NCBI GenBank assembly: GCA_000503835.1
Contig: CP006914.1
Coordinates: forward strand, 45,790-109,789
Length of the DNA: 64,000 nt
From: a candidate division WWE3 bacterium RAAC2_WWE3_1
Lineage (GTDB): Bacteria; Patescibacteriota; WWE3; UBA101185; UBA10185
Direction: 5' to 3'
The notes beneath the pieces are model-generated. The model saw only the letters and a list, made by a program, of their open reading frames with translations, ran no database searches and had not been told where the DNA came from. Of the stretch, positions 1 through 64,000 are shown piece after piece. The translations under genes and the position numbers were made by a program. Within the stretch, counting starts at the first letter, position 1. Each line of letters starts with the position of its first letter.

Positions 1-14
1 TTGGAGTACTCTCC

Positions 15-165
15 AAAATGCCTACTACTTTTTGAGGCTTTGTCCTCAAAATGCCTACTACTTTTTGAGGCTTTGTCCTCAAAATGCCTACTACTTTTTG
101 GGGTAACCCCCGAAATGCTTACTACTTTTTGAGGCTTTGTCCTCAAAATGCTTACTACTTCTTTG
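15..165. repeat. Tandem direct repeat, 33-bp unit 'aaaatgcctactactttttgaggctttgtcctc'. Copies at 15-47, 48-80, 81-112 (3' half diverged to ggggtaacccccg), 113-144, and a partial copy at 145-~165. Each unit carries an 8-bp hairpin, ttttgagg/cctcaaaa.
   Basis: Direct reading: two perfect 33-nt copies, then two 32-nt variants. The array begins at the rpsM stop codon and runs to the window edge. Confidence 0.9.
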
Positions 166-541
166 CTAATTTCTTTTTCTGTCCGCCCACGGTCTTTCGT
201 TTACCTTTTCTCGTGCGGGAATTAGTCCTTGTGCGCTGTCCCCTCACGGGAAGTCCTGCCAAATGTCTAAGTCCTCTGTAAGATTTTACTTCCTGCAGAC
301 GTCTGATGTTCTGGTTAACCAGTCTTTTCAATTCTCCCTCGACATGAAGTTCCATGGCAGCTATGGAAGCGTTTATCTTTGCAACATCTTCGTCGGTAAG
401 ATCTTTGGCCCTGGTGTCGGGGTTTATGCCCGATCTCTCAAGTACTTTCCTGGATATTGTCGGACCGATACCGTAGATGTATCTTAAAGATGCTTCTATT
501 CTTTTTTCTCCCGGTATGTCTACACCTTTTATCCTTGGCAT
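155..541 (-). CDS. rpsM: 30S ribosomal protein S13
   Basis: 128-aa [13 protein letters not shown]...[13 protein letters not shown]..., with the basic C-terminal tail typical of S13. ATG (cat at 539-541) and TAG stop verified. Confidence 0.93.
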
Positions 542-543
542 AA

Positions 544-660
544 TTAACCCTGTCTTTGCTTGTGTTTCGGGTTTCTTTTACAAATAACCCTAACCGTCCT
601 GTTCCTTATAATAATTTTGCAATCTTTACAGATTGGTTTTACAGATGATCTGACTTTCAT
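544..660 (-). CDS. rpmJ: 50S ribosomal protein L36, 38 aa. Missing from the ORF track (below its size cutoff). Minus-strand translation: [38 protein letters not shown].
   Basis: Translated by hand from the reverse complement of 544-660. It has the canonical L36 C-x2-C...C-x4-H zinc-ribbon pattern, an AGGAAG SD 8 nt upstream, and the expected position between infA and rpsM. Confidence 0.85.
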
Positions 661-684
661 ATTTCAAAAATTCTTCCTGCCGAG

Positions 685-903
685 TTACTTAAGCCTGTAA
701 ATGATCCTGCCTCTCGTCAGATCGTGGGGGGAAAACTCTATTCTAACCTTGTCCCCAGGTAAAACCCTAATATGGGCCTTCCTCATTTTTCCCGATATGA
801 CAGCCAAAGCGTTAGTCTCGTCTTCAAATTCTATCTTGAACATTCCTCCCATATGGGTCTCAGTTATTTTTCCGTCTTTTGTAATTACTTCTTTTGTGCT
901 CAT
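685..903 (-). CDS. infA: Translation initiation factor IF-1
   Basis: 72-aa S1-like fold: MSTKEV...GKMRKAHIRVLPGDKVRIEFSPHDLTRGRIIYRLK. Confidence 0.93.
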   Translation of the reverse strand: MSTKEVITKDGKITETHMGGMFKIEFEDETNALAVISGKMRKAHIRVLPGDKVRIEFSPHDLTRGRIIYRLK

Positions 904-932
904 TTAGCTTTCTGACTCAGCAAACGCGCTTG

Positions 933-961
933 ATTGTAACAGAACCGTTATCACAGGTCAA
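933..961 (-). promoter_or_regulatory. Sigma70-like promoter for infA–rpmJ–rpsM on the minus strand: -35 TTGACC (956-961), 17-nt spacer, -10 TACAAT (933-938).
   Basis: Near-consensus hexamers with a 17-nt spacer; the infA ATG lies ~30 nt downstream. Confidence 0.55.
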
Positions 962-1024
962 TAACCCTCTTTGGTATTGCTAAGAAGTGTTTTTAGCATC
1001 TCCCGGTTGTAAATTGAGGTTTTA

Positions 1025-1053
1025 TTGACTTTTCCAGCCGCGAAATTTATATT
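1025..1053 (+). promoter_or_regulatory. Sigma70-like promoter for serS: -35 TTGACT (1025-1030), 17-nt spacer, -10 TATATT (1048-1053).
   Basis: Consensus-like hexamers 42 nt upstream of the serS ATG; divergent from the infA promoter. Confidence 0.55.
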
Positions 1054-1094
1054 ACACATTGTATGTGTGAAAATCAACAAAAAAGGGATTTTTA

Positions 1095-2378
1095 ATGCTG
1101 GACATAAATTTTATCAAGAACAATTCGGAGCTGACCAAAAAAGCTGTCGAGAATAAACAACTCGGTAAGACCGTTTCTATAGACAAGTTAATAGAGACCC
1201 ACGATCGGTATCTGGACCTTTTGAAGAAAGTGGAAATCCACAGAGCGCTTAGAAACAAGCTTTCCGAGAGTATCTCAAAAGTGGCACCTCAGGATAGGTC
1301 TGATCTCATAAACGAAGCTACCGCCGTGAAAGGGGAGTTGGCAAAATACGAGCACGAGCTTGTTGAGACGAAGATCGTCTTTGACCGGTTAATGCTATGG
1401 GTACCAAGTGTTCCTGCCGAAGATGTTCCTGTAGGGATAGACGAGAGCGGCAATAAAGTGGTGCGGGAGGAAGGAAGTATTAACGGGCCTGCTTTTAAGC
1501 CTAAAGACCATGTTGATTTGGGCGTATCCCTCGATATCCTGGATCTGGAAAGAGGCGCAAAAATCGGGGGTTTCAGAGGGTATTTTTTAAAAAATGAGGG
1601 CGCCCAGCTTGAACAAGCCATTTTAAGGTATGCGTGTGACATGATGCTGGTCGAAGGTTACACCATGTTGAGTGTCCCATGGATAGTGAAACCCGAATTT
1701 TTTACCGGAACGGGGTATTTCCCGTGGGGAGAAGATGACCACTACAGGTTGGAAGATGATAAAGCGTTGATCGGGACGGCCGAAGTATCTCTCACCTCCT
1801 ATTATTCGGGCGAAATTCTGAATGAATCAGAACTTCCCATGAGGCTGTTTGGATTGAGTCCGTGCTTTAGAAAAGAAATTGGAGCATACGGCAAAGATAC
1901 CAAAGGTATTTTCAGACTGCATCAATTTAACAAAGTTGAGCAGGTAGTACTCACAACTGCTAACGAAGAGATAACCAGAGAATGGCATGAAAAAATGCTG
2001 AGTCACGCCGAAAACATACTAAAAGGCCTGAAACTTCCCTATAGGGTACTTTTAATGTGCACGGGGGACATGGGTGCGGGACAGGTTAAGAAGTATGACT
2101 TAGAGACGTGGTTCCCGTCGCAGGGAAACTACAGAGAGACCCACTCGGACTCATATTTCAGGGATTTTCAATCCAGAAGGCTGAACATCAGGTATAGAGA
2201 CTTCTCCGGGGAACTTAAATACGTTTATACTCTCAACAACACCGTAGCCGCCACCCCGAGGCTTTTAGCTGCAGTTCTGGAAAATTACCAGAATGTTGAC
2301 GGGAGTGTTACCGTTCCCGAAGTTTTAAAGAAGTACGTAAGCTTCGACAAAATTCTGCCCAAACAGAAAATTATTTGA
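1095..2378 (+). CDS. serS: Seryl-tRNA synthetase
   Basis: 427 aa with an N-terminal coiled-coil arm and a class II aaRS core. AAAGGGA SD upstream. Confidence 0.9.
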   Translation: MLDINFIKNNSELTKKAVENKQLGKTVSIDKLIETHDRYLDLLKKVEIHRALRNKLSESISKVAPQDRSDLINEATAVKGELAKYEHELVETKIVFDRLMLWVPSVPAEDVPVGIDESGNKVVREEGSINGPAFKPKDHVDLGVSLDILDLERGAKIGGFRGYFLKNEGAQLEQAILRYACDMMLVEGYTMLSVPWIVKPEFFTGTGYFPWGEDDHYRLEDDKALIGTAEVSLTSYYSGEILNESELPMRLFGLSPCFRKEIGAYGKDTKGIFRLHQFNKVEQVVLTTANEEITREWHEKMLSHAENILKGLKLPYRVLLMCTGDMGAGQVKKYDLETWFPSQGNYRETHSDSYFRDFQSRRLNIRYRDFSGELKYVYTLNNTVAATPRLLAAVLENYQNVDGSVTVPEVLKKYVSFDKILPKQKII

Positions 2379-2392
2379 TAGTATGGGTCAAT

Positions 2393-3082
2393 ATGAATAT
2401 TTTTGACGGTATTCAGTTGCCGAAGATTATTTACGAAACCGATTCAAAATATAACGGTAAAGTGCAAGTTTGGGAGGTCGGGAAAACCCGCAAGATTAAA
2501 GTCGATAAGATAGATCAGTCAATATCCCATAAATCTCCTTCAGCCAACCGTCTTGTTTGGGGGAAAGTTATAGAAGTCCTTGAAGAAAACGCCCCCGACC
2601 TTAAAAATATCCTAATCCTGGGGCTGGGCGGAGGTACCATGGCTCATTTGATTTCGGAAAAATTCAACGCTCCCAGGATTGTAAGCGTCGAGATAGATCC
2701 GGTAATGGTCGATATAGCAAAAAAATATTTCGACCTTGATTCGGTACCGAACCATAGGATAATCATCGACGATGCTTTGAGAGTTGTTGTTGAACCGGAA
2801 GAGTTCGATTTAAAACCCGAGTCTTTTAACGTGTGCATCGTCGATATATTCCAGGGAGAAAAATATCCGGATCTTGGAAAGTCCGGTAATTTCATTACCT
2901 CGGTAAAGAAAATGGTAAGGCCGGGCGGACTGTTAATTTTTAACAGAATCTATTTGGATTATCATCAGGACGACGTGAATATCTTCATCGAGTACCTCGG
3001 AGACTTTCTGCAGAACGTGACATGTTTGGTTGTTGCAGGTTACACGAATTCAGACAACGTATTAATCTACGGAAAAGTCTGA
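2393..3082 (+). CDS. Spermidine synthase-family (PABS-like) class I methyltransferase-fold protein
   Basis: ILILGLGGGTMAHL...IVSVEIDPVMVDIAKKYF...CIVDIF...MVRPGGLLIFN matches the spermidine/spermine synthase fold. The ORF track starts at TTG 2375; the first ATG is 2393. Confidence 0.6.
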   Translation: MNIFDGIQLPKIIYETDSKYNGKVQVWEVGKTRKIKVDKIDQSISHKSPSANRLVWGKVIEVLEENAPDLKNILILGLGGGTMAHLISEKFNAPRIVSVEIDPVMVDIAKKYFDLDSVPNHRIIIDDALRVVVEPEEFDLKPESFNVCIVDIFQGEKYPDLGKSGNFITSVKKMVRPGGLLIFNRIYLDYHQDDVNIFIEYLGDFLQNVTCLVVAGYTNSDNVLIYGKV

Positions 3083-3092
3083 CCCTTTATTA

Positions 3093-3917
3093 ATGACTCT
3101 TTTTCAATCTATTATCATGGGAATAGTTCAGGGTCTTACCGAGTTTATACCGGTTTCCTCTTCCGGGCATCTAATAATTTTTCCGGAACTGTTCGGCTGG
3201 GAACAGGGCGGTTTGGCTTTTGATACAACCCTGCATTTAGGTACGTTAGCCGCACTTCTTGTTTATTTTTATAAAGACCTCAGAAGAATGGTTCTTTCCC
3301 TAATAAGAGATGCAGGGAAATCGACATATCATTTCAGCCGGTATTCTCCGGAAAGTAAACTGGTTGTTTGGTTACTTATCGCTACGGTACCTGCCGGATT
3401 AGCCGCTTTTTTATTTGGAGACTATTTGGAAAGTACTTTCAGAAGCATGTTAAGCGTCTCAATATTTTTATTGCTGGGTTCAGTTCTGATGTTTTTTGCA
3501 GACAGGCTCGGGAAAAACGGGGATAAATCGCAGCCCGCACCCCCGATAAGTTATGGCAAAGTTATTGTCGCGGGTTTTTTTCAATGCCTGGCATTATTTC
3601 CCGGAGTTTCCAGATCGGGGTCAACTATTTCCGGCGGACTAATATCGGGACTGAACAGAACTCAGGCGGCAAGAATTTCATTCCTTCTCTCTATACCTAT
3701 AATAGCTGCAGCGGGTGCTTTTCAACTTCCCGATGCTTTGGCGGTGTATTCGGGCGCCGGTGCGGGTACTCTGATTTCAGGTTTTCTTACCAGTGCGCTG
3801 TCGGGATATCTGGCTGTGTCTTTTCTTATGAAGTATCTAAATTCTCACGGGTTAAGGTCATTTATTATTTACCGTGTGGTACTTTCAATTTTTCTCATTT
3901 TTTTGTACATCGCGTAA
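3093..3917 (+). CDS. uppP: Undecaprenyl-diphosphatase (UppP/BacA)
   Basis: 274-aa polytopic protein: MTLFQSIIMGIVQGLTEFIPVSSSGHLII...PGVSRSGSTISGGL. Confidence 0.88.
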   Translation: MTLFQSIIMGIVQGLTEFIPVSSSGHLIIFPELFGWEQGGLAFDTTLHLGTLAALLVYFYKDLRRMVLSLIRDAGKSTYHFSRYSPESKLVVWLLIATVPAGLAAFLFGDYLESTFRSMLSVSIFLLLGSVLMFFADRLGKNGDKSQPAPPISYGKVIVAGFFQCLALFPGVSRSGSTISGGLISGLNRTQAARISFLLSIPIIAAAGAFQLPDALAVYSGAGAGTLISGFLTSALSGYLAVSFLMKYLNSHGLRSFIIYRVVLSIFLIFLYIA

Positions 3918-3955
3918 CACCCGCCCGGTTAAGCGGTGATATAATCATTCTCGAT

Positions 3956-6505
3956 ATGTTTAAGTTATTTGTTGATTCAAACGAAAAACAGCTGAAGAAA
4001 ATAGAGCCTTTGGTAGCTGCAATAAACTCTCTGGAACCCGCTGTCAGTAAGATGACCCGGGTGGAGATGCTTTCCAAAGTGGAAGACTGGAAGAAGGAAT
4101 TGTCGGGATTGGACTACGACGCTCAAAAAAAAGTTATGGAAAAAATACTTCCCGAAGCTTTTGCATTTGTCCGCGAAGCCTCCGTTAGGACCTCGGGTAA
4201 GCGTCATTTCGACGTCCAGCTCATGGCCGGTGTGGTCTTGCACGAAGGTAAAATTTCCGAGCAAAAGACCGGGGAAGGAAAAACTCTTACGGCGACCCTT
4301 CCATTATTTTTAAATTCGCTGACGGGACGGGGGGCTCATTTGGTCACCCCCAACGATTACCTCTCCAGGCACGGCGCAGGTTGGATGGGTGATATATACA
4401 CTTACCTGGGAATAAGCGTAGGAGTAATAATGCAGGAAAGGGCTTTTGTTTACGACAGTACTCACGAAGGAACCGAATTCGACGATATCTACGCCGTACA
4501 TCTGAGAGAAGTTTCCCGGCAGGAAGCCTATAAATGTGGAATTGTGTATGGAACTAACCACGAGTTCGGTTTTGATTATCTTAGGGATAACATGGTGCGC
4601 TCGTTAGGCTCCATGGTTCAGACGAATCCGAACGGAGAGTTCGGCGTTCACAACTTTGCTATCGTCGATGAAGTCGATTCTATTTTGATTGATGTCGCAA
4701 GAACCCCGTTGATAATATCAGCCGCGGATGCCAAACCTTCCTCAAGATATTTTGACGCCGATCGGATAGTAAAAACTTTAGCCAAAAATTCCGATTACGA
4801 AGTAGAAGAAAAGTATAAAAACGTAACACTGACCGACCTCGGTATAAGGCGGGTAGAAAGACTGTTGGGTGTTAGCAATTTATATGAGCAGGATTTCGAG
4901 ATGGTTCATTTGATGGAAGAAGCTCTTACTGCCCACGCTTTATATGAGAAAGACCGTGATTATGTTGTTAAAGACGGAAAGGTTGTAATTGTTGATCAGT
5001 TCACCGGAAGATTACTCCCCAGCAACAGGTTTTCTCACGGGCTTCATCAGGCAATCGAGGCAAAAGAAGGAGTAGAGATTCAGCAGGAGTCAAAAACCCT
5101 GGCGGAAATTTCCTACCAAAATTATTTTAGAATGTACAAAAAGCTCGCCGGTATGACGGGAACTGCCGCGACCGAAGCCGAGGAATTTTACAAAATATAT
5201 AAGCTCGATGTTGTAGCCATTCCTACCAACAAACCCAATACCAGAAAAGATCAGAACGATGTTGTTTATAAAACGGAAAGCGCCAAATTTAAAGCCGTAG
5301 CAGATGACATTGTAAAAAGGCACTCTAAAGGTCAGCCGGTTCTGGTGGGAACTACTTCGGTTGAGAAAAGTGAACAGTTGCACGAACTTCTTTCGAGAAG
5401 AAAAGTTCCTCATGAAATATTAAATGCAAAAAATCACGAACGGGAAGCGTTAATAATCGCCCAGGCGGGAAGAAAAGGCGGGGTGACCATTTCGACTAAT
5501 ATGGCAGGTAGAGGTGTCGACATCGTTTTGGGCGGCGACCCTCCGGTTGAAAACGAACAAAAAGAGGTTATTGATGCGGGAGGGCTTTATGTTATTGGTA
5601 CAGAAAGACATGACTCGAGAAGAATTGATAATCAGTTAAGAGGGCGTTCAGGCAGGCAGGGAGATCCGGGCGAGACCAGGTTCTTCGTTTCACTTCAGGA
5701 CGACCTGATGAGGATTTTCGGCGGTGAGCAGGTAAGTAAAATGATGGACAGGTTCGGTATCGACGAAACAATTCCTTTGGAAGCGGGTTTAGTTACCAGG
5801 TCGATTGAAAACGCACAAAAAAGAGTAGAAGGGTTCAACTTCGATCGCAGAAAACAAGTTGTCGAAATGGACGATGTTATAAATGTTCACCGTGAAGTTA
5901 TCTATTCTCTCAGACGTAGAATACTCGAGCTTGAATCGGGTGTCACCGAACATAAAGACTGGCTGATGCAGAAACTCGCCTCCTCGTCCGTACTTAACGA
6001 AGAACTTTGGGCGGAAAAAGAAAAGGAATTTGGGGAGGACACATGGCTTGATATTGTTTCAGATTGGAGCCTTCCGGTTATTGATAATTTTTGGATGGAC
6101 CACCTTGTTGATATGGACCAGGTACGTGAGGGTATCGGGCTAAGAGGTTACGCACAAAGGGATCCGATGGTGGAGTATAAGAAAGAAGGCCACGAGAGAT
6201 TTGAAATATTACTCGGGCGCATCTATTCTTTTGTCGGGGAAAGATTAAGTAAGGCGAGCAGTGCTACGGTGGTAAAGACATCCGCGGCAGAAGACGCTCT
6301 CTTATCAAGATTGAACTATCAGCACGGTGAATTGGAAACAGGAGTTTCGGAAGAAGCGGCTGCCAACAAGACACCGAGAGTTGTGGACCAGATGGGTAGG
6401 GTTCTTAAGGTCGAGCAAATATTATCGGGAAAAGTTAAAGTCGGAAGAAACGATCCGTGCCCCTGCGGCAGCGGGAAGAAATACAAACACTGTCATGGAA
6501 AGTAA
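3956..6505 (+). CDS. secA: Preprotein translocase ATPase SecA
   Basis: MFKLFVDSNEKQLKK..., DEAD-like motor and C-terminal zinc-binding tail CPCGSGKKYKHCHGK. The track ORF 3584.. is an in-frame N-terminal over-extension into uppP. Confidence 0.92.
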   Translation: MFKLFVDSNEKQLKKIEPLVAAINSLEPAVSKMTRVEMLSKVEDWKKELSGLDYDAQKKVMEKILPEAFAFVREASVRTSGKRHFDVQLMAGVVLHEGKISEQKTGEGKTLTATLPLFLNSLTGRGAHLVTPNDYLSRHGAGWMGDIYTYLGISVGVIMQERAFVYDSTHEGTEFDDIYAVHLREVSRQEAYKCGIVYGTNHEFGFDYLRDNMVRSLGSMVQTNPNGEFGVHNFAIVDEVDSILIDVARTPLIISAADAKPSSRYFDADRIVKTLAKNSDYEVEEKYKNVTLTDLGIRRVERLLGVSNLYEQDFEMVHLMEEALTAHALYEKDRDYVVKDGKVVIVDQFTGRLLPSNRFSHGLHQAIEAKEGVEIQQESKTLAEISYQNYFRMYKKLAGMTGTAATEAEEFYKIYKLDVVAIPTNKPNTRKDQNDVVYKTESAKFKAVADDIVKRHSKGQPVLVGTTSVEKSEQLHELLSRRKVPHEILNAKNHEREALIIAQAGRKGGVTISTNMAGRGVDIVLGGDPPVENEQKEVIDAGGLYVIGTERHDSRRIDNQLRGRSGRQGDPGETRFFVSLQDDLMRIFGGEQVSKMMDRFGIDETIPLEAGLVTRSIENAQKRVEGFNFDRRKQVVEMDDVINVHREVIYSLRRRILELESGVTEHKDWLMQKLASSSVLNEELWAEKEKEFGEDTWLDIVSDWSLPVIDNFWMDHLVDMDQVREGIGLRGYAQRDPMVEYKKEGHERFEILLGRIYSFVGERLSKASSATVVKTSAAEDALLSRLNYQHGELETGVSEEAAANKTPRVVDQMGRVLKVEQILSGKVKVGRNDPCPCGSGKKYKHCHGK

Positions 6506-7466
6506 GCAGGTTAAACACGAATTGTTCGTGAGCAAGGTGAAAAATGTTTTCGGTTCCGGAGCAGAAAAAATTTTGGAGGGTATTTTACACCCCCGTTACG
6601 AAACCTTTAGGATAAATTTACGCAAGTCCGGTGTTGGCGAGGCGTTGGAAACGTTGCGGATGCTCGGGTTTGAAATTAAGGAAGGTCCGGTCCCCGGTTC
6701 CTTCATTAACTTGTCTTCCATTAATGATTTAAAAATTTCTCAAACCGACCTTTTTAAAAAAGGGATTTTATATGTTCAGGGATTGAGCAGCATGTTGGGT
6801 GTAGTTGTATTGGATCCAAAACCTGACGATAAGGTAATGGACCTTTGCGCAAGTCCAGGAAGTAAAACTTCTTTCATGGCCACACTGACGGGTGTGCCTA
6901 AAAATATTTATGCCGTAGAAAGTAATTCCGGACGTTTTTATTCGATGAAAAAGAATCTGGCGATGCAGGGCTATCCCGATGTTGTTACCGTTAAAGCGAA
7001 CGCGGCCGGATTGCTCAACAGATATCCCGTGTTCCGCGAAGCGTTTGACAGGGTATTAGTCGATGTGCCCTGCTCCAACGAGGGTAATGTGAGATTTTCA
7101 GCTCCCGATCCGCTTAAGTTCTGGAATCCAAAACTGCCGAAAAAAATATCAATGCTTCAAAAGAAGATCCTCGCCTCCGGATACGGCATGTTGAAGCCGG
7201 GCGGTTACATGGTCTATTCAACCTGCACATATTCATTTGAAGAGAACGAGTCCGTAATAAATTGGGCATTAAAAAAATTTCCGGACCTTGATGTGATGAA
7301 AATAAATAGCCGGGTCAAGAATCTGAAATATCTTAAAGGACTTACGGAATATAAAGGCGAAGAGACAGATCCGCGAATATCTAATACGATGAGAATTTTA
7401 CCCGATAATTATTTTGACGGCTTTTTTATTTCGCTTCTGCAGCGACGGCCTGCCGGAGCACGTTAA
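6495..7466 (+). CDS. RNA m5C methyltransferase of the NOL1/NOP2/Sun (RsmB/RsmF) family
   Basis: DLCASPGSKT (SAM-binding) and VDVPCSNEG (catalytic Cys). The ATG at 6495 overlaps the secA stop; the upstream extension from 6327 was rejected. Confidence 0.75.
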   Translation: MESKQVKHELFVSKVKNVFGSGAEKILEGILHPRYETFRINLRKSGVGEALETLRMLGFEIKEGPVPGSFINLSSINDLKISQTDLFKKGILYVQGLSSMLGVVVLDPKPDDKVMDLCASPGSKTSFMATLTGVPKNIYAVESNSGRFYSMKKNLAMQGYPDVVTVKANAAGLLNRYPVFREAFDRVLVDVPCSNEGNVRFSAPDPLKFWNPKLPKKISMLQKKILASGYGMLKPGGYMVYSTCTYSFEENESVINWALKKFPDLDVMKINSRVKNLKYLKGLTEYKGEETDPRISNTMRILPDNYFDGFFISLLQRRPAGAR

Positions 7467-9024
7467 GGGCATTAATAGCATTAGCGTCTCCCGGATTGAG
7501 CTCCAGTGTTTTTAACCAGTAGATCTTTGCAGTCTCGTAATCTTTCTTGTAGAACGCAATTACACCCATTTTGTACGTTGCCCCGTACAGTCTCGGATTC
7601 ATCTGGTACGATTGTTCCAGATATTTCCATGCGTTATCGTAATCTCCCATTTGCAGGTAAACATACCCCAGATTGTGAACTGCGTCAGCGTATGTCGGGT
7701 CGAGCTCGATGGATTTTTTGAAGTTGGCAACAGCCAGATCGTATTTTTGCTCCCTTGCGTATACATCTCCGAGGTTGTTGTAAACCCTAAAACTGTACGG
7801 GGACACTTTTTGGGTCGCATGCCAGAGATTGCTTGTGCTCAAGAGATCCTGCGTCCTGATTGCGGTCCTGATAGTATAGAAAGCTAACAAAAGGGCAACC
7901 GCGTAAATCGTAAATTTCCTGATGCCTGTGTATTTTTCCAGATAAGGAATGACGAATGCAAGTATTAGGCTGAAGGCCATCGTCGAAAGGTAAAGGTATC
8001 TTTCGGCAATAAACCATGCTATAGCCACCGGACTGAACGATGGCAGTGTAGAGATGAAAATAAGTAAGATGAGTCCGGCCACGTAGCTGGCTTTTTTGTA
8101 AAGTTTAAGGATAACGACTACCATGGCGAGCGTTACCGCAATCATTGCTGTGTAAGAAACCATGCTGATGTAAATTCCCTCGTGATAGACGGTCAGAGCC
8201 AGGGGAGAGATTAACAGTTTTATTACAGTAAACACTATATAAGGTGTCCGGTTCAGTAACGGCGTGGCGGTGTAGGGATTGTAATAATAGTCCTGTTTAA
8301 GATCAGTAACCCTGGCCGTAAAACCTCCGAACAGATTTATGTACGCATGAATGGCTGCGAAGATAAAATATGGAAGTATCCAAAGCATCGATTTGAAATT
8401 GAACTTCCTGTTCAGAATTAGCTGATCAAAGACCAGCAAAGAAAAAGGTAGTGTGAGTACCCAGGCGTTCCTTAATAATACCAGCGAGAGTATAAAAATG
8501 ACGATCTCTGCCACGTAATATCTTCTCTGCCCGGATTTCCGGAATAAGTAGTGGAATATCATGGTAATTAATGTGAAAAAAACAATGTGCAGATAATGCA
8601 TCGCCGATATCCATCCTACGGCCTCACTGGCAAGAGGGTGTACTGCAAAAAGAAGGCTCGCTATGAGGGCCTTTTGTTTGTCAAATACCGCGTACGCAAA
8701 GAGGAATAACAGTACGACGTTAACATAGTGGGAAAGCACCGAGAACACGTGGTAAGCTCCCGGTTCTAGCCCGAAAACGGAGTATATGAGAGCCAGTTCC
8801 ATGTTGTAGAGAAATCCTGTTTTGAACATTTTTCCCATATTTCCGATGTCGGGGTTATACAAAATACCTTTCTCATCATCCATGTTCAGGAACTCCCCTC
8901 TCGCAAGATTTCCGTAGGCTATCATCACTAAAAGGAACAGCAAAAGGAATGTGACACGGTTGTCTTTTATAATTTGAAAAAAATCCTTAATTGATGTAAT
9001 TTCTTTATGAGATTTATTGTCCAT
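7426..9024 (-). CDS. Polytopic membrane protein (~11 TM helices) with a C-terminal TPR-repeat domain; TMTC/PMT-like putative GT-C glycosyltransferase.
   Basis: Hydrophobic N-terminal 400 aa, then TPR-like repeats (NLGDVYAREQKYDLAVANFKKSIELDPTYADAVHNLGYVYLQMGDYDNAWKYLEQSYQMNP...). Its 3' end overlaps the RsmB-like gene by 41 nt, convergently. Confidence 0.65.
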   Translation of the reverse strand: MDNKSHKEITSIKDFFQIIKDNRVTFLLLFLLVMIAYGNLARGEFLNMDDEKGILYNPDIGNMGKMFKTGFLYNMELALIYSVFGLEPGAYHVFSVLSHYVNVVLLFLFAYAVFDKQKALIASLLFAVHPLASEAVGWISAMHYLHIVFFTLITMIFHYLFRKSGQRRYYVAEIVIFILSLVLLRNAWVLTLPFSLLVFDQLILNRKFNFKSMLWILPYFIFAAIHAYINLFGGFTARVTDLKQDYYYNPYTATPLLNRTPYIVFTVIKLLISPLALTVYHEGIYISMVSYTAMIAVTLAMVVVILKLYKKASYVAGLILLIFISTLPSFSPVAIAWFIAERYLYLSTMAFSLILAFVIPYLEKYTGIRKFTIYAVALLLAFYTIRTAIRTQDLLSTSNLWHATQKVSPYSFRVYNNLGDVYAREQKYDLAVANFKKSIELDPTYADAVHNLGYVYLQMGDYDNAWKYLEQSYQMNPRLYGATYKMGVIAFYKKDYETAKIYWLKTLELNPGDANAINALNVLRQAVAAEAK

Positions 9025-9057
9025 AGTTGGATATTATATAAATACCACAAAACCGAC

Positions 9058-9606
9058 ATGAATATAAAGAGACATTTTTACGAAATAGCAGAGTCCTTTT
9101 TAACTTCCCTCGTCGTTGTTCTTGTACTGTACATCACGATAGGATCGGTCGAGGTTGTCTGGGGAGCGAGCATGGAACCGAACTTCGAAACGGGTGAAAG
9201 GATACTTGTGGATAAAATAACCAGGAATTTCAGAGATTATGAAAGGGGCGAGGTAGTCGTGCTCGTGCCTCCTACCGAGGACTCAAAACACTTTATAAAA
9301 AGGGTCGTCGGACTCCCGGGTGACATAATTAAGGTATTTGAGTGTAAAATCTATATATACCGAGATGGCAGTCAATTTACCCTGGACGAGGAGTATCTGG
9401 GTTCCAATGGTTGTACTATTGGTGGAAACGAGTTTCTGCAGGAGGGCAGGTCGGTGGAAATAAAGGACGGTTACTATGTTGTGATGGGGGATAACAGGCG
9501 TAATTCCCTGGATTCCCGTGTTTTCGGCATGGTTAAGGCTTCGGATATCGTGGGAAGGGTGGTTTTTCGTTTTTGGCCGGTGGGAAAGGCTGGATTCGTA
9601 AATTAG
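9058..9606 (+). CDS. lepB: Signal peptidase I
   Basis: TM anchor then GASMEPNF (catalytic Ser), KRVVGLPGD and GDNRRNSLDSR boxes. The track start at 9007 overlaps the divergent gene, so ATG 9058 is preferred. Confidence 0.85.
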   Translation: MNIKRHFYEIAESFLTSLVVVLVLYITIGSVEVVWGASMEPNFETGERILVDKITRNFRDYERGEVVVLVPPTEDSKHFIKRVVGLPGDIIKVFECKIYIYRDGSQFTLDEEYLGSNGCTIGGNEFLQEGRSVEIKDGYYVVMGDNRRNSLDSRVFGMVKASDIVGRVVFRFWPVGKAGFVN

Positions 9607-9609
9607 ACA

Positions 9610-9750
9610 TTGACAACCTTTTCGGGATATGGTAGTTTTCGCACTGTTCTAAAGCATTTCCAATATTTTTATGAAAAAAGACCTTTGGGGTCGGTTTTCT
9701 GTTGGGAAAAGCTGCGTTTTCAGCGAAAATACAGCATTTTCGTTAAAAAA
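9610..9750 (+). promoter_or_regulatory. rpoB upstream region: candidate promoter (TTGACA 9610-9615, 17 nt, TAGTTT) plus two consecutive small hairpins of the form gaaaa-N5/6-ttttc at ~9700-9750, in a ~180-nt leader.
   Basis: Hexamers and inverted repeats read directly (gaaaagctgcgttttc; cgaaaatacagcattttcg). Confidence 0.3.
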
Positions 9751-9822
9751 CACGGAAAAATTTAATAAAACCGCTTTTTTGTAGTAAAATTTTTTTTACG
9801 GCCAAATTTAGGGGAAAACTTA

Positions 9823-12800
9823 ATGAGAGAAACTTTTTCTAAAAGAAAAATAGCTTTAAATCTTCCAAACTTAGCAGATATACAATTAAATTCGTACAAC
9901 TGGCTCATGAACGAGGGTCTTAAGGAGATCCTTGAAGAGCTGGGGACCGTCGAGGACAGTTCTGGCAGAGGCTGGGTTGTTACCCTCTCCGATCCTTCTA
10001 TAGAGAAGGAGAACATTTCCATACCCGAAGCTAAAAGGACGGGCAGAACCTACGACGCTCCCTGGTATGTCAAGGCGACAATAGAAGACCCTTTAACAAA
10101 AAAGAAGAAGGTATCCAATATATACATGGGCGATCTTCCTCTAATGACTCAAAGGGGAACCTTCGTGATCAGCGGTGTTGAGAGAACTATTGTTAATCAA
10201 TTAATCAGGGCAGAAGGAGTTCTCTTTACGGGAGAACTCTCTCCCGTTACGGGACAATTCCTGGCAGGTGCTAAGATATTGCCCAAGAGCGGTGTCTGGC
10301 TTGAGTTTGAAACCTCGAGGAACGGTGTCCTTAGCGTAAGGATTGATAGGAAAAGAAAACTAGCGGTTACCACACTCTTGAGAGTCTTCGGACTTGAGGA
10401 AGACGATGACATAAGAAAAGTATTCGAAAATGTCGAGTCAAATCCCGAAATAAATTACATAAATGAAACATTAGCAAAAGACCCGGCTTCCAGCTTTGAA
10501 GAATCCTGCATTGAGATCTATAGAAAAATGAGACCGGGAGAACCTTTGGTGCTGGAGAACGCCAAAGCTCTTGTAGCAGCCATGTTCTTCAACAAAAGAA
10601 GATTTAGCATGGGCCATGTCGGGAGATTTAAGTTGAACAAGTCACTCGGTCTGAACATACCCAACGATCCGGATCACAGACTCCTTACTTTAGAGGATCT
10701 GATAAAGATAGTTTCAAAAATAATCGAACTGAATAATGGTGTCGGTATGCCGGACGATGTGGACTTTCTGGGTAACAGGCGTGTTAAAAGTGTGGGAGAA
10801 CTTCTTCAGTGGCAGATGAGGATAGGCTTCTTAAGAATGGAAAAGAACATCAAGGAAAGAATGTCCTTATCCCCGCGCGAAACCCTTCCTGAACCGTCGG
10901 TATTGATATCACCCAGAGCCATAGCAGCGGCTGTTCACAGCTTTTTCGCTACAGGTCAGCTGTCTCAGCTTCACGATCAGCAAAATCCTTTAACCGCACT
11001 GGATCATTTGAGAAGACTTTCGGTTTTAGGACCGGGCGGTCTTACAAAGGAAAGGGCAAGTTTCTCGGTAAGAGACGTCCATTATTCTTCGTTCGGAAGA
11101 GTTTGTCCTGTCAGAACTCCGGAAGGCCCGAACATAGGTCTGATCAACTATCTGGCTTCTTACGCTAAAGTAAACGAATATGGTTTTTTGGAAACTCCTT
11201 ATATTAAACTTGAGAAAAAACCCTCGGGAGAGATTAGACTTACCGACGAGATAGTTTATCTGGCAGCCTACGACGAAGAGAACGCTCATATTACGGACCA
11301 ATCGGTTGCTGTGGACGCAAAAGGTTTCATCACGGACAAGCAGGTTCCTCTTCGAAAAGGAGGCAATTTCTTCCTGGGTGATGTCGCTTTAGCAGAATAT
11401 ATTGAGGTTGTTCCCCGACAGGTCGTCGGTGTGGCCGCAGGACTTATTCCTTTCTTACAAAATAACGATATCGCAAGAGCACTTATGGGAACCCAGCAAA
11501 TGTCTCAGGCGGTTCCTTTGGTTAAGCCGGAGACTCCTATTATCGGAACAGGTATCGAGGGTGAAATCGCCCGAAATACAAACGCACTTATTCTTGCAGA
11601 TGAAGACGGAGTTGTTGAGTACGCTGACGCCAGAAAAGTAATTGTTAAATACGGACGCGGCGGTAAAGGTTCCAAAGTAGAATACACAGCCGCTAAATTT
11701 GAACAAACCAACAGCGACACCTGCTTTAATCAATATGTCGTAGTCGAAACCGGCCAGAAAGTAAAAGAGGGTGACGTACTTGTCGAAGGCCCCGCTGTTA
11801 ACAATGGTGAGTTATCTATCGGAACAAATATGAAAGTTGCCTATATGATTTACGAAGGCTTGGAATTTGAAGACGGCATCGTAATTTCGGACAGATTGGT
11901 AAAAGAAGATGTATTAACCTCAATTCACGTTTCCGACTATCAGACTTCGGTACAGGAAACAAAGCTCGGGCCTGAGGAAATCACAAGAGACATACCTAAC
12001 GTTTCTGAGGAATCATTGAGAAATCTGGATGAAGACGGAATAGTAGCCGTCGGTTCCAAAGTAAAATCCAGCGATATTCTTGTAGGTAAGGTCGCTCCCA
12101 AAGGGGAAATGGATCTGACATCGGAGGAAAGACTTCTTAGAGCTATTTTCGGTGAAAAAGCTAAGGATGTCAGGGACACGTCTTTGTATATGCCCCACGG
12201 TGAGCACGGTGTCGTTATTGGCATAAAAAGGGTTACAAAAAAGGACAACGAGTCTTTACCCGCGGGAACAATCGAGAGAATTACCGTGTACGTTGCTCAG
12301 CAAAAGAAAATAGACATCGGGGATAAATTAGCGGGAAGACACGGTAACAAAGGTGTTATCTCCGCAATAGTTCCTGTTGTGGACATGCCCATGCTCCCTG
12401 ACGGTTCTACGGTCGACATAATATTCTCTTCAGAAGCGGTCCTGAAACGTATGAACGTGGGTCAGTTACTTGAAGCTGCCCTCGGAATGGCAGGAAAAGC
12501 GCTGGGAAAGACTTATGAAGTTCCTTCTTTGCAGGAAATTCCTGAAGAACTTATTGAAGCGGAATTGAAAAAAGCGGGTCTTCCCGTGTCGGGAAAAACA
12601 AAACTTATCGATGGAAGGAACGGAGAGTATTTCCAGAATGAGATTGTCGTGGGTGACACATATATTCTTAAACTCATTCACATGTCGGAAGAGAAAATGC
12701 ACGCCAGGTCGACGGGTCCTTACTCCTTAATAACACAGCAGCCTCTCGGAGGTAAAGCTCAGTTCGGCGGACAAAGGTTCGGAGAAATGGAAGTATGGGC

Positions 12801-13125
12801 TCTTGAGGCTTACGGTGCCGCAAACATACTTAAGGAAATATTGACCATTAAATCGGACGACATGCTGGGAAGGACTCAGGCTTATAGCGCAATGGTCCAG
12901 GGTAAAGAAATACCCGAATCATCGGTTCCGGAAACATTTAAGTTACTGGTCAGAAAACTTAACGGATTGGGTCTGGGTCTTGAAGCTTACTCTTCTGAGG
13001 AAGATTCGGGTCCGGTCGAGGAAGTTGAAGAAAGCGCACAGGAAGTTGTGGATGCTTCCATGAAAGCGGTCGTAGAGGCAGCAAGTGAAGAAATTTCCGA
13101 GCAGGAGGCGGAATCGGAAGAATAA
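9823..13125 (+). CDS. rpoB: DNA-directed RNA polymerase subunit beta (compact, 1100 aa)
   Basis: Conserved blocks, e.g. ...GRHGNKGVISAIVP..., ...RFGEMEVWALEAYGAA...; AGGGGAAAA SD. Confidence 0.95.
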   Translation: MRETFSKRKIALNLPNLADIQLNSYNWLMNEGLKEILEELGTVEDSSGRGWVVTLSDPSIEKENISIPEAKRTGRTYDAPWYVKATIEDPLTKKKKVSNIYMGDLPLMTQRGTFVISGVERTIVNQLIRAEGVLFTGELSPVTGQFLAGAKILPKSGVWLEFETSRNGVLSVRIDRKRKLAVTTLLRVFGLEEDDDIRKVFENVESNPEINYINETLAKDPASSFEESCIEIYRKMRPGEPLVLENAKALVAAMFFNKRRFSMGHVGRFKLNKSLGLNIPNDPDHRLLTLEDLIKIVSKIIELNNGVGMPDDVDFLGNRRVKSVGELLQWQMRIGFLRMEKNIKERMSLSPRETLPEPSVLISPRAIAAAVHSFFATGQLSQLHDQQNPLTALDHLRRLSVLGPGGLTKERASFSVRDVHYSSFGRVCPVRTPEGPNIGLINYLASYAKVNEYGFLETPYIKLEKKPSGEIRLTDEIVYLAAYDEENAHITDQSVAVDAKGFITDKQVPLRKGGNFFLGDVALAEYIEVVPRQVVGVAAGLIPFLQNNDIARALMGTQQMSQAVPLVKPETPIIGTGIEGEIARNTNALILADEDGVVEYADARKVIVKYGRGGKGSKVEYTAAKFEQTNSDTCFNQYVVVETGQKVKEGDVLVEGPAVNNGELSIGTNMKVAYMIYEGLEFEDGIVISDRLVKEDVLTSIHVSDYQTSVQETKLGPEEITRDIPNVSEESLRNLDEDGIVAVGSKVKSSDILVGKVAPKGEMDLTSEERLLRAIFGEKAKDVRDTSLYMPHGEHGVVIGIKRVTKKDNESLPAGTIERITVYVAQQKKIDIGDKLAGRHGNKGVISAIVPVVDMPMLPDGSTVDIIFSSEAVLKRMNVGQLLEAALGMAGKALGKTYEVPSLQEIPEELIEAELKKAGLPVSGKTKLIDGRNGEYFQNEIVVGDTYILKLIHMSEEKMHARSTGPYSLITQQPLGGKAQFGGQRFGEMEVWALEAYGAANILKEILTIKSDDMLGRTQAYSAMVQGKEIPESSVPETFKLLVRKLNGLGLGLEAYSSEEDSGPVEEVEESAQEVVDASMKAVVEAASEEISEQEAESEE

Positions 13126-13140
13126 TTTCCGCATATAAAT

Positions 13141-16100
13141 ATGAAAGACATTAGTCAATTAAAAGATTTTGACGCAATAAAAATATATCTGGCATCAAGT
13201 CAGGAATTATTGAGCTGGTCGTACGGAGAGGTTACAAAACCCGAGACCATAAACTACAGGACTTTCAAACCCGAAAGAGAAGGACTTTTCGATGAGCGCA
13301 TCTTCGGTCCTTCCAAAAATTACGAATGCTATTGCGGAAAGTACAAAGGAATAAGGTACAAAGGTGTTTTGTGTGATAAGTGCGGTGTCGAGGTAACACA
13401 TTCCAGAGTGAGAAGAGAAAGAATGGGACATATAAAACTTTCCTCTCCGGTAGCTCACGTTTGGTTCTTCAAAGGCATTCCGTCAAAGATGGCTCTATTG
13501 CTTGATCTCACACCGAGGAACGTGGAATCGGTGGTCTATTTCGCGTCATTCATAGTTACGGCCATGGACGGCAAGAAAAAGGCTGAAGCGATAGATATGG
13601 TCACAAAAGATTTCGAAAAAGTTAAAGCTCAGATAAATAAGGAGGCCGATGCAAAAGTGCAGGAGGTAGAAGTTGAGCTGAAGAATATTGCAAAAATTCC
13701 CGAAGAAATAAAACGCGCCGAAGAGGAAAGGAAGATTAGAGAAAAGACTCAGCAAATAAGGACACAGTACGAAAAAAAGATAGAGGAGCAGGAAAAACAT
13801 TTCAAGATAGTTCAAAAGAAAATTGAAAGTGTCGAACAGTACTCGGTCATATCCGAGAACGAATATATACAATTGGTAAATTATCTCGAAATATTCGCTC
13901 AGTTGGAAATCGGAGCAGAAGCTTTACAGAATATATTAAAAAGCATGAATCTTAACGATCTCTCGGAAAAACTCAGATTGGATCTGACTACTTCCAAGGG
14001 ACAGAAGGCTCAAAGAATAAACAAAAGACTTAAAGTTGTAGAACAGTTCAGGAAGGCGAACATCTCCCCCGATAGAATGATTATGGAAATAATTCCGGTG
14101 ATACCCCCGGATCTTAGACCTATGGTTCAGTTGGAGGGCGGACGATTTGCAAGTTCCGACTTGAATGATCTTTACAGACGATTGATTAATAGAAATAACC
14201 GTTTGGGCAGGCTGCTGGATTTGGGTGCCCCCGAAATCATTGTAAGGAACGAAAAAAGAATGCTGCAGGAATCAGTTGACGCACTTTTTGACGCTTCCAA
14301 ACAAAGACAAAAAACAAGAGTTACCAGAGGTAAAAAGGAATTGAGGTCCCTGGCCGATATGATAAAGGGTAAGCAGGGCATATTCCGTTTGAACCTGTTG
14401 GGAAAAAGGGTCGATTACTCAGGAAGAGGCGTTATCATAAACGGTCCCAATTTAAAATTGAACGAATGCGGACTTCCTAAAGACATGGCTCTTGAACTAT
14501 TCAAACCCATGGTTCTGAGGGAAATACTTGGGAGAGGGTATGCACCTAATGTAAAAAGTGCGAAATACTATCTTGAATCACGCGTGCCTGAGGTTTGGGA
14601 TATTCTTGAGGAAGTAGTCAAGGATCATCCGGTTCTTCTGAACCGTGCACCTACTCTCTGGAGGCTGGGTATTCAGGCATTCTATCCGAAGTTGGTAGAA
14701 GGTAACTCAATAAAACTTCATCTGTGTGTATGCTCAGGCTATAACGCTGACTTTGACGGAGACCAAATGGCAGTTCATGTTCCGTTGGGTGAAAAAGCTA
14801 TAGAAGAGGCCAAAACAGTGATGATATCCACCAACAATTTGCTGAATCCTTCGAACGGATCTCCAATTTCAATACCCACAAAAATAATGTTGTTTGGGGT
14901 TTACTACATCACATCCGTTGATGAGAAACTTCCGTTGTTCGAAAGAGTTTTCAGTGACGAATACGAACTTATGCATGCGGTCGATGCTACCGGAGAAGTA
15001 ACTTTACGACAAAAGATAAAAATAGGGATTAACGGCGAGATTGTAGAAACTACGTACGGTAGACTCATATTCAACAGGGTTGTTCCGGAAAGGTTTGGGT
15101 ATGTCAATCATACAATGGATAAGAAACAGATTAACTCAATCCTACAGAGAACTTTCGAAACGGAACCAAACGAGGTAGTTGTTAAATTCATTGATGACCT
15201 TAAGGATCTCGGGCTAAAGTACGGAACCATCAGCGGTCAGTCGGTTTCCCTGTCTGATATTCAGGTTCCTCAGGCAAGAGTTTCAATTATAACTAAAGGA
15301 AAAGAAACGGTAGCCGAAATCGAGTCTAACTACAAAAGGGGCTTGATTACAAGGGCTGAGGCTTCAAGACTTAAAGAAGATACATGGAATAAAGTGATTT
15401 CCGACCTTGACGCGGCAATTTGGGATGCGTTGGCCGACGATAACCCGGTTAAGGTTTTGGTCAAATCAGGTTCAACACGTGCTTCAAGGGATCAGGTTAA
15501 ACAAGTTGCGGGTATGAAAGGTTTGGTCGTTGATACATCTGGTAAGACGGTTGAAGTTCCTATTCTTGGCAACTATAAATACGGATTATCGGCTTTGGAG
15601 TACTTCATCGGAGCTAAAGGTGCGAGAAAAGGATTGGTGGACAAGGGTTTGAAGACAGCTGACGCCGGCTACTTGACCAGAAGACTTGTGGATGTTTCAC
15701 AGGATGTTATCGTTCGCGTCGAAGATTGTGGTACAGAGCACGGTAGGACAATGAAAGTAGGGGAAGGAACCTTACTTCAAACTTTTGCAGACAGAGTGAT
15801 AGGACGCTATCTTGCTTCGGACGTGAAAGTTAAAGGAAAGACCCTGGTAAAAAGAGGTACGTTGCTTTCGCGCGAAGACGTGGCAAAAATAGAGGCTGCA
15901 GGCATCGAAAACATTGTTATCAGGTCCCCCATGCACTGTGAAACCAGAAGAGGTATCTGCGGTAAGTGCTACGGAAAAGATCTGATGACGGGAAAACTTG
16001 TAAACATGGGGACTGCAGTAGGTGTCGCAGCGGCTCAATCCATCGGTGAGCCGGGCACTCAGCTCTCCATGAGAACCTTTCACACCGGAGGTATTGCAGG

Positions 16101-16809
16101 AAAAGATATTACCCAGGGTTTGCCCAGAGTTGAAGAACTGGTCGAGGCAAGAGCACCTAAATTCCTTTCTTTAATGTCGGATATTACAGGTGTTGTAAAC
16201 ATAGTCAAAAGCGGTGACGAAAGAAAGATCATTGTTATCCCCACGGACCGTGATGAGGACGCCGCCGAATATTTGGTGGATCCGGTCGAAGAAATAATAG
16301 TCAAGGAAGGTGAAATTGTCGCAAAAGGCGAAAAGTTAACTGCAGGCAACCTCGATCTTACTGACCTGTTCAGAACCGTAGGAGTTGATGAGACCAAGAG
16401 ATACATAATTGAGGAAATCCAGAAAGTTTATGCTTCCCAGGGTGTTGCCCTAAATGATAAGCACATCGAAATAATCGTTAAACAAATGTTCAATCACGTG
16501 AAAATCGATGAGGTCGGGGACACAGAGTTTATGGAAGGCGAACTTAGTACCAAAGCCAGATTCATGGAAGTAAACGAGGAAGTTATTGCCAGTGGCGGAA
16601 CCCCCGCGACAGGGAAACTTACCATGCTTGGAATTACCAGAGCTTCGTTAAACACGGACAGTTTCTTATCTGCAGCTTCATTTATTCAGACAAGTAATGT
16701 GTTGACCGACGCAGCAGCTTCTGGTAAGGTTGATTATCTTTTGGGATTGAAAGAAAATGTCATAATTGGTAGATTAATCCCGACAGGAGATCGTGCCAGA
16801 TTGGAGTAA
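13141..16809 (+). CDS. rpoC: DNA-directed RNA polymerase subunit beta'
   Basis: Zinc finger [23 protein letters not shown], catalytic [12 protein letters not shown] motif, 1222 aa. Confidence 0.95.
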
Positions 16810-16811
16810 TA

Positions 16812-17234
16812 ATGCCTACTATAAATCAGTTACTTAGAAAAAACAGAAAAACTAAAGCAAAAAAGTCCTCGACAAGAGCGCTGAAGGAGGCATTCAATTC
16901 TCTGAAAAGGCGTCCTATTAAAAGACAGGGTCCTTTCAAAAGGGGTGTTGTACTTTTAGTGAGGACACAAACTCCGAAGAAACCTAACTCGGCTCTCAGG
17001 AAGACCGCAAGGGTGAGATTATCGAATAAAAAAGAAGTGACTGTTTATATTCCGGGCGAAGGACACAACCTTCAGGAGCACTCTGTTGTTCTTGTGAAGG
17101 GCGGAAAAGTTCAGGATCTTCCCGGAGTCAAGTACACTATCGTCAGAGGTACCTTAGACTTGGCGGGAGTTCAATCACGAAAAACTTCACGTTCCATTTA
17201 CGGTACCAAGAAACCTAAGGAGGCCAAAAAATGA
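16812..17234 (+). CDS. rpsL: 30S ribosomal protein S12
   Basis: [10 protein letters not shown]...[10 protein letters not shown]... canonical S12. Confidence 0.95.
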
Positions 17235-17698
17235 GAGGCAAGCCCGCAAAGAAAAGACCAGTATTAGGTGACCCAGTCTTTAAATCAAAGATCGTTAACA
17301 GAATGATAAATATTGTAATGCTGAACGGAAAAAAATCTATTGCCGAGTCTGTTGTATACGGAGCCATAGATCACCTTAACGAAGATAGAAAAGAAGGATT
17401 AAGAATGCTTGAGCAGGCTGTTAAGAATGTGATGCCCCAACAGGAAGTCAGATCGAAAAGAGTCGGCGGAGCAACATATCAGGTTCCTATGCCTCTTAAA
17501 CACGAAAGGTCCGAAGCTCTCGCATTACGATGGTTGATAACAGCTGCGAGAAACAAAAAAGGCAAACCCATGGAAGAGAAACTTTACGAAGAACTTAACA
17601 ATGCCTATCAAAATATGGGTGACGCTATCAAGAAACGTGACGACACTCACAGGATGGCTGACGCCAACAGGGCATTTGCACATTTTGCCAGGAGATAA
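17231..17698 (+). CDS. rpsG: 30S ribosomal protein S7
   Basis: 155 aa, overlaps the rpsL stop by 4 nt. S7-like sequence, placed between rpsL and fusA. Confidence 0.92.
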
Positions 17699-17734
17699 TT
17701 ACCAATTTCTATATAAATAAGGTTTTATATAAAT

Positions 17735-19819
17735 ATGGCCGAAACAGCAAATAAACATTATCCTTTAGAGAGAATTCGCAACATAGGCATAATCGCCCAT
17801 ATTGACGCCGGTAAGACCACTACTTCCGAAAGGATACTTTATTACACAGGAAAATCTCACAAGATTGGCGAGGTTCATGAAGGTGCCGCACAGATGGACT
17901 GGATGGCTCAGGAACGTGAAAGAGGCATCACAATTACCTCAGCAGCAACTACATGTTTTTGGAACGATCACAGAATTAATATTATCGACACCCCCGGGCA
18001 TGTTGATTTTACGGCTGAGGTCGAAAGATCCCTAAGGGTTCTGGACGGCGGCGTAATTATACTGGATGGATCGCAGGGCGTTGAACCTCAATCCGAAACC
18101 GTTTTCAGACAGGCCCAAAAATATCATGTTCCGCTGTTATTTTTTGTAAACAAACTGGATAAAATCGGCGGAGATTTTTATATGTCGCTGAACTCCGTTC
18201 TTGAAAAGCTGGCTCCCGATGCCATAGCAGTACAACTTCCGATAGGTATTGAAAATGAATTTCACGCAGTCATAGATTTGATTGAGAGAAAAGCTTTTAA
18301 ATTCGAGGGAAATCTCGGTGAGAACATCGTCGAAATAGAAATTCCCGAAGACATGAAACAAAAGGTCGAAGATTTCAGACAAAAGCTGGTCGAAAAAGTT
18401 GCGGAGAGCGACGACGCCCTTATAGAAAAATATCTGAACGGTGAAGAATTAACAATCGAAGAAATCAAAAATGGCATTAGAAAATTAACTGTTCAGGCTA
18501 AACTTTATCCTGTATTTTGCGGAGCTTCTCTATCGAATGTCGGAATTCAAAAACTTCTGGACGGAGTTGTTGCCTATCTTCCATCTCCTATAGATACGCC
18601 GGACACGGAAGGTTACGATCAGGCGACAGGAGAGAAAATGAAGCTCGCTCACGATGAGAACGGCCCGTTTGTCGCCTTGGCATTTAAAGTTCAGACAGAC
18701 CCCTATGTCGGAAGACTCACTTATCTCCGTGTCTACTCCGGGAAAATAACTGCAGGCTCTTATATCTATAACTCGACTAAAGACAGAAAAGAAAGAGTCG
18801 GACGACTTCTTTTGATGCATGCTAATCACAGAGAAGAATTGCATGAAATAAAAGCAGGCGAGATCTGCGCCGCCGTGGGTTTGGATGCCGTGACCGGGGA
18901 TACTCTGTGCAGCGAAGCCTATCCGATAGTACTGGAATCTATAAGTTTTGCCGAACCGGTTATCGGTTTGGTATTGGAACCTAAATCAAAAGCGGATAGG
19001 GATAAGATGTCCGTTGCAATTAAAAAGTTTTTGGAAGAGGACCCCACTTTAAAAATTAAAACTAACGAGGAAACCGGACAGGGTGTTCTGTACGGAATGG
19101 GTGAACTTCATCTGGAAATTATCGTTGACCGTATGAAGAGAGAGTTCGGTGTCGAGGTGAACACCGGTAAACCCCAGGTTGCTTACAGAGAAACTATTAG
19201 AAAGACAGTTGATGTTGAAGGTAAATATATCCGTCAATCAGGCGGACGCGGCCAGTACGGACACGTCGTCATCAAAGTTGAACCTTTGGAAAGAGGAAAA
19301 GGCCTGGAATTTGTAGACAAACTTGTCGGAGGTTCAATTCCCAGGGAATACATTCCTGCGGTTGAAAAGGGTGTGAAGGAAGCTGTTGAAAGCGGAGTAT
19401 TGGCCGGCTACCCTCTTGTTGACCTCAGGGTTACCTTATATGACGGATCTTTCCATGAGGTCGATTCTTCGGAAATGGCTTTCAAGATGGCAGCTATCGA
19501 GGCCATGCGGGATGCCCAGCGAAGCGCGGACTCTTTCATAATAGAGCCGATAATGAAAATCGAGGTTGTAACACCGGACGATTTTATGGGAGATGTTATA
19601 GGCAACCTGTCTTCAAAAAGAGGCAAGATCGAAAGCACCGAACAACGCGGAAACGCTCGTGTTATAAGCTCCACGGTACCTTTGGCAGAAATGTTTGGGT
19701 ACGCAACCGAACTGAGAGGCATGACTCAAGGCAGAGCCTCGTTTGCCATGGAACCGAGCCATTACGAGGAAATTCCTGCCAGCGTTCTACCGGAAATAGT
19801 CAAGACCGGCAGAAGATAG
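17735..19819 (+). CDS. fusA: Elongation factor G
   Basis: [26 protein letters not shown], 694 aa. Confidence 0.95.
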
Positions 19820-19940
19820 GACTTTTGCCCGAAAATGCTTGATTTTTAGGTATTAATCTGGTTAACTAGCAGTTGTCGAATTAGTCTAAACAACTTAAAG
19901 TATTAATTTATATAAATTTTGAAAGGATGATTAATTTAAC

Positions 19941-21119
19941 ATGGCCGAATTTATAAGAAATAAAGAGCACGTAAACATAGGTACCATTGGTCACGTTGAC
20001 CATGGAAAAACCACATTAACTGCGGCTATTACAAAAGTGCTTTCAGGCAAGGGTCAGGCACAGTTTGTTAGCTACGAGAACATCGATAAGGCTCCGGAAG
20101 AAAGAGCCCGAGGTATCACAATCAACATCACACATGTTGAGTATGAGACCGACAAGAGGCACTACGCCCACATCGATGCTCCGGGACACGCAGACTACAT
20201 CAAGAACATGATTACCGGTGCCGCTCAAATGGACGGCGCAATACTTGTGGTTTCTGCTCCTGACGGACCGATGCCTCAAACAAGGGAGCATATTTTGTTG
20301 GCTAAGCAAGTTAACGTTCCTGCCATGGTCGTCTTCATGAATAAGACAGACATGGTTCAGGACAAAGAAATTCTCGATCTCGTTGAGTTAGAGGTAAGAG
20401 AGTTGTTAACCAAGTACGGATTTCCCGGAGATACCACACCGATAATTAAAGGATCCGCTATGAAAGCTTTGGAAGGCGATGCAGATGCAGTAAAGAGCAT
20501 AGAAGAGCTTATGGAGGCTGTCGATACCTTTATTCCTACTCCGGTAAGAGAACTTGATAAACCGTTCCTTATGCCGGTTGAAGACGTATTTACAATCTCA
20601 GGAAGAGGAACTGTCGTTACGGGAAGGATCGAAAGAGGCAAGGTAAAGATTAACGAAGAAATTGAGATCGTCGGAATCAAGGACACAAAGAAGTCGGTCG
20701 TTACAGGTGTAGAAATGTTTAAGAAGCAAATGCAGGAAGGTCTCGCAGGAGACAACGTCGGTATTCTTCTTAGAGGTATTGAGAGAACTGATGTGGAAAG
20801 AGGACAAGTGTTGGCCAAGCCCGGCAGCACCAAGCCCCACACAGATTTCGATGCTGAGGTTTATATATTATCCAAAGAAGAGGGGGGAAGGCAGAAACCT
20901 TTCTTCAGCGGATACAGACCTCAGTTCTATATCAGAACCACTGACGTTACGGGTGAAATAATTCTCCCCGAGGGCGTTGAGATGGTTATGCCCGGAGATA
21001 AAGTGAATATGAAAGTTAAACTCATTACACCGGTCGCACTAGAAGATGGTATGAGATTCGCTATAAGAGAAGGCGGACACACTGTCGGAGCAGGAGTTAT
21101 CTCTAAAGTTAACGCTTAA
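19941..21119 (+). CDS. tuf: Elongation factor Tu
   Basis: [26 protein letters not shown], 392 aa; AAAGGA SD. Confidence 0.95.
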
Positions 21120-21132
21120 GAAACAAGTTTTT

Positions 21133-21158
21133 AGAGTGCCCCCGAAAGGGGGCACTCT
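21133..21158 (+). promoter_or_regulatory. Very stable stem-loop: 11-bp stem (agagtgccccc/gggggcactct) closed by a GAAA tetraloop, between tuf and rpsJ; no downstream U-tract.
   Basis: Perfect inverted repeat read directly. The ORF track extended rpsJ through it; the real rpsJ ATG is at 21172. Confidence 0.6.
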
Positions 21159-21171
21159 ATCGTTGGGTAAA

Positions 21172-21492
21172 ATGGTAAAAGCTCAAAAAGAAACAAAAAT
21201 CAGAATAAAGCTCAATTCCTATGACAGCAGGATTATAGATCTTAGCTGCTCCAGGATAGTTGATACGGCAATAAGGACCGGAGCCAAAGTAGTAGGACCG
21301 GTGCCCCTTCCCACAAGAATTGAGAAGTTTACTGTTATCAGAGGACCGCATATCGATAAGAGGTCGAGAGAGCAATTTGAGCTCAGAACTCACAAAAGAG
21401 TGGTCGACGTTTTGAACCCGACAGCACAGACCGTAGAGAGCCTTTCAAAGCTCAGTTTGCCGGCCGGTGTTGGGATAACGATGAAGATGTAA
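21172..21492 (+). CDS. rpsJ: 30S ribosomal protein S10
   Basis: [48 protein letters not shown]... canonical S10; start moved to the internal ATG after the hairpin. Confidence 0.9.
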
Positions 21493-21625
21493 GTTGAGGA
21501 TTGATACGGCGAAAGTCTGGATTTTTGCCGTAAATTAAGGTAATATAAGTCGCTTAATGCTGGAAACGTCCAAAAATAGCCGGCTCGTCCGGAAAAAGTA
21601 GTTTATAACAAGGGTTAAATTAGTG

Positions 21626-21650
21626 GGCGCCCCTTGGGCGCTAATTTTTT
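21626..21650 (+). terminator. Intrinsic-terminator-like element: GC hairpin (gcgccc-ctt-gggcgc) then aa + T6, ending 4 nt before the rplC ATG. Candidate attenuator in the 161-nt rpsJ–rplC spacer.
   Basis: Stem (6 bp GC), loop and T-run read directly; rplC has no SD. Confidence 0.5.
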
Positions 21651-21653
21651 GCC

Positions 21654-22082
21654 ATGAGCGAAAAGATAAAAGGAATAAAACTTAACATGAGCCAGATATT
21701 TCTCGATACGGGAAAAGTGATTCCTGTAACGGTAATTGGCAAAATCGACGATGATATTACGGCGGAGATGGAAAATAAACCGGTTCAGATTGTGGGAATT
21801 TCCAAAGGAAAAGGTTTTGCGGGCGGAATGAAGAGATGGCATTTCTCAGGAGGTCCCGCTACGGGCGGACAAAGTACAAAACCCAGAGCACCCGGATCAA
21901 TTGGTAGTCAGACACCGGGAAGGGTCAGAAAAGGTAAGAAAATGGCCGGAAGACTGGGCGGCGACAGGGTTACGATTAAAGGTTTAAAAATTGTAAGAGT
22001 AATGCCCGATCAAAAACAGCTCATGGTCTCAGGTCCTGTACCGGGGGCAAGAAATTCTAAAATTACGATCGAGCTAAAGTAA
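21654..22082 (+). CDS. rplC: 50S ribosomal protein L3, short form (142 aa)
   Basis: MSEKIKGIKLNMSQIFLDTGKVIPVTVIG...SKGKGFAGGMKRWHFSGGPATGGQS...PGSIGSQTPGRVRKGKKMAGRLGGDRVTIKGLKIVRV. About 60-70 aa shorter than typical bacterial L3 between the PVTVI and GKGFAG blocks; in frame, no stops. Confidence 0.88.
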   Translation: MSEKIKGIKLNMSQIFLDTGKVIPVTVIGKIDDDITAEMENKPVQIVGISKGKGFAGGMKRWHFSGGPATGGQSTKPRAPGSIGSQTPGRVRKGKKMAGRLGGDRVTIKGLKIVRVMPDQKQLMVSGPVPGARNSKITIELK

Positions 22083-22083
22083 T

Positions 22084-22707
22084 ATGAAAAAAGTAGTATT
22101 GGATAACAAAGGAAAAAAGGTCGAAGAAATAACCCTCCGTGATGAGGTGTTTAAATCGGAGCCCAACGACAGTGTTTTGACCCAATACATAAGAGTTTAT
22201 ACAACCAACCAAAGAACGGGTACTTCCAAGACCCGATCGAAAGGTGAAGTGGCCGGCGGCGGAGCTAAGCCCTGGAGACAAAAAGGTACCGGCAGGGCAA
22301 GGGCAGGATCTTCCAGAAGTCCTTTGTGGGTTCATGGAGGAGTAACTCACGGTCCGCTTCCGAAGGATTGGACCCTAAAACTGCCGAAGAAAATGAAGAA
22401 ATTGGCTATGAGATCGGCACTTTCGTTGAAAGAGGCTGCAGACGCCCTTTTTGTGGTCAACGGACTGGGTATAGAAAAAATATCCACATCCGGAATGGCG
22501 TCTGTTGTGAAGACGCTCGGACTCAAAGGCAGAGTCCTTTACGTTTGGAATAAAAAAGATGACAAGGTAATGAAAAGCATCTCCAACCTGAACAATATAA
22601 GGGCAGCTTTTTCGGGTTCTCTGAACCCTTACGATCTTATATCCGCGAAGATGGTCCTATTTGAAAAAGACGCCGTGCTTGATATAAACGAGAGGTTTAA
22701 AAAATGA
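22084..22707 (+). CDS. rplD: 50S ribosomal protein L4
   Basis: 207 aa, L4/L1e-like sequence, placed between rplC and rplW. Confidence 0.9.
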   Translation: MKKVVLDNKGKKVEEITLRDEVFKSEPNDSVLTQYIRVYTTNQRTGTSKTRSKGEVAGGGAKPWRQKGTGRARAGSSRSPLWVHGGVTHGPLPKDWTLKLPKKMKKLAMRSALSLKEAADALFVVNGLGIEKISTSGMASVVKTLGLKGRVLYVWNKKDDKVMKSISNLNNIRAAFSGSLNPYDLISAKMVLFEKDAVLDINERFKK

Positions 22708-22994
22708 GATTAAATAACCTGATATACAAACCAATAGTTACTGAAAAAACGTACGCCCAGGCTACCGACGGCCAGTATTCTTTTAAGGTCGCCATGGATG
22801 CCTCCAAGGAAACTGTGGCAAAAGAGATAGAGAAGATATATGGGGTCAAGGTTACGGCGGTTAAGACCATTGTTGTACCCGGAAAACCCAGAAGGGTAAC
22901 GGGAACGAGGAGACACTCAGGGAGAGTTAAATGGAAAAAAGCCACAGTAAAGTTAAAGGAAGGCCAGACAATTGATATAATGCCGAAGGAATAA
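22704..22994 (+). CDS. rplW: 50S ribosomal protein L23
   Basis: 96 aa, MRLNNLIYKPIVTEKTY...; overlaps the rplD stop. Confidence 0.9.
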   Translation: MRLNNLIYKPIVTEKTYAQATDGQYSFKVAMDASKETVAKEIEKIYGVKVTAVKTIVVPGKPRRVTGTRRHSGRVKWKKATVKLKEGQTIDIMPKE

Positions 22995-22996
22995 AT

Positions 22997-23830
22997 ATGC
23001 TAAAAAGATATAAACCTACAAGTCAAGGACAGCGAACCAGAAAAACTCTCGTGAGAGAGGTGAGTAAGGAAAGACCTGTAAAATCCCTAACATCGGCATT
23101 GAAGGGTCCCGCAGGAAGAAATCGCGGCAGGATAGCCACCAGATACAGAGAAAGAGGCACAAAAAAGAGATACAGAGTCATAGATTTCAAAAGGAACAAA
23201 CTGTTCATACCGGCAAAGGTGGCCTCTATAGAGTACGACCCCAACAGAGGTTCGGACATTGCCTTGATTAACTTTATAGACGGTGAGAAGAGGTATATAC
23301 TTGCCCCCGAAGGTTTAGCCATAGGCATGGAGGTCGTTTCAGGTCCGGAGGCCGAGTTAAATCCGGGAAACGCGCTTCCCCTGGAAAACATTCCTTTGGG
23401 AACTTCCGTTCACAATATCGAGGTAAATATCGGAGGCGGGGGTGTGTTGGCGAGAGGCGCGGGGAATTCCGCTCAGGTTTTGGCTAAAGAAGGGGCATAC
23501 GTTAATCTGAGGCTTCCGAGTGGAGAAGTAAAGAAAATACTGGGAAAGTGCTATGCTTCAGTCGGCACGTTATCCAACCCCGACATCAGGAATGTGCGGT
23601 TAGGAAAGGCCGGAAGGAAAAGATACCTTGGCTTTAGACCTCACGTTCGTGGTGTGGCGATGGCAAATCCGAAGAAAGACCATCCGCACGCAGGTAAGTA
23701 CGGTACGACAGGTATCGGAAGACCGGCGCCTTTATCTCCCTGGGGATGGAAAACAAGGGGTGTTAAGAGCAGAAAACGTGTTCACACTGACTACACCATA
23801 GTTAAAAAGAGGGAGAAAAAGAAAAGGTAG
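22997..23830 (+). CDS. rplB: 50S ribosomal protein L2
   Basis: 277 aa, ...[21 protein letters not shown]...[34 protein letters not shown]-like. Confidence 0.94.
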   Translation: [277 protein letters not shown]

Positions 23831-23859
23831 GTTAACCTAATTATCTTAAGGATCCAACT

Positions 23860-24129
23860 ATGTCAAGATCGCTAAAAAAAGGAATATATACGGACGAAAA
23901 ATTAATGAAAAAGGTAAAGACAGCCCTTTCTTCAGGAGTCAGAACTCCCATAAAGACGTGGGCAAGAAGATCTACGGTTGTTCCGGAGATGGTAGGTTTG
24001 ACGTTCGACGTGCACAACGGGAAAAAACACATTCCCGTTTTTGTAACTGAATCCATGGTCGGTCACAAATTGGGAGAGTTTGCACCCACAAGGACGTTCA
24101 GGGCGCACTCCTCTAAGAAAGTGGCATAA
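23860..24129 (+). CDS. rpsS: 30S ribosomal protein S19
   Basis: [15 protein letters not shown]...[30 protein letters not shown]. Confidence 0.94.
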
Positions 24130-24134
24130 AAAAT

Positions 24135-24488
24135 ATGAACAAGTCTGAGGTATACGCAAAACACATGAAAGCAAGAATATCGCCTAAGAAGGTAGCTCCG
24201 GTAATGGACCTAGTCAGAGGAAAATCCGTTCAGGAAGCAAAGTTGATATTGTCTTTCGACAGAACAAAAGCTGCTGCTTTGGTTCTGAAAGTGTTAAGAT
24301 CGGCCGAGGCCAACGCTGTAAATAACAACAAGTTTGACAAAAAGAGTCTGGTACTTTCCGAACTTTGGGTCAGCGGCGGGCCTGTTTCTAAAAGCGGTCA
24401 GTTTGTTGCAAAAGGAAGGTTCAGCCCTATTTTAAAAAGAACGAGTCATATTTATGTTGGTTTAAGTCAGGCAGGAAAAAAGGTTTAA
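24135..24488 (+). CDS. rplV: 50S ribosomal protein L22
   Basis: 117 aa, an ...ARISPKKVAPVMDLVRGKSVQEA... L22 fold, in position. Confidence 0.9.
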   Translation: MNKSEVYAKHMKARISPKKVAPVMDLVRGKSVQEAKLILSFDRTKAAALVLKVLRSAEANAVNNNKFDKKSLVLSELWVSGGPVSKSGQFVAKGRFSPILKRTSHIYVGLSQAGKKV

Positions 24489-24491
24489 AAC

Positions 24492-25124
24492 ATGGGACAA
24501 AAAATAAACCCGGTAGGGTATAGATTAGGAATATCCAGAGACTGGCAGTCAAGATGGTACGCTCCGGCATCGTCTTATGCAGATGTTGCTCACGAGGATA
24601 TAAGGATAAGAAAGTACCTTAAGAAGAAACTCGATATGGCCGGTTTGAAGGAGATAGATATTGAAAGGACCGAGAACGATATCAGCATTACCGTGAGAGT
24701 GTCCAAACCCGGAGTAGTCATCGGAAGAGGTGGTACAGGCGTCGAAGAAATAGAAAAAGATATCAAGAAGCTTACGAAGGCCAAAGTCAAGATTACGGCA
24801 GAGGAGGTAAAATCCCCGGAGATCGAAGCACAACTTGTAGGGGACTATATAGCCAGACAGATAAAAAGAAGGATGCCTTACAGGAGAGTTGTTAAGTTTG
24901 CTTTAAGCGGGGCGATGGATAAAGGAGCAAAAGGTATAAAAATAAGATTGTCGGGAGTTTTGAGCGGAAGTAACACAATAGCTAGGTCCGAGCAGTACAC
25001 ATTAGGTTCCATTCCTCTGCAAACGTTAAGAGCAGACATCGATTATGCTCAAATTGACTGTCACTTACTTTACGGGACTATTGGCATCAAAGTATGGATT
25101 TATAAAGGTGAGAAGACAATTTAA
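24492..25124 (+). CDS. rpsC: 30S ribosomal protein S3
   Basis: MGQKINPVGYRLGISRDWQSRWYA... KH domain, 210 aa. Confidence 0.94.
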   Translation: MGQKINPVGYRLGISRDWQSRWYAPASSYADVAHEDIRIRKYLKKKLDMAGLKEIDIERTENDISITVRVSKPGVVIGRGGTGVEEIEKDIKKLTKAKVKITAEEVKSPEIEAQLVGDYIARQIKRRMPYRRVVKFALSGAMDKGAKGIKIRLSGVLSGSNTIARSEQYTLGSIPLQTLRADIDYAQIDCHLLYGTIGIKVWIYKGEKTI

Positions 25125-25126
25125 CT

Positions 25127-25534
25127 ATGTTGATGCCGAAGAAAGTAAAATTTAGGAAACAGCAAAGAGGTAATAACAAAGGTATTGCCGTGAGAGGTTC
25201 GAAGATTGTTTACGGCGATTATGCAATAAAAGCGGCAGACAGGGGACTTTTGACCTCAAGACAAATAGAGGCCGCCAGAAAGGCTGTCATGCACGAAACA
25301 AAAAGAGGCGGCAAGCTGTGGATCAGAGTTTTTCCCGACAAACCTGTTGTTGCAAAGCCTGCAGAAACAAGGATGGGTAGTGGAAAAGCCAACACCGATC
25401 ATTATTCGGCAGTCATTAAGCCGGGAAAAGTAGTGTTTGAAATCGGCGGTGTGACCAGGGAACTTGCTAAGCATGCTTTTAAAAAAGCCGCGGCCAAACT
25501 TCCTATTAAAATGAGGTTCGTGTCTAAGGAATAA
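25127..25534 (+). CDS. rplP: 50S ribosomal protein L16
   Basis: MLMPKKVKFRKQQRGNNKGIAVRG... Confidence 0.94.
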   Translation: MLMPKKVKFRKQQRGNNKGIAVRGSKIVYGDYAIKAADRGLLTSRQIEAARKAVMHETKRGGKLWIRVFPDKPVVAKPAETRMGSGKANTDHYSAVIKPGKVVFEIGGVTRELAKHAFKKAAAKLPIKMRFVSKE

Positions 25535-25538
25535 ATAT

Positions 25539-25751
25539 ATGAACGCCAAAGAACTAAGACAAAAAAATGATCAGGAACTTTTGGATTCAAAGAAGAATCT
25601 GGAAAAAGAAATAAGGGAAGTATCGCTTAACACTTTACAGGGTAAGGAGAAAAATGTTAAAAAGGCAGGGTTGCTCAGAAGAGACTTGTCCAGAATCCTT
25701 ACTGTTATAAACGAGAAGAAAATTTTGAGCTCCGAAAAGGTCGGAGATTAA
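25539..25751 (+). CDS. rpmC: 50S ribosomal protein L29
   Basis: 70 aa, MNAKELRQKNDQELLD...; in position. Confidence 0.85.
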   Translation: MNAKELRQKNDQELLDSKKNLEKEIREVSLNTLQGKEKNVKKAGLLRRDLSRILTVINEKKILSSEKVGD

Positions 25752-25752
25752 C

Positions 25753-26016
25753 ATGACAGAAAAAATAACAAGCGCAAGAAGAATAAAAGGAAAAGTCGTT
25801 TCTACTAAGATGCAGAAAACTGTGGTGGTAAAAATAGATATTTCCACGAGACACCCTTTGTACAGCAAACCTGTGAAGACAAATAAGAGATTAAAAGCCA
25901 GAGATGAAATAGGAGTGCCCGTAGGTGCGGAAGTAATAGTTGAGGAATGCGCACCGTTCAGTAAAGAGGTCACCTGGAGAGTTGTGGAAGTAGTAAAAGG
26001 ATCGGAGGGAAAATAG
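25753..26016 (+). CDS. rpsQ: 30S ribosomal protein S17
   Basis: 87 aa, ...KGKVVSTKMQKTVVVKID...; in position. Confidence 0.9.
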   Translation: MTEKITSARRIKGKVVSTKMQKTVVVKIDISTRHPLYSKPVKTNKRLKARDEIGVPVGAEVIVEECAPFSKEVTWRVVEVVKGSEGK

Positions 26017-26017
26017 A

Positions 26018-26383
26018 ATGCTTCAGATCGGTACCACAGTTAATTTGGCGGATAATTCGGGAGCCAGGAGATTAAAAATAATCGGCATTCCGGGTTCCAG
26101 GAAAACCGTTGCAAAAATAGGCGACCTGGTCACCGCAGTGGTAAAAGGTGCCGATTCCGCAGGTACGGTTAAAGATCACACAGTTGTTAAAGCCATAGTT
26201 GTGAGAACCAAAAAAGAGGTAAGAAGAAAAGACGGTAGCTATATACGATTTGATGACAACGCGGCCGTCGTCGTTGATAAAGACAGAAATTTGATAGGCA
26301 CCCGCATCTTCGGTCCTATCGCCAGGGAGATCAGAGATAGGGGACTTTTGAAGATAGTATCTTTGGCAAAAGAGGTTTGGTAA
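26018..26383 (+). CDS. rplN: 50S ribosomal protein L14
   Basis: MLQIGTTVNLADNSGARRLKIIGIPGS... Confidence 0.94.
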   Translation: MLQIGTTVNLADNSGARRLKIIGIPGSRKTVAKIGDLVTAVVKGADSAGTVKDHTVVKAIVVRTKKEVRRKDGSYIRFDDNAAVVVDKDRNLIGTRIFGPIAREIRDRGLLKIVSLAKEVW

Positions 26384-26387
26384 AAAT

Positions 26388-26705
26388 ATGAAAGTTAAAA
26401 AAGACGACAAAGTAAAAATAATAGCAGGAAAAGATAAAGGCAAAACCGGCAAAGTGCTGAAGGTGTTTCCTGCAAAAGGAAAAGTTATTGTTGAAGGCGT
26501 GAACATTATAAAGAAACACGTAAAGCCCGGTAAGGTCTCAAAAGAGGGCGGAATAATAAGTATGGAGAAACCGGTCAATATCTCGAACGTAATGTTGGTC
26601 GACCAAAAGTCGGGAAATCCGATAAGGATCGGATACAAGATCATAGATGGGAAGAAGTACAGAATAAATAAAAAGTCAGGCGAGGTTATTGAACTTAAGA
26701 AATAA
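26388..26705 (+). CDS. rplX: 50S ribosomal protein L24
   Basis: MKVKKDDKVKIIAGKDKGKTGKVLKV... KOW motif. Confidence 0.92.
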   Translation: MKVKKDDKVKIIAGKDKGKTGKVLKVFPAKGKVIVEGVNIIKKHVKPGKVSKEGGIISMEKPVNISNVMLVDQKSGNPIRIGYKIIDGKKYRINKKSGEVIELKK

Positions 26706-26707
26706 AT

Positions 26708-27253
26708 ATGAACAGACTTAGAGAAAAATATATTAAAGAAATAGCACCAAAAATGATGAAGGAACTAAAACTTTCTAACGTCATGGCTTTGCCCAGGATA
26801 TTAAAAGTTTCTATAAATTCCGGCGTCGGTCCTTTCAGAGAGAACAGAGAGGCTTTGGATTCTTTTGTCGAGGAACTCTCTTCGCTCGCAGGTCAGAAGG
26901 TTTACCCCAGAAAGGCACGTCAGTCCGTAGCCGGGTTTAAAATAAGAAAAGGTGATATAGTGGGTTACTCGGTAACTTTGAGGGGTGAAAGGATGTGGGC
27001 GTTCCTGGACAAATTGATAAACATCGCGATTCCCAGGGTCAGAGACTTCAGGGGTTTAGATGACATGTCCTTCGACGGCAATGGAAATTATTCCCTTGGC
27101 ATCAGAGAACACGTTATTTTCCCGGAGGTAAACCCGAACACGACCAAAGGCCTAAGAAGTATGCAGATAACGGTGGTTTTCAGCACTCCCGAAGTCGAAC
27201 ATAGCAAATATTTACTTGCAGAATTGGGAATGCCGTTCAGGAAGGACGATTGA
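26708..27253 (+). CDS. rplE: 50S ribosomal protein L5
   Basis: 181 aa, ...[18 protein letters not shown]... Confidence 0.93.
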
Positions 27254-27254
27254 T

Positions 27255-27440
27255 ATGGCAAAAAAGTCATTAATAGCAAAACAAAAAAGAGAAGCAAAGT
27301 TCAGCTCAAGGGCATATCACAGGTGTCCGCTTTGCGGAAATCCGAGAGGATACTACAGAAGGTTTAAGATGTGCAGGAAGTGTTTTAGGGAGCTTGCTCA
27401 CAAAGGCGAGTTGCCCGGAATAAGAAAGTCGAGCTGGTAA
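27255..27440 (+). CDS. rpsZ: 30S ribosomal protein S14, zinc-binding type Z (61 aa)
   Basis: [48 protein letters not shown]: C4 zinc ribbon. The track ORF from 27216 overlaps rplE; ATG 27255 was chosen. Confidence 0.9.
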
Positions 27441-27442
27441 AT

Positions 27443-27841
27443 ATGAGCATGGATAGGTTATCGAACATGTTAAGCGCACTAAAGAACGCCTCAATGGCCG
27501 GTAAGCCGGTTGTAGAGATAATGTATTCCAAAGAATGTGAGGAAGTGGCCAAGGTCTTAAGAGAAAAGGGTTTCTTGGAGAGCGTGAAAGTATTCAAGCC
27601 GGAAAAAACATCGGTAAAGAGAATACATATAGAGTTGGCAAAAGCCGATGGTATTTTTACTCTTACCGAGACGAGAAGGGTATCAAAACCCGGAAGAAGA
27701 ATATACAGAGGAGCCGATGAGATCGGTACCTTCAAAAGAGGCTTCGGTGTTATGGTTGTTTCAACTTCGAAAGGTATCATGAGCTCCGGTGAGGCCAGAA
27801 AGAAGAAAATCGGCGGAGAAATCCTCTGCGAGGTTTATTAA
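27443..27841 (+). CDS. rpsH: 30S ribosomal protein S8
   Basis: 132 aa, MSMDRLSNMLSALKNA... Confidence 0.93.
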   Translation: MSMDRLSNMLSALKNASMAGKPVVEIMYSKECEEVAKVLREKGFLESVKVFKPEKTSVKRIHIELAKADGIFTLTETRRVSKPGRRIYRGADEIGTFKRGFGVMVVSTSKGIMSSGEARKKKIGGEILCEVY

Positions 27842-27843
27842 AT

Positions 27844-28392
27844 ATGAGTAGATTAGGCAAGTTGCCGATAAAAATACCCGCGGGGGTCACATTTGAGATT
27901 AAGGATTCTTCGATTACCGTAAAGGGACCGAAAGGGGAGCTCAAACTTAATGTCAGGCCTGAGGTGGCTGTACAGGTTGAGGGTGACGAGGCAAAGGTCT
28001 CGGTAGCCATCGACACCAAGCAGTCAGGTGCTTTTTGGGGTATGACCAGATCTTTGGTTGCCAATATGGTAGAGGGAGTGACCGATGGGTTTAACAAGAA
28101 TCTTGAGCTTATCGGAGTAGGCTACAGGGTTAAGCAGGAAGCTCCCGATACAATTTCGCTGACCTTGGGTTTTTCACACCCGGTTCGTATAAAAGCTCCG
28201 GAAGGTGTTAAATTTGAGGTCGGGGAAAATCAGACACTGACAGTTAAAGGTATAGATAAAGATCTGGTGGGTCTCACAGCCGCGAAGATAAGAAAGCTCA
28301 GGAAACCCGAACCCTACAAAGGTAAAGGAATAAGATACGCGGGCGAAAAAGTTAGAAGAAAGGCCGGAAAAGCAGCGAAATCGGCTAAGTAG
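27844..28392 (+). CDS. rplF: 50S ribosomal protein L6
   Basis: [33 protein letters not shown]... Confidence 0.93.
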
Positions 28393-28414
28393 TAAGTATT
28401 TATTAAAATATGAT

Positions 28415-28774
28415 ATGTATAAAGTAAATTTAAGAAAAACAAATATTGAAAGACGAAAACTGAGAGTGAGAAAAAAAATCTCGGGAACCGGCACGACGCC
28501 CAGGATCTCTGTTTTTAGAACTAACAAGCACATTTACGCTCAGCTTATAGATGATGTTAAAGGGCATACCATTGCCTCGGTGTCCGTAGAAATAGAAAAG
28601 ACCGTAAAAGGAAAGACTAAGACCGAAATAGCATTTGAGGCGGGAAAAGCATTAGCCGAAAAAGCCAAAGAGAAAAAGATAAAAGAAGCAGTATTCGACA
28701 GGAACGGTTTCCGATTTCACGGAAGAGTAAAAGCTTTAGCTGAAGGAGCCAGAGAAGGGGGCTTAAAATTATGA
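28415..28774 (+). CDS. rplR: 50S ribosomal protein L18
   Basis: 119 aa, ...[18 protein letters not shown]... Confidence 0.9.
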
Positions 28775-29229
28775 TAACTGCAGATGTGAACACGGCGAAA
28801 TTTGACGAGATTGAAGAAAAGGTTTTGGAAATAAAAAGAGTTTCCAAGAAGACCAAGGGAGGCAATACAATTGCCTTTGCAGTACTTGTCGTTGTGGGAA
28901 ACAATAACGGCAGGGTCGGCGTAGGTTACGGTAAAGCGCCCGACGTGGCAACCTCTATAAACAAAGCTGTGGGTAAAGCAAAAAGATCGATGGTCGAAAT
29001 TAAATTAAACGGTCCGACCATATCCCACGAAGTCATCGCAAAATATGAATCAGCCAAGGTTTTCTTAAAACCCGCACCAAAAGGTACAGGGGTTATAGCG
29101 GGAGGCGCCGTACGCCCGGTCTTAGAGCTGGCAGGAATAAGAGATATTTCAGCAAAAATGATCGGCGCCAATAATAAGATAAGCAACGTGAGATGTACTT
29201 TAAAGGCTTTAAAGAAGCTTAAAGGATAA
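28771..29229 (+). CDS. rpsE: 30S ribosomal protein S5
   Basis: ...[35 protein letters not shown]... Confidence 0.93.
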
Positions 29230-29233
29230 ATAT

Positions 29234-29671
29234 ATGGATCTATCTAATTTACAAAGTATAAAAGAACACAGGAAATCAAAAAGATTAGGACGTGGGTACG
29301 GCTCAGGCAAGGGGGGACACACCGTCGGCAGGGGTATGAAAGGCCAGAAATCCAGAAAAGGGCATAAAATAGCCGTAGGGTTTGAAGGAGGTCAGGTGCC
29401 CCTTTATAAAAGACTCCCCCAGCTTGGCGGATTTAAGGCCTTAAAAAAACCCGTAGCAATAAGGCTGTCCGAACTGAATAAGTTCGACGAAGGTACGGAA
29501 GTAAGTCCGGAAATTCTCCTGAAGAAAAGAATTATTAGAAGTATCCCGCGCCTTGGTGTTAAAATCATTGGTGGAGGAAGCCTTAAAAAGAAACTGATCC
29601 TTAAAGGATTCTCTTATTCTAAAGGAGTTTTTGAGGAAGCAAAGAAATCGGGCTCTACCCTAAATGATTAA
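29234..29671 (+). CDS. rplO: 50S ribosomal protein L15 (follows S5 directly; no L30 gene)
   Basis: MDLSNLQS...RLGRGYGSGKGGHTVGRG..., 4 nt after the rpsE stop. Confidence 0.92.
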   Translation: MDLSNLQSIKEHRKSKRLGRGYGSGKGGHTVGRGMKGQKSRKGHKIAVGFEGGQVPLYKRLPQLGGFKALKKPVAIRLSELNKFDEGTEVSPEILLKKRIIRSIPRLGVKIIGGGSLKKKLILKGFSYSKGVFEEAKKSGSTLND

Positions 29672-30920
29672 ACTATTCAGATATCCTGAAGTAAGACAAA
29701 AAATTATTTTCACTTTATCAATAATCGTTATTTTTAGGCTCCTGGCTCATGTGCCGGTTCCGGGCGTTGATATTGCTACCGTCAGAGCATTTTTGTCCGG
29801 CAATGCATTATTCGGGATGTTCGACCTTTTCAGCGGGGGCGGGTTTCAGAACTTTTCAATCGTGACTCTCGGTTTAGGGCCCTACATAAACGCGTCCATT
29901 ATTATGCAGCTTCTGACGGTTATGGTCCCCTCACTTGAAGAAATGGCTAAAGAGGGCGAGTACGGAAGAGAGAGAATAAATCTTTACACAAAATATTTGA
30001 GTGTCCCTATGACGATAATTCAGGCTTACGGAATATACTTTTTACTGAACAAACAGGGAGCTCTTCCTCCGCTTAACCCCGTAGATCTTTTGGTTTTAAT
30101 GGTGACGATGTCGGCGGGTGCAATGTTTTTGGTATGGCTGGGAGACCTGGTTACCGAACGCGGTGTGGGCAATGGAGTGTCACTATTGATTTTCGTAGGA
30201 ATAATAAGCAGGTTTCCTCAGCAGATATATACCTATATAGCAACCCTTACGCCGGACACGGTATTTAACGCCCTCCTGTTCGGCGTCCTGGCTGTTATGA
30301 TTGTCGCAAGTGTAGTCCTGGTTAATGAGGGAACAAGGAATCTCGTTATAGAATACGGAAGAACAGGCACCAGAAGCCAGAAAGTTACCAATTACCTTCC
30401 GCTTAAAATCAATCAGGCGGGTGTCATACCCATAATTTTTGCCGTTTCAGTCGTTTTAGTGCCTTCTCTCTTAGCGGGTCCGATGACGGCTTCAGGCAAT
30501 AGCGCGTTGCAGGAAATAGGCAGATTTTTGGCGAACAATTTCGGACAGAACGATGCTGCTTACAACATTTTATATTTTCTGTTGGTTGTAGCGTTCACAT
30601 TTTTTTATACGGGAATCCAATTCAGCCCTCAAAAGATTGCCGACGATGTCAAAAAACGCGGAGGTTTTATTCCCGGAATAAGACCCGGTATGGGTACTGC
30701 GCGCTACCTCAAAAGTGTCGTGAATAGAATAACTTTGTTCGGTGCGGTTTTCCTGGGTTTGATAGCGATACTTCCTTTCTTTTTTCAGCAATCCGGCAGT
30801 GTAACGGCAATGACTGTCGGAGGCACAAGCCTTTTGATTGTGGTCTCCGTTGTACTTGAGACGATAAGACAGACCGAGTCGCTAATGGTAACAAGAAGTT
30901 ATGATAAGTTTTTGTTCTAA
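29664..30920 (+). CDS. secY: Preprotein translocase subunit SecY
   Basis: 418 aa, 10 TM helices, conserved SecY blocks. Confidence 0.93.
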   Translation: MIKLFRYPEVRQKIIFTLSIIVIFRLLAHVPVPGVDIATVRAFLSGNALFGMFDLFSGGGFQNFSIVTLGLGPYINASIIMQLLTVMVPSLEEMAKEGEYGRERINLYTKYLSVPMTIIQAYGIYFLLNKQGALPPLNPVDLLVLMVTMSAGAMFLVWLGDLVTERGVGNGVSLLIFVGIISRFPQQIYTYIATLTPDTVFNALLFGVLAVMIVASVVLVNEGTRNLVIEYGRTGTRSQKVTNYLPLKINQAGVIPIIFAVSVVLVPSLLAGPMTASGNSALQEIGRFLANNFGQNDAAYNILYFLLVVAFTFFYTGIQFSPQKIADDVKKRGGFIPGIRPGMGTARYLKSVVNRITLFGAVFLGLIAILPFFFQQSGSVTAMTVGGTSLLIVVSVVLETIRQTESLMVTRSYDKFLF

Positions 30921-30931
30921 GGAGGCTCAAT

Positions 30932-31198
30932 ATGTTTGATAAATTAAAGGATATAAATAAGTTAAGAAAAGCCCAATCAGGTATTAAAAAACAATTGGAA
31001 AATATTTTTGTAACTTCGGAAAAAGGAAAGTTAAGAATAGTTATCAGGGGCGACAAAAGGATTGAAAAACTTGAGATAGATGGTGAGGACGACAAAATTT
31101 TGAGGGAGTTATTAAACGACGCTTTTAAGGATGTTGACAAAAAGGTTGAGAAACAAATGAGGGGGCAGTTGCAGGATCTGGGACTTCCCGGTCTTTAA
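30932..31198 (+). CDS. ybaB: YbaB/EbfC-family nucleoid-associated protein
   Basis: 88 aa; IVIRGDKRIEKLEIDGE...LLNDAFKDVDKKVEKQMRGQLQDLGLPGL resembles the YbaB C-terminal ...GMQLPPGF. GGAGG SD. Confidence 0.6.
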   Translation: MFDKLKDINKLRKAQSGIKKQLENIFVTSEKGKLRIVIRGDKRIEKLEIDGEDDKILRELLNDAFKDVDKKVEKQMRGQLQDLGLPGL

Positions 31199-31206
31199 AG
31201 CGCTAT

Positions 31207-31821
31207 ATGAAGATTCTATTAATGGGACCCGCCGGCTCAGGAAAAGGCACACAGGGGGAAATGCTTCACAAGCGTCTCGGTTTGCCTTTGATATCGGTGG
31301 GACAGACTTTGCGGGATCTTTCACCCGGGCACCCGTGGTATAACGAAATTAATGAGACCATATCGAACGGCAACCTCGCACCCCACGACAAAGTCGCTGA
31401 AATCTTAAAAGAAAAAACTACGGCTCCGGGTTTTGAAAAAGGTTATATTATGGACGGCTGGGGAAGAACTACTGTAGATCTGGAATATTTTGACCCCGGC
31501 TACGATAAGGTCTTTTTTATAAACATACCCCGTGAGATTTCTTTAATAAGGCTTTCCACCAGAAGAACATGTGAAACGTGCGGTGCCGTTTATAACGTGG
31601 TGTCTAATCCTTCGAAAGTAGAAGGCGTTTGCGATAAGTGCGGGGGCGCGCTCAGGCAAAGAGACGATGACAAAGAAGAAGCGATTTTAAAAAGACTCGA
31701 AATATTTACCAACGAAACAAGCGAGCAGATACAGAAATTCCGTTCCGAAGGAGTTCTGGTTGAAATTGACGGTTCGGGGACTCCCGAAGAAGTCTTTGAG
31801 GAAGTAAAAAAGCACTTATAG
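31207..31821 (+). CDS. adk: Adenylate kinase (zinc-lid type)
   Basis: MKILLMGPAGSGKGTQGEML; C-x2-C...C-x2-C lid. Confidence 0.93.
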   Translation: MKILLMGPAGSGKGTQGEMLHKRLGLPLISVGQTLRDLSPGHPWYNEINETISNGNLAPHDKVAEILKEKTTAPGFEKGYIMDGWGRTTVDLEYFDPGYDKVFFINIPREISLIRLSTRRTCETCGAVYNVVSNPSKVEGVCDKCGGALRQRDDDKEEAILKRLEIFTNETSEQIQKFRSEGVLVEIDGSGTPEEVFEEVKKHL

Positions 31822-31885
31822 GGTGTTCATCGTGTCAGATTCCCTTTTCTAGTCCTTTCCCTGTCTTTGAGATATAATTTCTTTG

Positions 31886-32878
31886 ATGTCCGTACTTACA
31901 GGCAGAAAGAAATCGAATATTGTAAAAGATTGGCGTCAGCGACCTAAATCTATCGAAAAGTTCCAGTTCGTGCACCACTTTTTACCCCATCCCGAGGATA
32001 AGAAGCGCGCAACTTTGCTTTCCAACAAGGCCATAATTGTATATTGTGCCGCGATGTTGCTCATAGCCGGCATATTCAGATTCTTGCCCAAAGTAGTGCC
32101 GGGAGTTCTCGGGTATGCTTCGGATATTTCGGTAAAAGATCTTCTGACCTACACAAATATGAAAAGAAAAGAAGCGGGGTTTTCCGAACTGCGTCTAAAC
32201 TCCTCGCTTACCTCTGCCGCGTATCAAAAAGCTGAGGACATGTTCAAAGATCAATATTGGGCACACATCTCTCCCGCCGGTACCGAACCCTGGGATTTTA
32301 TTTTGGGACAGAACTACGATTACATCTACGCCGGAGAGAATCTTGCCAAAAATTTTAAAAATTCAAAAGATGTGGTAGAAGCTTGGATGAAGTCCTCTTC
32401 TCACAGAGAGAACCTTTTGAGCCCGAACTATGATGAAATAGGCTTTGCCGTCGTCAACGGTGTCATGGAAGGATATGAAACGACTTTGGTCGTGCAATTC
32501 TTCGGCAGACCAAGGAACGCCGCCCAGGTGGCCTCCGTTTATGAAGAACAGACAGTCCTGGAAAAAGAATCTGCAAGAACTGCGGCAGTATCCGAGAGGG
32601 AGGGGGAACCCGCGACCGAAGGCACCTCGGAGTCTGTACAAAAATCGGTATACACGCAGGCACCTTCTGAGGAACCCGTCATTGACCTGACTACCGCGAC
32701 CAAGACGGTCAGTGCAGTTTTCGGCGGATTTGTCGGTACACTTTTGGCATTAGATGTTTGGTACTCAAGACGAAAGGGATTGCATAAATTTACGGGTCAC
32801 ACTGTTGCCCATCTGGGTATTCTCATTCTCGTGGTCGCCAGTATATGGTTCGTTTTAACACCGGGAATTGTTCTATGA
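31886..32878 (+). CDS. CAP/SCP/PR1-like domain protein with N- and C-terminal TM segments
   Basis: ...AAYQKAEDMFKDQYWAHISP...GENLAKNF...AWMKSSSHRENLLSPNYDEIGFAVV matches the CAP-domain signature. The track start is TTG 31883; ATG is 31886. TATAAT at 31873-31878 may indicate a leaderless transcript. Confidence 0.65.
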   Translation: MSVLTGRKKSNIVKDWRQRPKSIEKFQFVHHFLPHPEDKKRATLLSNKAIIVYCAAMLLIAGIFRFLPKVVPGVLGYASDISVKDLLTYTNMKRKEAGFSELRLNSSLTSAAYQKAEDMFKDQYWAHISPAGTEPWDFILGQNYDYIYAGENLAKNFKNSKDVVEAWMKSSSHRENLLSPNYDEIGFAVVNGVMEGYETTLVVQFFGRPRNAAQVASVYEEQTVLEKESARTAAVSEREGEPATEGTSESVQKSVYTQAPSEEPVIDLTTATKTVSAVFGGFVGTLLALDVWYSRRKGLHKFTGHTVAHLGILILVVASIWFVLTPGIVL

Positions 32879-33135
32879 AAGAAAAAAGCGGTACACACGT
32901 TGTTGAATATTCCGTTCTGCTGATCCTCACATTCATAATAGGTTTGTTGTTCTATTATTTCAGATACAATCACGGAGTTCTGATATTTTTGTCTGGGGTC
33001 TTATCTTTCGCATACATCCTTTGGGGTTTGGTACACCATTATTTTGAAGGCAGGTTGACAAGATTTATTGCCGCCGAGTACATTGTGTTCGGCGTACTCA
33101 TTTTTCTCCTGCTGTATACTGTCCTGAATTTCTAA
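32875..33135 (+). CDS. Small hydrophobic protein (2-3 TM), hypothetical
   Basis: ATGA overlap with the upstream stop; hydrophobic composition. Confidence 0.4.
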   Translation: MKEKSGTHVVEYSVLLILTFIIGLLFYYFRYNHGVLIFLSGVLSFAYILWGLVHHYFEGRLTRFIAAEYIVFGVLIFLLLYTVLNF

Positions 33136-33137
33136 AT

Positions 33138-34259
33138 ATGAAAATAGTTATCGTAATACCTACTTATAACGAAGCAGACAATATCGGAAGGCTTGTTGAT
33201 ATTCTTCAGCAGGAGTTTCTTAAAAGGCCCGGGCATGATTTTCACACTCTCGTCGTCGAGGGAAATTCTCCCGACGGTACGGCAAATGTAGTGCGTGATA
33301 AAATGAAGACCCATGAAAACGTCCACTTGTTAATGGAGAAAGAAAAAGCAGGTTTGGGAGCCGCCTACGTTTACGGATTCAAGGAAGCGATGTATGAGAT
33401 GAAAGCTGATGTGATTGTCGAAATGGACGCTGATTTTCAGCACGATCCCAAAGACGTCGTCAGACTCGTAGACGAAATAGATAAAGGTTACGACTACGTT
33501 ATAGGTTCAAGGTTTGCAAAAGGCGGGAGTATCCCTGAAGAGTGGGCGTTCAAGCGTAAATTTTTTAGTGTGGGCGGCAACATTTTCTCAAAGATCGTTC
33601 TGGGCATTTTTAACGTAAATGATTTCACGTCAGGTTTTAAAGCATCCAGGGTCAAAGGATTTGTAGACCGTTTGCCGTTGGACACAATTCTGTCCCGGGG
33701 ATTTGCATATAAGATTGACCTTTTATTTAAGATGCACAGACTTGGGGCGAAAATAAAAGAGGTTCCCATAAAGTTCGGTCTGCGTGACCGCGGCAATTCC
33801 AAAATGGAGAATAACAATATGACAGACTCTCTGAGAGTTGTTGTGACCCTTAGATATAACGAAAATAAAAATTTCGTAAAATTTCTTGCGGTGGGAGGAA
33901 TAGGGTTTATAGTTGACGCCGGTCTTTTCAATATATTAAGGATTGGTACCCTGAGTTCCCGTAACTCCGCGCTGGCCTCCGGCTTTACTGCCATGATGGT
34001 GACATTTATTTTAAATAACTACTGGTCGTTCGGAGAAAGGAAGATTGACGGAACGAAAAAGAAAGTGGTGGGATTTATCGTTTATATTATTTTTTCCTCT
34101 ATACCCATAGCAGTACGTTCAAGACTTGTAGGATTTTCCGTTAGTATGTTCGGGGATACAGCTCTTGTTTCAAATACAGCTTTCCTAATTGGTATAATAC
34201 TTGGGTTGATATGGAATTTTACAGTTTATAGTAAAATAATTTGGAAGGGCAAAAAATGA
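33138..34259 (+). CDS. GT2 polyprenol-phosphate glycosyltransferase (DPM1/GtrB-like) fused to a C-terminal GtrA-like membrane domain
   Basis: IVIPTYNEADNI...VEGNSPDGT...MDADFQHDP (GT2 DxD), and the C-terminal FVKFLAVGGIGFIVDAGLFNIL (GtrA). Confidence 0.8.
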   Translation: MKIVIVIPTYNEADNIGRLVDILQQEFLKRPGHDFHTLVVEGNSPDGTANVVRDKMKTHENVHLLMEKEKAGLGAAYVYGFKEAMYEMKADVIVEMDADFQHDPKDVVRLVDEIDKGYDYVIGSRFAKGGSIPEEWAFKRKFFSVGGNIFSKIVLGIFNVNDFTSGFKASRVKGFVDRLPLDTILSRGFAYKIDLLFKMHRLGAKIKEVPIKFGLRDRGNSKMENNNMTDSLRVVVTLRYNENKNFVKFLAVGGIGFIVDAGLFNILRIGTLSSRNSALASGFTAMMVTFILNNYWSFGERKIDGTKKKVVGFIVYIIFSSIPIAVRSRLVGFSVSMFGDTALVSNTAFLIGIILGLIWNFTVYSKIIWKGKK

Positions 34260-35014
34260 ATTACTCAATAGTTATACCCGCATATAACGAGGCGGACAAA
34301 ATATCTTCCTCATTAACACAAGCTGTGAATTTTATGAAAATTTTTACGGACACTTTTGAAATTATTGTGGTCGATGATGGAAGCAAGGATGCCACGGCGG
34401 CTATAGTGGAGGAATACTCGGTAGAAAATCCTGAGGTTAGGGTGATAAGAAATTCCCATAAAGGAAAAGGTTTCGCAGTGTTGACCGGAATGAACGCCGC
34501 AGTAGGAGATCTTATATATATGGCAGACGCCGATCTTTCAGCTCCCATGTCAGAATTAAAAAAACTTGCAATTTGGGTTATCGATCAGAACTTTGACATT
34601 GCTATCGCTTCAAGGGAAGGGATAGGCGCCGAGAGAGTCGGCGAACCTTTTTATAGACACATGATGGGAAGAGTATTTAATCTCATGATACAAATTATTG
34701 CACTGCCCGGAATACGGGATAGCCAATGCGGATTCAAACTTTTCAGGGGTTCGGTTGCGAAAGATATTTTCAAAAGAATGAGGATTTACGGCAAAAACAT
34801 GAAAGAGTTGGACAAACCGTATACAGGGGCTTGGGATGTTGAGGTTTTGTACTTAGCCAAGAAGTTAGGGTATAATGTCAAACAGGTTCCGATCGTATGG
34901 ACGCACGTTAAAACCACACGGGTTAGCGCGGTGCGCGATTCCGTTAAAATGGCGTTCGACGTTCTGAAGATAAGGCTGAACGATCTTATGGGCCTTTACA
35001 ATACTGCCAAGTAA
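34256..35014 (+). CDS. GT2 glycosyltransferase (dolichyl/polyprenyl-phosphate beta-glucosyltransferase-like)
   Basis: MNYSIVIPAYNEADKI...VVDDGSKDAT...MADADLSAP; ATGA overlap with the upstream gene. Confidence 0.78.
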   Translation: MNYSIVIPAYNEADKISSSLTQAVNFMKIFTDTFEIIVVDDGSKDATAAIVEEYSVENPEVRVIRNSHKGKGFAVLTGMNAAVGDLIYMADADLSAPMSELKKLAIWVIDQNFDIAIASREGIGAERVGEPFYRHMMGRVFNLMIQIIALPGIRDSQCGFKLFRGSVAKDIFKRMRIYGKNMKELDKPYTGAWDVEVLYLAKKLGYNVKQVPIVWTHVKTTRVSAVRDSVKMAFDVLKIRLNDLMGLYNTAK

Positions 35015-35068
35015 GCACCTCATAAAAGTCATTAAGTATATATTTCGGGGTGTAAATTTTATAAAACT

Positions 35069-36454
35069 ATGAAACTATGCGTAATAGGGACAGGTTATGT
35101 AGGTTTGGTAGGTGCCGCTATTTTTTCCGACTGGGGTAACGATGTGGTCGGTGTCGACATAGATACCGAAAAGATAGAAAGAATAAAAAAAGGCGAAATG
35201 CCTATTTATGAACCCGGGCTTTCGGAAATTGTTTTAAGAAATATTTCACAGAACAGACTCACGTTCACAACCTCGATTGCCGACGGAATAAAGGACGCCG
35301 AAGTTGTTTTTATATGCGTGGGAACCCCTCAAAGCGACACAGGAGCCGCAGATTTATCGGCGGTGTGGGAAGTCGCCAAAGATATCGGAAGGAACATGAA
35401 CGGCTACAAAGTTATCGTTACAAAAAGTACGGTACCGGTGGGAACTAACGAAAAAATAAAAATGATCATCAGAGAAAATCTTCCCGGTCCGCAGATCGAG
35501 TTTGATGTGGCGTCAAATCCCGAGTTTTTGAGAGAAGGTTCATCGGTTGAAGATATGGCCGCTCCGGACAGAACTGTTGTGGGCGCCGAATCCGAAAAAG
35601 CGCACTCGGTAATGAGAAGACTTTATGAGCACCTGAACACCCCTATCGTAGAATGCGATCTTAGATCGGCTGAGATGATTAAATATGCCTCGAACGGATT
35701 TTTGGCTGCTAAAATCTCATTCATAAATGAGATAGCCCAGATCTGCGAAAGAGCGGGAGCTGACGTTACCGTTGTAGCAAGAGGCATGGGTCTGGATAAA
35801 AGAGTCGGTGCAGCTTTTTTGAACGCAGGTATCGGCTATGGAGGAAGCTGTTTTCCTAAGGATGTTGCGGCTTTGTACAAAACTTCGACCGATCAGGACT
35901 ACGACTTCAAGCTTTTGAGAAGTGTTATGGAAGTCAACATAGCCCAAAGAGAGAACTTCATGAACAAGGTCCTCAGACATTTCGGTAAGAATCTTTCGGG
36001 AAGAACCTTCGCCATACTCGGTTTGGCTTTTAAGGGAAACACTGACGATATAAGAGACTCAGTTTCAATCGAGCTGTGCAAAAAATTAAGAGGACTGGGT
36101 GCCAAACTTAGAGTTTACGATCCCGAAGCAATGTACAACGCCAAGCAGGCGTTGGGTGCCGTAAATGTAGACTACTGTCTGGATAAATACGAGACCGTGC
36201 AGGGTGCTGACGCTTTATTCGTGCTCACCGAGTGGAAAGAATTTGCTACAATCGAGCTCGATAAGGTTAAAACCTTGTTAAAATCACCTGTAATATTTGA
36301 CGGAAGAAATCTATTGGATCGTGCAAAGGTTGAGGGAATGGGCTTCACCTATTTTGCCGTTGGTAAAAGAACTAACGGTATGGTTAAAATAGATACAAGG
36401 AATCTGTACCAGACAGTATTACTTAACACCAATGGTTCAACCGGGCAGCACTAA
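35069..36454 (+). CDS. ugd: UDP-glucose 6-dehydrogenase family (nucleotide-sugar dehydrogenase)
   Basis: MKLCVIGTGYVGLVGA (Rossmann), ...GGSCFPKD (catalytic Cys), 461 aa. Confidence 0.85.
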   Translation: MKLCVIGTGYVGLVGAAIFSDWGNDVVGVDIDTEKIERIKKGEMPIYEPGLSEIVLRNISQNRLTFTTSIADGIKDAEVVFICVGTPQSDTGAADLSAVWEVAKDIGRNMNGYKVIVTKSTVPVGTNEKIKMIIRENLPGPQIEFDVASNPEFLREGSSVEDMAAPDRTVVGAESEKAHSVMRRLYEHLNTPIVECDLRSAEMIKYASNGFLAAKISFINEIAQICERAGADVTVVARGMGLDKRVGAAFLNAGIGYGGSCFPKDVAALYKTSTDQDYDFKLLRSVMEVNIAQRENFMNKVLRHFGKNLSGRTFAILGLAFKGNTDDIRDSVSIELCKKLRGLGAKLRVYDPEAMYNAKQALGAVNVDYCLDKYETVQGADALFVLTEWKEFATIELDKVKTLLKSPVIFDGRNLLDRAKVEGMGFTYFAVGKRTNGMVKIDTRNLYQTVLLNTNGSTGQH

Positions 36455-37649
36455 AAAGAAAGTCGTAATCTTCGTACCGGAATTTCCGGTGCTGACGGAG
36501 ACTTTCATTGAACGTGAGCTCGCTAAAATAGCCGAAAGAGGAAATCTGGATGTTTCCATCTTATCTCTACGAAAAGGTTCCGGTGAAGTAAGCCCGGTGT
36601 TAGAGCCCCTCATAAGATATAAAAGACTTTCTGTTCCGAACGCCATTCTGTCCTTTAGATTTTTTTTCATAGCAGGTAAAAATATTTCCCGGGCTTTGGG
36701 TATTTTGAGTTCGTGCGGTATGCCCGCGGTTCATCGTTATTACACTTTGTTAAAAGGCATGGGTTACGCTCAGATTTTTTCTTCCTCCAAACCCGATCTT
36801 ATACTTGCTCACTTTATGTCGGAGTCCAGCACTATTGCAATGGTGGCGGCGGTAGTGCTCGGCGTCCCTTACGCGGTGTCTGCTCATGCAAAGGATGTGA
36901 CTGTCAGGCCTCATTGTATGAAAGCAAAGATTGAAAATGCGGCTTTTGTTTTGATATGCAATAAACACGCTTACGAAAGTTGTGTTAGGTCAACTGACCG
37001 GGATCACGCCCTCAAAATTTTATTAAGATATCATGGCCTTGATATTTCCGGGTTTCCGAGAGCAGGAAGTAAAAGCGGTGTTCCGGTAATACTAAATATC
37101 GGACGTCTCGAAGAGAAAAAAGGGCAAAAGTACCTATTGGAAGCGGCAAAAATCCTCCGTGACGAGGGTATAAAGTTTAAATTGATCATCGTCGGTCCCG
37201 GAAGTTTGTACGGGAAACTTAACGAACTGACCGGAGCTTTAGGACTCTCGGATGAGGTTGAGATCTTAGGAGGAGGCACGGGTCTGCCCTTTTCGGAAAC
37301 ACAAAAATATTATTCCCGCAGTGACGTTTTTGTATTTCCGGGTATTAACACGGATGAAGGAGACGCCGACGGTATTGCGAATGTTTTGCTCGAAGCTGCC
37401 GCTTCGCACTTACCTATTGTGGCTACAGACTCGGGAAGCACAAAAGAGTTTCTGGAAAATGATGTCAGCGGGGTCATTGTTCCGCAAAAAAACCCGGCGG
37501 CTTTAGCTGACGGCCTGAAACGTATTTTAAACGACAAAGAACTAGCAGACAGACTTGCGGAGGAAGCATATCGAAAAGTATCTTCGGAATTTGATATCGA
37601 AAACAATGCCGCAGAATTGGAAAATCTTATCATAAAGGAGTCTCTCTAA
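36432..37649 (+). CDS. GT4-family glycosyltransferase
   Basis: C-terminal GT-B block: EAAASHLPIVATDSGSTKEFLENDVSGVIV. Confidence 0.75.
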   Translation: MVQPGSTKKKVVIFVPEFPVLTETFIERELAKIAERGNLDVSILSLRKGSGEVSPVLEPLIRYKRLSVPNAILSFRFFFIAGKNISRALGILSSCGMPAVHRYYTLLKGMGYAQIFSSSKPDLILAHFMSESSTIAMVAAVVLGVPYAVSAHAKDVTVRPHCMKAKIENAAFVLICNKHAYESCVRSTDRDHALKILLRYHGLDISGFPRAGSKSGVPVILNIGRLEEKKGQKYLLEAAKILRDEGIKFKLIIVGPGSLYGKLNELTGALGLSDEVEILGGGTGLPFSETQKYYSRSDVFVFPGINTDEGDADGIANVLLEAAASHLPIVATDSGSTKEFLENDVSGVIVPQKNPAALADGLKRILNDKELADRLAEEAYRKVSSEFDIENNAAELENLIIKESL

Positions 37650-38840
37650 ATGAACATTGCCGTATTTATAAAATCCACAACCTTTAGCGGTTCTTATGGA
37701 GGATTGGAAACTCAGAACAAACTTTTATGCGAAGGACTGGTTTCACGCGGCCACAAACTTACTATATTTACTCCCCGGTTTGCACGAGAAAAAGAACAGG
37801 CAATTGAGAACGGAGTTAAGTATATTTTTGTCGAATGCAAGACTGCTCAGTACAGCTCGCTGACTGTCTCAAAAAAGGACAGTTGGGCGGAAAAGTCATG
37901 TGAAGTATTCCGCATGACACACAGCGGGGAAAAATTCGAATTAATAATCGGACAGAGTTCCGGCGCGGCGGGTGTAATTAAAAATAAGGAAGAGTTCGGT
38001 TTACCCATAGTTTCCATTTCTCACGGAACTAAGATGGGAGAATTTCAGACAAAGATTAAAAGTGATTCGTCGGTCAGGGGTTTGATGAAATCTTTTCTTG
38101 ATCTGCCTCACGTTTTGAAGAATTTCTTCACGGTACAAAGAGAATTCGTGCACGGTTCCAACATTGTGGTAGCCGTGTCAAACTCAGTAAAAAAAGCTTT
38201 GGTAGACGAAACTTTTGTTGAAGAAACTAAAGTTAGAGTAATTAACAACGGCATCAAGCCCCTAAATGTGGAGACGGTTGATGGTGGCAGAAACATAGGT
38301 AAATTCCGTTTGCTCTACGTCGGTCAGTTGATCCGCTCAAAAGGCATCGGAAAATTGGCAAAGTTGTTGCTGGCTGACAATATGAAGGATTTTACTTTGG
38401 ATATTGTCGGTTCCGGAGAATTGCAGGAAGAACTGGGGGAAATATCCGGAAAAAGCGAAGGAAGGATTAATTTGAGGGGAAAGCTTGATTATGCCGAAGT
38501 CCTGCGTATGTATAATCCGGCAAGGTTTGACGCTTTTGTCTTTCCTACGTCAAGAATAGAGGGTTTTCCCATGGTTCTGGTCGAGGCCATGTTCGGCCGG
38601 CTTCCTGTGGTGGCCTTCAACCTGGGCGGAGTTTCGGATGCGGTTACCGACGGGGAAACCGGGTACCTTGTAGATCCGGGTAAATTCGACGTTTTTAAGA
38701 ATAAGCTTGTAGAACTGAAGAACGATCCGGAGTCAGCACGAAAGATGGGTGTTAATGCTTTAAATAAGGCAACGGAGAGATTTACGCTTGATAAAATGTT
38801 AGACTCTTATGAGGAAATATTTAAGGAACTAAAAGCATGA
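37650..38840 (+). CDS. GT4-family glycosyltransferase
   Basis: EGFPMVLVEAMFGRLPVVAFNLGGVSDAVTDGETGYLV. Confidence 0.78.
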   Translation: MNIAVFIKSTTFSGSYGGLETQNKLLCEGLVSRGHKLTIFTPRFAREKEQAIENGVKYIFVECKTAQYSSLTVSKKDSWAEKSCEVFRMTHSGEKFELIIGQSSGAAGVIKNKEEFGLPIVSISHGTKMGEFQTKIKSDSSVRGLMKSFLDLPHVLKNFFTVQREFVHGSNIVVAVSNSVKKALVDETFVEETKVRVINNGIKPLNVETVDGGRNIGKFRLLYVGQLIRSKGIGKLAKLLLADNMKDFTLDIVGSGELQEELGEISGKSEGRINLRGKLDYAEVLRMYNPARFDAFVFPTSRIEGFPMVLVEAMFGRLPVVAFNLGGVSDAVTDGETGYLVDPGKFDVFKNKLVELKNDPESARKMGVNALNKATERFTLDKMLDSYEEIFKELKA

Positions 38841-40030
38841 ACATTTTAAGAATAGTTTATGACTGGCCAAATCCTTGGCAAGGGCTGGCTCCCCATCCTT
38901 ACGAAATTACGGCGGCACAGTTGAAACAGGGGCATAAAGTTACTTTGTTCTGCGGGCAGTGGCCAAATTCGGGCGGCCCTGTTAAGATCGACGGGCTTGA
39001 GATTAATGCGATAGACCGTGAGCCTTATCCCGACACAATTTTTTTTACCAGCAGTGTAGTTCTATTTTTTCGTTATTTAAAATACAGAAAAAAGAACAAA
39101 CCTGATGTAATCCACTGTCACGGGCATTTTGCGGTATGGATTTACGCTTACAGGACGTTTTTGAAAGAACATTTTCCCTGGGCTAAAGAACTTAAGATAC
39201 CTTTGGTTGTTCACTTTCACAATACCGCAAAAGGCAGATGGGTTACTTTTGAAAAAGAAGGAAAGTCTATAAAACCCATGTCGAAAATGTTGGGTTGGCC
39301 GATGGCCGTGTTTTCGGATAGGATGGCAGTGAAAGCCGCCTCCGCGTGTGTTTTTGTGAGCGAAGATAATAAAAAGGAAGCTCAGGAATATTACGGAGCG
39401 AACCCGAACAAATGTTTTTTGATCGAAACCGGTGTGAACACCGAGTTGTTCGTGCCTGTCGGTGACGAGGAAAAAGGAAAATCCCGCAGGGAGATAGGTT
39501 TAGACAGGTTCGACAAAGTTATTCTCAACCACGGTGTGCTGAACGAGAGAAAAAATATTCACCTATTGATCGACGCCCTGGCGTTACTCCCCGATGATTA
39601 CAAACTTATGCTTTCAGGTTCAGGCGATCCGGCTTACGTAGAAAAGCTCAATGAGCAGATGAAACTTAAAAAAGTTGAACACAGGGTGATAAGAACGGGC
39701 TATACTCCTTATCCCCATGTTCCGATAGCCTATCAGGTGTCAGATATATTTGTGCTGCCCTCTTCGTGGGAAGGACTGCCAAAGGCAGTTATGCAGGGGT
39801 TGTCCTGCGGGATTCCCTGTCTGGTCTCCGGTTTTAAAATAAATGAAGATATCAGGGGAGTTTTTTATCTTGAAAATATGGAACCTCAGACCATAGCCGA
39901 CAGAATTGTGGAAATAACAAGTGTGCCGAAAGATGTTGATGTTCAGCTTATAAGATCGAAATATTCATGGAATAAGAAAATTGAGGCTATAGATGAAATA
40001 TATGACTTTGCAACCAAAAATTATATTTAA
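38837..40030 (+). CDS. GT4-family glycosyltransferase
   Basis: ...VLPSSWEGLPKAVMQGLSCGIPCLVS... Confidence 0.72.
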   Translation: MNILRIVYDWPNPWQGLAPHPYEITAAQLKQGHKVTLFCGQWPNSGGPVKIDGLEINAIDREPYPDTIFFTSSVVLFFRYLKYRKKNKPDVIHCHGHFAVWIYAYRTFLKEHFPWAKELKIPLVVHFHNTAKGRWVTFEKEGKSIKPMSKMLGWPMAVFSDRMAVKAASACVFVSEDNKKEAQEYYGANPNKCFLIETGVNTELFVPVGDEEKGKSRREIGLDRFDKVILNHGVLNERKNIHLLIDALALLPDDYKLMLSGSGDPAYVEKLNEQMKLKKVEHRVIRTGYTPYPHVPIAYQVSDIFVLPSSWEGLPKAVMQGLSCGIPCLVSGFKINEDIRGVFYLENMEPQTIADRIVEITSVPKDVDVQLIRSKYSWNKKIEAIDEIYDFATKNYI

Positions 40031-41522
40031 GTATCTACCCTACGTTCTGTTCATTCTCGTGCATTTTTTTCTTTTAAATGTGAACACGGCGGAGTGGGGA
40101 GACTCATATAGAATACTCAGAGCTTCGGAATTTATAAGGGACGGGAGTTACCCTGAGGACGAAAAAAGACCACCTTTGTATTCTCTTGTGTTAGCCGCGA
40201 GACCCGCGGCAGCAGACCCCGTACTTTGGGCCAGGGGATTTATGTTACTGGCAGGTTTGGCCGGAATGTTTTTATTCGGGAAGTTTTTAAAGCAATACAT
40301 CAGGAACGAACGCTTCGTTTTTATCGGCATGTTATTTTTGTTGCTCAATCCTGATTTCTTATACTGGTCGATCCGGGTTATGGCGGATGTTCCGTTCGCA
40401 CTTTTAGCCCTTCTTGGAATTTACTTGTATAGAAAATGGAAGGATAATTGGACTTTTAAACGTTATTTCTTACTCGGTATTGTGGCCGGGCTTTCTATTT
40501 TAACCAGATTCGAAGGTTACATACTCGCGGCATCACTGTTCCTGTCTTTATTTATAGAACATAGGAAAAAGATCAAATATTATGTTTATTACGGGTTAGG
40601 TATTTTGCTTGTTGTTTTACCTTGGTTTTTGTACAGAAGTCCGTTTGCGTCTGAATACCTGGAAGAACCGGCAGGCCGCACTTATGACTGGACGATGATC
40701 TGGATTTACTTTGCCAGCCTATTAGCACTGTACGGGTTTGTTCCGGCATTTGCCCTACTCTCTGACCGCAAAAAGGATATATTCAGACTCTTTAAAAAGG
40801 AGCCTCACATTTCATTTTTCTTATTTTTCGAGCTCTTGTTAATACTTTTGTGGCCGGCGGCTATTCCGAGACTTTTTGTTGCGGTCGTGCCTATTTTAAT
40901 TCTTGTACTTACCCTGGTTTTGGAGAAATGGTGGGAGGACGGGAGGGAAAGCAAGAGTGTTTACGTAACGGCGGTGTCCTTACTATTATTTTATGTAGGT
41001 TCTCAGTTTTTTCTTAAATTGCAGTTTTTAATTTTAAATAAGGTACTTTTCACGACTCTGTTGATACTGCAGGTCGCTGCACTTTTATTTATCGTGAAAA
41101 AGAAATTCCGGCCGGCCGCAGTTTTGCTGGTTCTCACAATGTTATTTTGGTCGGTGTTTGTTATAAGACTGCACAAAGATATTTTTATTTCCGTAAAGAA
41201 CGCCGCCGAATACACCGTACGTAATCTTGAAGGCAAGGTTGCCTATAACGATGTCAGCAGTGTGTCCGACTTTTATCTGAATGTTTTGGATACTCCTAAG
41301 ATTTCCGGTTTTTATTACAACACGGAAAGTAAAAAGAATTTAACCTACGAGGCTTTACATCAGACGGGCGCCGATTATTTTTTAATTACAAACGAGCACA
41401 ACACTACCATGGAGCTGGATCTTGACTCCAGACCGTACTTAACTCCCGTGAAAGATTTTAGTTATAATGTAAACGGAGCCGAATTTTTTGCTAAAATTGT
41501 AAAGTTTGAGCGGAAGGACTAA
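39993..41522 (+). CDS. GT-C membrane glycosyltransferase, ArnT/PMT (GT39/GT83)-like
   Basis: 509-aa polytopic protein; the N-terminal loop EDEKRPPLYSLV resembles the ArnT/PMT catalytic loop. Confidence 0.6.
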   Translation: MKYMTLQPKIIFKYLPYVLFILVHFFLLNVNTAEWGDSYRILRASEFIRDGSYPEDEKRPPLYSLVLAARPAAADPVLWARGFMLLAGLAGMFLFGKFLKQYIRNERFVFIGMLFLLLNPDFLYWSIRVMADVPFALLALLGIYLYRKWKDNWTFKRYFLLGIVAGLSILTRFEGYILAASLFLSLFIEHRKKIKYYVYYGLGILLVVLPWFLYRSPFASEYLEEPAGRTYDWTMIWIYFASLLALYGFVPAFALLSDRKKDIFRLFKKEPHISFFLFFELLLILLWPAAIPRLFVAVVPILILVLTLVLEKWWEDGRESKSVYVTAVSLLLFYVGSQFFLKLQFLILNKVLFTTLLILQVAALLFIVKKKFRPAAVLLVLTMLFWSVFVIRLHKDIFISVKNAAEYTVRNLEGKVAYNDVSSVSDFYLNVLDTPKISGFYYNTESKKNLTYEALHQTGADYFLITNEHNTTMELDLDSRPYLTPVKDFSYNVNGAEFFAKIVKFERKD

Positions 41523-41524
41523 AT

Positions 41525-42211
41525 ATGAAGTTATCTATTGTTGTTCCCGTGTACAACGAAAAAAACACGATAGAGAAAATTTTAGGGGAGATAAAGGCCG
41601 TCGAAGGTCTGGATAGAGAAATAATAGTGGTGGACGACGCCTCAACGGACGGTACCACTGATATCTTAAAAAGGCTTGAAAAAGAACATCCCGATGTCCG
41701 TTTCTTTTACAAAGAGAAAAACAGAGGCAAGGGGCACACACTGAAGGTGGGGTTTGAACACACCACGGGCGATTACGTTATTGTTCAGGACGCCGATCTC
41801 GAGTACGATCCCAATGACTACCACAAGCTCATCCGCGCTTTAGACGAGCACCATGCCCAGGTTATATATGGAAGTAGATTTTCTGGAAGCTACGAGGATA
41901 TGTCCACGCTACATTACATTGGTAATAAAGTGCTCACCATAATCACGAACCTTTTTTTCGGAGTAATGCTGACCGACATGGAAACCTGTTACAAATTAAT
42001 GCCGGGAGAATTTGTAAGAAAAGTGAACATCAAATCAGATAGGTTCGATTTCGAACCGGAGATAACTGCCAAGATTCTAAAGTCAGGTTTGAAGATAAGA
42101 GAGGTTCCTATTTCTTACAGAGGCCGCACTCACAGCGAAGGTAAAAAAATAACGTGGCGCGACGGCATTCACGCCCTACTCACCCTGATAAAATACAGGT
42201 TTTTAGACTAA
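41525..42211 (+). CDS. GT2 polyprenol-phosphate mannosyl/glucosyl-transferase (DPM1-like)
   Basis: MKLSIVVPVYNE...VVDDASTDGT...VQDADLEYDP. Confidence 0.8.
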   Translation: MKLSIVVPVYNEKNTIEKILGEIKAVEGLDREIIVVDDASTDGTTDILKRLEKEHPDVRFFYKEKNRGKGHTLKVGFEHTTGDYVIVQDADLEYDPNDYHKLIRALDEHHAQVIYGSRFSGSYEDMSTLHYIGNKVLTIITNLFFGVMLTDMETCYKLMPGEFVRKVNIKSDRFDFEPEITAKILKSGLKIREVPISYRGRTHSEGKKITWRDGIHALLTLIKYRFLD

Positions 42212-42213
42212 TT

Positions 42214-44322
42214 ATGAAAATTACAAAGTTTATTAAGGAAAATTTTTTCATACTGTTGCTAACCGCATTTGTCATTATAAATATAGCGGTGAATTTCCGT
42301 ATAAACGTTTTCCGTTATAACAATTTTGATTTTGGGAAATTCGATCTCGGCAACATGTCTCAGATGCTTTGGAACACAATGCATGGAAGGTTCATGTATC
42401 TGACCGACTACTTTGGGACGAATCTTCCCAGATGGGCAATGAGCCACGTCGATCCAATCCTTTTACTTTTCCTTCCTCTGTTTGCGGCGTATCAGCACCC
42501 ACTAACGCTGGTGGTTTCGCAGTTCGTATTGGTCATCCTGTCTGCATTTTTGGTTTATAAGATAGCTTATTTGCGACTGGGATCAAAGGCGGCTTCGGCA
42601 ATGATCGGTGTCTCATACCTTTTATATCCGGCTCTCGGGTATCTGAACGCGTGGACCGGATTTCACGGTGTTACGGTTGCCATCCCGTTCTTTTTCGGGG
42701 CATTTTACGTTTTCGAAAAAATGTACAAGGATAAAAACTTCAGCAAAAAGAACTTAATTATATTTTGGATTCTTCTTGTCATTACGATGTCCGGGAAAGA
42801 ACAACTTCCTTTATATGTCGTTATGTATTCGCTGTTCATACTTCTGTTTAGACCGCTAAAGGAAGAGGGGAAAAAATTCTATCAAACGATTACCGGAAAG
42901 CTCGGTCTGTCGATGATGGTTGTTTCCACACTCTGGTTTATAACGGTCTTTATTATAATAATCCCGGCTTTTTCGCGTTACAGGGTCGAGGGATACAACA
43001 AATTCGCGCGTGAGATAGGCATAGCGGGGGACACTACACGCGACGTGTCAAAACCCAATTATTTCTTGAGCAGGTATGAAGCATTCGGTGAATCTTACAC
43101 CGATGTTCTTGTAGGAATGATTTTTGACCATCAAAAGGCAATAAGGATATTTTTCGGAGGCGATCGCATTGATAATCTGAGAAAAACCTTTGACCCTGTT
43201 CTATTCTTGCCGTTAGCTTATCCCCAGGTGTTGTTTATCGCAGTTCCCGACTTTATGATAAATTACCTGACTTCGGCCGACGGTGTCGGTACGGCTGAAA
43301 TAACAAACCATAGAATATCCATGATTATTCCCATACTTTTTATATCATCCATTTACGCCATAGGAATGCTGGCCGATACTTTGGGCAACATTAAAAAAAG
43401 ACGCCCTCGTGTCACGAAGGCCGTCCAGCTATTTTTTTCTCTGCTCCTTGTTATTTCAGGAATTAAAACATCGTACGCTTTTAATAACCCGGTTTACCTG
43501 TGGATAGACCAGGCCATCAGAAAAAGAGTTTTGGCAGAATCGGATCCCGGAGCTGTGTGGAAAAGCAAATTGAAGGTGGGGGAGGTGGTAAAACTACCTG
43601 ATTTGGATAACAAAGATGTTGAGTGCGCCGAGAAGATTGTTAATCTCATACCTGACGATGCTTCAGTTACCGGCCCCGACTATTTAGGCGCTCATCTCTC
43701 TTTAAGAGAGACTTACGCGATATTTCCCGGTTTGTACACCAGTGCGGATTACGTGATTGTTGATGTTTTTTCCCGCAAGATTCTGACCATTTTAGATGTT
43801 GAAACAAGTCTGGTGCGTGACGTTACCGCCGACATCATTAAAAGCAAGGATTACGATCTTTTGACCGGGTGCGGCAATCTGTTTGTTTTCAAAAAAGTAG
43901 GGTTCCATGAAAAGACTGACCTTCTTCCCATGCAGGAGAAATTTAGCTATCCGGCAAAATATAAGTACGATATTTTGTTCGGGACCGAAATTGCGGATTA
44001 CGACTACCCCAAACAGGCAACAAGAGGAGTTGCCGAAAACTTCAGACTCGTTTTTTATAAAAGAGAGAGTGACTCTTTGAACGGTTTTGTGATGTACATG
44101 ACTTTTATGAACGACAGGACGGGGGAATTGTATGAAATCGCCAACCTTCCGTCATTTTCACTTATACAGCCGGCCGACTGGGATTCGGGTCGTTACTATG
44201 TTGAGGATCTGAACGTAAACTTTCCGTCTTTTCTGGATGCCGGGGATTACAGAGTTTTCGTCGGAATGTCGAACAAAGTGAAAACCCGCAATTTATACAT
44301 AGGGAATATACTTATAAAATAG
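42214..44322 (+). CDS. Large polytopic membrane protein (DUF2079-like / putative GT-C) with a ~300-aa extracytoplasmic C-terminal domain
   Basis: ATG 42214, 3 nt after the upstream stop. ~12 TM helices followed by a soluble tail. The family name is from memory and not verified. Confidence 0.5.
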   Translation: MKITKFIKENFFILLLTAFVIINIAVNFRINVFRYNNFDFGKFDLGNMSQMLWNTMHGRFMYLTDYFGTNLPRWAMSHVDPILLLFLPLFAAYQHPLTLVVSQFVLVILSAFLVYKIAYLRLGSKAASAMIGVSYLLYPALGYLNAWTGFHGVTVAIPFFFGAFYVFEKMYKDKNFSKKNLIIFWILLVITMSGKEQLPLYVVMYSLFILLFRPLKEEGKKFYQTITGKLGLSMMVVSTLWFITVFIIIIPAFSRYRVEGYNKFAREIGIAGDTTRDVSKPNYFLSRYEAFGESYTDVLVGMIFDHQKAIRIFFGGDRIDNLRKTFDPVLFLPLAYPQVLFIAVPDFMINYLTSADGVGTAEITNHRISMIIPILFISSIYAIGMLADTLGNIKKRRPRVTKAVQLFFSLLLVISGIKTSYAFNNPVYLWIDQAIRKRVLAESDPGAVWKSKLKVGEVVKLPDLDNKDVECAEKIVNLIPDDASVTGPDYLGAHLSLRETYAIFPGLYTSADYVIVDVFSRKILTILDVETSLVRDVTADIIKSKDYDLLTGCGNLFVFKKVGFHEKTDLLPMQEKFSYPAKYKYDILFGTEIADYDYPKQATRGVAENFRLVFYKRESDSLNGFVMYMTFMNDRTGELYEIANLPSFSLIQPADWDSGRYYVEDLNVNFPSFLDAGDYRVFVGMSNKVKTRNLYIGNILIK

Positions 44323-44326
44323 GAAT

Positions 44327-45796
44327 ATGAAAGAACTGGGAAAATGGCAGATTATAAGTTTTGTATCCAGGTCCCTGGCCATGCTTTTGGGGCTGGTGCA
44401 GACGTTTGTAATAATCCGTGTTTTAAGCGTAGGTGAGTGGGGAATCGTTCAACTGGCGATATCTATAGGCGGCGCTTTGGGGATATATCAGCACCTCGGA
44501 CTTGCTTCGGCCAGTACCCGTGAAATTTCCTCGGCCGATGACGACAAAGAAGTTTTCAAGATATTTGTTACATCAGCTTTTATAAGGTACGCTATCACAC
44601 TTCCTATCGCAGTCGGTCTCTTTTTTGCGGCGAATTATGTAGCCGTCGGTATCTATAAGAACGCAGCTCTCGTCCTTCCCATTAAAATCTATGCCCTGAC
44701 TTTAATTTTTCAGGGGGTTCAAAGCATACTGAATTCGGTCATCTCGGGAACAAAAAGGTTCAAACAACTTTTCCTGTACCAGGTGGCAATCGCTGCCGTG
44801 AGTGTAGTTATTTTTATTCCCCTGGTTTTAGCGTACAGAGTTAACGGATATTTTTACGCGTTTTTTCTGTTCAACGCCCTCAGTTCTATCGTTCTAAGTT
44901 ACATGGCATTTAAACCTCTAAGAGGCAGTATGCAGTTTCCGAGCCGCTCGGATTTTAAACGTCTCTTTAAAGAAATATTTTCTATTTCGATGGCGATATA
45001 TCTTGTGAAAATTATCTACACAAACTGGGAGAAGTTCGGTAGTAATGTTCTGGGTTTATTTAACTCTCCCGAGATTGTGGCCATTTTTGCATTCGCTCTT
45101 TTGTATGCAAAAAAATTAATGAGCATTTCTGACGCCGTTACGGATGTGAACCTTCCGGTCCTTTCCGAAAAATATGTTAAGAACGTCGACGATTTTAAAA
45201 GACTTTTTACGAGGAATTTTGACAAGATATTTATCAGTGTTATAGCTGTGGCGGCTTTCGCGTCGTATTGGGCGCCTGAAATCGTGAGTTTGGTTGTAGG
45301 AGGGGACAAATATGCGGATTCTTACACCCTTATATCACCGGTAATTTTCGCTTTTATCCTTTATTCTTTTATTAATATCGTGAAATCCAGCGTTCTCATT
45401 CCGGCAAAAATGGTGAAACACATGATTATAGGATTTGTTCTGTTGCTGGTGTCCTCAGCGGTGTTCTTTTTCGGCACCTATCACGGCATCGGAGCGCTTC
45501 CGGGAATGGCGTGGGGGATGGCATTCGGAGCGACGGTGTCCTTTATATATATAAATATTGCCATAAGTAAAAAATTAAAATTCAGCTATTTCAACATAGA
45601 CCACCTTGCTATTCTGATTCAGGCGTTTTCGATTTCAATGGTCGCAATGCTTCCGCCCAATATAAAAATACCGTTCTTTTTTGTTTTGTTCGGTATGTTA
45701 ATTTGGGCATTCTTTATCCCGGGGTACCTGACCAAAAGTGAAATAAGAAACGGATTTGATTACGCGAAGAAATTTGTTAAAGCATTGAAGAGGTAG
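44327..45796 (+). CDS. Wzx-type oligosaccharide flippase (MOP/polysaccharide biosynthesis protein family)
   Basis: 489 aa, ~12 TM helices, N-terminal ...RSLAMLLGLVQTFVIIRVLSVGEWGIVQLAISIGG. Confidence 0.7.
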   Translation: MKELGKWQIISFVSRSLAMLLGLVQTFVIIRVLSVGEWGIVQLAISIGGALGIYQHLGLASASTREISSADDDKEVFKIFVTSAFIRYAITLPIAVGLFFAANYVAVGIYKNAALVLPIKIYALTLIFQGVQSILNSVISGTKRFKQLFLYQVAIAAVSVVIFIPLVLAYRVNGYFYAFFLFNALSSIVLSYMAFKPLRGSMQFPSRSDFKRLFKEIFSISMAIYLVKIIYTNWEKFGSNVLGLFNSPEIVAIFAFALLYAKKLMSISDAVTDVNLPVLSEKYVKNVDDFKRLFTRNFDKIFISVIAVAAFASYWAPEIVSLVVGGDKYADSYTLISPVIFAFILYSFINIVKSSVLIPAKMVKHMIIGFVLLLVSSAVFFFGTYHGIGALPGMAWGMAFGATVSFIYINIAISKKLKFSYFNIDHLAILIQAFSISMVAMLPPNIKIPFFFVLFGMLIWAFFIPGYLTKSEIRNGFDYAKKFVKALKR

Positions 45797-45797
45797 T

Positions 45798-47372
45798 ATG
45801 AAATTATGGAGCAGATCGCCGGATCTTATTAAAAACAAGTATATTGCTATCATTTTCTTCATTGTAGTTTTTTCCTTAACACGTTTTCTTTTTCTCGGAT
45901 CCGATGAGATAAATCCTGACGGAGTTAACTGGCATTATAGGTCGCAGCAATTTATTGTCGGTTTAAAATCGGGAGATTTTGAGCGAACTTACCAGCATTA
46001 CCACCCGGGCGTTACCTTAATGTGGATTACCGGAGTGCCGATTGAGCTCTACAAACAAATCACCGGCATCACCGCGTACGATCAGTTTAATTTTTCGGCA
46101 TTTAACACGGTTGCCAAAGTTTCTGTGGTCCTGGTCCAGCTAATTCTGACTTTTATCCTTTTATATCATCTTTCTAAGATTGTGGGGTTCAAAACCGCTT
46201 ATTTTTCGGTATTTCTATTCTCATTAGAACCTTTTTTTATGGGCAATTCCCGTTTGTACCACATGGACGTACTGCTGACCCTTTTTGTGTTTGTTGCCCT
46301 GCTTATAAGCTGGGTGAATTTGAAGGATTTTAGCTATAAAAAATCATTTCTGGCGGGCATATTTCTTTCGCTTTCGTTCCTGACCAAGAGTATCGGAATA
46401 GGTGCCTTATTCTTTGTTTTGCTCTTTTCCACCGCCTATTTCGCGAATAAAAAGGACATGAAAGGGCTGTTGAAGTATTTTTCCACAATTCTCGGGGCTT
46501 TTGTCTTAACAACTTTTATCCTCTTTCCGGCATTATGGGTGAGACCGGCATTTTATTTATCCGAAATATTTGCCGAGTCAGAAAGGGTCGGAATTAGAAA
46601 AGGACACGAGCAAATAATATTAGGAGAGACAACTCAGGACGCAGGAATTTTATTTTATCCGCTGGTAGTATTTATGAAAACAACACCTTTTTTATTGATA
46701 GGATTAGTTCTGTGTTTTGTTAAATGTTTCAGGTCCTATACAGCGCCCGCAAAAAACATCAGCTCGAAATATTCCAACCCTTATCTTTATCTCGGGTTGT
46801 TTTATCTCGGATATTTTTTCGTAATGATCTACCCGTCGAAGAAACTGGACAGGTATATGCTCCCTCTTTACCCTTTCTTAGCGTTAGCGGCTTCGTACGG
46901 AATTATAAGATCCTATTCCTTAATAAAAACGGCAAAGATGAAAAAGATATTTATGAGCGGGGTGGTATTTTTGTTCACGCTTTTTTATATTGTTCCGGCA
47001 ATCTCTTATTTTCCTTATTATTTCACGTATACAAGCCCTTTGTTCGGTTCACCCGTTTCGGCCAACAGAGTAATCGCTCAAAAACCTTTCGGTATAGCAG
47101 TTCCTGCTCTCAGGGATTACATAATCGACAGGTACGGCGGCGAGCCGGAGCTTGGTTTTATCGATACAAAACCCATGAAATCCATTTATTCAAATTCAAA
47201 AGTTGCGGATATCAGGGTAAACGGAACAAGTGATTATGAACTGTTAATTTTAGGAATAAACGAGGAAATGCCTGAAAAGGTTTTAAAGAGCGGCACAAGA
47301 TTCAGAAAAGATTCTTCGCTGTACGTTAACGGTCTGGAGTACTGGAGAATATATGTCAAAGAAGACAAGTAG
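45798..47372 (+). CDS. GT-C membrane glycosyltransferase, ArnT/PMT-like (paralog A)
   Basis: Polytopic; YHPGVTLMWI, LEPFFMGNSRLYHMD, KKLDRYMLPLYPF motifs are shared with the 48864 gene. Confidence 0.65.
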   Translation: MKLWSRSPDLIKNKYIAIIFFIVVFSLTRFLFLGSDEINPDGVNWHYRSQQFIVGLKSGDFERTYQHYHPGVTLMWITGVPIELYKQITGITAYDQFNFSAFNTVAKVSVVLVQLILTFILLYHLSKIVGFKTAYFSVFLFSLEPFFMGNSRLYHMDVLLTLFVFVALLISWVNLKDFSYKKSFLAGIFLSLSFLTKSIGIGALFFVLLFSTAYFANKKDMKGLLKYFSTILGAFVLTTFILFPALWVRPAFYLSEIFAESERVGIRKGHEQIILGETTQDAGILFYPLVVFMKTTPFLLIGLVLCFVKCFRSYTAPAKNISSKYSNPYLYLGLFYLGYFFVMIYPSKKLDRYMLPLYPFLALAASYGIIRSYSLIKTAKMKKIFMSGVVFLFTLFYIVPAISYFPYYFTYTSPLFGSPVSANRVIAQKPFGIAVPALRDYIIDRYGGEPELGFIDTKPMKSIYSNSKVADIRVNGTSDYELLILGINEEMPEKVLKSGTRFRKDSSLYVNGLEYWRIYVKEDK

Positions 47373-48867
47373 TCTTTTATACTTGATAATATTTCTTGCC
47401 CTGGTTTTGAGACTGGCAGGAATAAGTCACGGGTTCCCGTTTATTTTTCATCCCGACGAACCGACCATAGTTCAATCGGCTCTCGGAGTGAGGTTCGATC
47501 CGAATCCTGGTCATTTCGACTGGCCCCATTTTTTTATATACGCTAATTATTTTGTTTTTAACATCTTTGCCAAAATCCGTGACCTCGCTGTAGATTACAA
47601 CATTCAGAACTTCATGATAAAAATATTTCCATTAATGTGGGACGACACCGTCGTATTTTATTTTATTACGCGCGTTTTTGTGGCAGTGCTCGGGGGGCTC
47701 ACTGTTATTCCCGTATATAAAACAGGAAAAGTTCTTTTCGGCGAGAAAGTGGGTTTACTGTCGGCTCTGGCTTTTGCCGTGATACCTTTTCATGTCCGGC
47801 ACTCTCATTACTCCCTGCCGGATACGCCCATGTTGTTCTTCTTATCCTGGGGGATTTACTTTGCAGCCCGAATTCTATCTCAGGGATACCCTATAGACTA
47901 CGTCTTTTCGGGTTTGTTTATAGGAATAGCCGCCTCAACCAAGTATAACGGGGGTCTGGGAGCCCTTACGGTGCCTTTGGCGGCGTTTTTACGCCGGGTG
48001 CTGGTGAAAATGCGTCTCTCGGAAAATTTATCAGAAACAAGGGGGGATTTTCCCTATTTTAAGACCGTTCTGAACCTTATTTTGTCCGGAATTTTTGCTT
48101 TTTTGGGGTTTGTCCTAGGAACTCCTTACTCGGTACTGGATTACAAGACTTTTAGCAGGACAGACTCGCCGCTGGGGGCCTTTTGGCAGTTCACAAATGT
48201 CGGTTCCGTGGATTTTGCGGAGCACGTTAGTAAATTTTTCACTGATATTAGTTTTAAGATCTCAGATGATATGGGGTACACAATTTTGGTCTCTCTCTTT
48301 TTAACTTTAGGTGTAGTGTTAATAAGATTTTTGAAAGGTACGTTTTCAAGATTCGATGTATCGTTAATGTTTTTAATTGTTTCGGCGTTAGTTTTCATTT
48401 ACTACATCTCAGGTTTTGAAAAAAGCCGTTCGCAATATTATTTCATTATTTATCCTTTTGTATCCGTAGTTTTCGGTTATTTTTGTGTGTGGGTAGTGAA
48501 TAAGATAAGTTTGGGAATGAAGCCTCTTTATTTTCCAGTCATACTCCTGCTATTTTTAGCGCCTTTTTACCTTTCGGTTGATACCGCTGTGAGATTTTTG
48601 AGAAATGACACCCGTCTTGACCTGAAAAAATTCTTAGAGACGGAAGTACCGTTTGGCACGAGGGTAGTTTACGGAAGTTCGGACGCCGCGGCGGTATCGA
48701 AATACGTTTTTAACAACGCAGTAAAAGATCCCGGTAAGTTACCTAAAGGAACGCGGTATTATTACATAGAATTAAACAAGGGCGTCTCTTCAGGCCGTGC
48801 TATTTTCGAGGTGTCCAATAAGGGCAGAATAGGGCCGTATATCACTGTCGAGGAGATGATTAGATGA
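47353..48867 (+). CDS. GT-C membrane glycosyltransferase, ArnT/PMT-like
   Basis: MSKKTSSLLYLIIFLALVLRLAGISHGFPFIFHPDEP: ArnT-type N-terminus with a DE-containing first loop. Confidence 0.65.
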   Translation: MSKKTSSLLYLIIFLALVLRLAGISHGFPFIFHPDEPTIVQSALGVRFDPNPGHFDWPHFFIYANYFVFNIFAKIRDLAVDYNIQNFMIKIFPLMWDDTVVFYFITRVFVAVLGGLTVIPVYKTGKVLFGEKVGLLSALAFAVIPFHVRHSHYSLPDTPMLFFLSWGIYFAARILSQGYPIDYVFSGLFIGIAASTKYNGGLGALTVPLAAFLRRVLVKMRLSENLSETRGDFPYFKTVLNLILSGIFAFLGFVLGTPYSVLDYKTFSRTDSPLGAFWQFTNVGSVDFAEHVSKFFTDISFKISDDMGYTILVSLFLTLGVVLIRFLKGTFSRFDVSLMFLIVSALVFIYYISGFEKSRSQYYFIIYPFVSVVFGYFCVWVVNKISLGMKPLYFPVILLLFLAPFYLSVDTAVRFLRNDTRLDLKKFLETEVPFGTRVVYGSSDAAAVSKYVFNNAVKDPGKLPKGTRYYYIELNKGVSSGRAIFEVSNKGRIGPYITVEEMIR

Positions 48868-50480
48868 TGCTTAAATTGCTCAAAAATTACAAAATAGAAA
48901 TAATTTTCGTCTTACTTTTTATATTGTCCAGGTTTCCTGACCTTGGGTACGACGTCTTCAATACCGACGTGTGGAAATGGAAAGCCAGGAGCTACGATTT
49001 CGGAACCGGTGTTTTTACATGGGATTTGGAAAAGACAATTCAGAAATATCACCCGGGTGTCACTTTGATGTGGCTCGGAACCGCGGCAATCAAGGTTTAC
49101 AATTTTTATTCCGGATACTATCCGGTGGAAAATAATACCCAAATGATCTTTCAACTGCACTTTGTACAGAAACTTTTTGTTACGACGGCAGTAGCTGTAA
49201 CTTTGGCGTTCGGTCTTTTTGTATTAAAAAAGTTATTCGGGGCAAGAAAAGCCTTGCTCGTTGTTGCATTACTTAGTTTAGAACCTTTTTACATTGCACT
49301 GACACGCGTTTTTCATTTGGAGGGATTAATGTCGACTTTCATGTTTGCATCGTTTCTCTGGCTTTATTATTACACCCTCGATGTAACCAAGAAAAAAAGG
49401 TTATTACTTTCGGCGGTATTTGCCGGTTTGGCGTTCTTGACCAAGACATCGGCGTTATTTATGTTCCCTTATGCGGGGTTAATTCTGTTGCTGGAGGGTT
49501 GGAAGAGATCAAAGAATTTTGCGGGGGCCGTACGCGATGCTCTGCCGAAGATAGGGCAGTGGATTTTGGTATTCGCGGTCGTATTTGTGGCAGTTTGGCC
49601 AGCTATGTGGGCTTTTCCGAGCCAGGCTCTAAGTGCATTGTATAGAGGGGTTTCGGAGATAGGGATTGAGAGGGAGCACGTGCAATTCTATTTCGGCAGT
49701 CTCGTCGAAGATCCCGGCTTTTTTTACTATTTTGTAGTTTTGGGGCTAAGGTCCTCGTACCTGTTAATTTTAGGTTTAGCCGGTGTCGCGGTCTTTTGGA
49801 AAAAAATATTCAATGAAGGACAACGAAAGTTTTTGTTCTACATTTTGTTATTTGTAGGATTTTACTTTGCACAGTTGATTATCCCTACGAAAAAGCTGGA
49901 CCGCTACATTCTGCCGAATATTATGATGCTCTCTCTTGTCACTTCTTTGTTCTGGATTTGGGTTCTGGAAAAGATAAAAGGCAGAAGCTTTCTCAAATTC
50001 ATCCCGTTGGTAGCAGTGGCAATAATTCCGATGTTATATCTTCATCCTGATTATTTGTCGTATTACAACCCGATCTTCGGCGGCCTTAAAAAAGGAATAA
50101 ACGTTTTGGAACCTAAATGGATGATCGGGGGCAAAGAAATAATAGCTTTCTTTGAACAAAAAATGATCGAAGATGGGACACAGCCGGTATACAGCGATAC
50201 TTCGCCGGAGAGAATAATGAACGGTACGGGCACGCCAAATATACTAACCGTAGCTTTCCAGGAAAAATATTATACTCAGATACATCCTTTTTTCCGTAGA
50301 ATAGGGGGATTTGCGGTCATCGAGGATCTTACGCCTTTTGCGGTCAAGACAAAATATTTTGTCTACCCGGTCTGGAACGACGTTTCTGCGGAAGAAAAAA
50401 GATTCGGGCTCAGGTACATCGATAGTATTTATCTCCGGGGCGTGGAGGTGTACAGGGTCTACGAAAGAACTCCATTATGA
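48864..50480 (+). CDS. GT-C membrane glycosyltransferase, ArnT/PMT-like (paralog B of 45798)
   Basis: YHPGVTLMWLG, LEPFYIALTRVFHLEG, KKLDRYILPNIMM. Confidence 0.65.
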   Translation: MMLKLLKNYKIEIIFVLLFILSRFPDLGYDVFNTDVWKWKARSYDFGTGVFTWDLEKTIQKYHPGVTLMWLGTAAIKVYNFYSGYYPVENNTQMIFQLHFVQKLFVTTAVAVTLAFGLFVLKKLFGARKALLVVALLSLEPFYIALTRVFHLEGLMSTFMFASFLWLYYYTLDVTKKKRLLLSAVFAGLAFLTKTSALFMFPYAGLILLLEGWKRSKNFAGAVRDALPKIGQWILVFAVVFVAVWPAMWAFPSQALSALYRGVSEIGIEREHVQFYFGSLVEDPGFFYYFVVLGLRSSYLLILGLAGVAVFWKKIFNEGQRKFLFYILLFVGFYFAQLIIPTKKLDRYILPNIMMLSLVTSLFWIWVLEKIKGRSFLKFIPLVAVAIIPMLYLHPDYLSYYNPIFGGLKKGINVLEPKWMIGGKEIIAFFEQKMIEDGTQPVYSDTSPERIMNGTGTPNILTVAFQEKYYTQIHPFFRRIGGFAVIEDLTPFAVKTKYFVYPVWNDVSAEEKRFGLRYIDSIYLRGVEVYRVYERTPL

Positions 50481-51754
50481 TCGGAGCGCTAATACAAAAG
50501 GTAAAAAGCAATCAATATTTGATTGGGACGGTTTATATAGGTGCGGGCAGTATTTTCGCGGCAATTTTTTCTTACCTTCTCCAGTTCGTTTTCGGAAGAA
50601 TTCTTTCGGTCGCAGATTTCGGGTCATTTAACGCTTTAATCTCATTAACATATTTAGTCGGAGTTCCCGCGGGGGTGTTCGGTGTTTCACTCGTAAAATA
50701 TGTTTCGGAACTTTCATCAAAACAGGACACAAAAAAACTTACCGCTTTGTACTGGAAACTGCTAGTGCTGTCTCTGTTGCTCGGAGTGGGAATTTCACTA
50801 ATTATATTTTTGTTAAGATCCGGTATTTCGGAGCAGTTAAAGATCTACGATAACAATGCTATTACCGCTTACGCCATACTGATGGGATTATCGTTTGTGG
50901 GGGCCATACCATCTTCGTATCTACAAGGTCTTCTGAGGTATCGTGCCTTCGCATTTTTTAACGTTACCTCCAGCTTTTATCGTTTTGCCTTGTCGGCTTT
51001 AGCTGTTCTACTCGGATTTGAACTGACCGGAGCCTTCGGAGGAATGTTTGTAGCAGGTCTGTTGGCAATAATTACCGCATTTTTTATTTTGCGAAAAAAT
51101 CTCACCGTATTTGAAAACATAAGTTTAGTCGATGACTACAAAAAATTGGTCGCATTCAGTCTGCCGGTAATATTTGTTAATTTCGGACTAATGCTTTTAA
51201 ACAATATCGATCTCATCCTCGTCAAGAAATATTTTGAACCTGAGACAGCCGGTTATTACGCGGGCACCGTAACTTTGGGTAAAATTTTTCTGTTCGGGGC
51301 CGGTGCCGTATCGACAGTAATGTTCCCGACCATTTCCTCTTTGGCAGCCCGTGGGTTAAATTACAGCCGGGCGTTCTTTAAATTTTTATCACTGCAGTTG
51401 GTGTTGGTAGCGGGGGGATTAGTTATCTTCTTCGTTTTTCCCTCGTTCCTTACAAGACTGTTCTTCGGAGAAAGATTTATGAACTCGGTGGAATATCTGC
51501 CGATGTTCTCGCTTTTCATCGGTCTTTATATAGTTATAAATTTTCTCATTCTTTTCTTTTTGGCCGTCAGTAGAACATCGGTGTTCCTTCTTTTGCTACC
51601 CGGGCTTATAGTGCAGTACCTGCTCATAAATTCAAACCACATGACTTTGTACGATATAATCACCGCGGACATATATGCTGGTATAATCAGCCTAGTACTT
51701 CTTACCGCGTTCTTCGTTATAGGAAGCAATGGAAAAAGAACAAAAGAAATCTGA
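50477..51754 (+). CDS. Wzx-like polysaccharide/oligosaccharide flippase (MOP superfamily)
   Basis: 425 aa, 12-14 TM helices. Confidence 0.6.
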   Translation: MIGALIQKVKSNQYLIGTVYIGAGSIFAAIFSYLLQFVFGRILSVADFGSFNALISLTYLVGVPAGVFGVSLVKYVSELSSKQDTKKLTALYWKLLVLSLLLGVGISLIIFLLRSGISEQLKIYDNNAITAYAILMGLSFVGAIPSSYLQGLLRYRAFAFFNVTSSFYRFALSALAVLLGFELTGAFGGMFVAGLLAIITAFFILRKNLTVFENISLVDDYKKLVAFSLPVIFVNFGLMLLNNIDLILVKKYFEPETAGYYAGTVTLGKIFLFGAGAVSTVMFPTISSLAARGLNYSRAFFKFLSLQLVLVAGGLVIFFVFPSFLTRLFFGERFMNSVEYLPMFSLFIGLYIVINFLILFFLAVSRTSVFLLLLPGLIVQYLLINSNHMTLYDIITADIYAGIISLVLLTAFFVIGSNGKRTKEI

Positions 51755-52562
51755 AAAACTAGTTTCGATAATTGTTCCTGCGTACAAACAAGAAAAAACC
51801 ATTAAACAGGATCTTGAAAGTATTCTGAACACTCTGCTTCAGACCAGATGGGAGTTTGAGATTATAGTTGTTGTCGACGGATTTTTAGACAAAACATACG
51901 ATATTGCCAGGTCCTTAGAAAATAAAAAACTAAAGGTTTACGGTTATGAAACAAATAAAGGTAAAGGTTACGCGATAAGATACGGAATGGCACGGGCATC
52001 GGGTGATTACATTTCGTTCATCGACGCGGGAATGGACATAAATCCTAACGGAATATCAATGCTCCTGGAACACATGGAATGGTACGGAGCGGATATTATT
52101 GTCGGGAGTAAGAAACACCCTGTTTCGAAAGTTGATTATCCTCTTGTGAGAAAAATCTATAGCTGGGGTTATCACACTTTGGTGGGGTTGCTTTTCGGGC
52201 TTAAAGTAAAGGATACGCAGACGGGGTTGAAAGTATTTAAAAGAGAAGTGCTTATAAAAGTCCTCCCCCGTTTACTGATAAAAGAGTTTGCTTTTGATAT
52301 CGAGTTATTGTCGGTAGCAAGCCATCTGGGGTTTGTTAATATTTACGAAGCTCCGGTGCACCTCACTATGGATTTCTCCCGGTCTACCTTCTCCCCATTT
52401 TTTCTTCTGGATAAAAACATCAGGAATATGCTTGTGGATACTGCAGCAGTTTTTTACAGGCTTAAAATATTAAAATACTACGACGATTCCAGTAACAGAA
52501 AATGGGTGTATGACAAAGAACTTGACATGAGAATTAACACTGGAGAGTTGAGAAATGAATAG
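51729..52562 (+). CDS. GT2-family glycosyltransferase
   Basis: LVSIIVPAYKQEKTI...VVDGFLD...FIDAGMD. Confidence 0.72.
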   Translation: MEKEQKKSEKLVSIIVPAYKQEKTIKQDLESILNTLLQTRWEFEIIVVVDGFLDKTYDIARSLENKKLKVYGYETNKGKGYAIRYGMARASGDYISFIDAGMDINPNGISMLLEHMEWYGADIIVGSKKHPVSKVDYPLVRKIYSWGYHTLVGLLFGLKVKDTQTGLKVFKREVLIKVLPRLLIKEFAFDIELLSVASHLGFVNIYEAPVHLTMDFSRSTFSPFFLLDKNIRNMLVDTAAVFYRLKILKYYDDSSNRKWVYDKELDMRINTGELRNE

Positions 52563-53568
52563 GTTTAGCATAATTATTCCCGTAAGAAAGTTCAACGAGT
52601 TTTTGAAAGAGAACATTTCACACTTAAAGGAACTGACCTACAGGAATTTTGAGGTAATAATTGTTACCGATGAAAAAGAGAACTACGACTTTCAGGATTC
52701 GAGATTTATTTTAACTAACTCAGGTCCGATTGGTCCGGGTGAAAAAAGGAACCTGGGAGCGGCAAGAGCTACGGGGGACGTTTTGTCTTTTTTGGACGAC
52801 GATGCTTATCCGGAAAAAGACTGGTTGGATAGGGCGGCGGAAATCTTTGAAAATGAGGATGTTTTTGCACTGGGGGGCCCGGCCATAACTCCCAAAGATG
52901 CCAGGTTTTTGGAGAGAATGTCCGGAAGAGTGCTGGAATCGTGGATGGCCAGCGCGGGGACGGTTTATAGGCACAAACCGGGAAAAAATATGGAAATTGC
53001 TGACTACCCCACGGTAAATCTGTTCGTAAGAAAGGACTCTTTTGATAGGGCAGGGGGCTTCCCTGTGGAATTTTGGCCGGGTGAGGACACCAAACTTTGC
53101 CTCGAGCTTGTAAAATCGTACGGGAGAAAATTCGTCTACGATCCAAGACCCGTCGTTTACCACCACAGAAGAAACCTTTTCATTCCGCATCTAAAGCAAA
53201 TATCCAGGTACGGACGCCACAGGGGGCAGTTTGCGAGGATTTTTCCTGAAACCTCCAGGCTTCCTTCATATTTCGCTCCCTCAATGTTCGTGGCAGGATT
53301 GGTGTTAGGCCCGTTTATATCATTATTTATTCCACAATTACTTAAGTTTTATATTTTCGTTGTAGGCGTATATCTTATAATGCTGGTTTTAGAGAGCGTA
53401 AGAGTTTTTCTTAAAGACAAAGATCCGCGCAGTGTCTTTTATGTCGGTGCGGGAATATTTTTAACACACGTTGTATACGGAGTAAATTTCATAATTGGTA
53501 TTATGAAGAAACCTGAGTTAAAATTGAGGAGCGTCGATAAATCATCCGGAAATTATTTAGGAGGATAA
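52555..53568 (+). CDS. GT2-family glycosyltransferase with a C-terminal TM region
   Basis: FSIIIPVRKFNEF...FLDDDAYPE...; hydrophobic C-terminus. Confidence 0.72.
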   Translation: MNRFSIIIPVRKFNEFLKENISHLKELTYRNFEVIIVTDEKENYDFQDSRFILTNSGPIGPGEKRNLGAARATGDVLSFLDDDAYPEKDWLDRAAEIFENEDVFALGGPAITPKDARFLERMSGRVLESWMASAGTVYRHKPGKNMEIADYPTVNLFVRKDSFDRAGGFPVEFWPGEDTKLCLELVKSYGRKFVYDPRPVVYHHRRNLFIPHLKQISRYGRHRGQFARIFPETSRLPSYFAPSMFVAGLVLGPFISLFIPQLLKFYIFVVGVYLIMLVLESVRVFLKDKDPRSVFYVGAGIFLTHVVYGVNFIIGIMKKPELKLRSVDKSSGNYLGG

Positions 53569-53826
53569 ATGGAAGAAGTAACTACATATAAAAATCCAAA
53601 CTCGAAAGTGATAATAAAAGTCATAAATGATAAATGTATAAGTGCGGCGACCTGTATAATTCACGCGCCCGAAACTTTTGATCTCAACCCCGATGGTATT
53701 GTGTACGCGAAAGAAGGAACGTGGGATGAGGCCGAGAAAATTATCAAAGGGGCAAAATCCTGTCCGACAACTGCGATAATTGTCGAAGACCTTGAAGGCA
53801 ACGTGTTGTATCCTGAGAACAAATAG
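53569..53826 (+). CDS. Single-cluster [3Fe-4S]/[4Fe-4S] ferredoxin (Fer4_13/15, P450-partner type)
   Basis: DKCISAATCIIHAPETFDLNPDGIVYAKEG...SCPTTAIIV: a C-x5-C ... CP pattern like actinobacterial Fdx. Confidence 0.7.
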   Translation: MEEVTTYKNPNSKVIIKVINDKCISAATCIIHAPETFDLNPDGIVYAKEGTWDEAEKIIKGAKSCPTTAIIVEDLEGNVLYPENK

Positions 53827-53844
53827 ACAGGTGTCTATATCTTA

Positions 53845-53873
53845 TTGAACTTTCCCGGGGCATTGTATATACT
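53845..53873 (+). promoter_or_regulatory. Sigma70-like promoter: -35 TTGAAC (53845-53850), 17-nt spacer, -10 TATACT (53868-53873), ahead of the radical SAM gene.
   Basis: Hexamers read directly; AAGGA SD 8 nt before ATG 53900. Confidence 0.5.
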
Positions 53874-53899
53874 AAACAGATGAAAAAAGGATTTTTCCG

Positions 53900-55513
53900 A
53901 TGAAAATTGCGATAGGCTACCCTCCAATAGATCAGCTTAAAGGAGTTCCTTTATTATCTCAGAATAGGCAGTTCCAGTATTTCAACGCCCCCACATATAT
54001 TTACCCCATGGTTCCGGCTTATGCGGCTTCTTTGGCCAAAGAACGGGGATACAATGTGGTTTGGATGGACGGAATCTCCGAGAAGAAAACGTACGCAGAA
54101 TGGCTCACCGAGCTTGAAAATGAAAAGCCCGATTATCTTATGATGGAGACCAAAGCTCCGGTTCTAAAGTTCCATTGGAAAATAATAGATGAAATTAAAG
54201 TGAAATTTCCTAACATGAAGGTGGTTTTGGTAGGAGATCATGTTACCTGGAATCCTGTTGAAACGCTGGATGCCTGCAAAGTAGATTACATCATAACGGG
54301 GGGCGATTACGACTTTTTGCTTAGTGATATGGTCGATGCCATTAAAAATAATGCCTTTTTACCGGGTGGAATTTACGGAAGAAAAGAAGACACCGGCGTA
54401 TCGATTGATCCCAAGTGGCTGAAGATGCACAAGTCCGAAATATCCGGAGAAGAAGCATACTTTCAGAGTGGTCCTTTAGAGCTTCAACATAATCTTGATG
54501 ATCTTCCTTTTGTTGACCGTGACCTTACCAAGTGGAAACTTTACGCGTATGCGAACGGAAATTATAAATACACACCGGCGACCTACATGTATTCAGGAAG
54601 GGATTGCTGGTGGAACAGGTGTACCTTTTGTGTTTGGGACCATACACTAAATCCCAAAGGATTTTACAGAAGGTTTTCTCCCGAAAGGCTTTTCGCGGAA
54701 GTTAAACATGTTGTCGATAACTACGGGGTCAAAGAAATTTTTGACGACGCCGGAACCCTGTTTGTAGGACCTCCCCTGAAAAAGTTTTGTGAGCTGTTAA
54801 TAGACTCGGGGTATAACAAGAAAGTTGTTTTCGGGTGCAATATGCGTTTGAATGCTTTAACCTCCGAATATTACCGGTTAATGGGCAAGGCTAATTTTAG
54901 GTTTATTTTATACGGAATGGAGTCTGCGAACCAATTTACTTTAGATAAGCTGGACAAAGGTCTTCAGGTTGAAGAGATTGCGGAAGGTGCCAAAATGGCC
55001 AAAAAGGCAGGTTTGGAGCCCCATATTACAGTAATGCTCGGGTATCCTTGGGAGACTGAGGAAATGGCTCAAAAAACAATAGATTTAGCCAAGGATTTGT
55101 TTAAAAGAGGCTATGTTGACACAATGCAGGCTACAATCGTCATTCCCTATCCCGGAACTCCTTTGTATAAAGAGTGTGTTGAAAAGGATTGGCTGCAGGT
55201 CGGGGCGAAAGATTATGAAAAGTTTGATATGAGGGCGCCGGTCATGAAGATACCTTTTTCGAATGAACATCTGTACGAGCTGACCCAATCACTGTATTCC
55301 TCATTCTTTACCCCTCAGTATATTTTCAGAAAAGTTGTGTCTGTTAGAAATTGGAACGATGTAAGATTTCTCTGGTATTCGGCCTGGAAATTGATAGGCC
55401 ACCTTTTGGATTTTGATAAGGAACAGACTCGGGTAAATTGGTTATCGCCAAAGTTCTGGGGAAATGCGTTAAAAAGTATGTTCGGAACTGCCGCCGTGGC
55501 CAAGAAAGAATGA
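53900..55513 (+). CDS. B12-binding-domain radical SAM enzyme (class B-like) with a non-canonical Cx4Cx2C cluster motif
   Basis: N-terminal B12-binding-like region (DYLMMETKAPVLKFHWKIIDEIKVKFPNMKVVLVGDHVT); SGRDCWWNRCTFCVWDH; downstream radical SAM TIM-barrel blocks. Confidence 0.7.
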   Translation: MKIAIGYPPIDQLKGVPLLSQNRQFQYFNAPTYIYPMVPAYAASLAKERGYNVVWMDGISEKKTYAEWLTELENEKPDYLMMETKAPVLKFHWKIIDEIKVKFPNMKVVLVGDHVTWNPVETLDACKVDYIITGGDYDFLLSDMVDAIKNNAFLPGGIYGRKEDTGVSIDPKWLKMHKSEISGEEAYFQSGPLELQHNLDDLPFVDRDLTKWKLYAYANGNYKYTPATYMYSGRDCWWNRCTFCVWDHTLNPKGFYRRFSPERLFAEVKHVVDNYGVKEIFDDAGTLFVGPPLKKFCELLIDSGYNKKVVFGCNMRLNALTSEYYRLMGKANFRFILYGMESANQFTLDKLDKGLQVEEIAEGAKMAKKAGLEPHITVMLGYPWETEEMAQKTIDLAKDLFKRGYVDTMQATIVIPYPGTPLYKECVEKDWLQVGAKDYEKFDMRAPVMKIPFSNEHLYELTQSLYSSFFTPQYIFRKVVSVRNWNDVRFLWYSAWKLIGHLLDFDKEQTRVNWLSPKFWGNALKSMFGTAAVAKKE

Positions 55514-55544
55514 GTACGCGTTTGAGTACAAAAGTAATCTTCAA

Positions 55545-55590
55545 CTTAAAAAAGAAAAGCCGCGAATTGTTTTTTTAAACATCGCGGCTT
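55545..55590 (-). terminator. Intrinsic terminator for the minus-strand small-ORF operon: 9-bp stem (aagccgcga/tcgcggctt); on the minus strand it is followed by UUCUUUUUUAAG.
   Basis: Inverted repeat and the T-run orientation read directly; no T-run on the plus strand. Confidence 0.55.
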
Positions 55591-55598
55591 TGTAAATC

Positions 55599-55907
55599 TT
55601 AGTTAGCATCGGCGAGCTCAAGTTCGTCGTTAATAACGGGGTCCAGGTGAGCGTCGACAAGTGTCTTATTGTTAATTGACACGGCACTGAAGTCTTTCGG
55701 TAGAGTGCTCACATTCACCAAAACTCCTCGTTTCATCCTGGTCACCTGAACCGTAAAATACCTTTCCTGATCGCGTTCAGGGTTTACATACGAGTTTAGG
55801 TTTATGTACAACCTGCCCCCGCTTTTAATAAAGGCGCCCGGTGAAACGAATACCGTCGTGTTCACGGGTTTGGTACGAAGAGTAACCATCGGATCCGAAA
55901 TATGCAT
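55599..55907 (-). CDS. Hypothetical protein F (102 aa); paralog of protein E
   Basis: AAAGGAGAAAA SD immediately upstream. Shares TV.-VS..F...GG.LYIN and TLP...PV..ELE blocks with E. Confidence 0.6.
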   Translation of the reverse strand: MHISDPMVTLRTKPVNTTVFVSPGAFIKSGGRLYINLNSYVNPERDQERYFTVQVTRMKRGVLVNVSTLPKDFSAVSINNKTLVDAHLDPVINDELELADAN

Positions 55908-55922
55908 TTTTTCTCCTTTCTC

Positions 55923-56216
55923 TTAGTTTGAATAGCCGATGAAGCTTTCTTCCAGCTCAACCGGTCTGAAGTTAAACTGTCTTATCACCCAATTGTCCAA
56001 AACCGGTACTTCAAGAAAGGCAGGTAAGGTACATATAGCTACTGTTACGCTGGCAACGAGCGTGATAATGCGTATCGTTTGTTTGGTCGCCAGATTGCAG
56101 GTCAGGCTCACAATCTCCTCGGAGTTTATGTATAGATCTCCTTCGTAGAATGCAAAGACGTCCTGCGAAACATAAGCTACTGTGTACTTTGGCAGATCGG
56201 CAAGTCTGTACAACAT
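55923..56216 (-). CDS. Hypothetical protein E (97 aa) with one predicted TM helix
   Basis: GAGGAG SD 8 nt upstream; 10-nt gap from gene D; hydrophobic IRIITLVASVTVAICTLPAFL. Confidence 0.55.
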   Translation of the reverse strand: MLYRLADLPKYTVAYVSQDVFAFYEGDLYINSEEIVSLTCNLATKQTIRIITLVASVTVAICTLPAFLEVPVLDNWVIRQFNFRPVELEESFIGYSN

Positions 56217-56226
56217 TCTCGGCTCC

Positions 56227-56454
56227 TCAGACTGATATGTATTTCCTCATTGTTCTGACGTATTCCCGTAACAGGTGTCTGAATCTGACTGTAATCTGCG
56301 GGTCCGTTTCGCAAGAGACGTCGATAAAGAATCCCTTTCTGCTCTTTAATACTTCGACGTTGAGATAGTCCGTTCTGTATTTCTCAGCCGCTAGCAATTT
56401 GATTACGTGATCCACCGCATCCTTCGCGTTCCGGTACGACAAAAAGTACGGCAT
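56227..56454 (-). CDS. Hypothetical protein D (75 aa)
   Basis: AAAGGGGA SD before the internal ATG 56454; the longer form (to 56487) would overlap gene C. Confidence 0.5.
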   Translation of the reverse strand: MPYFLSYRNAKDAVDHVIKLLAAEKYRTDYLNVEVLKSRKGFFIDVSCETDPQITVRFRHLLREYVRTMRKYISV

Positions 56455-56473
56455 CTCGGTCCCCTTTCGGTTA

Positions 56474-56770
56474 TCAGTATGGCTCAAACAACTTCGACAT
56501 GAGCTGTTTGAGAGCTATTACCGGGATGTATTCGCCGGTTGCCAGTTTTTCCCTGCTTATGACGTTATTTTTTGCTTTACTGGTGTCGATGTCCATTGTA
56601 TGAAGAATGGAATGCACCCGCCTGACCAGAATGTCGGACTTACTGTTTCCGGACGGATAGCACATGGTGTTTTGGTTGACGAAGCAAATGCCTCCGTCAT
56701 TCGAGTAAAGATCCTCTTCCCTGATGTACGCAGCCTCCCAATTTCTCAGTTCTCTTACGGCTTTCACCAT
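56474..56770 (-). CDS. Hypothetical protein C (98 aa)
   Basis: AAAGAGAGGAGAG SD 6 nt upstream of ATG 56770; the track's longer 56857 start lacks an SD. Confidence 0.5.
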   Translation of the reverse strand: MVKAVRELRNWEAAYIREEDLYSNDGGICFVNQNTMCYPSGNSKSDILVRRVHSILHTMDIDTSKAKNNVISREKLATGEYIPVIALKQLMSKLFEPY

Positions 56771-57007
56771 ATCGCTCTCCTCTCTTTGGATTATTGTTAT
56801 TGATGGGATTCTATCAGCACAACGGGGTGTTTTCAAATCAGTCGGGGCAATATGCATTTTACGTTATGCACAGTCCTTATTTTTCATAAAATTTGCATTA
56901 AAAAATGGTTGGGTATAGTGAGTGCTATCTCCCGCGAAAAGTAATAATTCTTCCCAATTAATAGGATATACTACTCATCGAAAATCATGTCCAGTTTAGA
57001 TTTCCAT

Positions 57008-57047
57008 TTAAAAAAGAGGCCCGTTGTGTTTTGTTGGAACAACGGGC
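57008..57047 (-). terminator. Intrinsic terminator after hypothetical gene B: stem gcccgttg/caacgggc, then CUCUUUUUUAAA on the minus strand.
   Basis: Read directly; the U-tract is only on the minus strand. Confidence 0.55.
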
Positions 57048-57073
57048 TTTAGGCTCTAATAATAAACCTGGTT

Positions 57074-57304
57074 TTACTTGGCCGGGGTAAAGCAAATTGT
57101 TTTCCGGTTGGTCTTTTCACAACAGGCATTGTGGTGTTTCAAAGCAGTTACGAAGTTTTTTGCCTGTTCCGGTGATTCGGAGTAAAAAGTGATACGACTG
57201 CGCTCAGCATCTACGTCATAGTGCTGGTTTTCAAACACATGCACTTTCACTCCGACCTCCATTGCCCGTCCTAAATCATCAGGTCCACTGAAATTAATTC
57301 TCAT
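57074..57304 (-). CDS. Hypothetical protein B (76 aa)
   Basis: AAGGGAGG SD upstream; the terminator follows. Confidence 0.5.
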   Translation of the reverse strand: MRINFSGPDDLGRAMEVGVKVHVFENQHYDVDAERSRITFYSESPEQAKNFVTALKHHNACCEKTNRKTICFTPAK

Positions 57305-57381
57305 TGCCTCCCTTACCTTTCTGTGCCGGTTTACTTTCTGAAATAGGTTCCAACTCTTAGTTTTTGGGTTATTCTTCTACT

Positions 57382-57600
57382 TCAAGAAATCTCCTTTCTC
57401 GCCTCCCGGACAAGCTTGTACGATGCTCCTGAAATGCCCGACATAACCAGCTCCCTTATCAGGAAATCGGCTTCATGTCCTTCGCATAAACTTATCAGGA
57501 GTTTGGGGGAGTCGTAGAGCCAGGGAAAATCGCTTTTACGAAGTAATTCCAGACCCGCAGAAAACGCTTCCTCCGTTAAGAAGTAAAAGTCGTACGTCAT
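57382..57600 (-). CDS. Hypothetical protein A (72 aa)
   Basis: AAAGGGAGG SD 5 nt upstream of the ATG; weak similarity to proteins D and C (SCE...R.LxRE). Confidence 0.5.
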   Translation of the reverse strand: MTYDFYFLTEEAFSAGLELLRKSDFPWLYDSPKLLISLCEGHEADFLIRELVMSGISGASYKLVREARKEIS

Positions 57601-57670
57601 GTAGCCTCCCTTTCGTGTCGATTTATTGACAACAGTCTATCAAATCTTGGTGTTATAGTAAAATTAGTAA

Positions 57671-58102
57671 ATGTACATAATACTCACGGAAATGGGACAC
57701 CTGAGCCTTTCTTTATTGATAGGATACGCGTGTTTTAAGATTTTTAGACGCATTTCCGGCTTCGTACCGGCTTTATTATCGGGATTTTTTGTGGATTTTG
57801 ACCACCTGATCGATTATTTTATTCACAAAGGGTTGAGCTTTGATGTAAGCAACTTCATTTCCGGGCGGCATTACCATGAAACCAATACTTCTTATATATT
57901 TTTTCATAGCTGGGAACTTGTTTTGTTCCTGGGTGTCCTTACTTACTATTCGAAGAAAAAATATATTTGGTGCCCTTTAGTTCTCGGACTGACGTTTCAT
58001 TTATTGTGGGATTACTTAACGAATCCGGTTCACTGGTATACGTACTTTTTTACCGCGAGATATTTACTGGGCTTCGCGCTGGATAAACTTTTCGTTTTCT
58101 AG
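57671..58102 (+). CDS. Membrane-bound metal-dependent hydrolase, YdjM/DUF457 family
   Basis: GHLSLSLL..., DFDHLIDY, HSWE..., HLLWDYLTNP: His/Asp motif pattern in a 4-TM protein. Possible extended -10 TGTTATAGT at 57651-57659. Confidence 0.5.
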   Translation: MYIILTEMGHLSLSLLIGYACFKIFRRISGFVPALLSGFFVDFDHLIDYFIHKGLSFDVSNFISGRHYHETNTSYIFFHSWELVLFLGVLTYYSKKKYIWCPLVLGLTFHLLWDYLTNPVHWYTYFFTARYLLGFALDKLFVF

Positions 58103-58121
58103 GTTGTAGTACAATATACAA

Positions 58122-59159
58122 ATGGAAAAACCCACAGTGTCGATTTTAATACCGACATTAAACGCAAGTTCGGTGTTGGGGAATTGCTTGGAATCCATAA
58201 AAAAACAAAATTACCCGGCTGAAAAAATCGAAATTATTGTAGCTGACGGCGGTTCTTCTGATGGAACAGTTGAGATAGCCAAAAAGTATGGGGCGGTTGT
58301 TGTTGAGAACAAATTAAAAACAGGAGAAGCGGGAAAGGCAGCGGCGCTAAGGGCTGCAGGCGGAGAGTTTGCGGCGCTTATTGATTCGGATAACATTTTA
58401 CCCGACGGGAGTTGGCTAGAGCAGATGATTGAGCCTTTGCTGGAGCATGAGGAGGCAGTGGGAAGCGAACCGTGGCAGTACGTGTGGCGAAAAGAAGATG
58501 GGTTTATTGACAGGTATTGTTCTTTAATTGGGATGAATGATCCTTTCGTGATGTTTTTGGGAAATTATGATCGGGTGAACATACTGACAGGAAAGTGGAC
58601 GGAGGTTAAGCATGACGAAAAAGATTTCGGAGATTATTTATTGGTGGGTTTGGATAAAAGAGGAGTTCCGACAATCGGTGCTAACGGAACTGTGTTCAGA
58701 AGCGGGTTCTTGAAGAATAGGGTGAGAGGGGACTACCTATTCGACATTGATATTCTGGCGAAGGAGATAAAGGAAAAAGGGTTTGTGAAATTTATTAAAG
58801 TTAAGAATGGGATTATTCATAATTTTTGCGGAAGAGACGCTGGGAAGTTTGCGAGAAAACAAAGGAGGCGCGTGAAAGATTACCTTTTTCATTTGAATAA
58901 AAAGGGTGGCAGGGAGTTCGGATGGGGCGAGATGGACTTGGGAGGGCAGAGACCGTGGGGTATGATGAAGTTTGTGCTTTATACTTTGTTGGTGGTGCCG
59001 GTGGTGGGGCAGGCTATTTTAGGATTTTTAAAAAAGGCAGATTTCGCGTGGTTTTTTCATCCGGTTGCGTGCTGGATTACTTTGTGGGAGTACGGGTGGG
59101 GTCGAGTTGGCGGTTATTTTAAGACAGCGGAGTTGAGTAGGGAGGGGTGGGGGCAGTGA
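58122..59159 (+). CDS. GT2-family glycosyltransferase
   Basis: VSILIPTLNASSVLGNCLESIKKQNYP...IIVADGGSSDGT...LIDSDN. Confidence 0.75.
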   Translation: MEKPTVSILIPTLNASSVLGNCLESIKKQNYPAEKIEIIVADGGSSDGTVEIAKKYGAVVVENKLKTGEAGKAAALRAAGGEFAALIDSDNILPDGSWLEQMIEPLLEHEEAVGSEPWQYVWRKEDGFIDRYCSLIGMNDPFVMFLGNYDRVNILTGKWTEVKHDEKDFGDYLLVGLDKRGVPTIGANGTVFRSGFLKNRVRGDYLFDIDILAKEIKEKGFVKFIKVKNGIIHNFCGRDAGKFARKQRRRVKDYLFHLNKKGGREFGWGEMDLGGQRPWGMMKFVLYTLLVVPVVGQAILGFLKKADFAWFFHPVACWITLWEYGWGRVGGYFKTAELSREGWGQ

Positions 59160-59165
59160 ACTACT

Positions 59166-59846
59166 ATGGGTGATATTAAGATTAATGAAAAAAACAGTTT
59201 GACGTTAGTAAAGGTCAACTTAGGGTGCGGACCTAGCGGTATTGACGGTTGGATAAATTATGATTGGGGAATTCTTCCACTAATATCAAAAATTCCGTTT
59301 TTGCAAAGAATTATATTTTCTTTTAGGTTACTTCCTTCTTTTTACTCTGCAAAATGGCCGAAGCTTGAGCTTGTAAATATACAAAAAAAATTACCATTGA
59401 AGGACGAATCCGTTAATTACATTTATTGTTCTCATGTGCTGGAACATTTCGAACCGTGGGAAGCCTTAGGTGTGTTAAAGGAATGTAAGCGCATCATGAA
59501 AACTGGCGGTGTTTTAAGAATTGTAACGCCCGATATTCGCAAATTGATTGATATTTACCTTAATTCTGGTAACAATGCTCGCGCTGCGAGACTTCTGTGT
59601 AACATGTGGTGGGGATTTGATAAAGATAGGCAGCCTACAAGTTTTTTGGAAAAGCTTTCGAGAAGATTTACCAGAGAGCATCTTTGGAACTATGATGAAG
59701 AGGAAATGACTGCTCTTATCAAGTCCGCAGGTTTTAATCACGTATCCTTGGTTTCCGTAGGAAAAGGCGAAGTGCCGGATATAGACAGGCTAGATTCCCC
59801 AAAAATGGCAAATACTAGTTTATATGTGGAGGTTAAAAAAATATGA
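59166..59846 (+). CDS. Class I SAM-dependent methyltransferase
   Basis: VNLGCGPSGIDGWINYD..., VLEHFEPWEALGVLKECKRIMKTGGVLRIVTPD. Confidence 0.7.
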   Translation: MGDIKINEKNSLTLVKVNLGCGPSGIDGWINYDWGILPLISKIPFLQRIIFSFRLLPSFYSAKWPKLELVNIQKKLPLKDESVNYIYCSHVLEHFEPWEALGVLKECKRIMKTGGVLRIVTPDIRKLIDIYLNSGNNARAARLLCNMWWGFDKDRQPTSFLEKLSRRFTREHLWNYDEEEMTALIKSAGFNHVSLVSVGKGEVPDIDRLDSPKMANTSLYVEVKKI

Positions 59847-61006
59847 CAAGTGTTTTGCTGATAACACCGTTTTTTCTTCCGAACATAGGCGGTGCTGAAA
59901 CATATGCCTTTGAGCTTGTTGAATATTTAAGATCGCACGACTGTTTAGTGAATGTGCTTACTTATCAACCTATAACAACACCCAACGTTAGGGGCGAGAG
60001 GATGGAGAAAAGAAACAATTTAGTTATAAATCGTTTCCAGTGGATAGGATTCAATTTGTTTGGAAAATTGGAGAAATATCCCCTTATTAATTTTCTTTAT
60101 TTGACTCCGTACCTTCTGCTTAGAAGTTTTGTATGGATGCTATTTAACTCAGGAAAGGTTGATGTCATAGATGCTCAAGGTTTCAACAGCGCTTGTATTG
60201 CAGCAGTTTTGAAAAGAATTTTCAAGAAAAAGGCGGTAATAAGCGTAATGAGTTTGTATGATTTCAAGCCGGGGAACATTTTATCAACGCTAGTTGGGGC
60301 GGTAATCTCGAAAATGGATCACGTTATAGTAGAGAGTAATCGGAGTAAAGAAGAACTTATTTCAATCGGAATAGCTTCTGAGAAGATTACGCCGTACATT
60401 GAGTGGCTAAATCTAGATGTGTTTAAGCCTTACAATAAAATTGAAATGAAGGAAAAGCTGGGGTTGCCGGCACAATTTACTGTTTTGTTTGTAGGGAGAG
60501 CCATAGAGATAAAGGGAATAGATCTTATACTTGAATCAGCCAAAAAACTGCGTAATGAGAAAATAAGCTTTGTGTTTATATCGAATGCGGGGCCTATGAT
60601 GGGCGAGTTGGCGGAGGCAGCATCTAAGGCATTGAATATAGTATTTATACCGGGAGTACCGTACAATAAATTACCCGAGTATGAATCTGCAGCAGATGTT
60701 GCGGTTATACCCTCCAAGTATTCCGAGAATTCTGCAATAACGGTTTTGACTGCTATAAGTTGCGGTACCCCGGTGATTGCATCCAGAGTAGGAGCGATAC
60801 CGAGTTTACTAACCGACGAAGTTGGTGTATTGGTAGAGCCTACTGCCGAGAGCTTCTCTTCTGCGATTTTGGGTTTGTTTAAGGATGGAGTGAGGTATAA
60901 CCAAATGCAGAATAATTGTGAAAGCTATGCAAAGAAACACTTTAGCATCGACAATGCATCTACTATTTATAAAGTTTATTTAAAGGTGCTTGATAGGAGC
61001 TTTTAA
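59843..61006 (+). CDS. GT4-family glycosyltransferase
   Basis: ...IPSKYSENSAITVLTAISCGTPVIASRVGAIPSLL... Confidence 0.72.
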   Translation: MTSVLLITPFFLPNIGGAETYAFELVEYLRSHDCLVNVLTYQPITTPNVRGERMEKRNNLVINRFQWIGFNLFGKLEKYPLINFLYLTPYLLLRSFVWMLFNSGKVDVIDAQGFNSACIAAVLKRIFKKKAVISVMSLYDFKPGNILSTLVGAVISKMDHVIVESNRSKEELISIGIASEKITPYIEWLNLDVFKPYNKIEMKEKLGLPAQFTVLFVGRAIEIKGIDLILESAKKLRNEKISFVFISNAGPMMGELAEAASKALNIVFIPGVPYNKLPEYESAADVAVIPSKYSENSAITVLTAISCGTPVIASRVGAIPSLLTDEVGVLVEPTAESFSSAILGLFKDGVRYNQMQNNCESYAKKHFSIDNASTIYKVYLKVLDRSF

Positions 61007-61007
61007 T

Positions 61008-62102
61008 ATGATATATGTAACAAAGCCGACATTACCGGATATTCAAGATTACACAAATTTAATGAAAGGAATTTGGGAGCGCGGGTGGTTGACCAACAAC
61101 GGTGTGCTCGTTCAGCAGCTTGAAAACCAGTTAAAACAATATCTGGAAGTTGGGAACCTTTCTTTAGTCACTAACGCTACGATGGGTTTGTTACTGGCGC
61201 TGTATGCCTTAGATTTAGAAGGCGAAGTTATAACTACTCCCTTTACATTTGCAGCTACGACCAACGTTTTATTTATGAAGGGACTTACGCCGGTGTTTGC
61301 TGATATCGACCCGGAAACCTTTAATATTGATCCCGCCGATGTAGAAAGAAAGATTACAAAGAAAACCTCGGCGATTCTTGCTGTCCATGTTTTTGGAAAT
61401 CCCTGCGATATAACCGGGCTAGAAAAAATTGCCAAGAAACATAAATTGAAACTAATATTTGATGCAGCGCACGCCTTCGGAGTACAGTACAAAGGTAAAT
61501 CAGTCTGTGAATATGGGGATGTGTCTGTACTAAGTTTTCATGCAGTGAAGCTGTTCAATACAGTGGAAGGCGGGGCAATCGTTGCAAAAACTGAACAAAT
61601 CTCCCATAAATGTAAGTTATTTAGGAATTTCGGATTCGAGTCCGAGGAAGAAATTGTATTACCGGGGGTTAACGCAAAAATGAGCGAATTCCACGCAGCA
61701 ATGGGATTATGCAACCTCAAATCTATCAAGCGGGTTATAGATAAAAATAGGAAATATTTTGATCTTTACGTAAGATTAATGGACGGGGCTAATGTAAGAT
61801 TTCAGAAACCCGAAATATCGCGGGTGGTTCATACTTATATGCCGGTATGCTTCGACTCAAAGATTACAAGAGATAAAGTATATGACCACTTGGTGAAAAA
61901 CGGTTACTCGTCAAGAAAATATTTTTATCCTTTGACATCGGATTTTGACTATTTGCATACGAAAAATAAGAAGAAAAAAGTGAGTAATAATCTAATTAAC
62001 GCAAGGAAAGTAGCCGACACAATACTATGTTTACCACTTTATCCGAGTATGGAGAAGCGTGACATAGAAAAAATTTGTAAGCTGGTAAAAGAGATATGCT
62101 AG
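61008..62102 (+). CDS. DegT/DnrJ/EryC1/StrS-family PLP-dependent nucleotide-sugar aminotransferase
   Basis: LVTNATMGLLLALYAL...DAAHAFG...SVLSFHAVKLFNT (PLP Lys). ATG 61008 (the track start 60990 is in the overlap). Confidence 0.82.
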   Translation: MIYVTKPTLPDIQDYTNLMKGIWERGWLTNNGVLVQQLENQLKQYLEVGNLSLVTNATMGLLLALYALDLEGEVITTPFTFAATTNVLFMKGLTPVFADIDPETFNIDPADVERKITKKTSAILAVHVFGNPCDITGLEKIAKKHKLKLIFDAAHAFGVQYKGKSVCEYGDVSVLSFHAVKLFNTVEGGAIVAKTEQISHKCKLFRNFGFESEEEIVLPGVNAKMSEFHAAMGLCNLKSIKRVIDKNRKYFDLYVRLMDGANVRFQKPEISRVVHTYMPVCFDSKITRDKVYDHLVKNGYSSRKYFYPLTSDFDYLHTKNKKKKVSNNLINARKVADTILCLPLYPSMEKRDIEKICKLVKEIC

Positions 62103-63850
62103 AGATTAGACCTCTCAAGTTAACTGATTTTTATCGTCTGCATTCTTCTTATGATGATTTAGGTTCTGGGAAGCATTTTATTGATCTATACTGGCTTGGT
62201 TTAAGACACATGTCGCTGAAATGGCTGTTGGCGCAAGGTGGTCTGTTCGGCTCTACAACTCCTCTAATAAGAGGTATTCTCAGGAGAATTTATTACAGAT
62301 CCGTATCTTTCTCTGTTGTAGCTGTCGACGAGGGTAAGATATTGGGGCACTGTTTCGCAATTTTAAGAGATAGGAAGCAAGATGGTTCTTTTATTGTTGA
62401 ATACGGTATATGGGTTTCAGAGAAAAGTAGGGGGTTGGGAATAGGGCTAAAACTTACGAAAAAGATAATAGAAGTCGTTACTTCTTATGGAGCGATCTCC
62501 GGGATAAGATTATATGTTTGGGAAAATAACGTCGGAGCGATTGATTTATATAGGAAAATAGGATTTACGCAGAGCAAGGTGATAAAACAAGATAAATCCA
62601 TCGGTGATGAAAAGTTTGATACCGTTGAGATGTACTTGCCTATAATTTTCGAATCGGATAGAAGAAAGTCAGCGCTGTTCATTGCAAATGGTATAGATGA
62701 GGTTAGTCCCGGTGTTGCAGGTGGAGAGACGCGTTTTATAGAGATTGCCAAAGGCTGGTTTTCCAGGGGGCTGACTATGCACCTGTTGAGTAGCAAGGGC
62801 GGGTATAAGCTTTGTTCTGATTTTGGCCTTAGTGTAGTGCCACATTACATAAAGTCAATAACTAGGTCTGGAAGATTCAGTTTTCTATCCAAATCTTTTT
62901 ATAGTATGTTTTTACCAAAAAGCTTGACGGGTAGCAGAATTGACATAGTTTATAGTACTAACGAGCAGTTGTACGACGTACTTCCTGGGTTATTACTAAA
63001 AATAAAAAAAGGGAATTCTTTGAAATGGGCAGTTGTTGTTCATTGGCTGCCGCCATATAAGTGGTGGGGGAGAAAGCAGTCTACGTTTACCAACTCCTTT
63101 TTGTTTTTAGTGAGCGAAAGGATAAGTTTGTATATAGCTTGTTTGTTCGCGGATCGGATATTGGCAGTTTCAGAGTCTACAAAGAATCAGATAGAGAATG
63201 ATTTTTTCGCTAAATTTTTTGTCAAAAAAGTAGGTGCTGTGAAGTGCGGTGTTAATTTTTCCGACATGAAAAAAGTATCCGATCGCGTCGAGAAAAAAAT
63301 ATACGATGCAGTTTTTTTAAAAAGACTTCAGGCAGTAAAAGGTATATTTGATCTAATAGATATTTGGGAAATGGTTGTTAAAGAATTACCTGGCGCAAAA
63401 CTTGTGGTTATTGGTGCAGGAATAGACGGAGAAGAGGCTAAGAGGAGGGTGTTAGAGAGAGGGCTAGATAAAAACGTCATATTTAAGGGGGCCATATACG
63501 ATTTTGATACAAAAGTTAAGGAGTTGGCAAGCGCTAAAATATTTATGTTGCCGACATATGAGGAGAACTGGGCCATAGCGATAGGAGAGGCAATGGCAGC
63601 TGGCGTGCCTGTCTTTGCCTACGCCCTTCCTGAATTAGATGCCGTGTGGGGAAGCAACTACTGCGGTATACAACTTGGAGACAAGGTTAATTTTGCTAAT
63701 AAAGTAATATCAGCTCTCAAAGATCAACAACTTTTGGATAGTATGAAATTGAAAGCCTTGAATTTTGTGGAGGGTTACGACTGGGATTTAATATCTGCTG
63801 AAGAATTAGAGCTGGTTAAAAGGGACGTCGATGAAAAACCACGCCGTTAG
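62096..63850 (+). CDS. Bifunctional fusion: N-terminal GNAT N-acetyltransferase domain plus C-terminal GT4 glycosyltransferase domain
   Basis: GNAT motif VVAVDEGKILGHCFAIL...RGLGIGLKLTKKIIE...YVWENNVGAIDLYRKIGF; C-terminal GT-B block YEENWAIAIGEAMAAGVPVFAYALPELD. Confidence 0.7.
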   Translation: MLEIRPLKLTDFYRLHSSYDDLGSGKHFIDLYWLGLRHMSLKWLLAQGGLFGSTTPLIRGILRRIYYRSVSFSVVAVDEGKILGHCFAILRDRKQDGSFIVEYGIWVSEKSRGLGIGLKLTKKIIEVVTSYGAISGIRLYVWENNVGAIDLYRKIGFTQSKVIKQDKSIGDEKFDTVEMYLPIIFESDRRKSALFIANGIDEVSPGVAGGETRFIEIAKGWFSRGLTMHLLSSKGGYKLCSDFGLSVVPHYIKSITRSGRFSFLSKSFYSMFLPKSLTGSRIDIVYSTNEQLYDVLPGLLLKIKKGNSLKWAVVVHWLPPYKWWGRKQSTFTNSFLFLVSERISLYIACLFADRILAVSESTKNQIENDFFAKFFVKKVGAVKCGVNFSDMKKVSDRVEKKIYDAVFLKRLQAVKGIFDLIDIWEMVVKELPGAKLVVIGAGIDGEEAKRRVLERGLDKNVIFKGAIYDFDTKVKELASAKIFMLPTYEENWAIAIGEAMAAGVPVFAYALPELDAVWGSNYCGIQLGDKVNFANKVISALKDQQLLDSMKLKALNFVEGYDWDLISAEELELVKRDVDEKPRR

Positions 63851-64000
63851 TAAGTTTTACACGGCAGCATCTAGAGTTAAAAAGCTTCTGTCTTCGGCAC
63901 TAAAGATTCGTATCCGTTTATTAAACTCAGCCTTCTTTATGGGAATGGCGAACTCGTTATACAAGCTTGAGAAACTTCCAATCTTTTATCCCGTAGCGTT

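Follow-up and report, generated by a model that had tools for sequence, protein, structure and literature searches.

We wondered why an uncultivated candidate division WWE3 bacterium (Patescibacteria), which recurs in anammox reactor communities, encodes an acetyltransferase and a glycosyltransferase as a single polypeptide, directly behind the gene for a sugar aminotransferase. CPR bacteria have tiny genomes, yet their loci for surface glycans, whose structures are unknown, are very large. The gene pair sits in such a very large glycan-assembly (cell-surface sugar) cluster: about 30 kb of the stretch of DNA that we analyzed (64 kb, hereafter the window) are devoted to one surface-glycan locus. 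All features described below lie on the forward strand and are given in window positions.

The aminotransferase and the GNAT-GT4 fusion

The first gene of the pair (61008-62102) encodes a PLP-dependent sugar aminotransferase of the DegT/DnrJ/EryC1 family with 364 aa (Pfam DegT_DnrJ_EryC1, PF01041, 315 bits). Its longest reading frame opens at a TTG at 60990; the gene calls on the parent contigs take the ATG at 61008, and the stop codon lies at 62100-62102. Family membership follows from the profile match together with the PLP-lysine motif SFHAVK (K181, 61548-61550; dehydrases have a histidine instead) and D152, the conserved aspartate, in the motif DAAH. The nearest solved relative is DesI (2PO3, 201 bits), a dTDP-4-keto-6-deoxyglucose C-4 aminotransferase that has the PLP-lysine and aspartate motifs in common with the window's protein. 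However, the latter reached only 276 bits against the NCBIfam DesI profile (TIGR04427, cutoff 650) and is therefore not a DesI equivalog. The score against the PseC profile (TIGR03588) was likewise below the cutoff (220 bits, cutoff 423.5).

As originally predicted, the aminotransferase gene is directly followed by a gene for a 584-aa protein (62096-63850) whose start overlaps the aminotransferase stop by 7 nt; both reading frames and the overlap, ATGCTAG, can be read straight from the sequence. The protein consists of a GNAT acetyltransferase domain (aa 1-185, 62096-62650) and a GT4 glycosyltransferase domain of the retaining GT-B type (aa 192-584, 62669-63847), joined by the linker ESDRRK (aa 186-191, 62651-62668). 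In the AlphaFold2 model (pLDDT 86.9) the two domains form one continuous chain, and confidence drops over a short stretch of the linker (pLDDT below 50 at aa 186-188). Unfused GT4 orthologues start at a position that corresponds to aa ~190 (M-KK-x-ALFIA).

Two genes merged by a sequencing or assembly error would also yield such a reading frame, and in one relative (L007) the region is indeed called as two genes. That relative differs by a single in-frame AAG-to-TAG change without any frameshift, and the sequence downstream is still in frame and conserved. Moreover, an identical protein of 584 aa occurs in 102 indexed blocks of the assembly collection, including ENA ANAN16-1 scaffold_181 and NCBI GCA_003516475.1, and four diverged orthologue clusters with 54-84% identity (among them 84, 78 and 54%) retain both fusion and frame. 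The linker spans only ~6-8 residues between two complete folds, and the chance of an artefact is in our view negligible. Both halves are under equal purifying selection (dN/dS ~0.07 for GNAT and ~0.06 for GT4, at dS ~1.2-1.4). The fusion is thus a real single gene that is selectively maintained. It is also rare, as had been expected: a search for the architecture found it in 4 of the 120 GT4-family homologue clusters listed (of 136 passing E<=1e-5) and in one of 41 species-representative genome loci. Fold searches of the PDB and BFVD gave single-domain matches and no two-domain GNAT-GT4 match, those in BFVD being confined to the GT part, and a search of open-access papers yielded no description of a GNAT-GT4 fusion.

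Domain annotation bore out both halves of the protein, with Pfam matches to Acetyltransf_1, Glyco_transf_4 and Glycos_transf_1 and with the corresponding folds. The acetyltransferase match (PF00583, 48.6 bits, cutoff 20.7) covers aa 71-157. The prediction that the first ~190 residues form the GNAT domain holds with a boundary at aa 185, with the correction that the N-terminal 70 residues, which lie outside the Pfam match, also belong to it. The domain shows the mixed alpha/beta GNAT fold and contains the predicted motif A, R112-G-L-G-I-G117 (62429-62446), which fits the pattern Q/R-x-x-G-x-G/A of the acetyl-CoA pyrophosphate-binding loop. A word-indexed search with the GNAT part alone returned only the truncated copy of L007, and exhaustive phmmer, with 451 matches, was needed to recover the subfamily, of which the 24 matches at E<=1e-10 align over aa 4-182. 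In this alignment G117 is nearly invariant and N145 invariant. The domain is a predicted acyl-CoA-dependent N-acyltransferase with an intact catalytic motif.

Between beta1/alpha1 and beta2 the domain carries a subfamily-specific helical insert of ~45 residues (about aa 21-69, 62156-62302). Among its helices are one that is hydrophobic (aa 41-53) and one that is cationic and amphipathic (aa 56-65, hydrophobic moment muH 0.82). The insert is conserved across the 24 subfamily members, its helices are predicted with pLDDT 79-94, and the PDB holds no sequence match to this part. The best sequence and fold matches of the GNAT domain are generic, protein N-terminal or amino-acid acetyltransferases, and equivalog-level profiles of PseH (TIGR03585) or WecD type did not recognize it. 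As judged from the alignment, the GNAT domains form a coherent, uncharacterised subfamily with a conserved insert.

In the GT4 half, Glyco_transf_4 (PF13439) matched aa 209-386 with 28.5 bits, exactly at its cutoff, and Glycos_transf_1 (PF00534) matched aa 400-552 with 80 bits (PF13692, 69.5 bits). Structure confirms the N-terminal Rossmann domain, with pLDDT above 90 and a superposition over the full length on BshA, MshA and PimB'; Foldseek gave E 3e-18 and TM(target) 0.74-0.80 to BshA, MshA, PimB' and PglA. Two Rossmann domains, the EX7E motif (E490-x7-E498, 63563-63589) and the basic residues that bind the donor diphosphate place the domain in GT4. Across 17 family members there is no variation at K409, R410, K415, G416, E489, E490 and E498; the hallmark of the family is LP(S/T)YEENWAI, and we regard the domain as a predicted retaining glycosyltransferase with an intact catalytic motif. 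The GT-B fold, EX7E and the diphosphate-binding K/R residues are common to the retaining GT4 enzymes BshA, MshA, PimA/PimB' and PglA; in contrast, identity in the Foldseek alignments is only 13-18%, and the score against the BshA profile (NCBIfam TIGR03999) was 61 bits with a cutoff of 273.7. Donor and acceptor are not transferable from these enzymes. The family is widespread and unannotated, with members in CPR, Chloroflexota, Omnitrophota and archaea.

Several other assignments were considered and rejected. A GT4-conflict anti-phage system (PF20706/PADLOC) gave 23.0 bits against PF20706, where the cutoff is 26, and no PADLOC match. A mycothiol- or bacillithiol-like pair (MshA/BshA with MshD) scored far under the cutoffs and would be out of place in a polysaccharide cluster. 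Against a fusion of the PseG-PseH type stand the GT half, clearly a GT4 with EX7E, the position of the GNAT domain ahead of it, and scores for PseH and PseC far under cutoff.

Gene neighbourhood of the fusion and its relatives

The pair closes a block that is syntenic in the fused loci, with the order GT2, methyltransferase, GT4, DegT, GNAT-GT4. The GT2 glycosyltransferase (58122-59159, Pfam Glycos_transf_2, 82.6 bits) heads the block here and in L001-L003; in L004 and L007 its 3' part lies at the contig edge, and in L008 it is missing. It is followed by a SAM-dependent methyltransferase of 226 aa (59166-59846, Pfam Methyltransf_23/11) and by a separate GT4 glycosyltransferase of 387 aa (59843-61006, Glycos_transf_1 91 bits, Glyco_transf_4 44 bits) immediately 5' of the aminotransferase gene, an adjacency kept in all fused loci. 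On the other side, the fusion gene overlaps by 20 nt with a gene for a polytopic membrane protein of 1244 aa (5' end at 63831-64000, cut by the window end; the gene is called in L001/L002) with about 7 hydrophobic segments and no Pfam match at E 0.1. It shows 27% identity, across ~550 aa, with the proteins encoded behind the GT4 in L003 and L005 and is a conserved downstream neighbour of the GT4 family. A dehydratase, dehydrogenase or nucleotidyltransferase that might supply a keto-sugar was absent from the 64-kb window and the 10 kb downstream of it (~74 kb).

The aminotransferase gene stays next to the fusion in every fused locus (L001-L004, L007, L008), down to 54% identity. Around the closest unfused GT4 orthologues (L005, L006) neither DegT nor GNAT is found, and DegT lies within 10 kb in only 5 of ~40 unfused loci; a membrane protein of ~1200 aa, methyltransferases and GT2 are the more constant neighbours of the GT4 family. 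Three of the unfused loci combine DegT with a GT4 orthologue as follows. L028 has the order Hexapep-DegT (43%)-methyltransferase-GT4, with a hexapeptide acyltransferase in GNAT's place beside DegT and a methyltransferase 37% identical to that of the window between DegT and GT4. The order in L038 is DegT (54%)-[formyltransferase + methyltransferase]-GT4, and in L029 a 4,6-dehydratase-type SDR precedes DegT and GT4.

The GNAT subfamily was followed separately through five individually examined loci (L050-L054). Its members are fused to three different GT4s in both domain orders (P0001, P0122, P0159). A stand-alone member (P0123) stands in the order GNAT-DegT-nucleotidyltransferase in L050, and the reverse-order GT4-GNAT fusion P0159 lies directly beside DegT in L054. 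Together with the locus studied here, the subfamily thus abuts DegT in three independent lineages, and in a fourth (L051) a member is found beside a GT4 and a 4,6-dehydratase. L052 and L053 hold stand-alone members among glycosyltransferases and membrane proteins, without DegT. Every examined locus of the subfamily whose flanks are informative is a glycan cluster. Proteins of ~1000-1165 aa without Pfam match occur beside the GNAT members in L051-L054; BLASTP and profile HMMs against the 1244-aa protein were negative, and we therefore claim no relationship.

A candidate pathway and its alternatives

We lean towards reading the aminotransferase and the fusion protein as a module for N-acetylation and transfer of an amino sugar, which we hold to be somewhat probable. 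Using PLP, the aminotransferase would place an amine on a nucleotide-linked keto-sugar; as its nearest characterised relative is DesI, this is most likely an NDP-4-keto-6-deoxyhexose. The GNAT domain would then acylate the new amine from acyl-CoA, with acetyl or another short acyl group. At the cytoplasmic face of the membrane, the GT4 domain would finally add a sugar, most likely the freshly N-acetylated one, to a lipid-linked or glycan acceptor of the same pathway; fusion and translational coupling would hold both activities equimolar and adjacent. The sequence of amination, N-acetylation and transfer is the best supported reading, given the recurrent fusion of GNAT to GT4, the adjacency of GNAT and DegT, and the alternative acyltransferases beside DegT near GT4 orthologues. 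What stood of the original prediction of this route is the pairing of aminotransferase and N-acyltransferase: the three lineages beside DegT, the dehydratase in L051 and the other acyltransferases in L028 and L038 support the notion that DegT and GNAT would work as a pair. We infer the substrate, the order of steps and the use of the GNAT product as GT4 donor, and the sugars originally named, bacillosamine or QuiNAc derivatives, are guesses; product channelling in the strict sense, also expected originally, is likewise conjecture.

DegT and GNAT might also make an N-acetylated amino sugar that another transferase installs, for example the GT4 at 59843-61006, while the fused GT4 transfers a different, common sugar and the fusion does no more than bring together two enzymes that belong to one membrane-associated assembly line. 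The great majority of the GT4 family is unfused and for the most part has neither DegT nor GNAT as a neighbour; the closest unfused members (L005, L006) do without both. Methyltransferases, GT2 and the ~1200-aa membrane protein accompany the family more steadily, and the adjacency of the upstream GT4 to DegT is equally conserved in the fused loci. The fusion of one GNAT subfamily with three unrelated GT4s is, however, more easily explained by consecutive steps, and in L028 and L038 DegT and an N-acyltransferase directly adjoin the GT4 orthologue; we give this alternative some chance but doubt it. A GNAT domain unrelated to sugars, such as a RimI/Nat-like protein or small-molecule acetyltransferase joined to GT4 by chance loss of the stop codon between overlapping genes, would fit the generic nature of its best matches and the nonsense mutation that L007 tolerates in it. 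We consider this very unlikely in view of three independent GT4 fusions, the repeated adjacency to DegT, dehydratase and nucleotidyltransferase, the glycan clusters at every examined subfamily locus with informative flanks, and the strong purifying selection on GNAT.

The order of the last two steps might also be reversed: the GT4 would act first and place the free amino sugar, or a different sugar, on an acceptor linked to polyprenyl phosphate, and GNAT, held at the membrane by its insert, would then N-acetylate the lipid-linked intermediate. The hydrophobic helix and the strongly amphipathic cationic helix of the insert are consistent with such a role, as are the lack of specific similarity to the nucleotide-sugar GNATs PseH and WecD and the stand-alone members beside glycosyltransferases and membrane proteins without any DegT (L052, L053). 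However, in the confident domain model (pLDDT 79-94) the insert packs on the GNAT core in the usual region of the acceptor site and may therefore simply shape the pocket for a soluble substrate. In addition, Kyte-Doolittle analysis of the GNAT part found no segment at a threshold of 1.6 and only one at 1.2 (aa 72-90), which lies outside the insert. To our knowledge, all characterised amino-sugar N-acetyltransferases of such pathways (PglD, PseH, WecD) act on the nucleotide sugar, and we know of no DegT-derived amino sugar that is N-acylated after transfer. Mimivirus L142, too, acetylates a nucleotide sugar (PMC9614988). Post-transfer acetylation is in our judgement unlikely. Its boldest version, in which the insert-bearing subfamily, not described before, is an obligate GT4 partner that N-acylates lipid-linked amino sugars at the membrane after transfer, possibly from a non-acetyl acyl-CoA, and in which the three fusions represent a physical two-enzyme machine, strikes us as improbable too.

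Significance and comparison with known systems

The fusion serves as a 'Rosetta stone': for both the GNAT subfamily and the GT4 family it proposes a testable function, in which N-acylation of an amino sugar from DegT is coupled to a GT4 step. Should the activities be confirmed, chemo-enzymatic glycan synthesis might profit from a single polypeptide able to acetylate a rare amino sugar and to transfer it. The finding alters no general principle.

The acetyltransferase of Neisseria PglB is of the PglD hexapeptide type and not a GNAT. The fusion protein gave no Hexapep match at E<=0.01 in the Pfam scan and does not belong to the PglD/PglB-type (hexapeptide, trimeric) enzymes. In PglB, the acetyltransferase that completes diNAcBac forms a covalent fusion with the transferase that takes up the UDP-sugar in the next step (PMC11130364), and a class of monoPGTs (BiPGT) is fused to acetyltransferase or glycosyltransferase domains (PMC11626204). 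As proposed for the fusion protein, an amino-sugar acetyltransferase is joined to the next transferase; in PglB and BiPGT, however, the latter is a phosphoglycosyl transferase that starts a lipid-linked glycan, whereas the window's is a GT-B enzyme of GT4. The reaction type that we propose for the GNAT domain is that of PseH and WecD, which have the GNAT fold and whose substrate is a nucleotide-linked 4-amino-4,6-dideoxyhexose, supplied by the DegT-family enzymes PseC and WecE and acetylated at its C-4 amine (PMC4363471).

The two-domain layout of acetyltransferase and glycosyltransferase with a DegT-type partner is also found in Mimivirus L142, which goes with the aminotransferase L136 and the dehydratase R141. 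Its N-terminal amino-sugar N-acetyltransferase was shown biochemically to acetylate UDP-Vio4N made by the DegT-type aminotransferase L136, and its C-terminal predicted glycosyltransferase is proposed to transfer that sugar; the gene lies in a glycan cluster along with methyltransferases and several glycosyltransferases (PMC9614988). The model for the L142 acetyltransferase was based on Neisseria PglB, and a homotrimer with a catalytic His was predicted (PMC9614988), so that the enzyme is probably a left-handed beta-helix protein and not a GNAT. This half is an analogue and not a homologue of the window's GNAT, and the glycosyltransferase domain of L142 is not established as GT4. The likeness to L142 and PglB is an analogy of architecture only. 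Fusion of the last sugar-tailoring enzyme to a transferase, for which Neisseria PglB and Mimivirus L142 already set the precedent, has apparently evolved again with another pair of folds at least three times.

The aminotransferase and GNAT–GT4 fusion genes

The original prediction of an aminotransferase gene directly followed, with a 7-nt overlap, by a gene for a 584-aa protein is confirmed by the ORF table and the sequence. The DegT ORF (364 aa) extends from an ATG at 61008 to the stop codon at 62100-62102, its longest version starting with a TTG at 60990, and the fusion ORF occupies 62096-63850. The junction reads GAGATATGCTAGAG, the overlap comprising the ATG of the fusion and the TAG of DegT. 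The 364-aa protein matches the Pfam profile DegT_DnrJ_EryC1 (315 bits) and displays the catalytic signature SFHAVK with K181, plus D152. Among solved structures it is closest to DesI (2PO3, 201 bits), a relationship that would favour C-4 of a 4-keto-6-deoxyhexose as target; as it scores below the equivalog thresholds for DesI and PseC, this assignment is a lead only.

The proposed domain composition of the 584-aa protein also proved right. Pfam identifies Acetyltransf_1 at aa 71-157 (48.6 bits), Glyco_transf_4 at aa 209-386 (28.5 bits, exactly the cutoff) and Glycos_transf_1 at aa 400-552 (80 bits). GNAT motif A is present as R112-GLGIG117, and the GT4 half carries the EX7E motif as E490-x7-E498 and adopts the GT-B fold of retaining enzymes (Foldseek matches to BshA, MshA, PimB', HepE and PglA, E 3e-18). 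AlphaFold2, run with an 87-sequence alignment, returned a two-domain model (pLDDT 86.9, pTM 0.72) in which the GT-B part mostly exceeds pLDDT 90 and aa 186-188 form the sole weak interdomain segment. The linker comprises about 6-8 residues, and unfused orthologues start at the equivalent of residue ~190.

The fusion is real. The assembly collection has the identical 584-aa protein in 102 of its indexed blocks, for example on an ENA ANAN16-1 scaffold (L001) and in NCBI GCA_003516475.1, contig DPCM01000003.1 (L002), and in orthologues that are 84, 78 and 54% identical the two halves remain fused in frame at the same point. Nei-Gojobori comparisons of the window with the fused loci L004 or L008 (dS ~1.2-1.4) put dN/dS at 0.068-0.076 in the GNAT portion and at 0.057-0.061 in the GT4 portion, indicating that the GNAT domain is as constrained as the transferase. 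The gene is selectively maintained, rare and, to judge from its domains, bifunctional.

A split gene was seen in one close relative, the locus L007 (ENA ERZ13693045 NODE_3133, 3267-5024; about 81-90% protein identity), where two ORFs are called. DNA alignment revealed that, shortly past motif A in the GNAT part, a single in-frame AAG-to-TAG change has occurred at ~codon 123. The sequence past the stop is in frame and conserved, and the GNAT dN/dS of 0.14 is only mildly raised. The stop represents either a recent truncation with GNAT loss or a sequencing error.

Rarity of the fusion and its GNAT subfamily

Such a fusion had been expected to be uncommon, and this holds. Searching with the full protein gave 136 clusters of homologues with E<=1e-5; among the best 120, a GNAT domain occurs in 4. 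The others among these 120 are mostly 337-411-aa GT4s (39-55% identity) without GNAT, which is likewise missing from two longer homologues of 503 and 706 aa; their sources include Patescibacteria (WWE3, Gottesmanbacteria), Omnitrophota and a Thermococcus. With one genome per species, the GT4 family was found in 41 loci and is fused in L008 alone, from candidate division WWE3 bacterium RIFOXYC2_FULL_42_13, the nearest species-representative genome with the fusion. In a neighbour-joining tree of the GT4 domain, built without bootstrap support, the fused proteins do not form one clean clade. In the fused cluster P0004 the GT4 domain is 61% identical to that of the unfused P0007, compared with 58% to those of the fused P0001-P0003. 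These identity differences are small, and either DegT and GNAT would have been lost in the lineage of the unfused P0005/P0007 or the fusion would have been gained twice.

A word-indexed search with the GNAT part gave almost no matches. Exhaustive phmmer searching of 1.84 billion representatives yielded 451 matches with E<=1e-3, of which 24 reach E<=1e-10; the top-scoring ones are stand-alone proteins, 173-201 aa long, that align with residues 4-182. When aligned, these sequences form a coherent subfamily sharing motif A, an invariant Asn145, a conserved AI.LYKK.GF segment and a conserved ~45-aa insert between beta1/alpha1 and beta2 (consensus ...MYDSLS..SK.FFHP.FLG....WL..Q.AL.LS.....R..L....). 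Within the insert, a hydrophobic helix (aa 41-53) is followed by a strongly amphipathic cationic helix (aa 56-65, muH 0.82). The same subfamily occurs in P0122, a GNAT-GT4 protein whose GT4 half is ~24% identical to that of the window and lacks the hallmark LP(S/T)YEENWAI, and, with the insert motif intact, in P0159, which has the reverse order GT4-GNAT. Together with the window's gene, these amount to at least three independent GNAT/GT4 fusions.

All fused orthologues of the window gene have DegT next to the fusion. Elsewhere in the GNAT subfamily, the gene order is GNAT-DegT-nucleotidyltransferase in L050 and [GT4-GNAT]-DegT in L054; these DegTs are only 30-33% identical to that of the window, so the GNAT pairs with diverse DegTs. 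In L051 the GNAT lies between a GT4 and a 4,6-dehydratase, where the contig ends. Stand-alone members also adjoin a GT4 in the glycan clusters of L052 (JGI 3300028917) and L053 (GCA_012974985.1), flanked by an Acetyltransf_6 (FemAB-like) gene and a 1165-aa polytopic membrane protein and near polysaccharide deacetylases and a UDP-glucose dehydrogenase. No DegT was found within 7 kb of either GNAT, and the amine substrate might there come from de-N-acetylation, not transamination.

The glycan cluster and unfused GT4 loci

The window also carries serS, bacA, secA, a presumed ribosomal-protein block and ORFs of 1100 and 1222 aa, whose size and position suggest rpoB and rpoC. From ~33 kb to the window end runs a single long cluster for glycan assembly, nearly all of it on the + strand, with GT2-GtrA and several GT2 genes, several GT4 genes, a UDP-glucose/GDP-mannose-type dehydrogenase and a methyltransferase. 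It also encodes four PMT_2 (GT-C) paralogues, three in tandem (39993-41522, 45798-50480), a 722-aa DUF2079 membrane protein (42154-44322) and two Polysacc_synt flippases; for a CPR bacterium with a small genome, this is an unusually large commitment to glycosyl transfer outside the cytoplasm. Four small minus-strand ORFs (102, 97, 86 and 127 aa; 55599-56857) break up the cluster; none of them matches a Pfam, PHROG or PADLOC entry, and they occur in L001/L002 and are missing in the more distant fused locus L003. Inside the cluster lies a 537-aa B12-binding radical SAM enzyme (53900-55513), just downstream of an 85-aa ferredoxin-like gene (~53569-53826, L001 gene call). Its homologues (37-82% identity) occur within 10 kb of the GT4 family in ~11 of ~40 unfused loci, more frequently than DegT does; these loci include ones from Chloroflexota, a Weeksellaceae bacterium and a Methanothrix MAG. 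In glycan synthesis the enzyme may act in C-methylation.

Overlapping the fusion end by 20 nt is the gene of a 1244-aa polytopic membrane protein (63831-64000, continuing as L001 11736-15470), for which Pfam gave no match even at E 0.1. Over its first ~550 aa it shares 25-27% identity with proteins of 1185/1186 aa encoded directly after the GT4 in L003 and in the unfused L005. One possibility is that it works with the GT4 family as a polymerase or GT-C-like protein of a type not yet characterised. A 525-aa membrane protein, again with no Pfam match, comes next on the parent contig, which further encodes another methyltransferase, a PMT_2 protein and more GT4s.

DegT lies within 10 kb in 5 of the ~40 unfused loci. 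The order is hexapeptide acyltransferase, DegT (43% identical to the window's), methyltransferase, GT4 in L028; DegT (54%), formyltransferase-methyltransferase fusion, GT4 in L038; and 4,6-dehydratase-type SDR, DegT, GT4 in L029. That differing N-acylating enzymes accompany DegT next to one and the same GT4 family is what one would predict if the GT4 works on an N-acylated amino sugar in those lineages. The 560-aa L038 protein (8320-10002), a formyltransferase N-domain joined to a SAM methyltransferase, is probably a two-in-one tailoring enzyme for N-formylation and methylation of amino sugars. Directly downstream of the GT4 in all five loci (also L020 and L030) is a UDP-GlcNAc 2-epimerase gene (Epimerase_2, 372 bits in L028; the same GTRPE(I/A)IK N-terminus in the others), which is absent from the window's locus.

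Proposed pathway and known systems

The predicted sequence of amination, N-acetylation and transfer is the best available reading and is only partly demonstrated: the folds, the motifs, the selective maintenance of the fusion and the recurrent linkage of the genes are established, and we infer which substrate and donor are used and how the steps follow one another. DegT would aminate a nucleotide-linked keto-sugar, and the GNAT domain would next N-acylate the new amine from an acyl-CoA, presumably acetyl-CoA. The GT4 domain would then add a sugar, most likely this N-acylated amino sugar, to a membrane-bound acceptor, with later steps falling to the cluster's flippases and GT-C enzymes. A weakness is that the keto-sugar source is not seen locally, since no SDR dehydratase, WbpB-type sugar dehydrogenase or sugar nucleotidyltransferase was found in the 64-kb window or the next 10 kb. 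The suggested channelling would be one possible benefit of fusion, which could equally serve stoichiometry or co-localisation; the interdomain geometry is that of an unvalidated model.

The most serious competitor, with a modest chance of being correct, keeps the same pathway and has the GT4 domain transfer a different sugar. The nearest unfused orthologues, L005 and L006, have neither DegT nor GNAT, so the GT4 does not intrinsically need an N-acylated amino sugar, which leaves room for this reading. Acetylation close to the membrane after transfer is kept alive by the hydrophobic and amphipathic helices of the insert, and we regard it as rather improbable. It is unlikely that the GNAT is unrelated to sugars, and very unlikely that the fusion is an artefact, for which the split in L007 is no evidence.

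A GNAT-GT4 fusion report was not found in the searchable (open-access) literature. The window's module is alike in function to Mimivirus L136/L142, an aminotransferase with a two-domain N-acetyltransferase-GT protein (PMC9614988), to Neisseria PglB, an acetyltransferase fused to a phosphoglycosyltransferase (PMC11130364), and to the BiPGT class of fused monotopic phosphoglycosyl transferases (PMC11626204). In these systems the acetyltransferase is of the PglB/PglD type (for L142 probably), whereas the window fusion uses a GNAT. PseH and WecD are known GNATs for the N-acetylation of amino sugars (PMC4363471), but by profile score the window's GNAT belongs to neither. Its partner is a GT4, unlike that of PglB and BiPGT, and the GT domain of L142 is not established as one. 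The fusion realises a known design principle in a new form, built from a GNAT subfamily and a GT4 family that are both uncharacterised.
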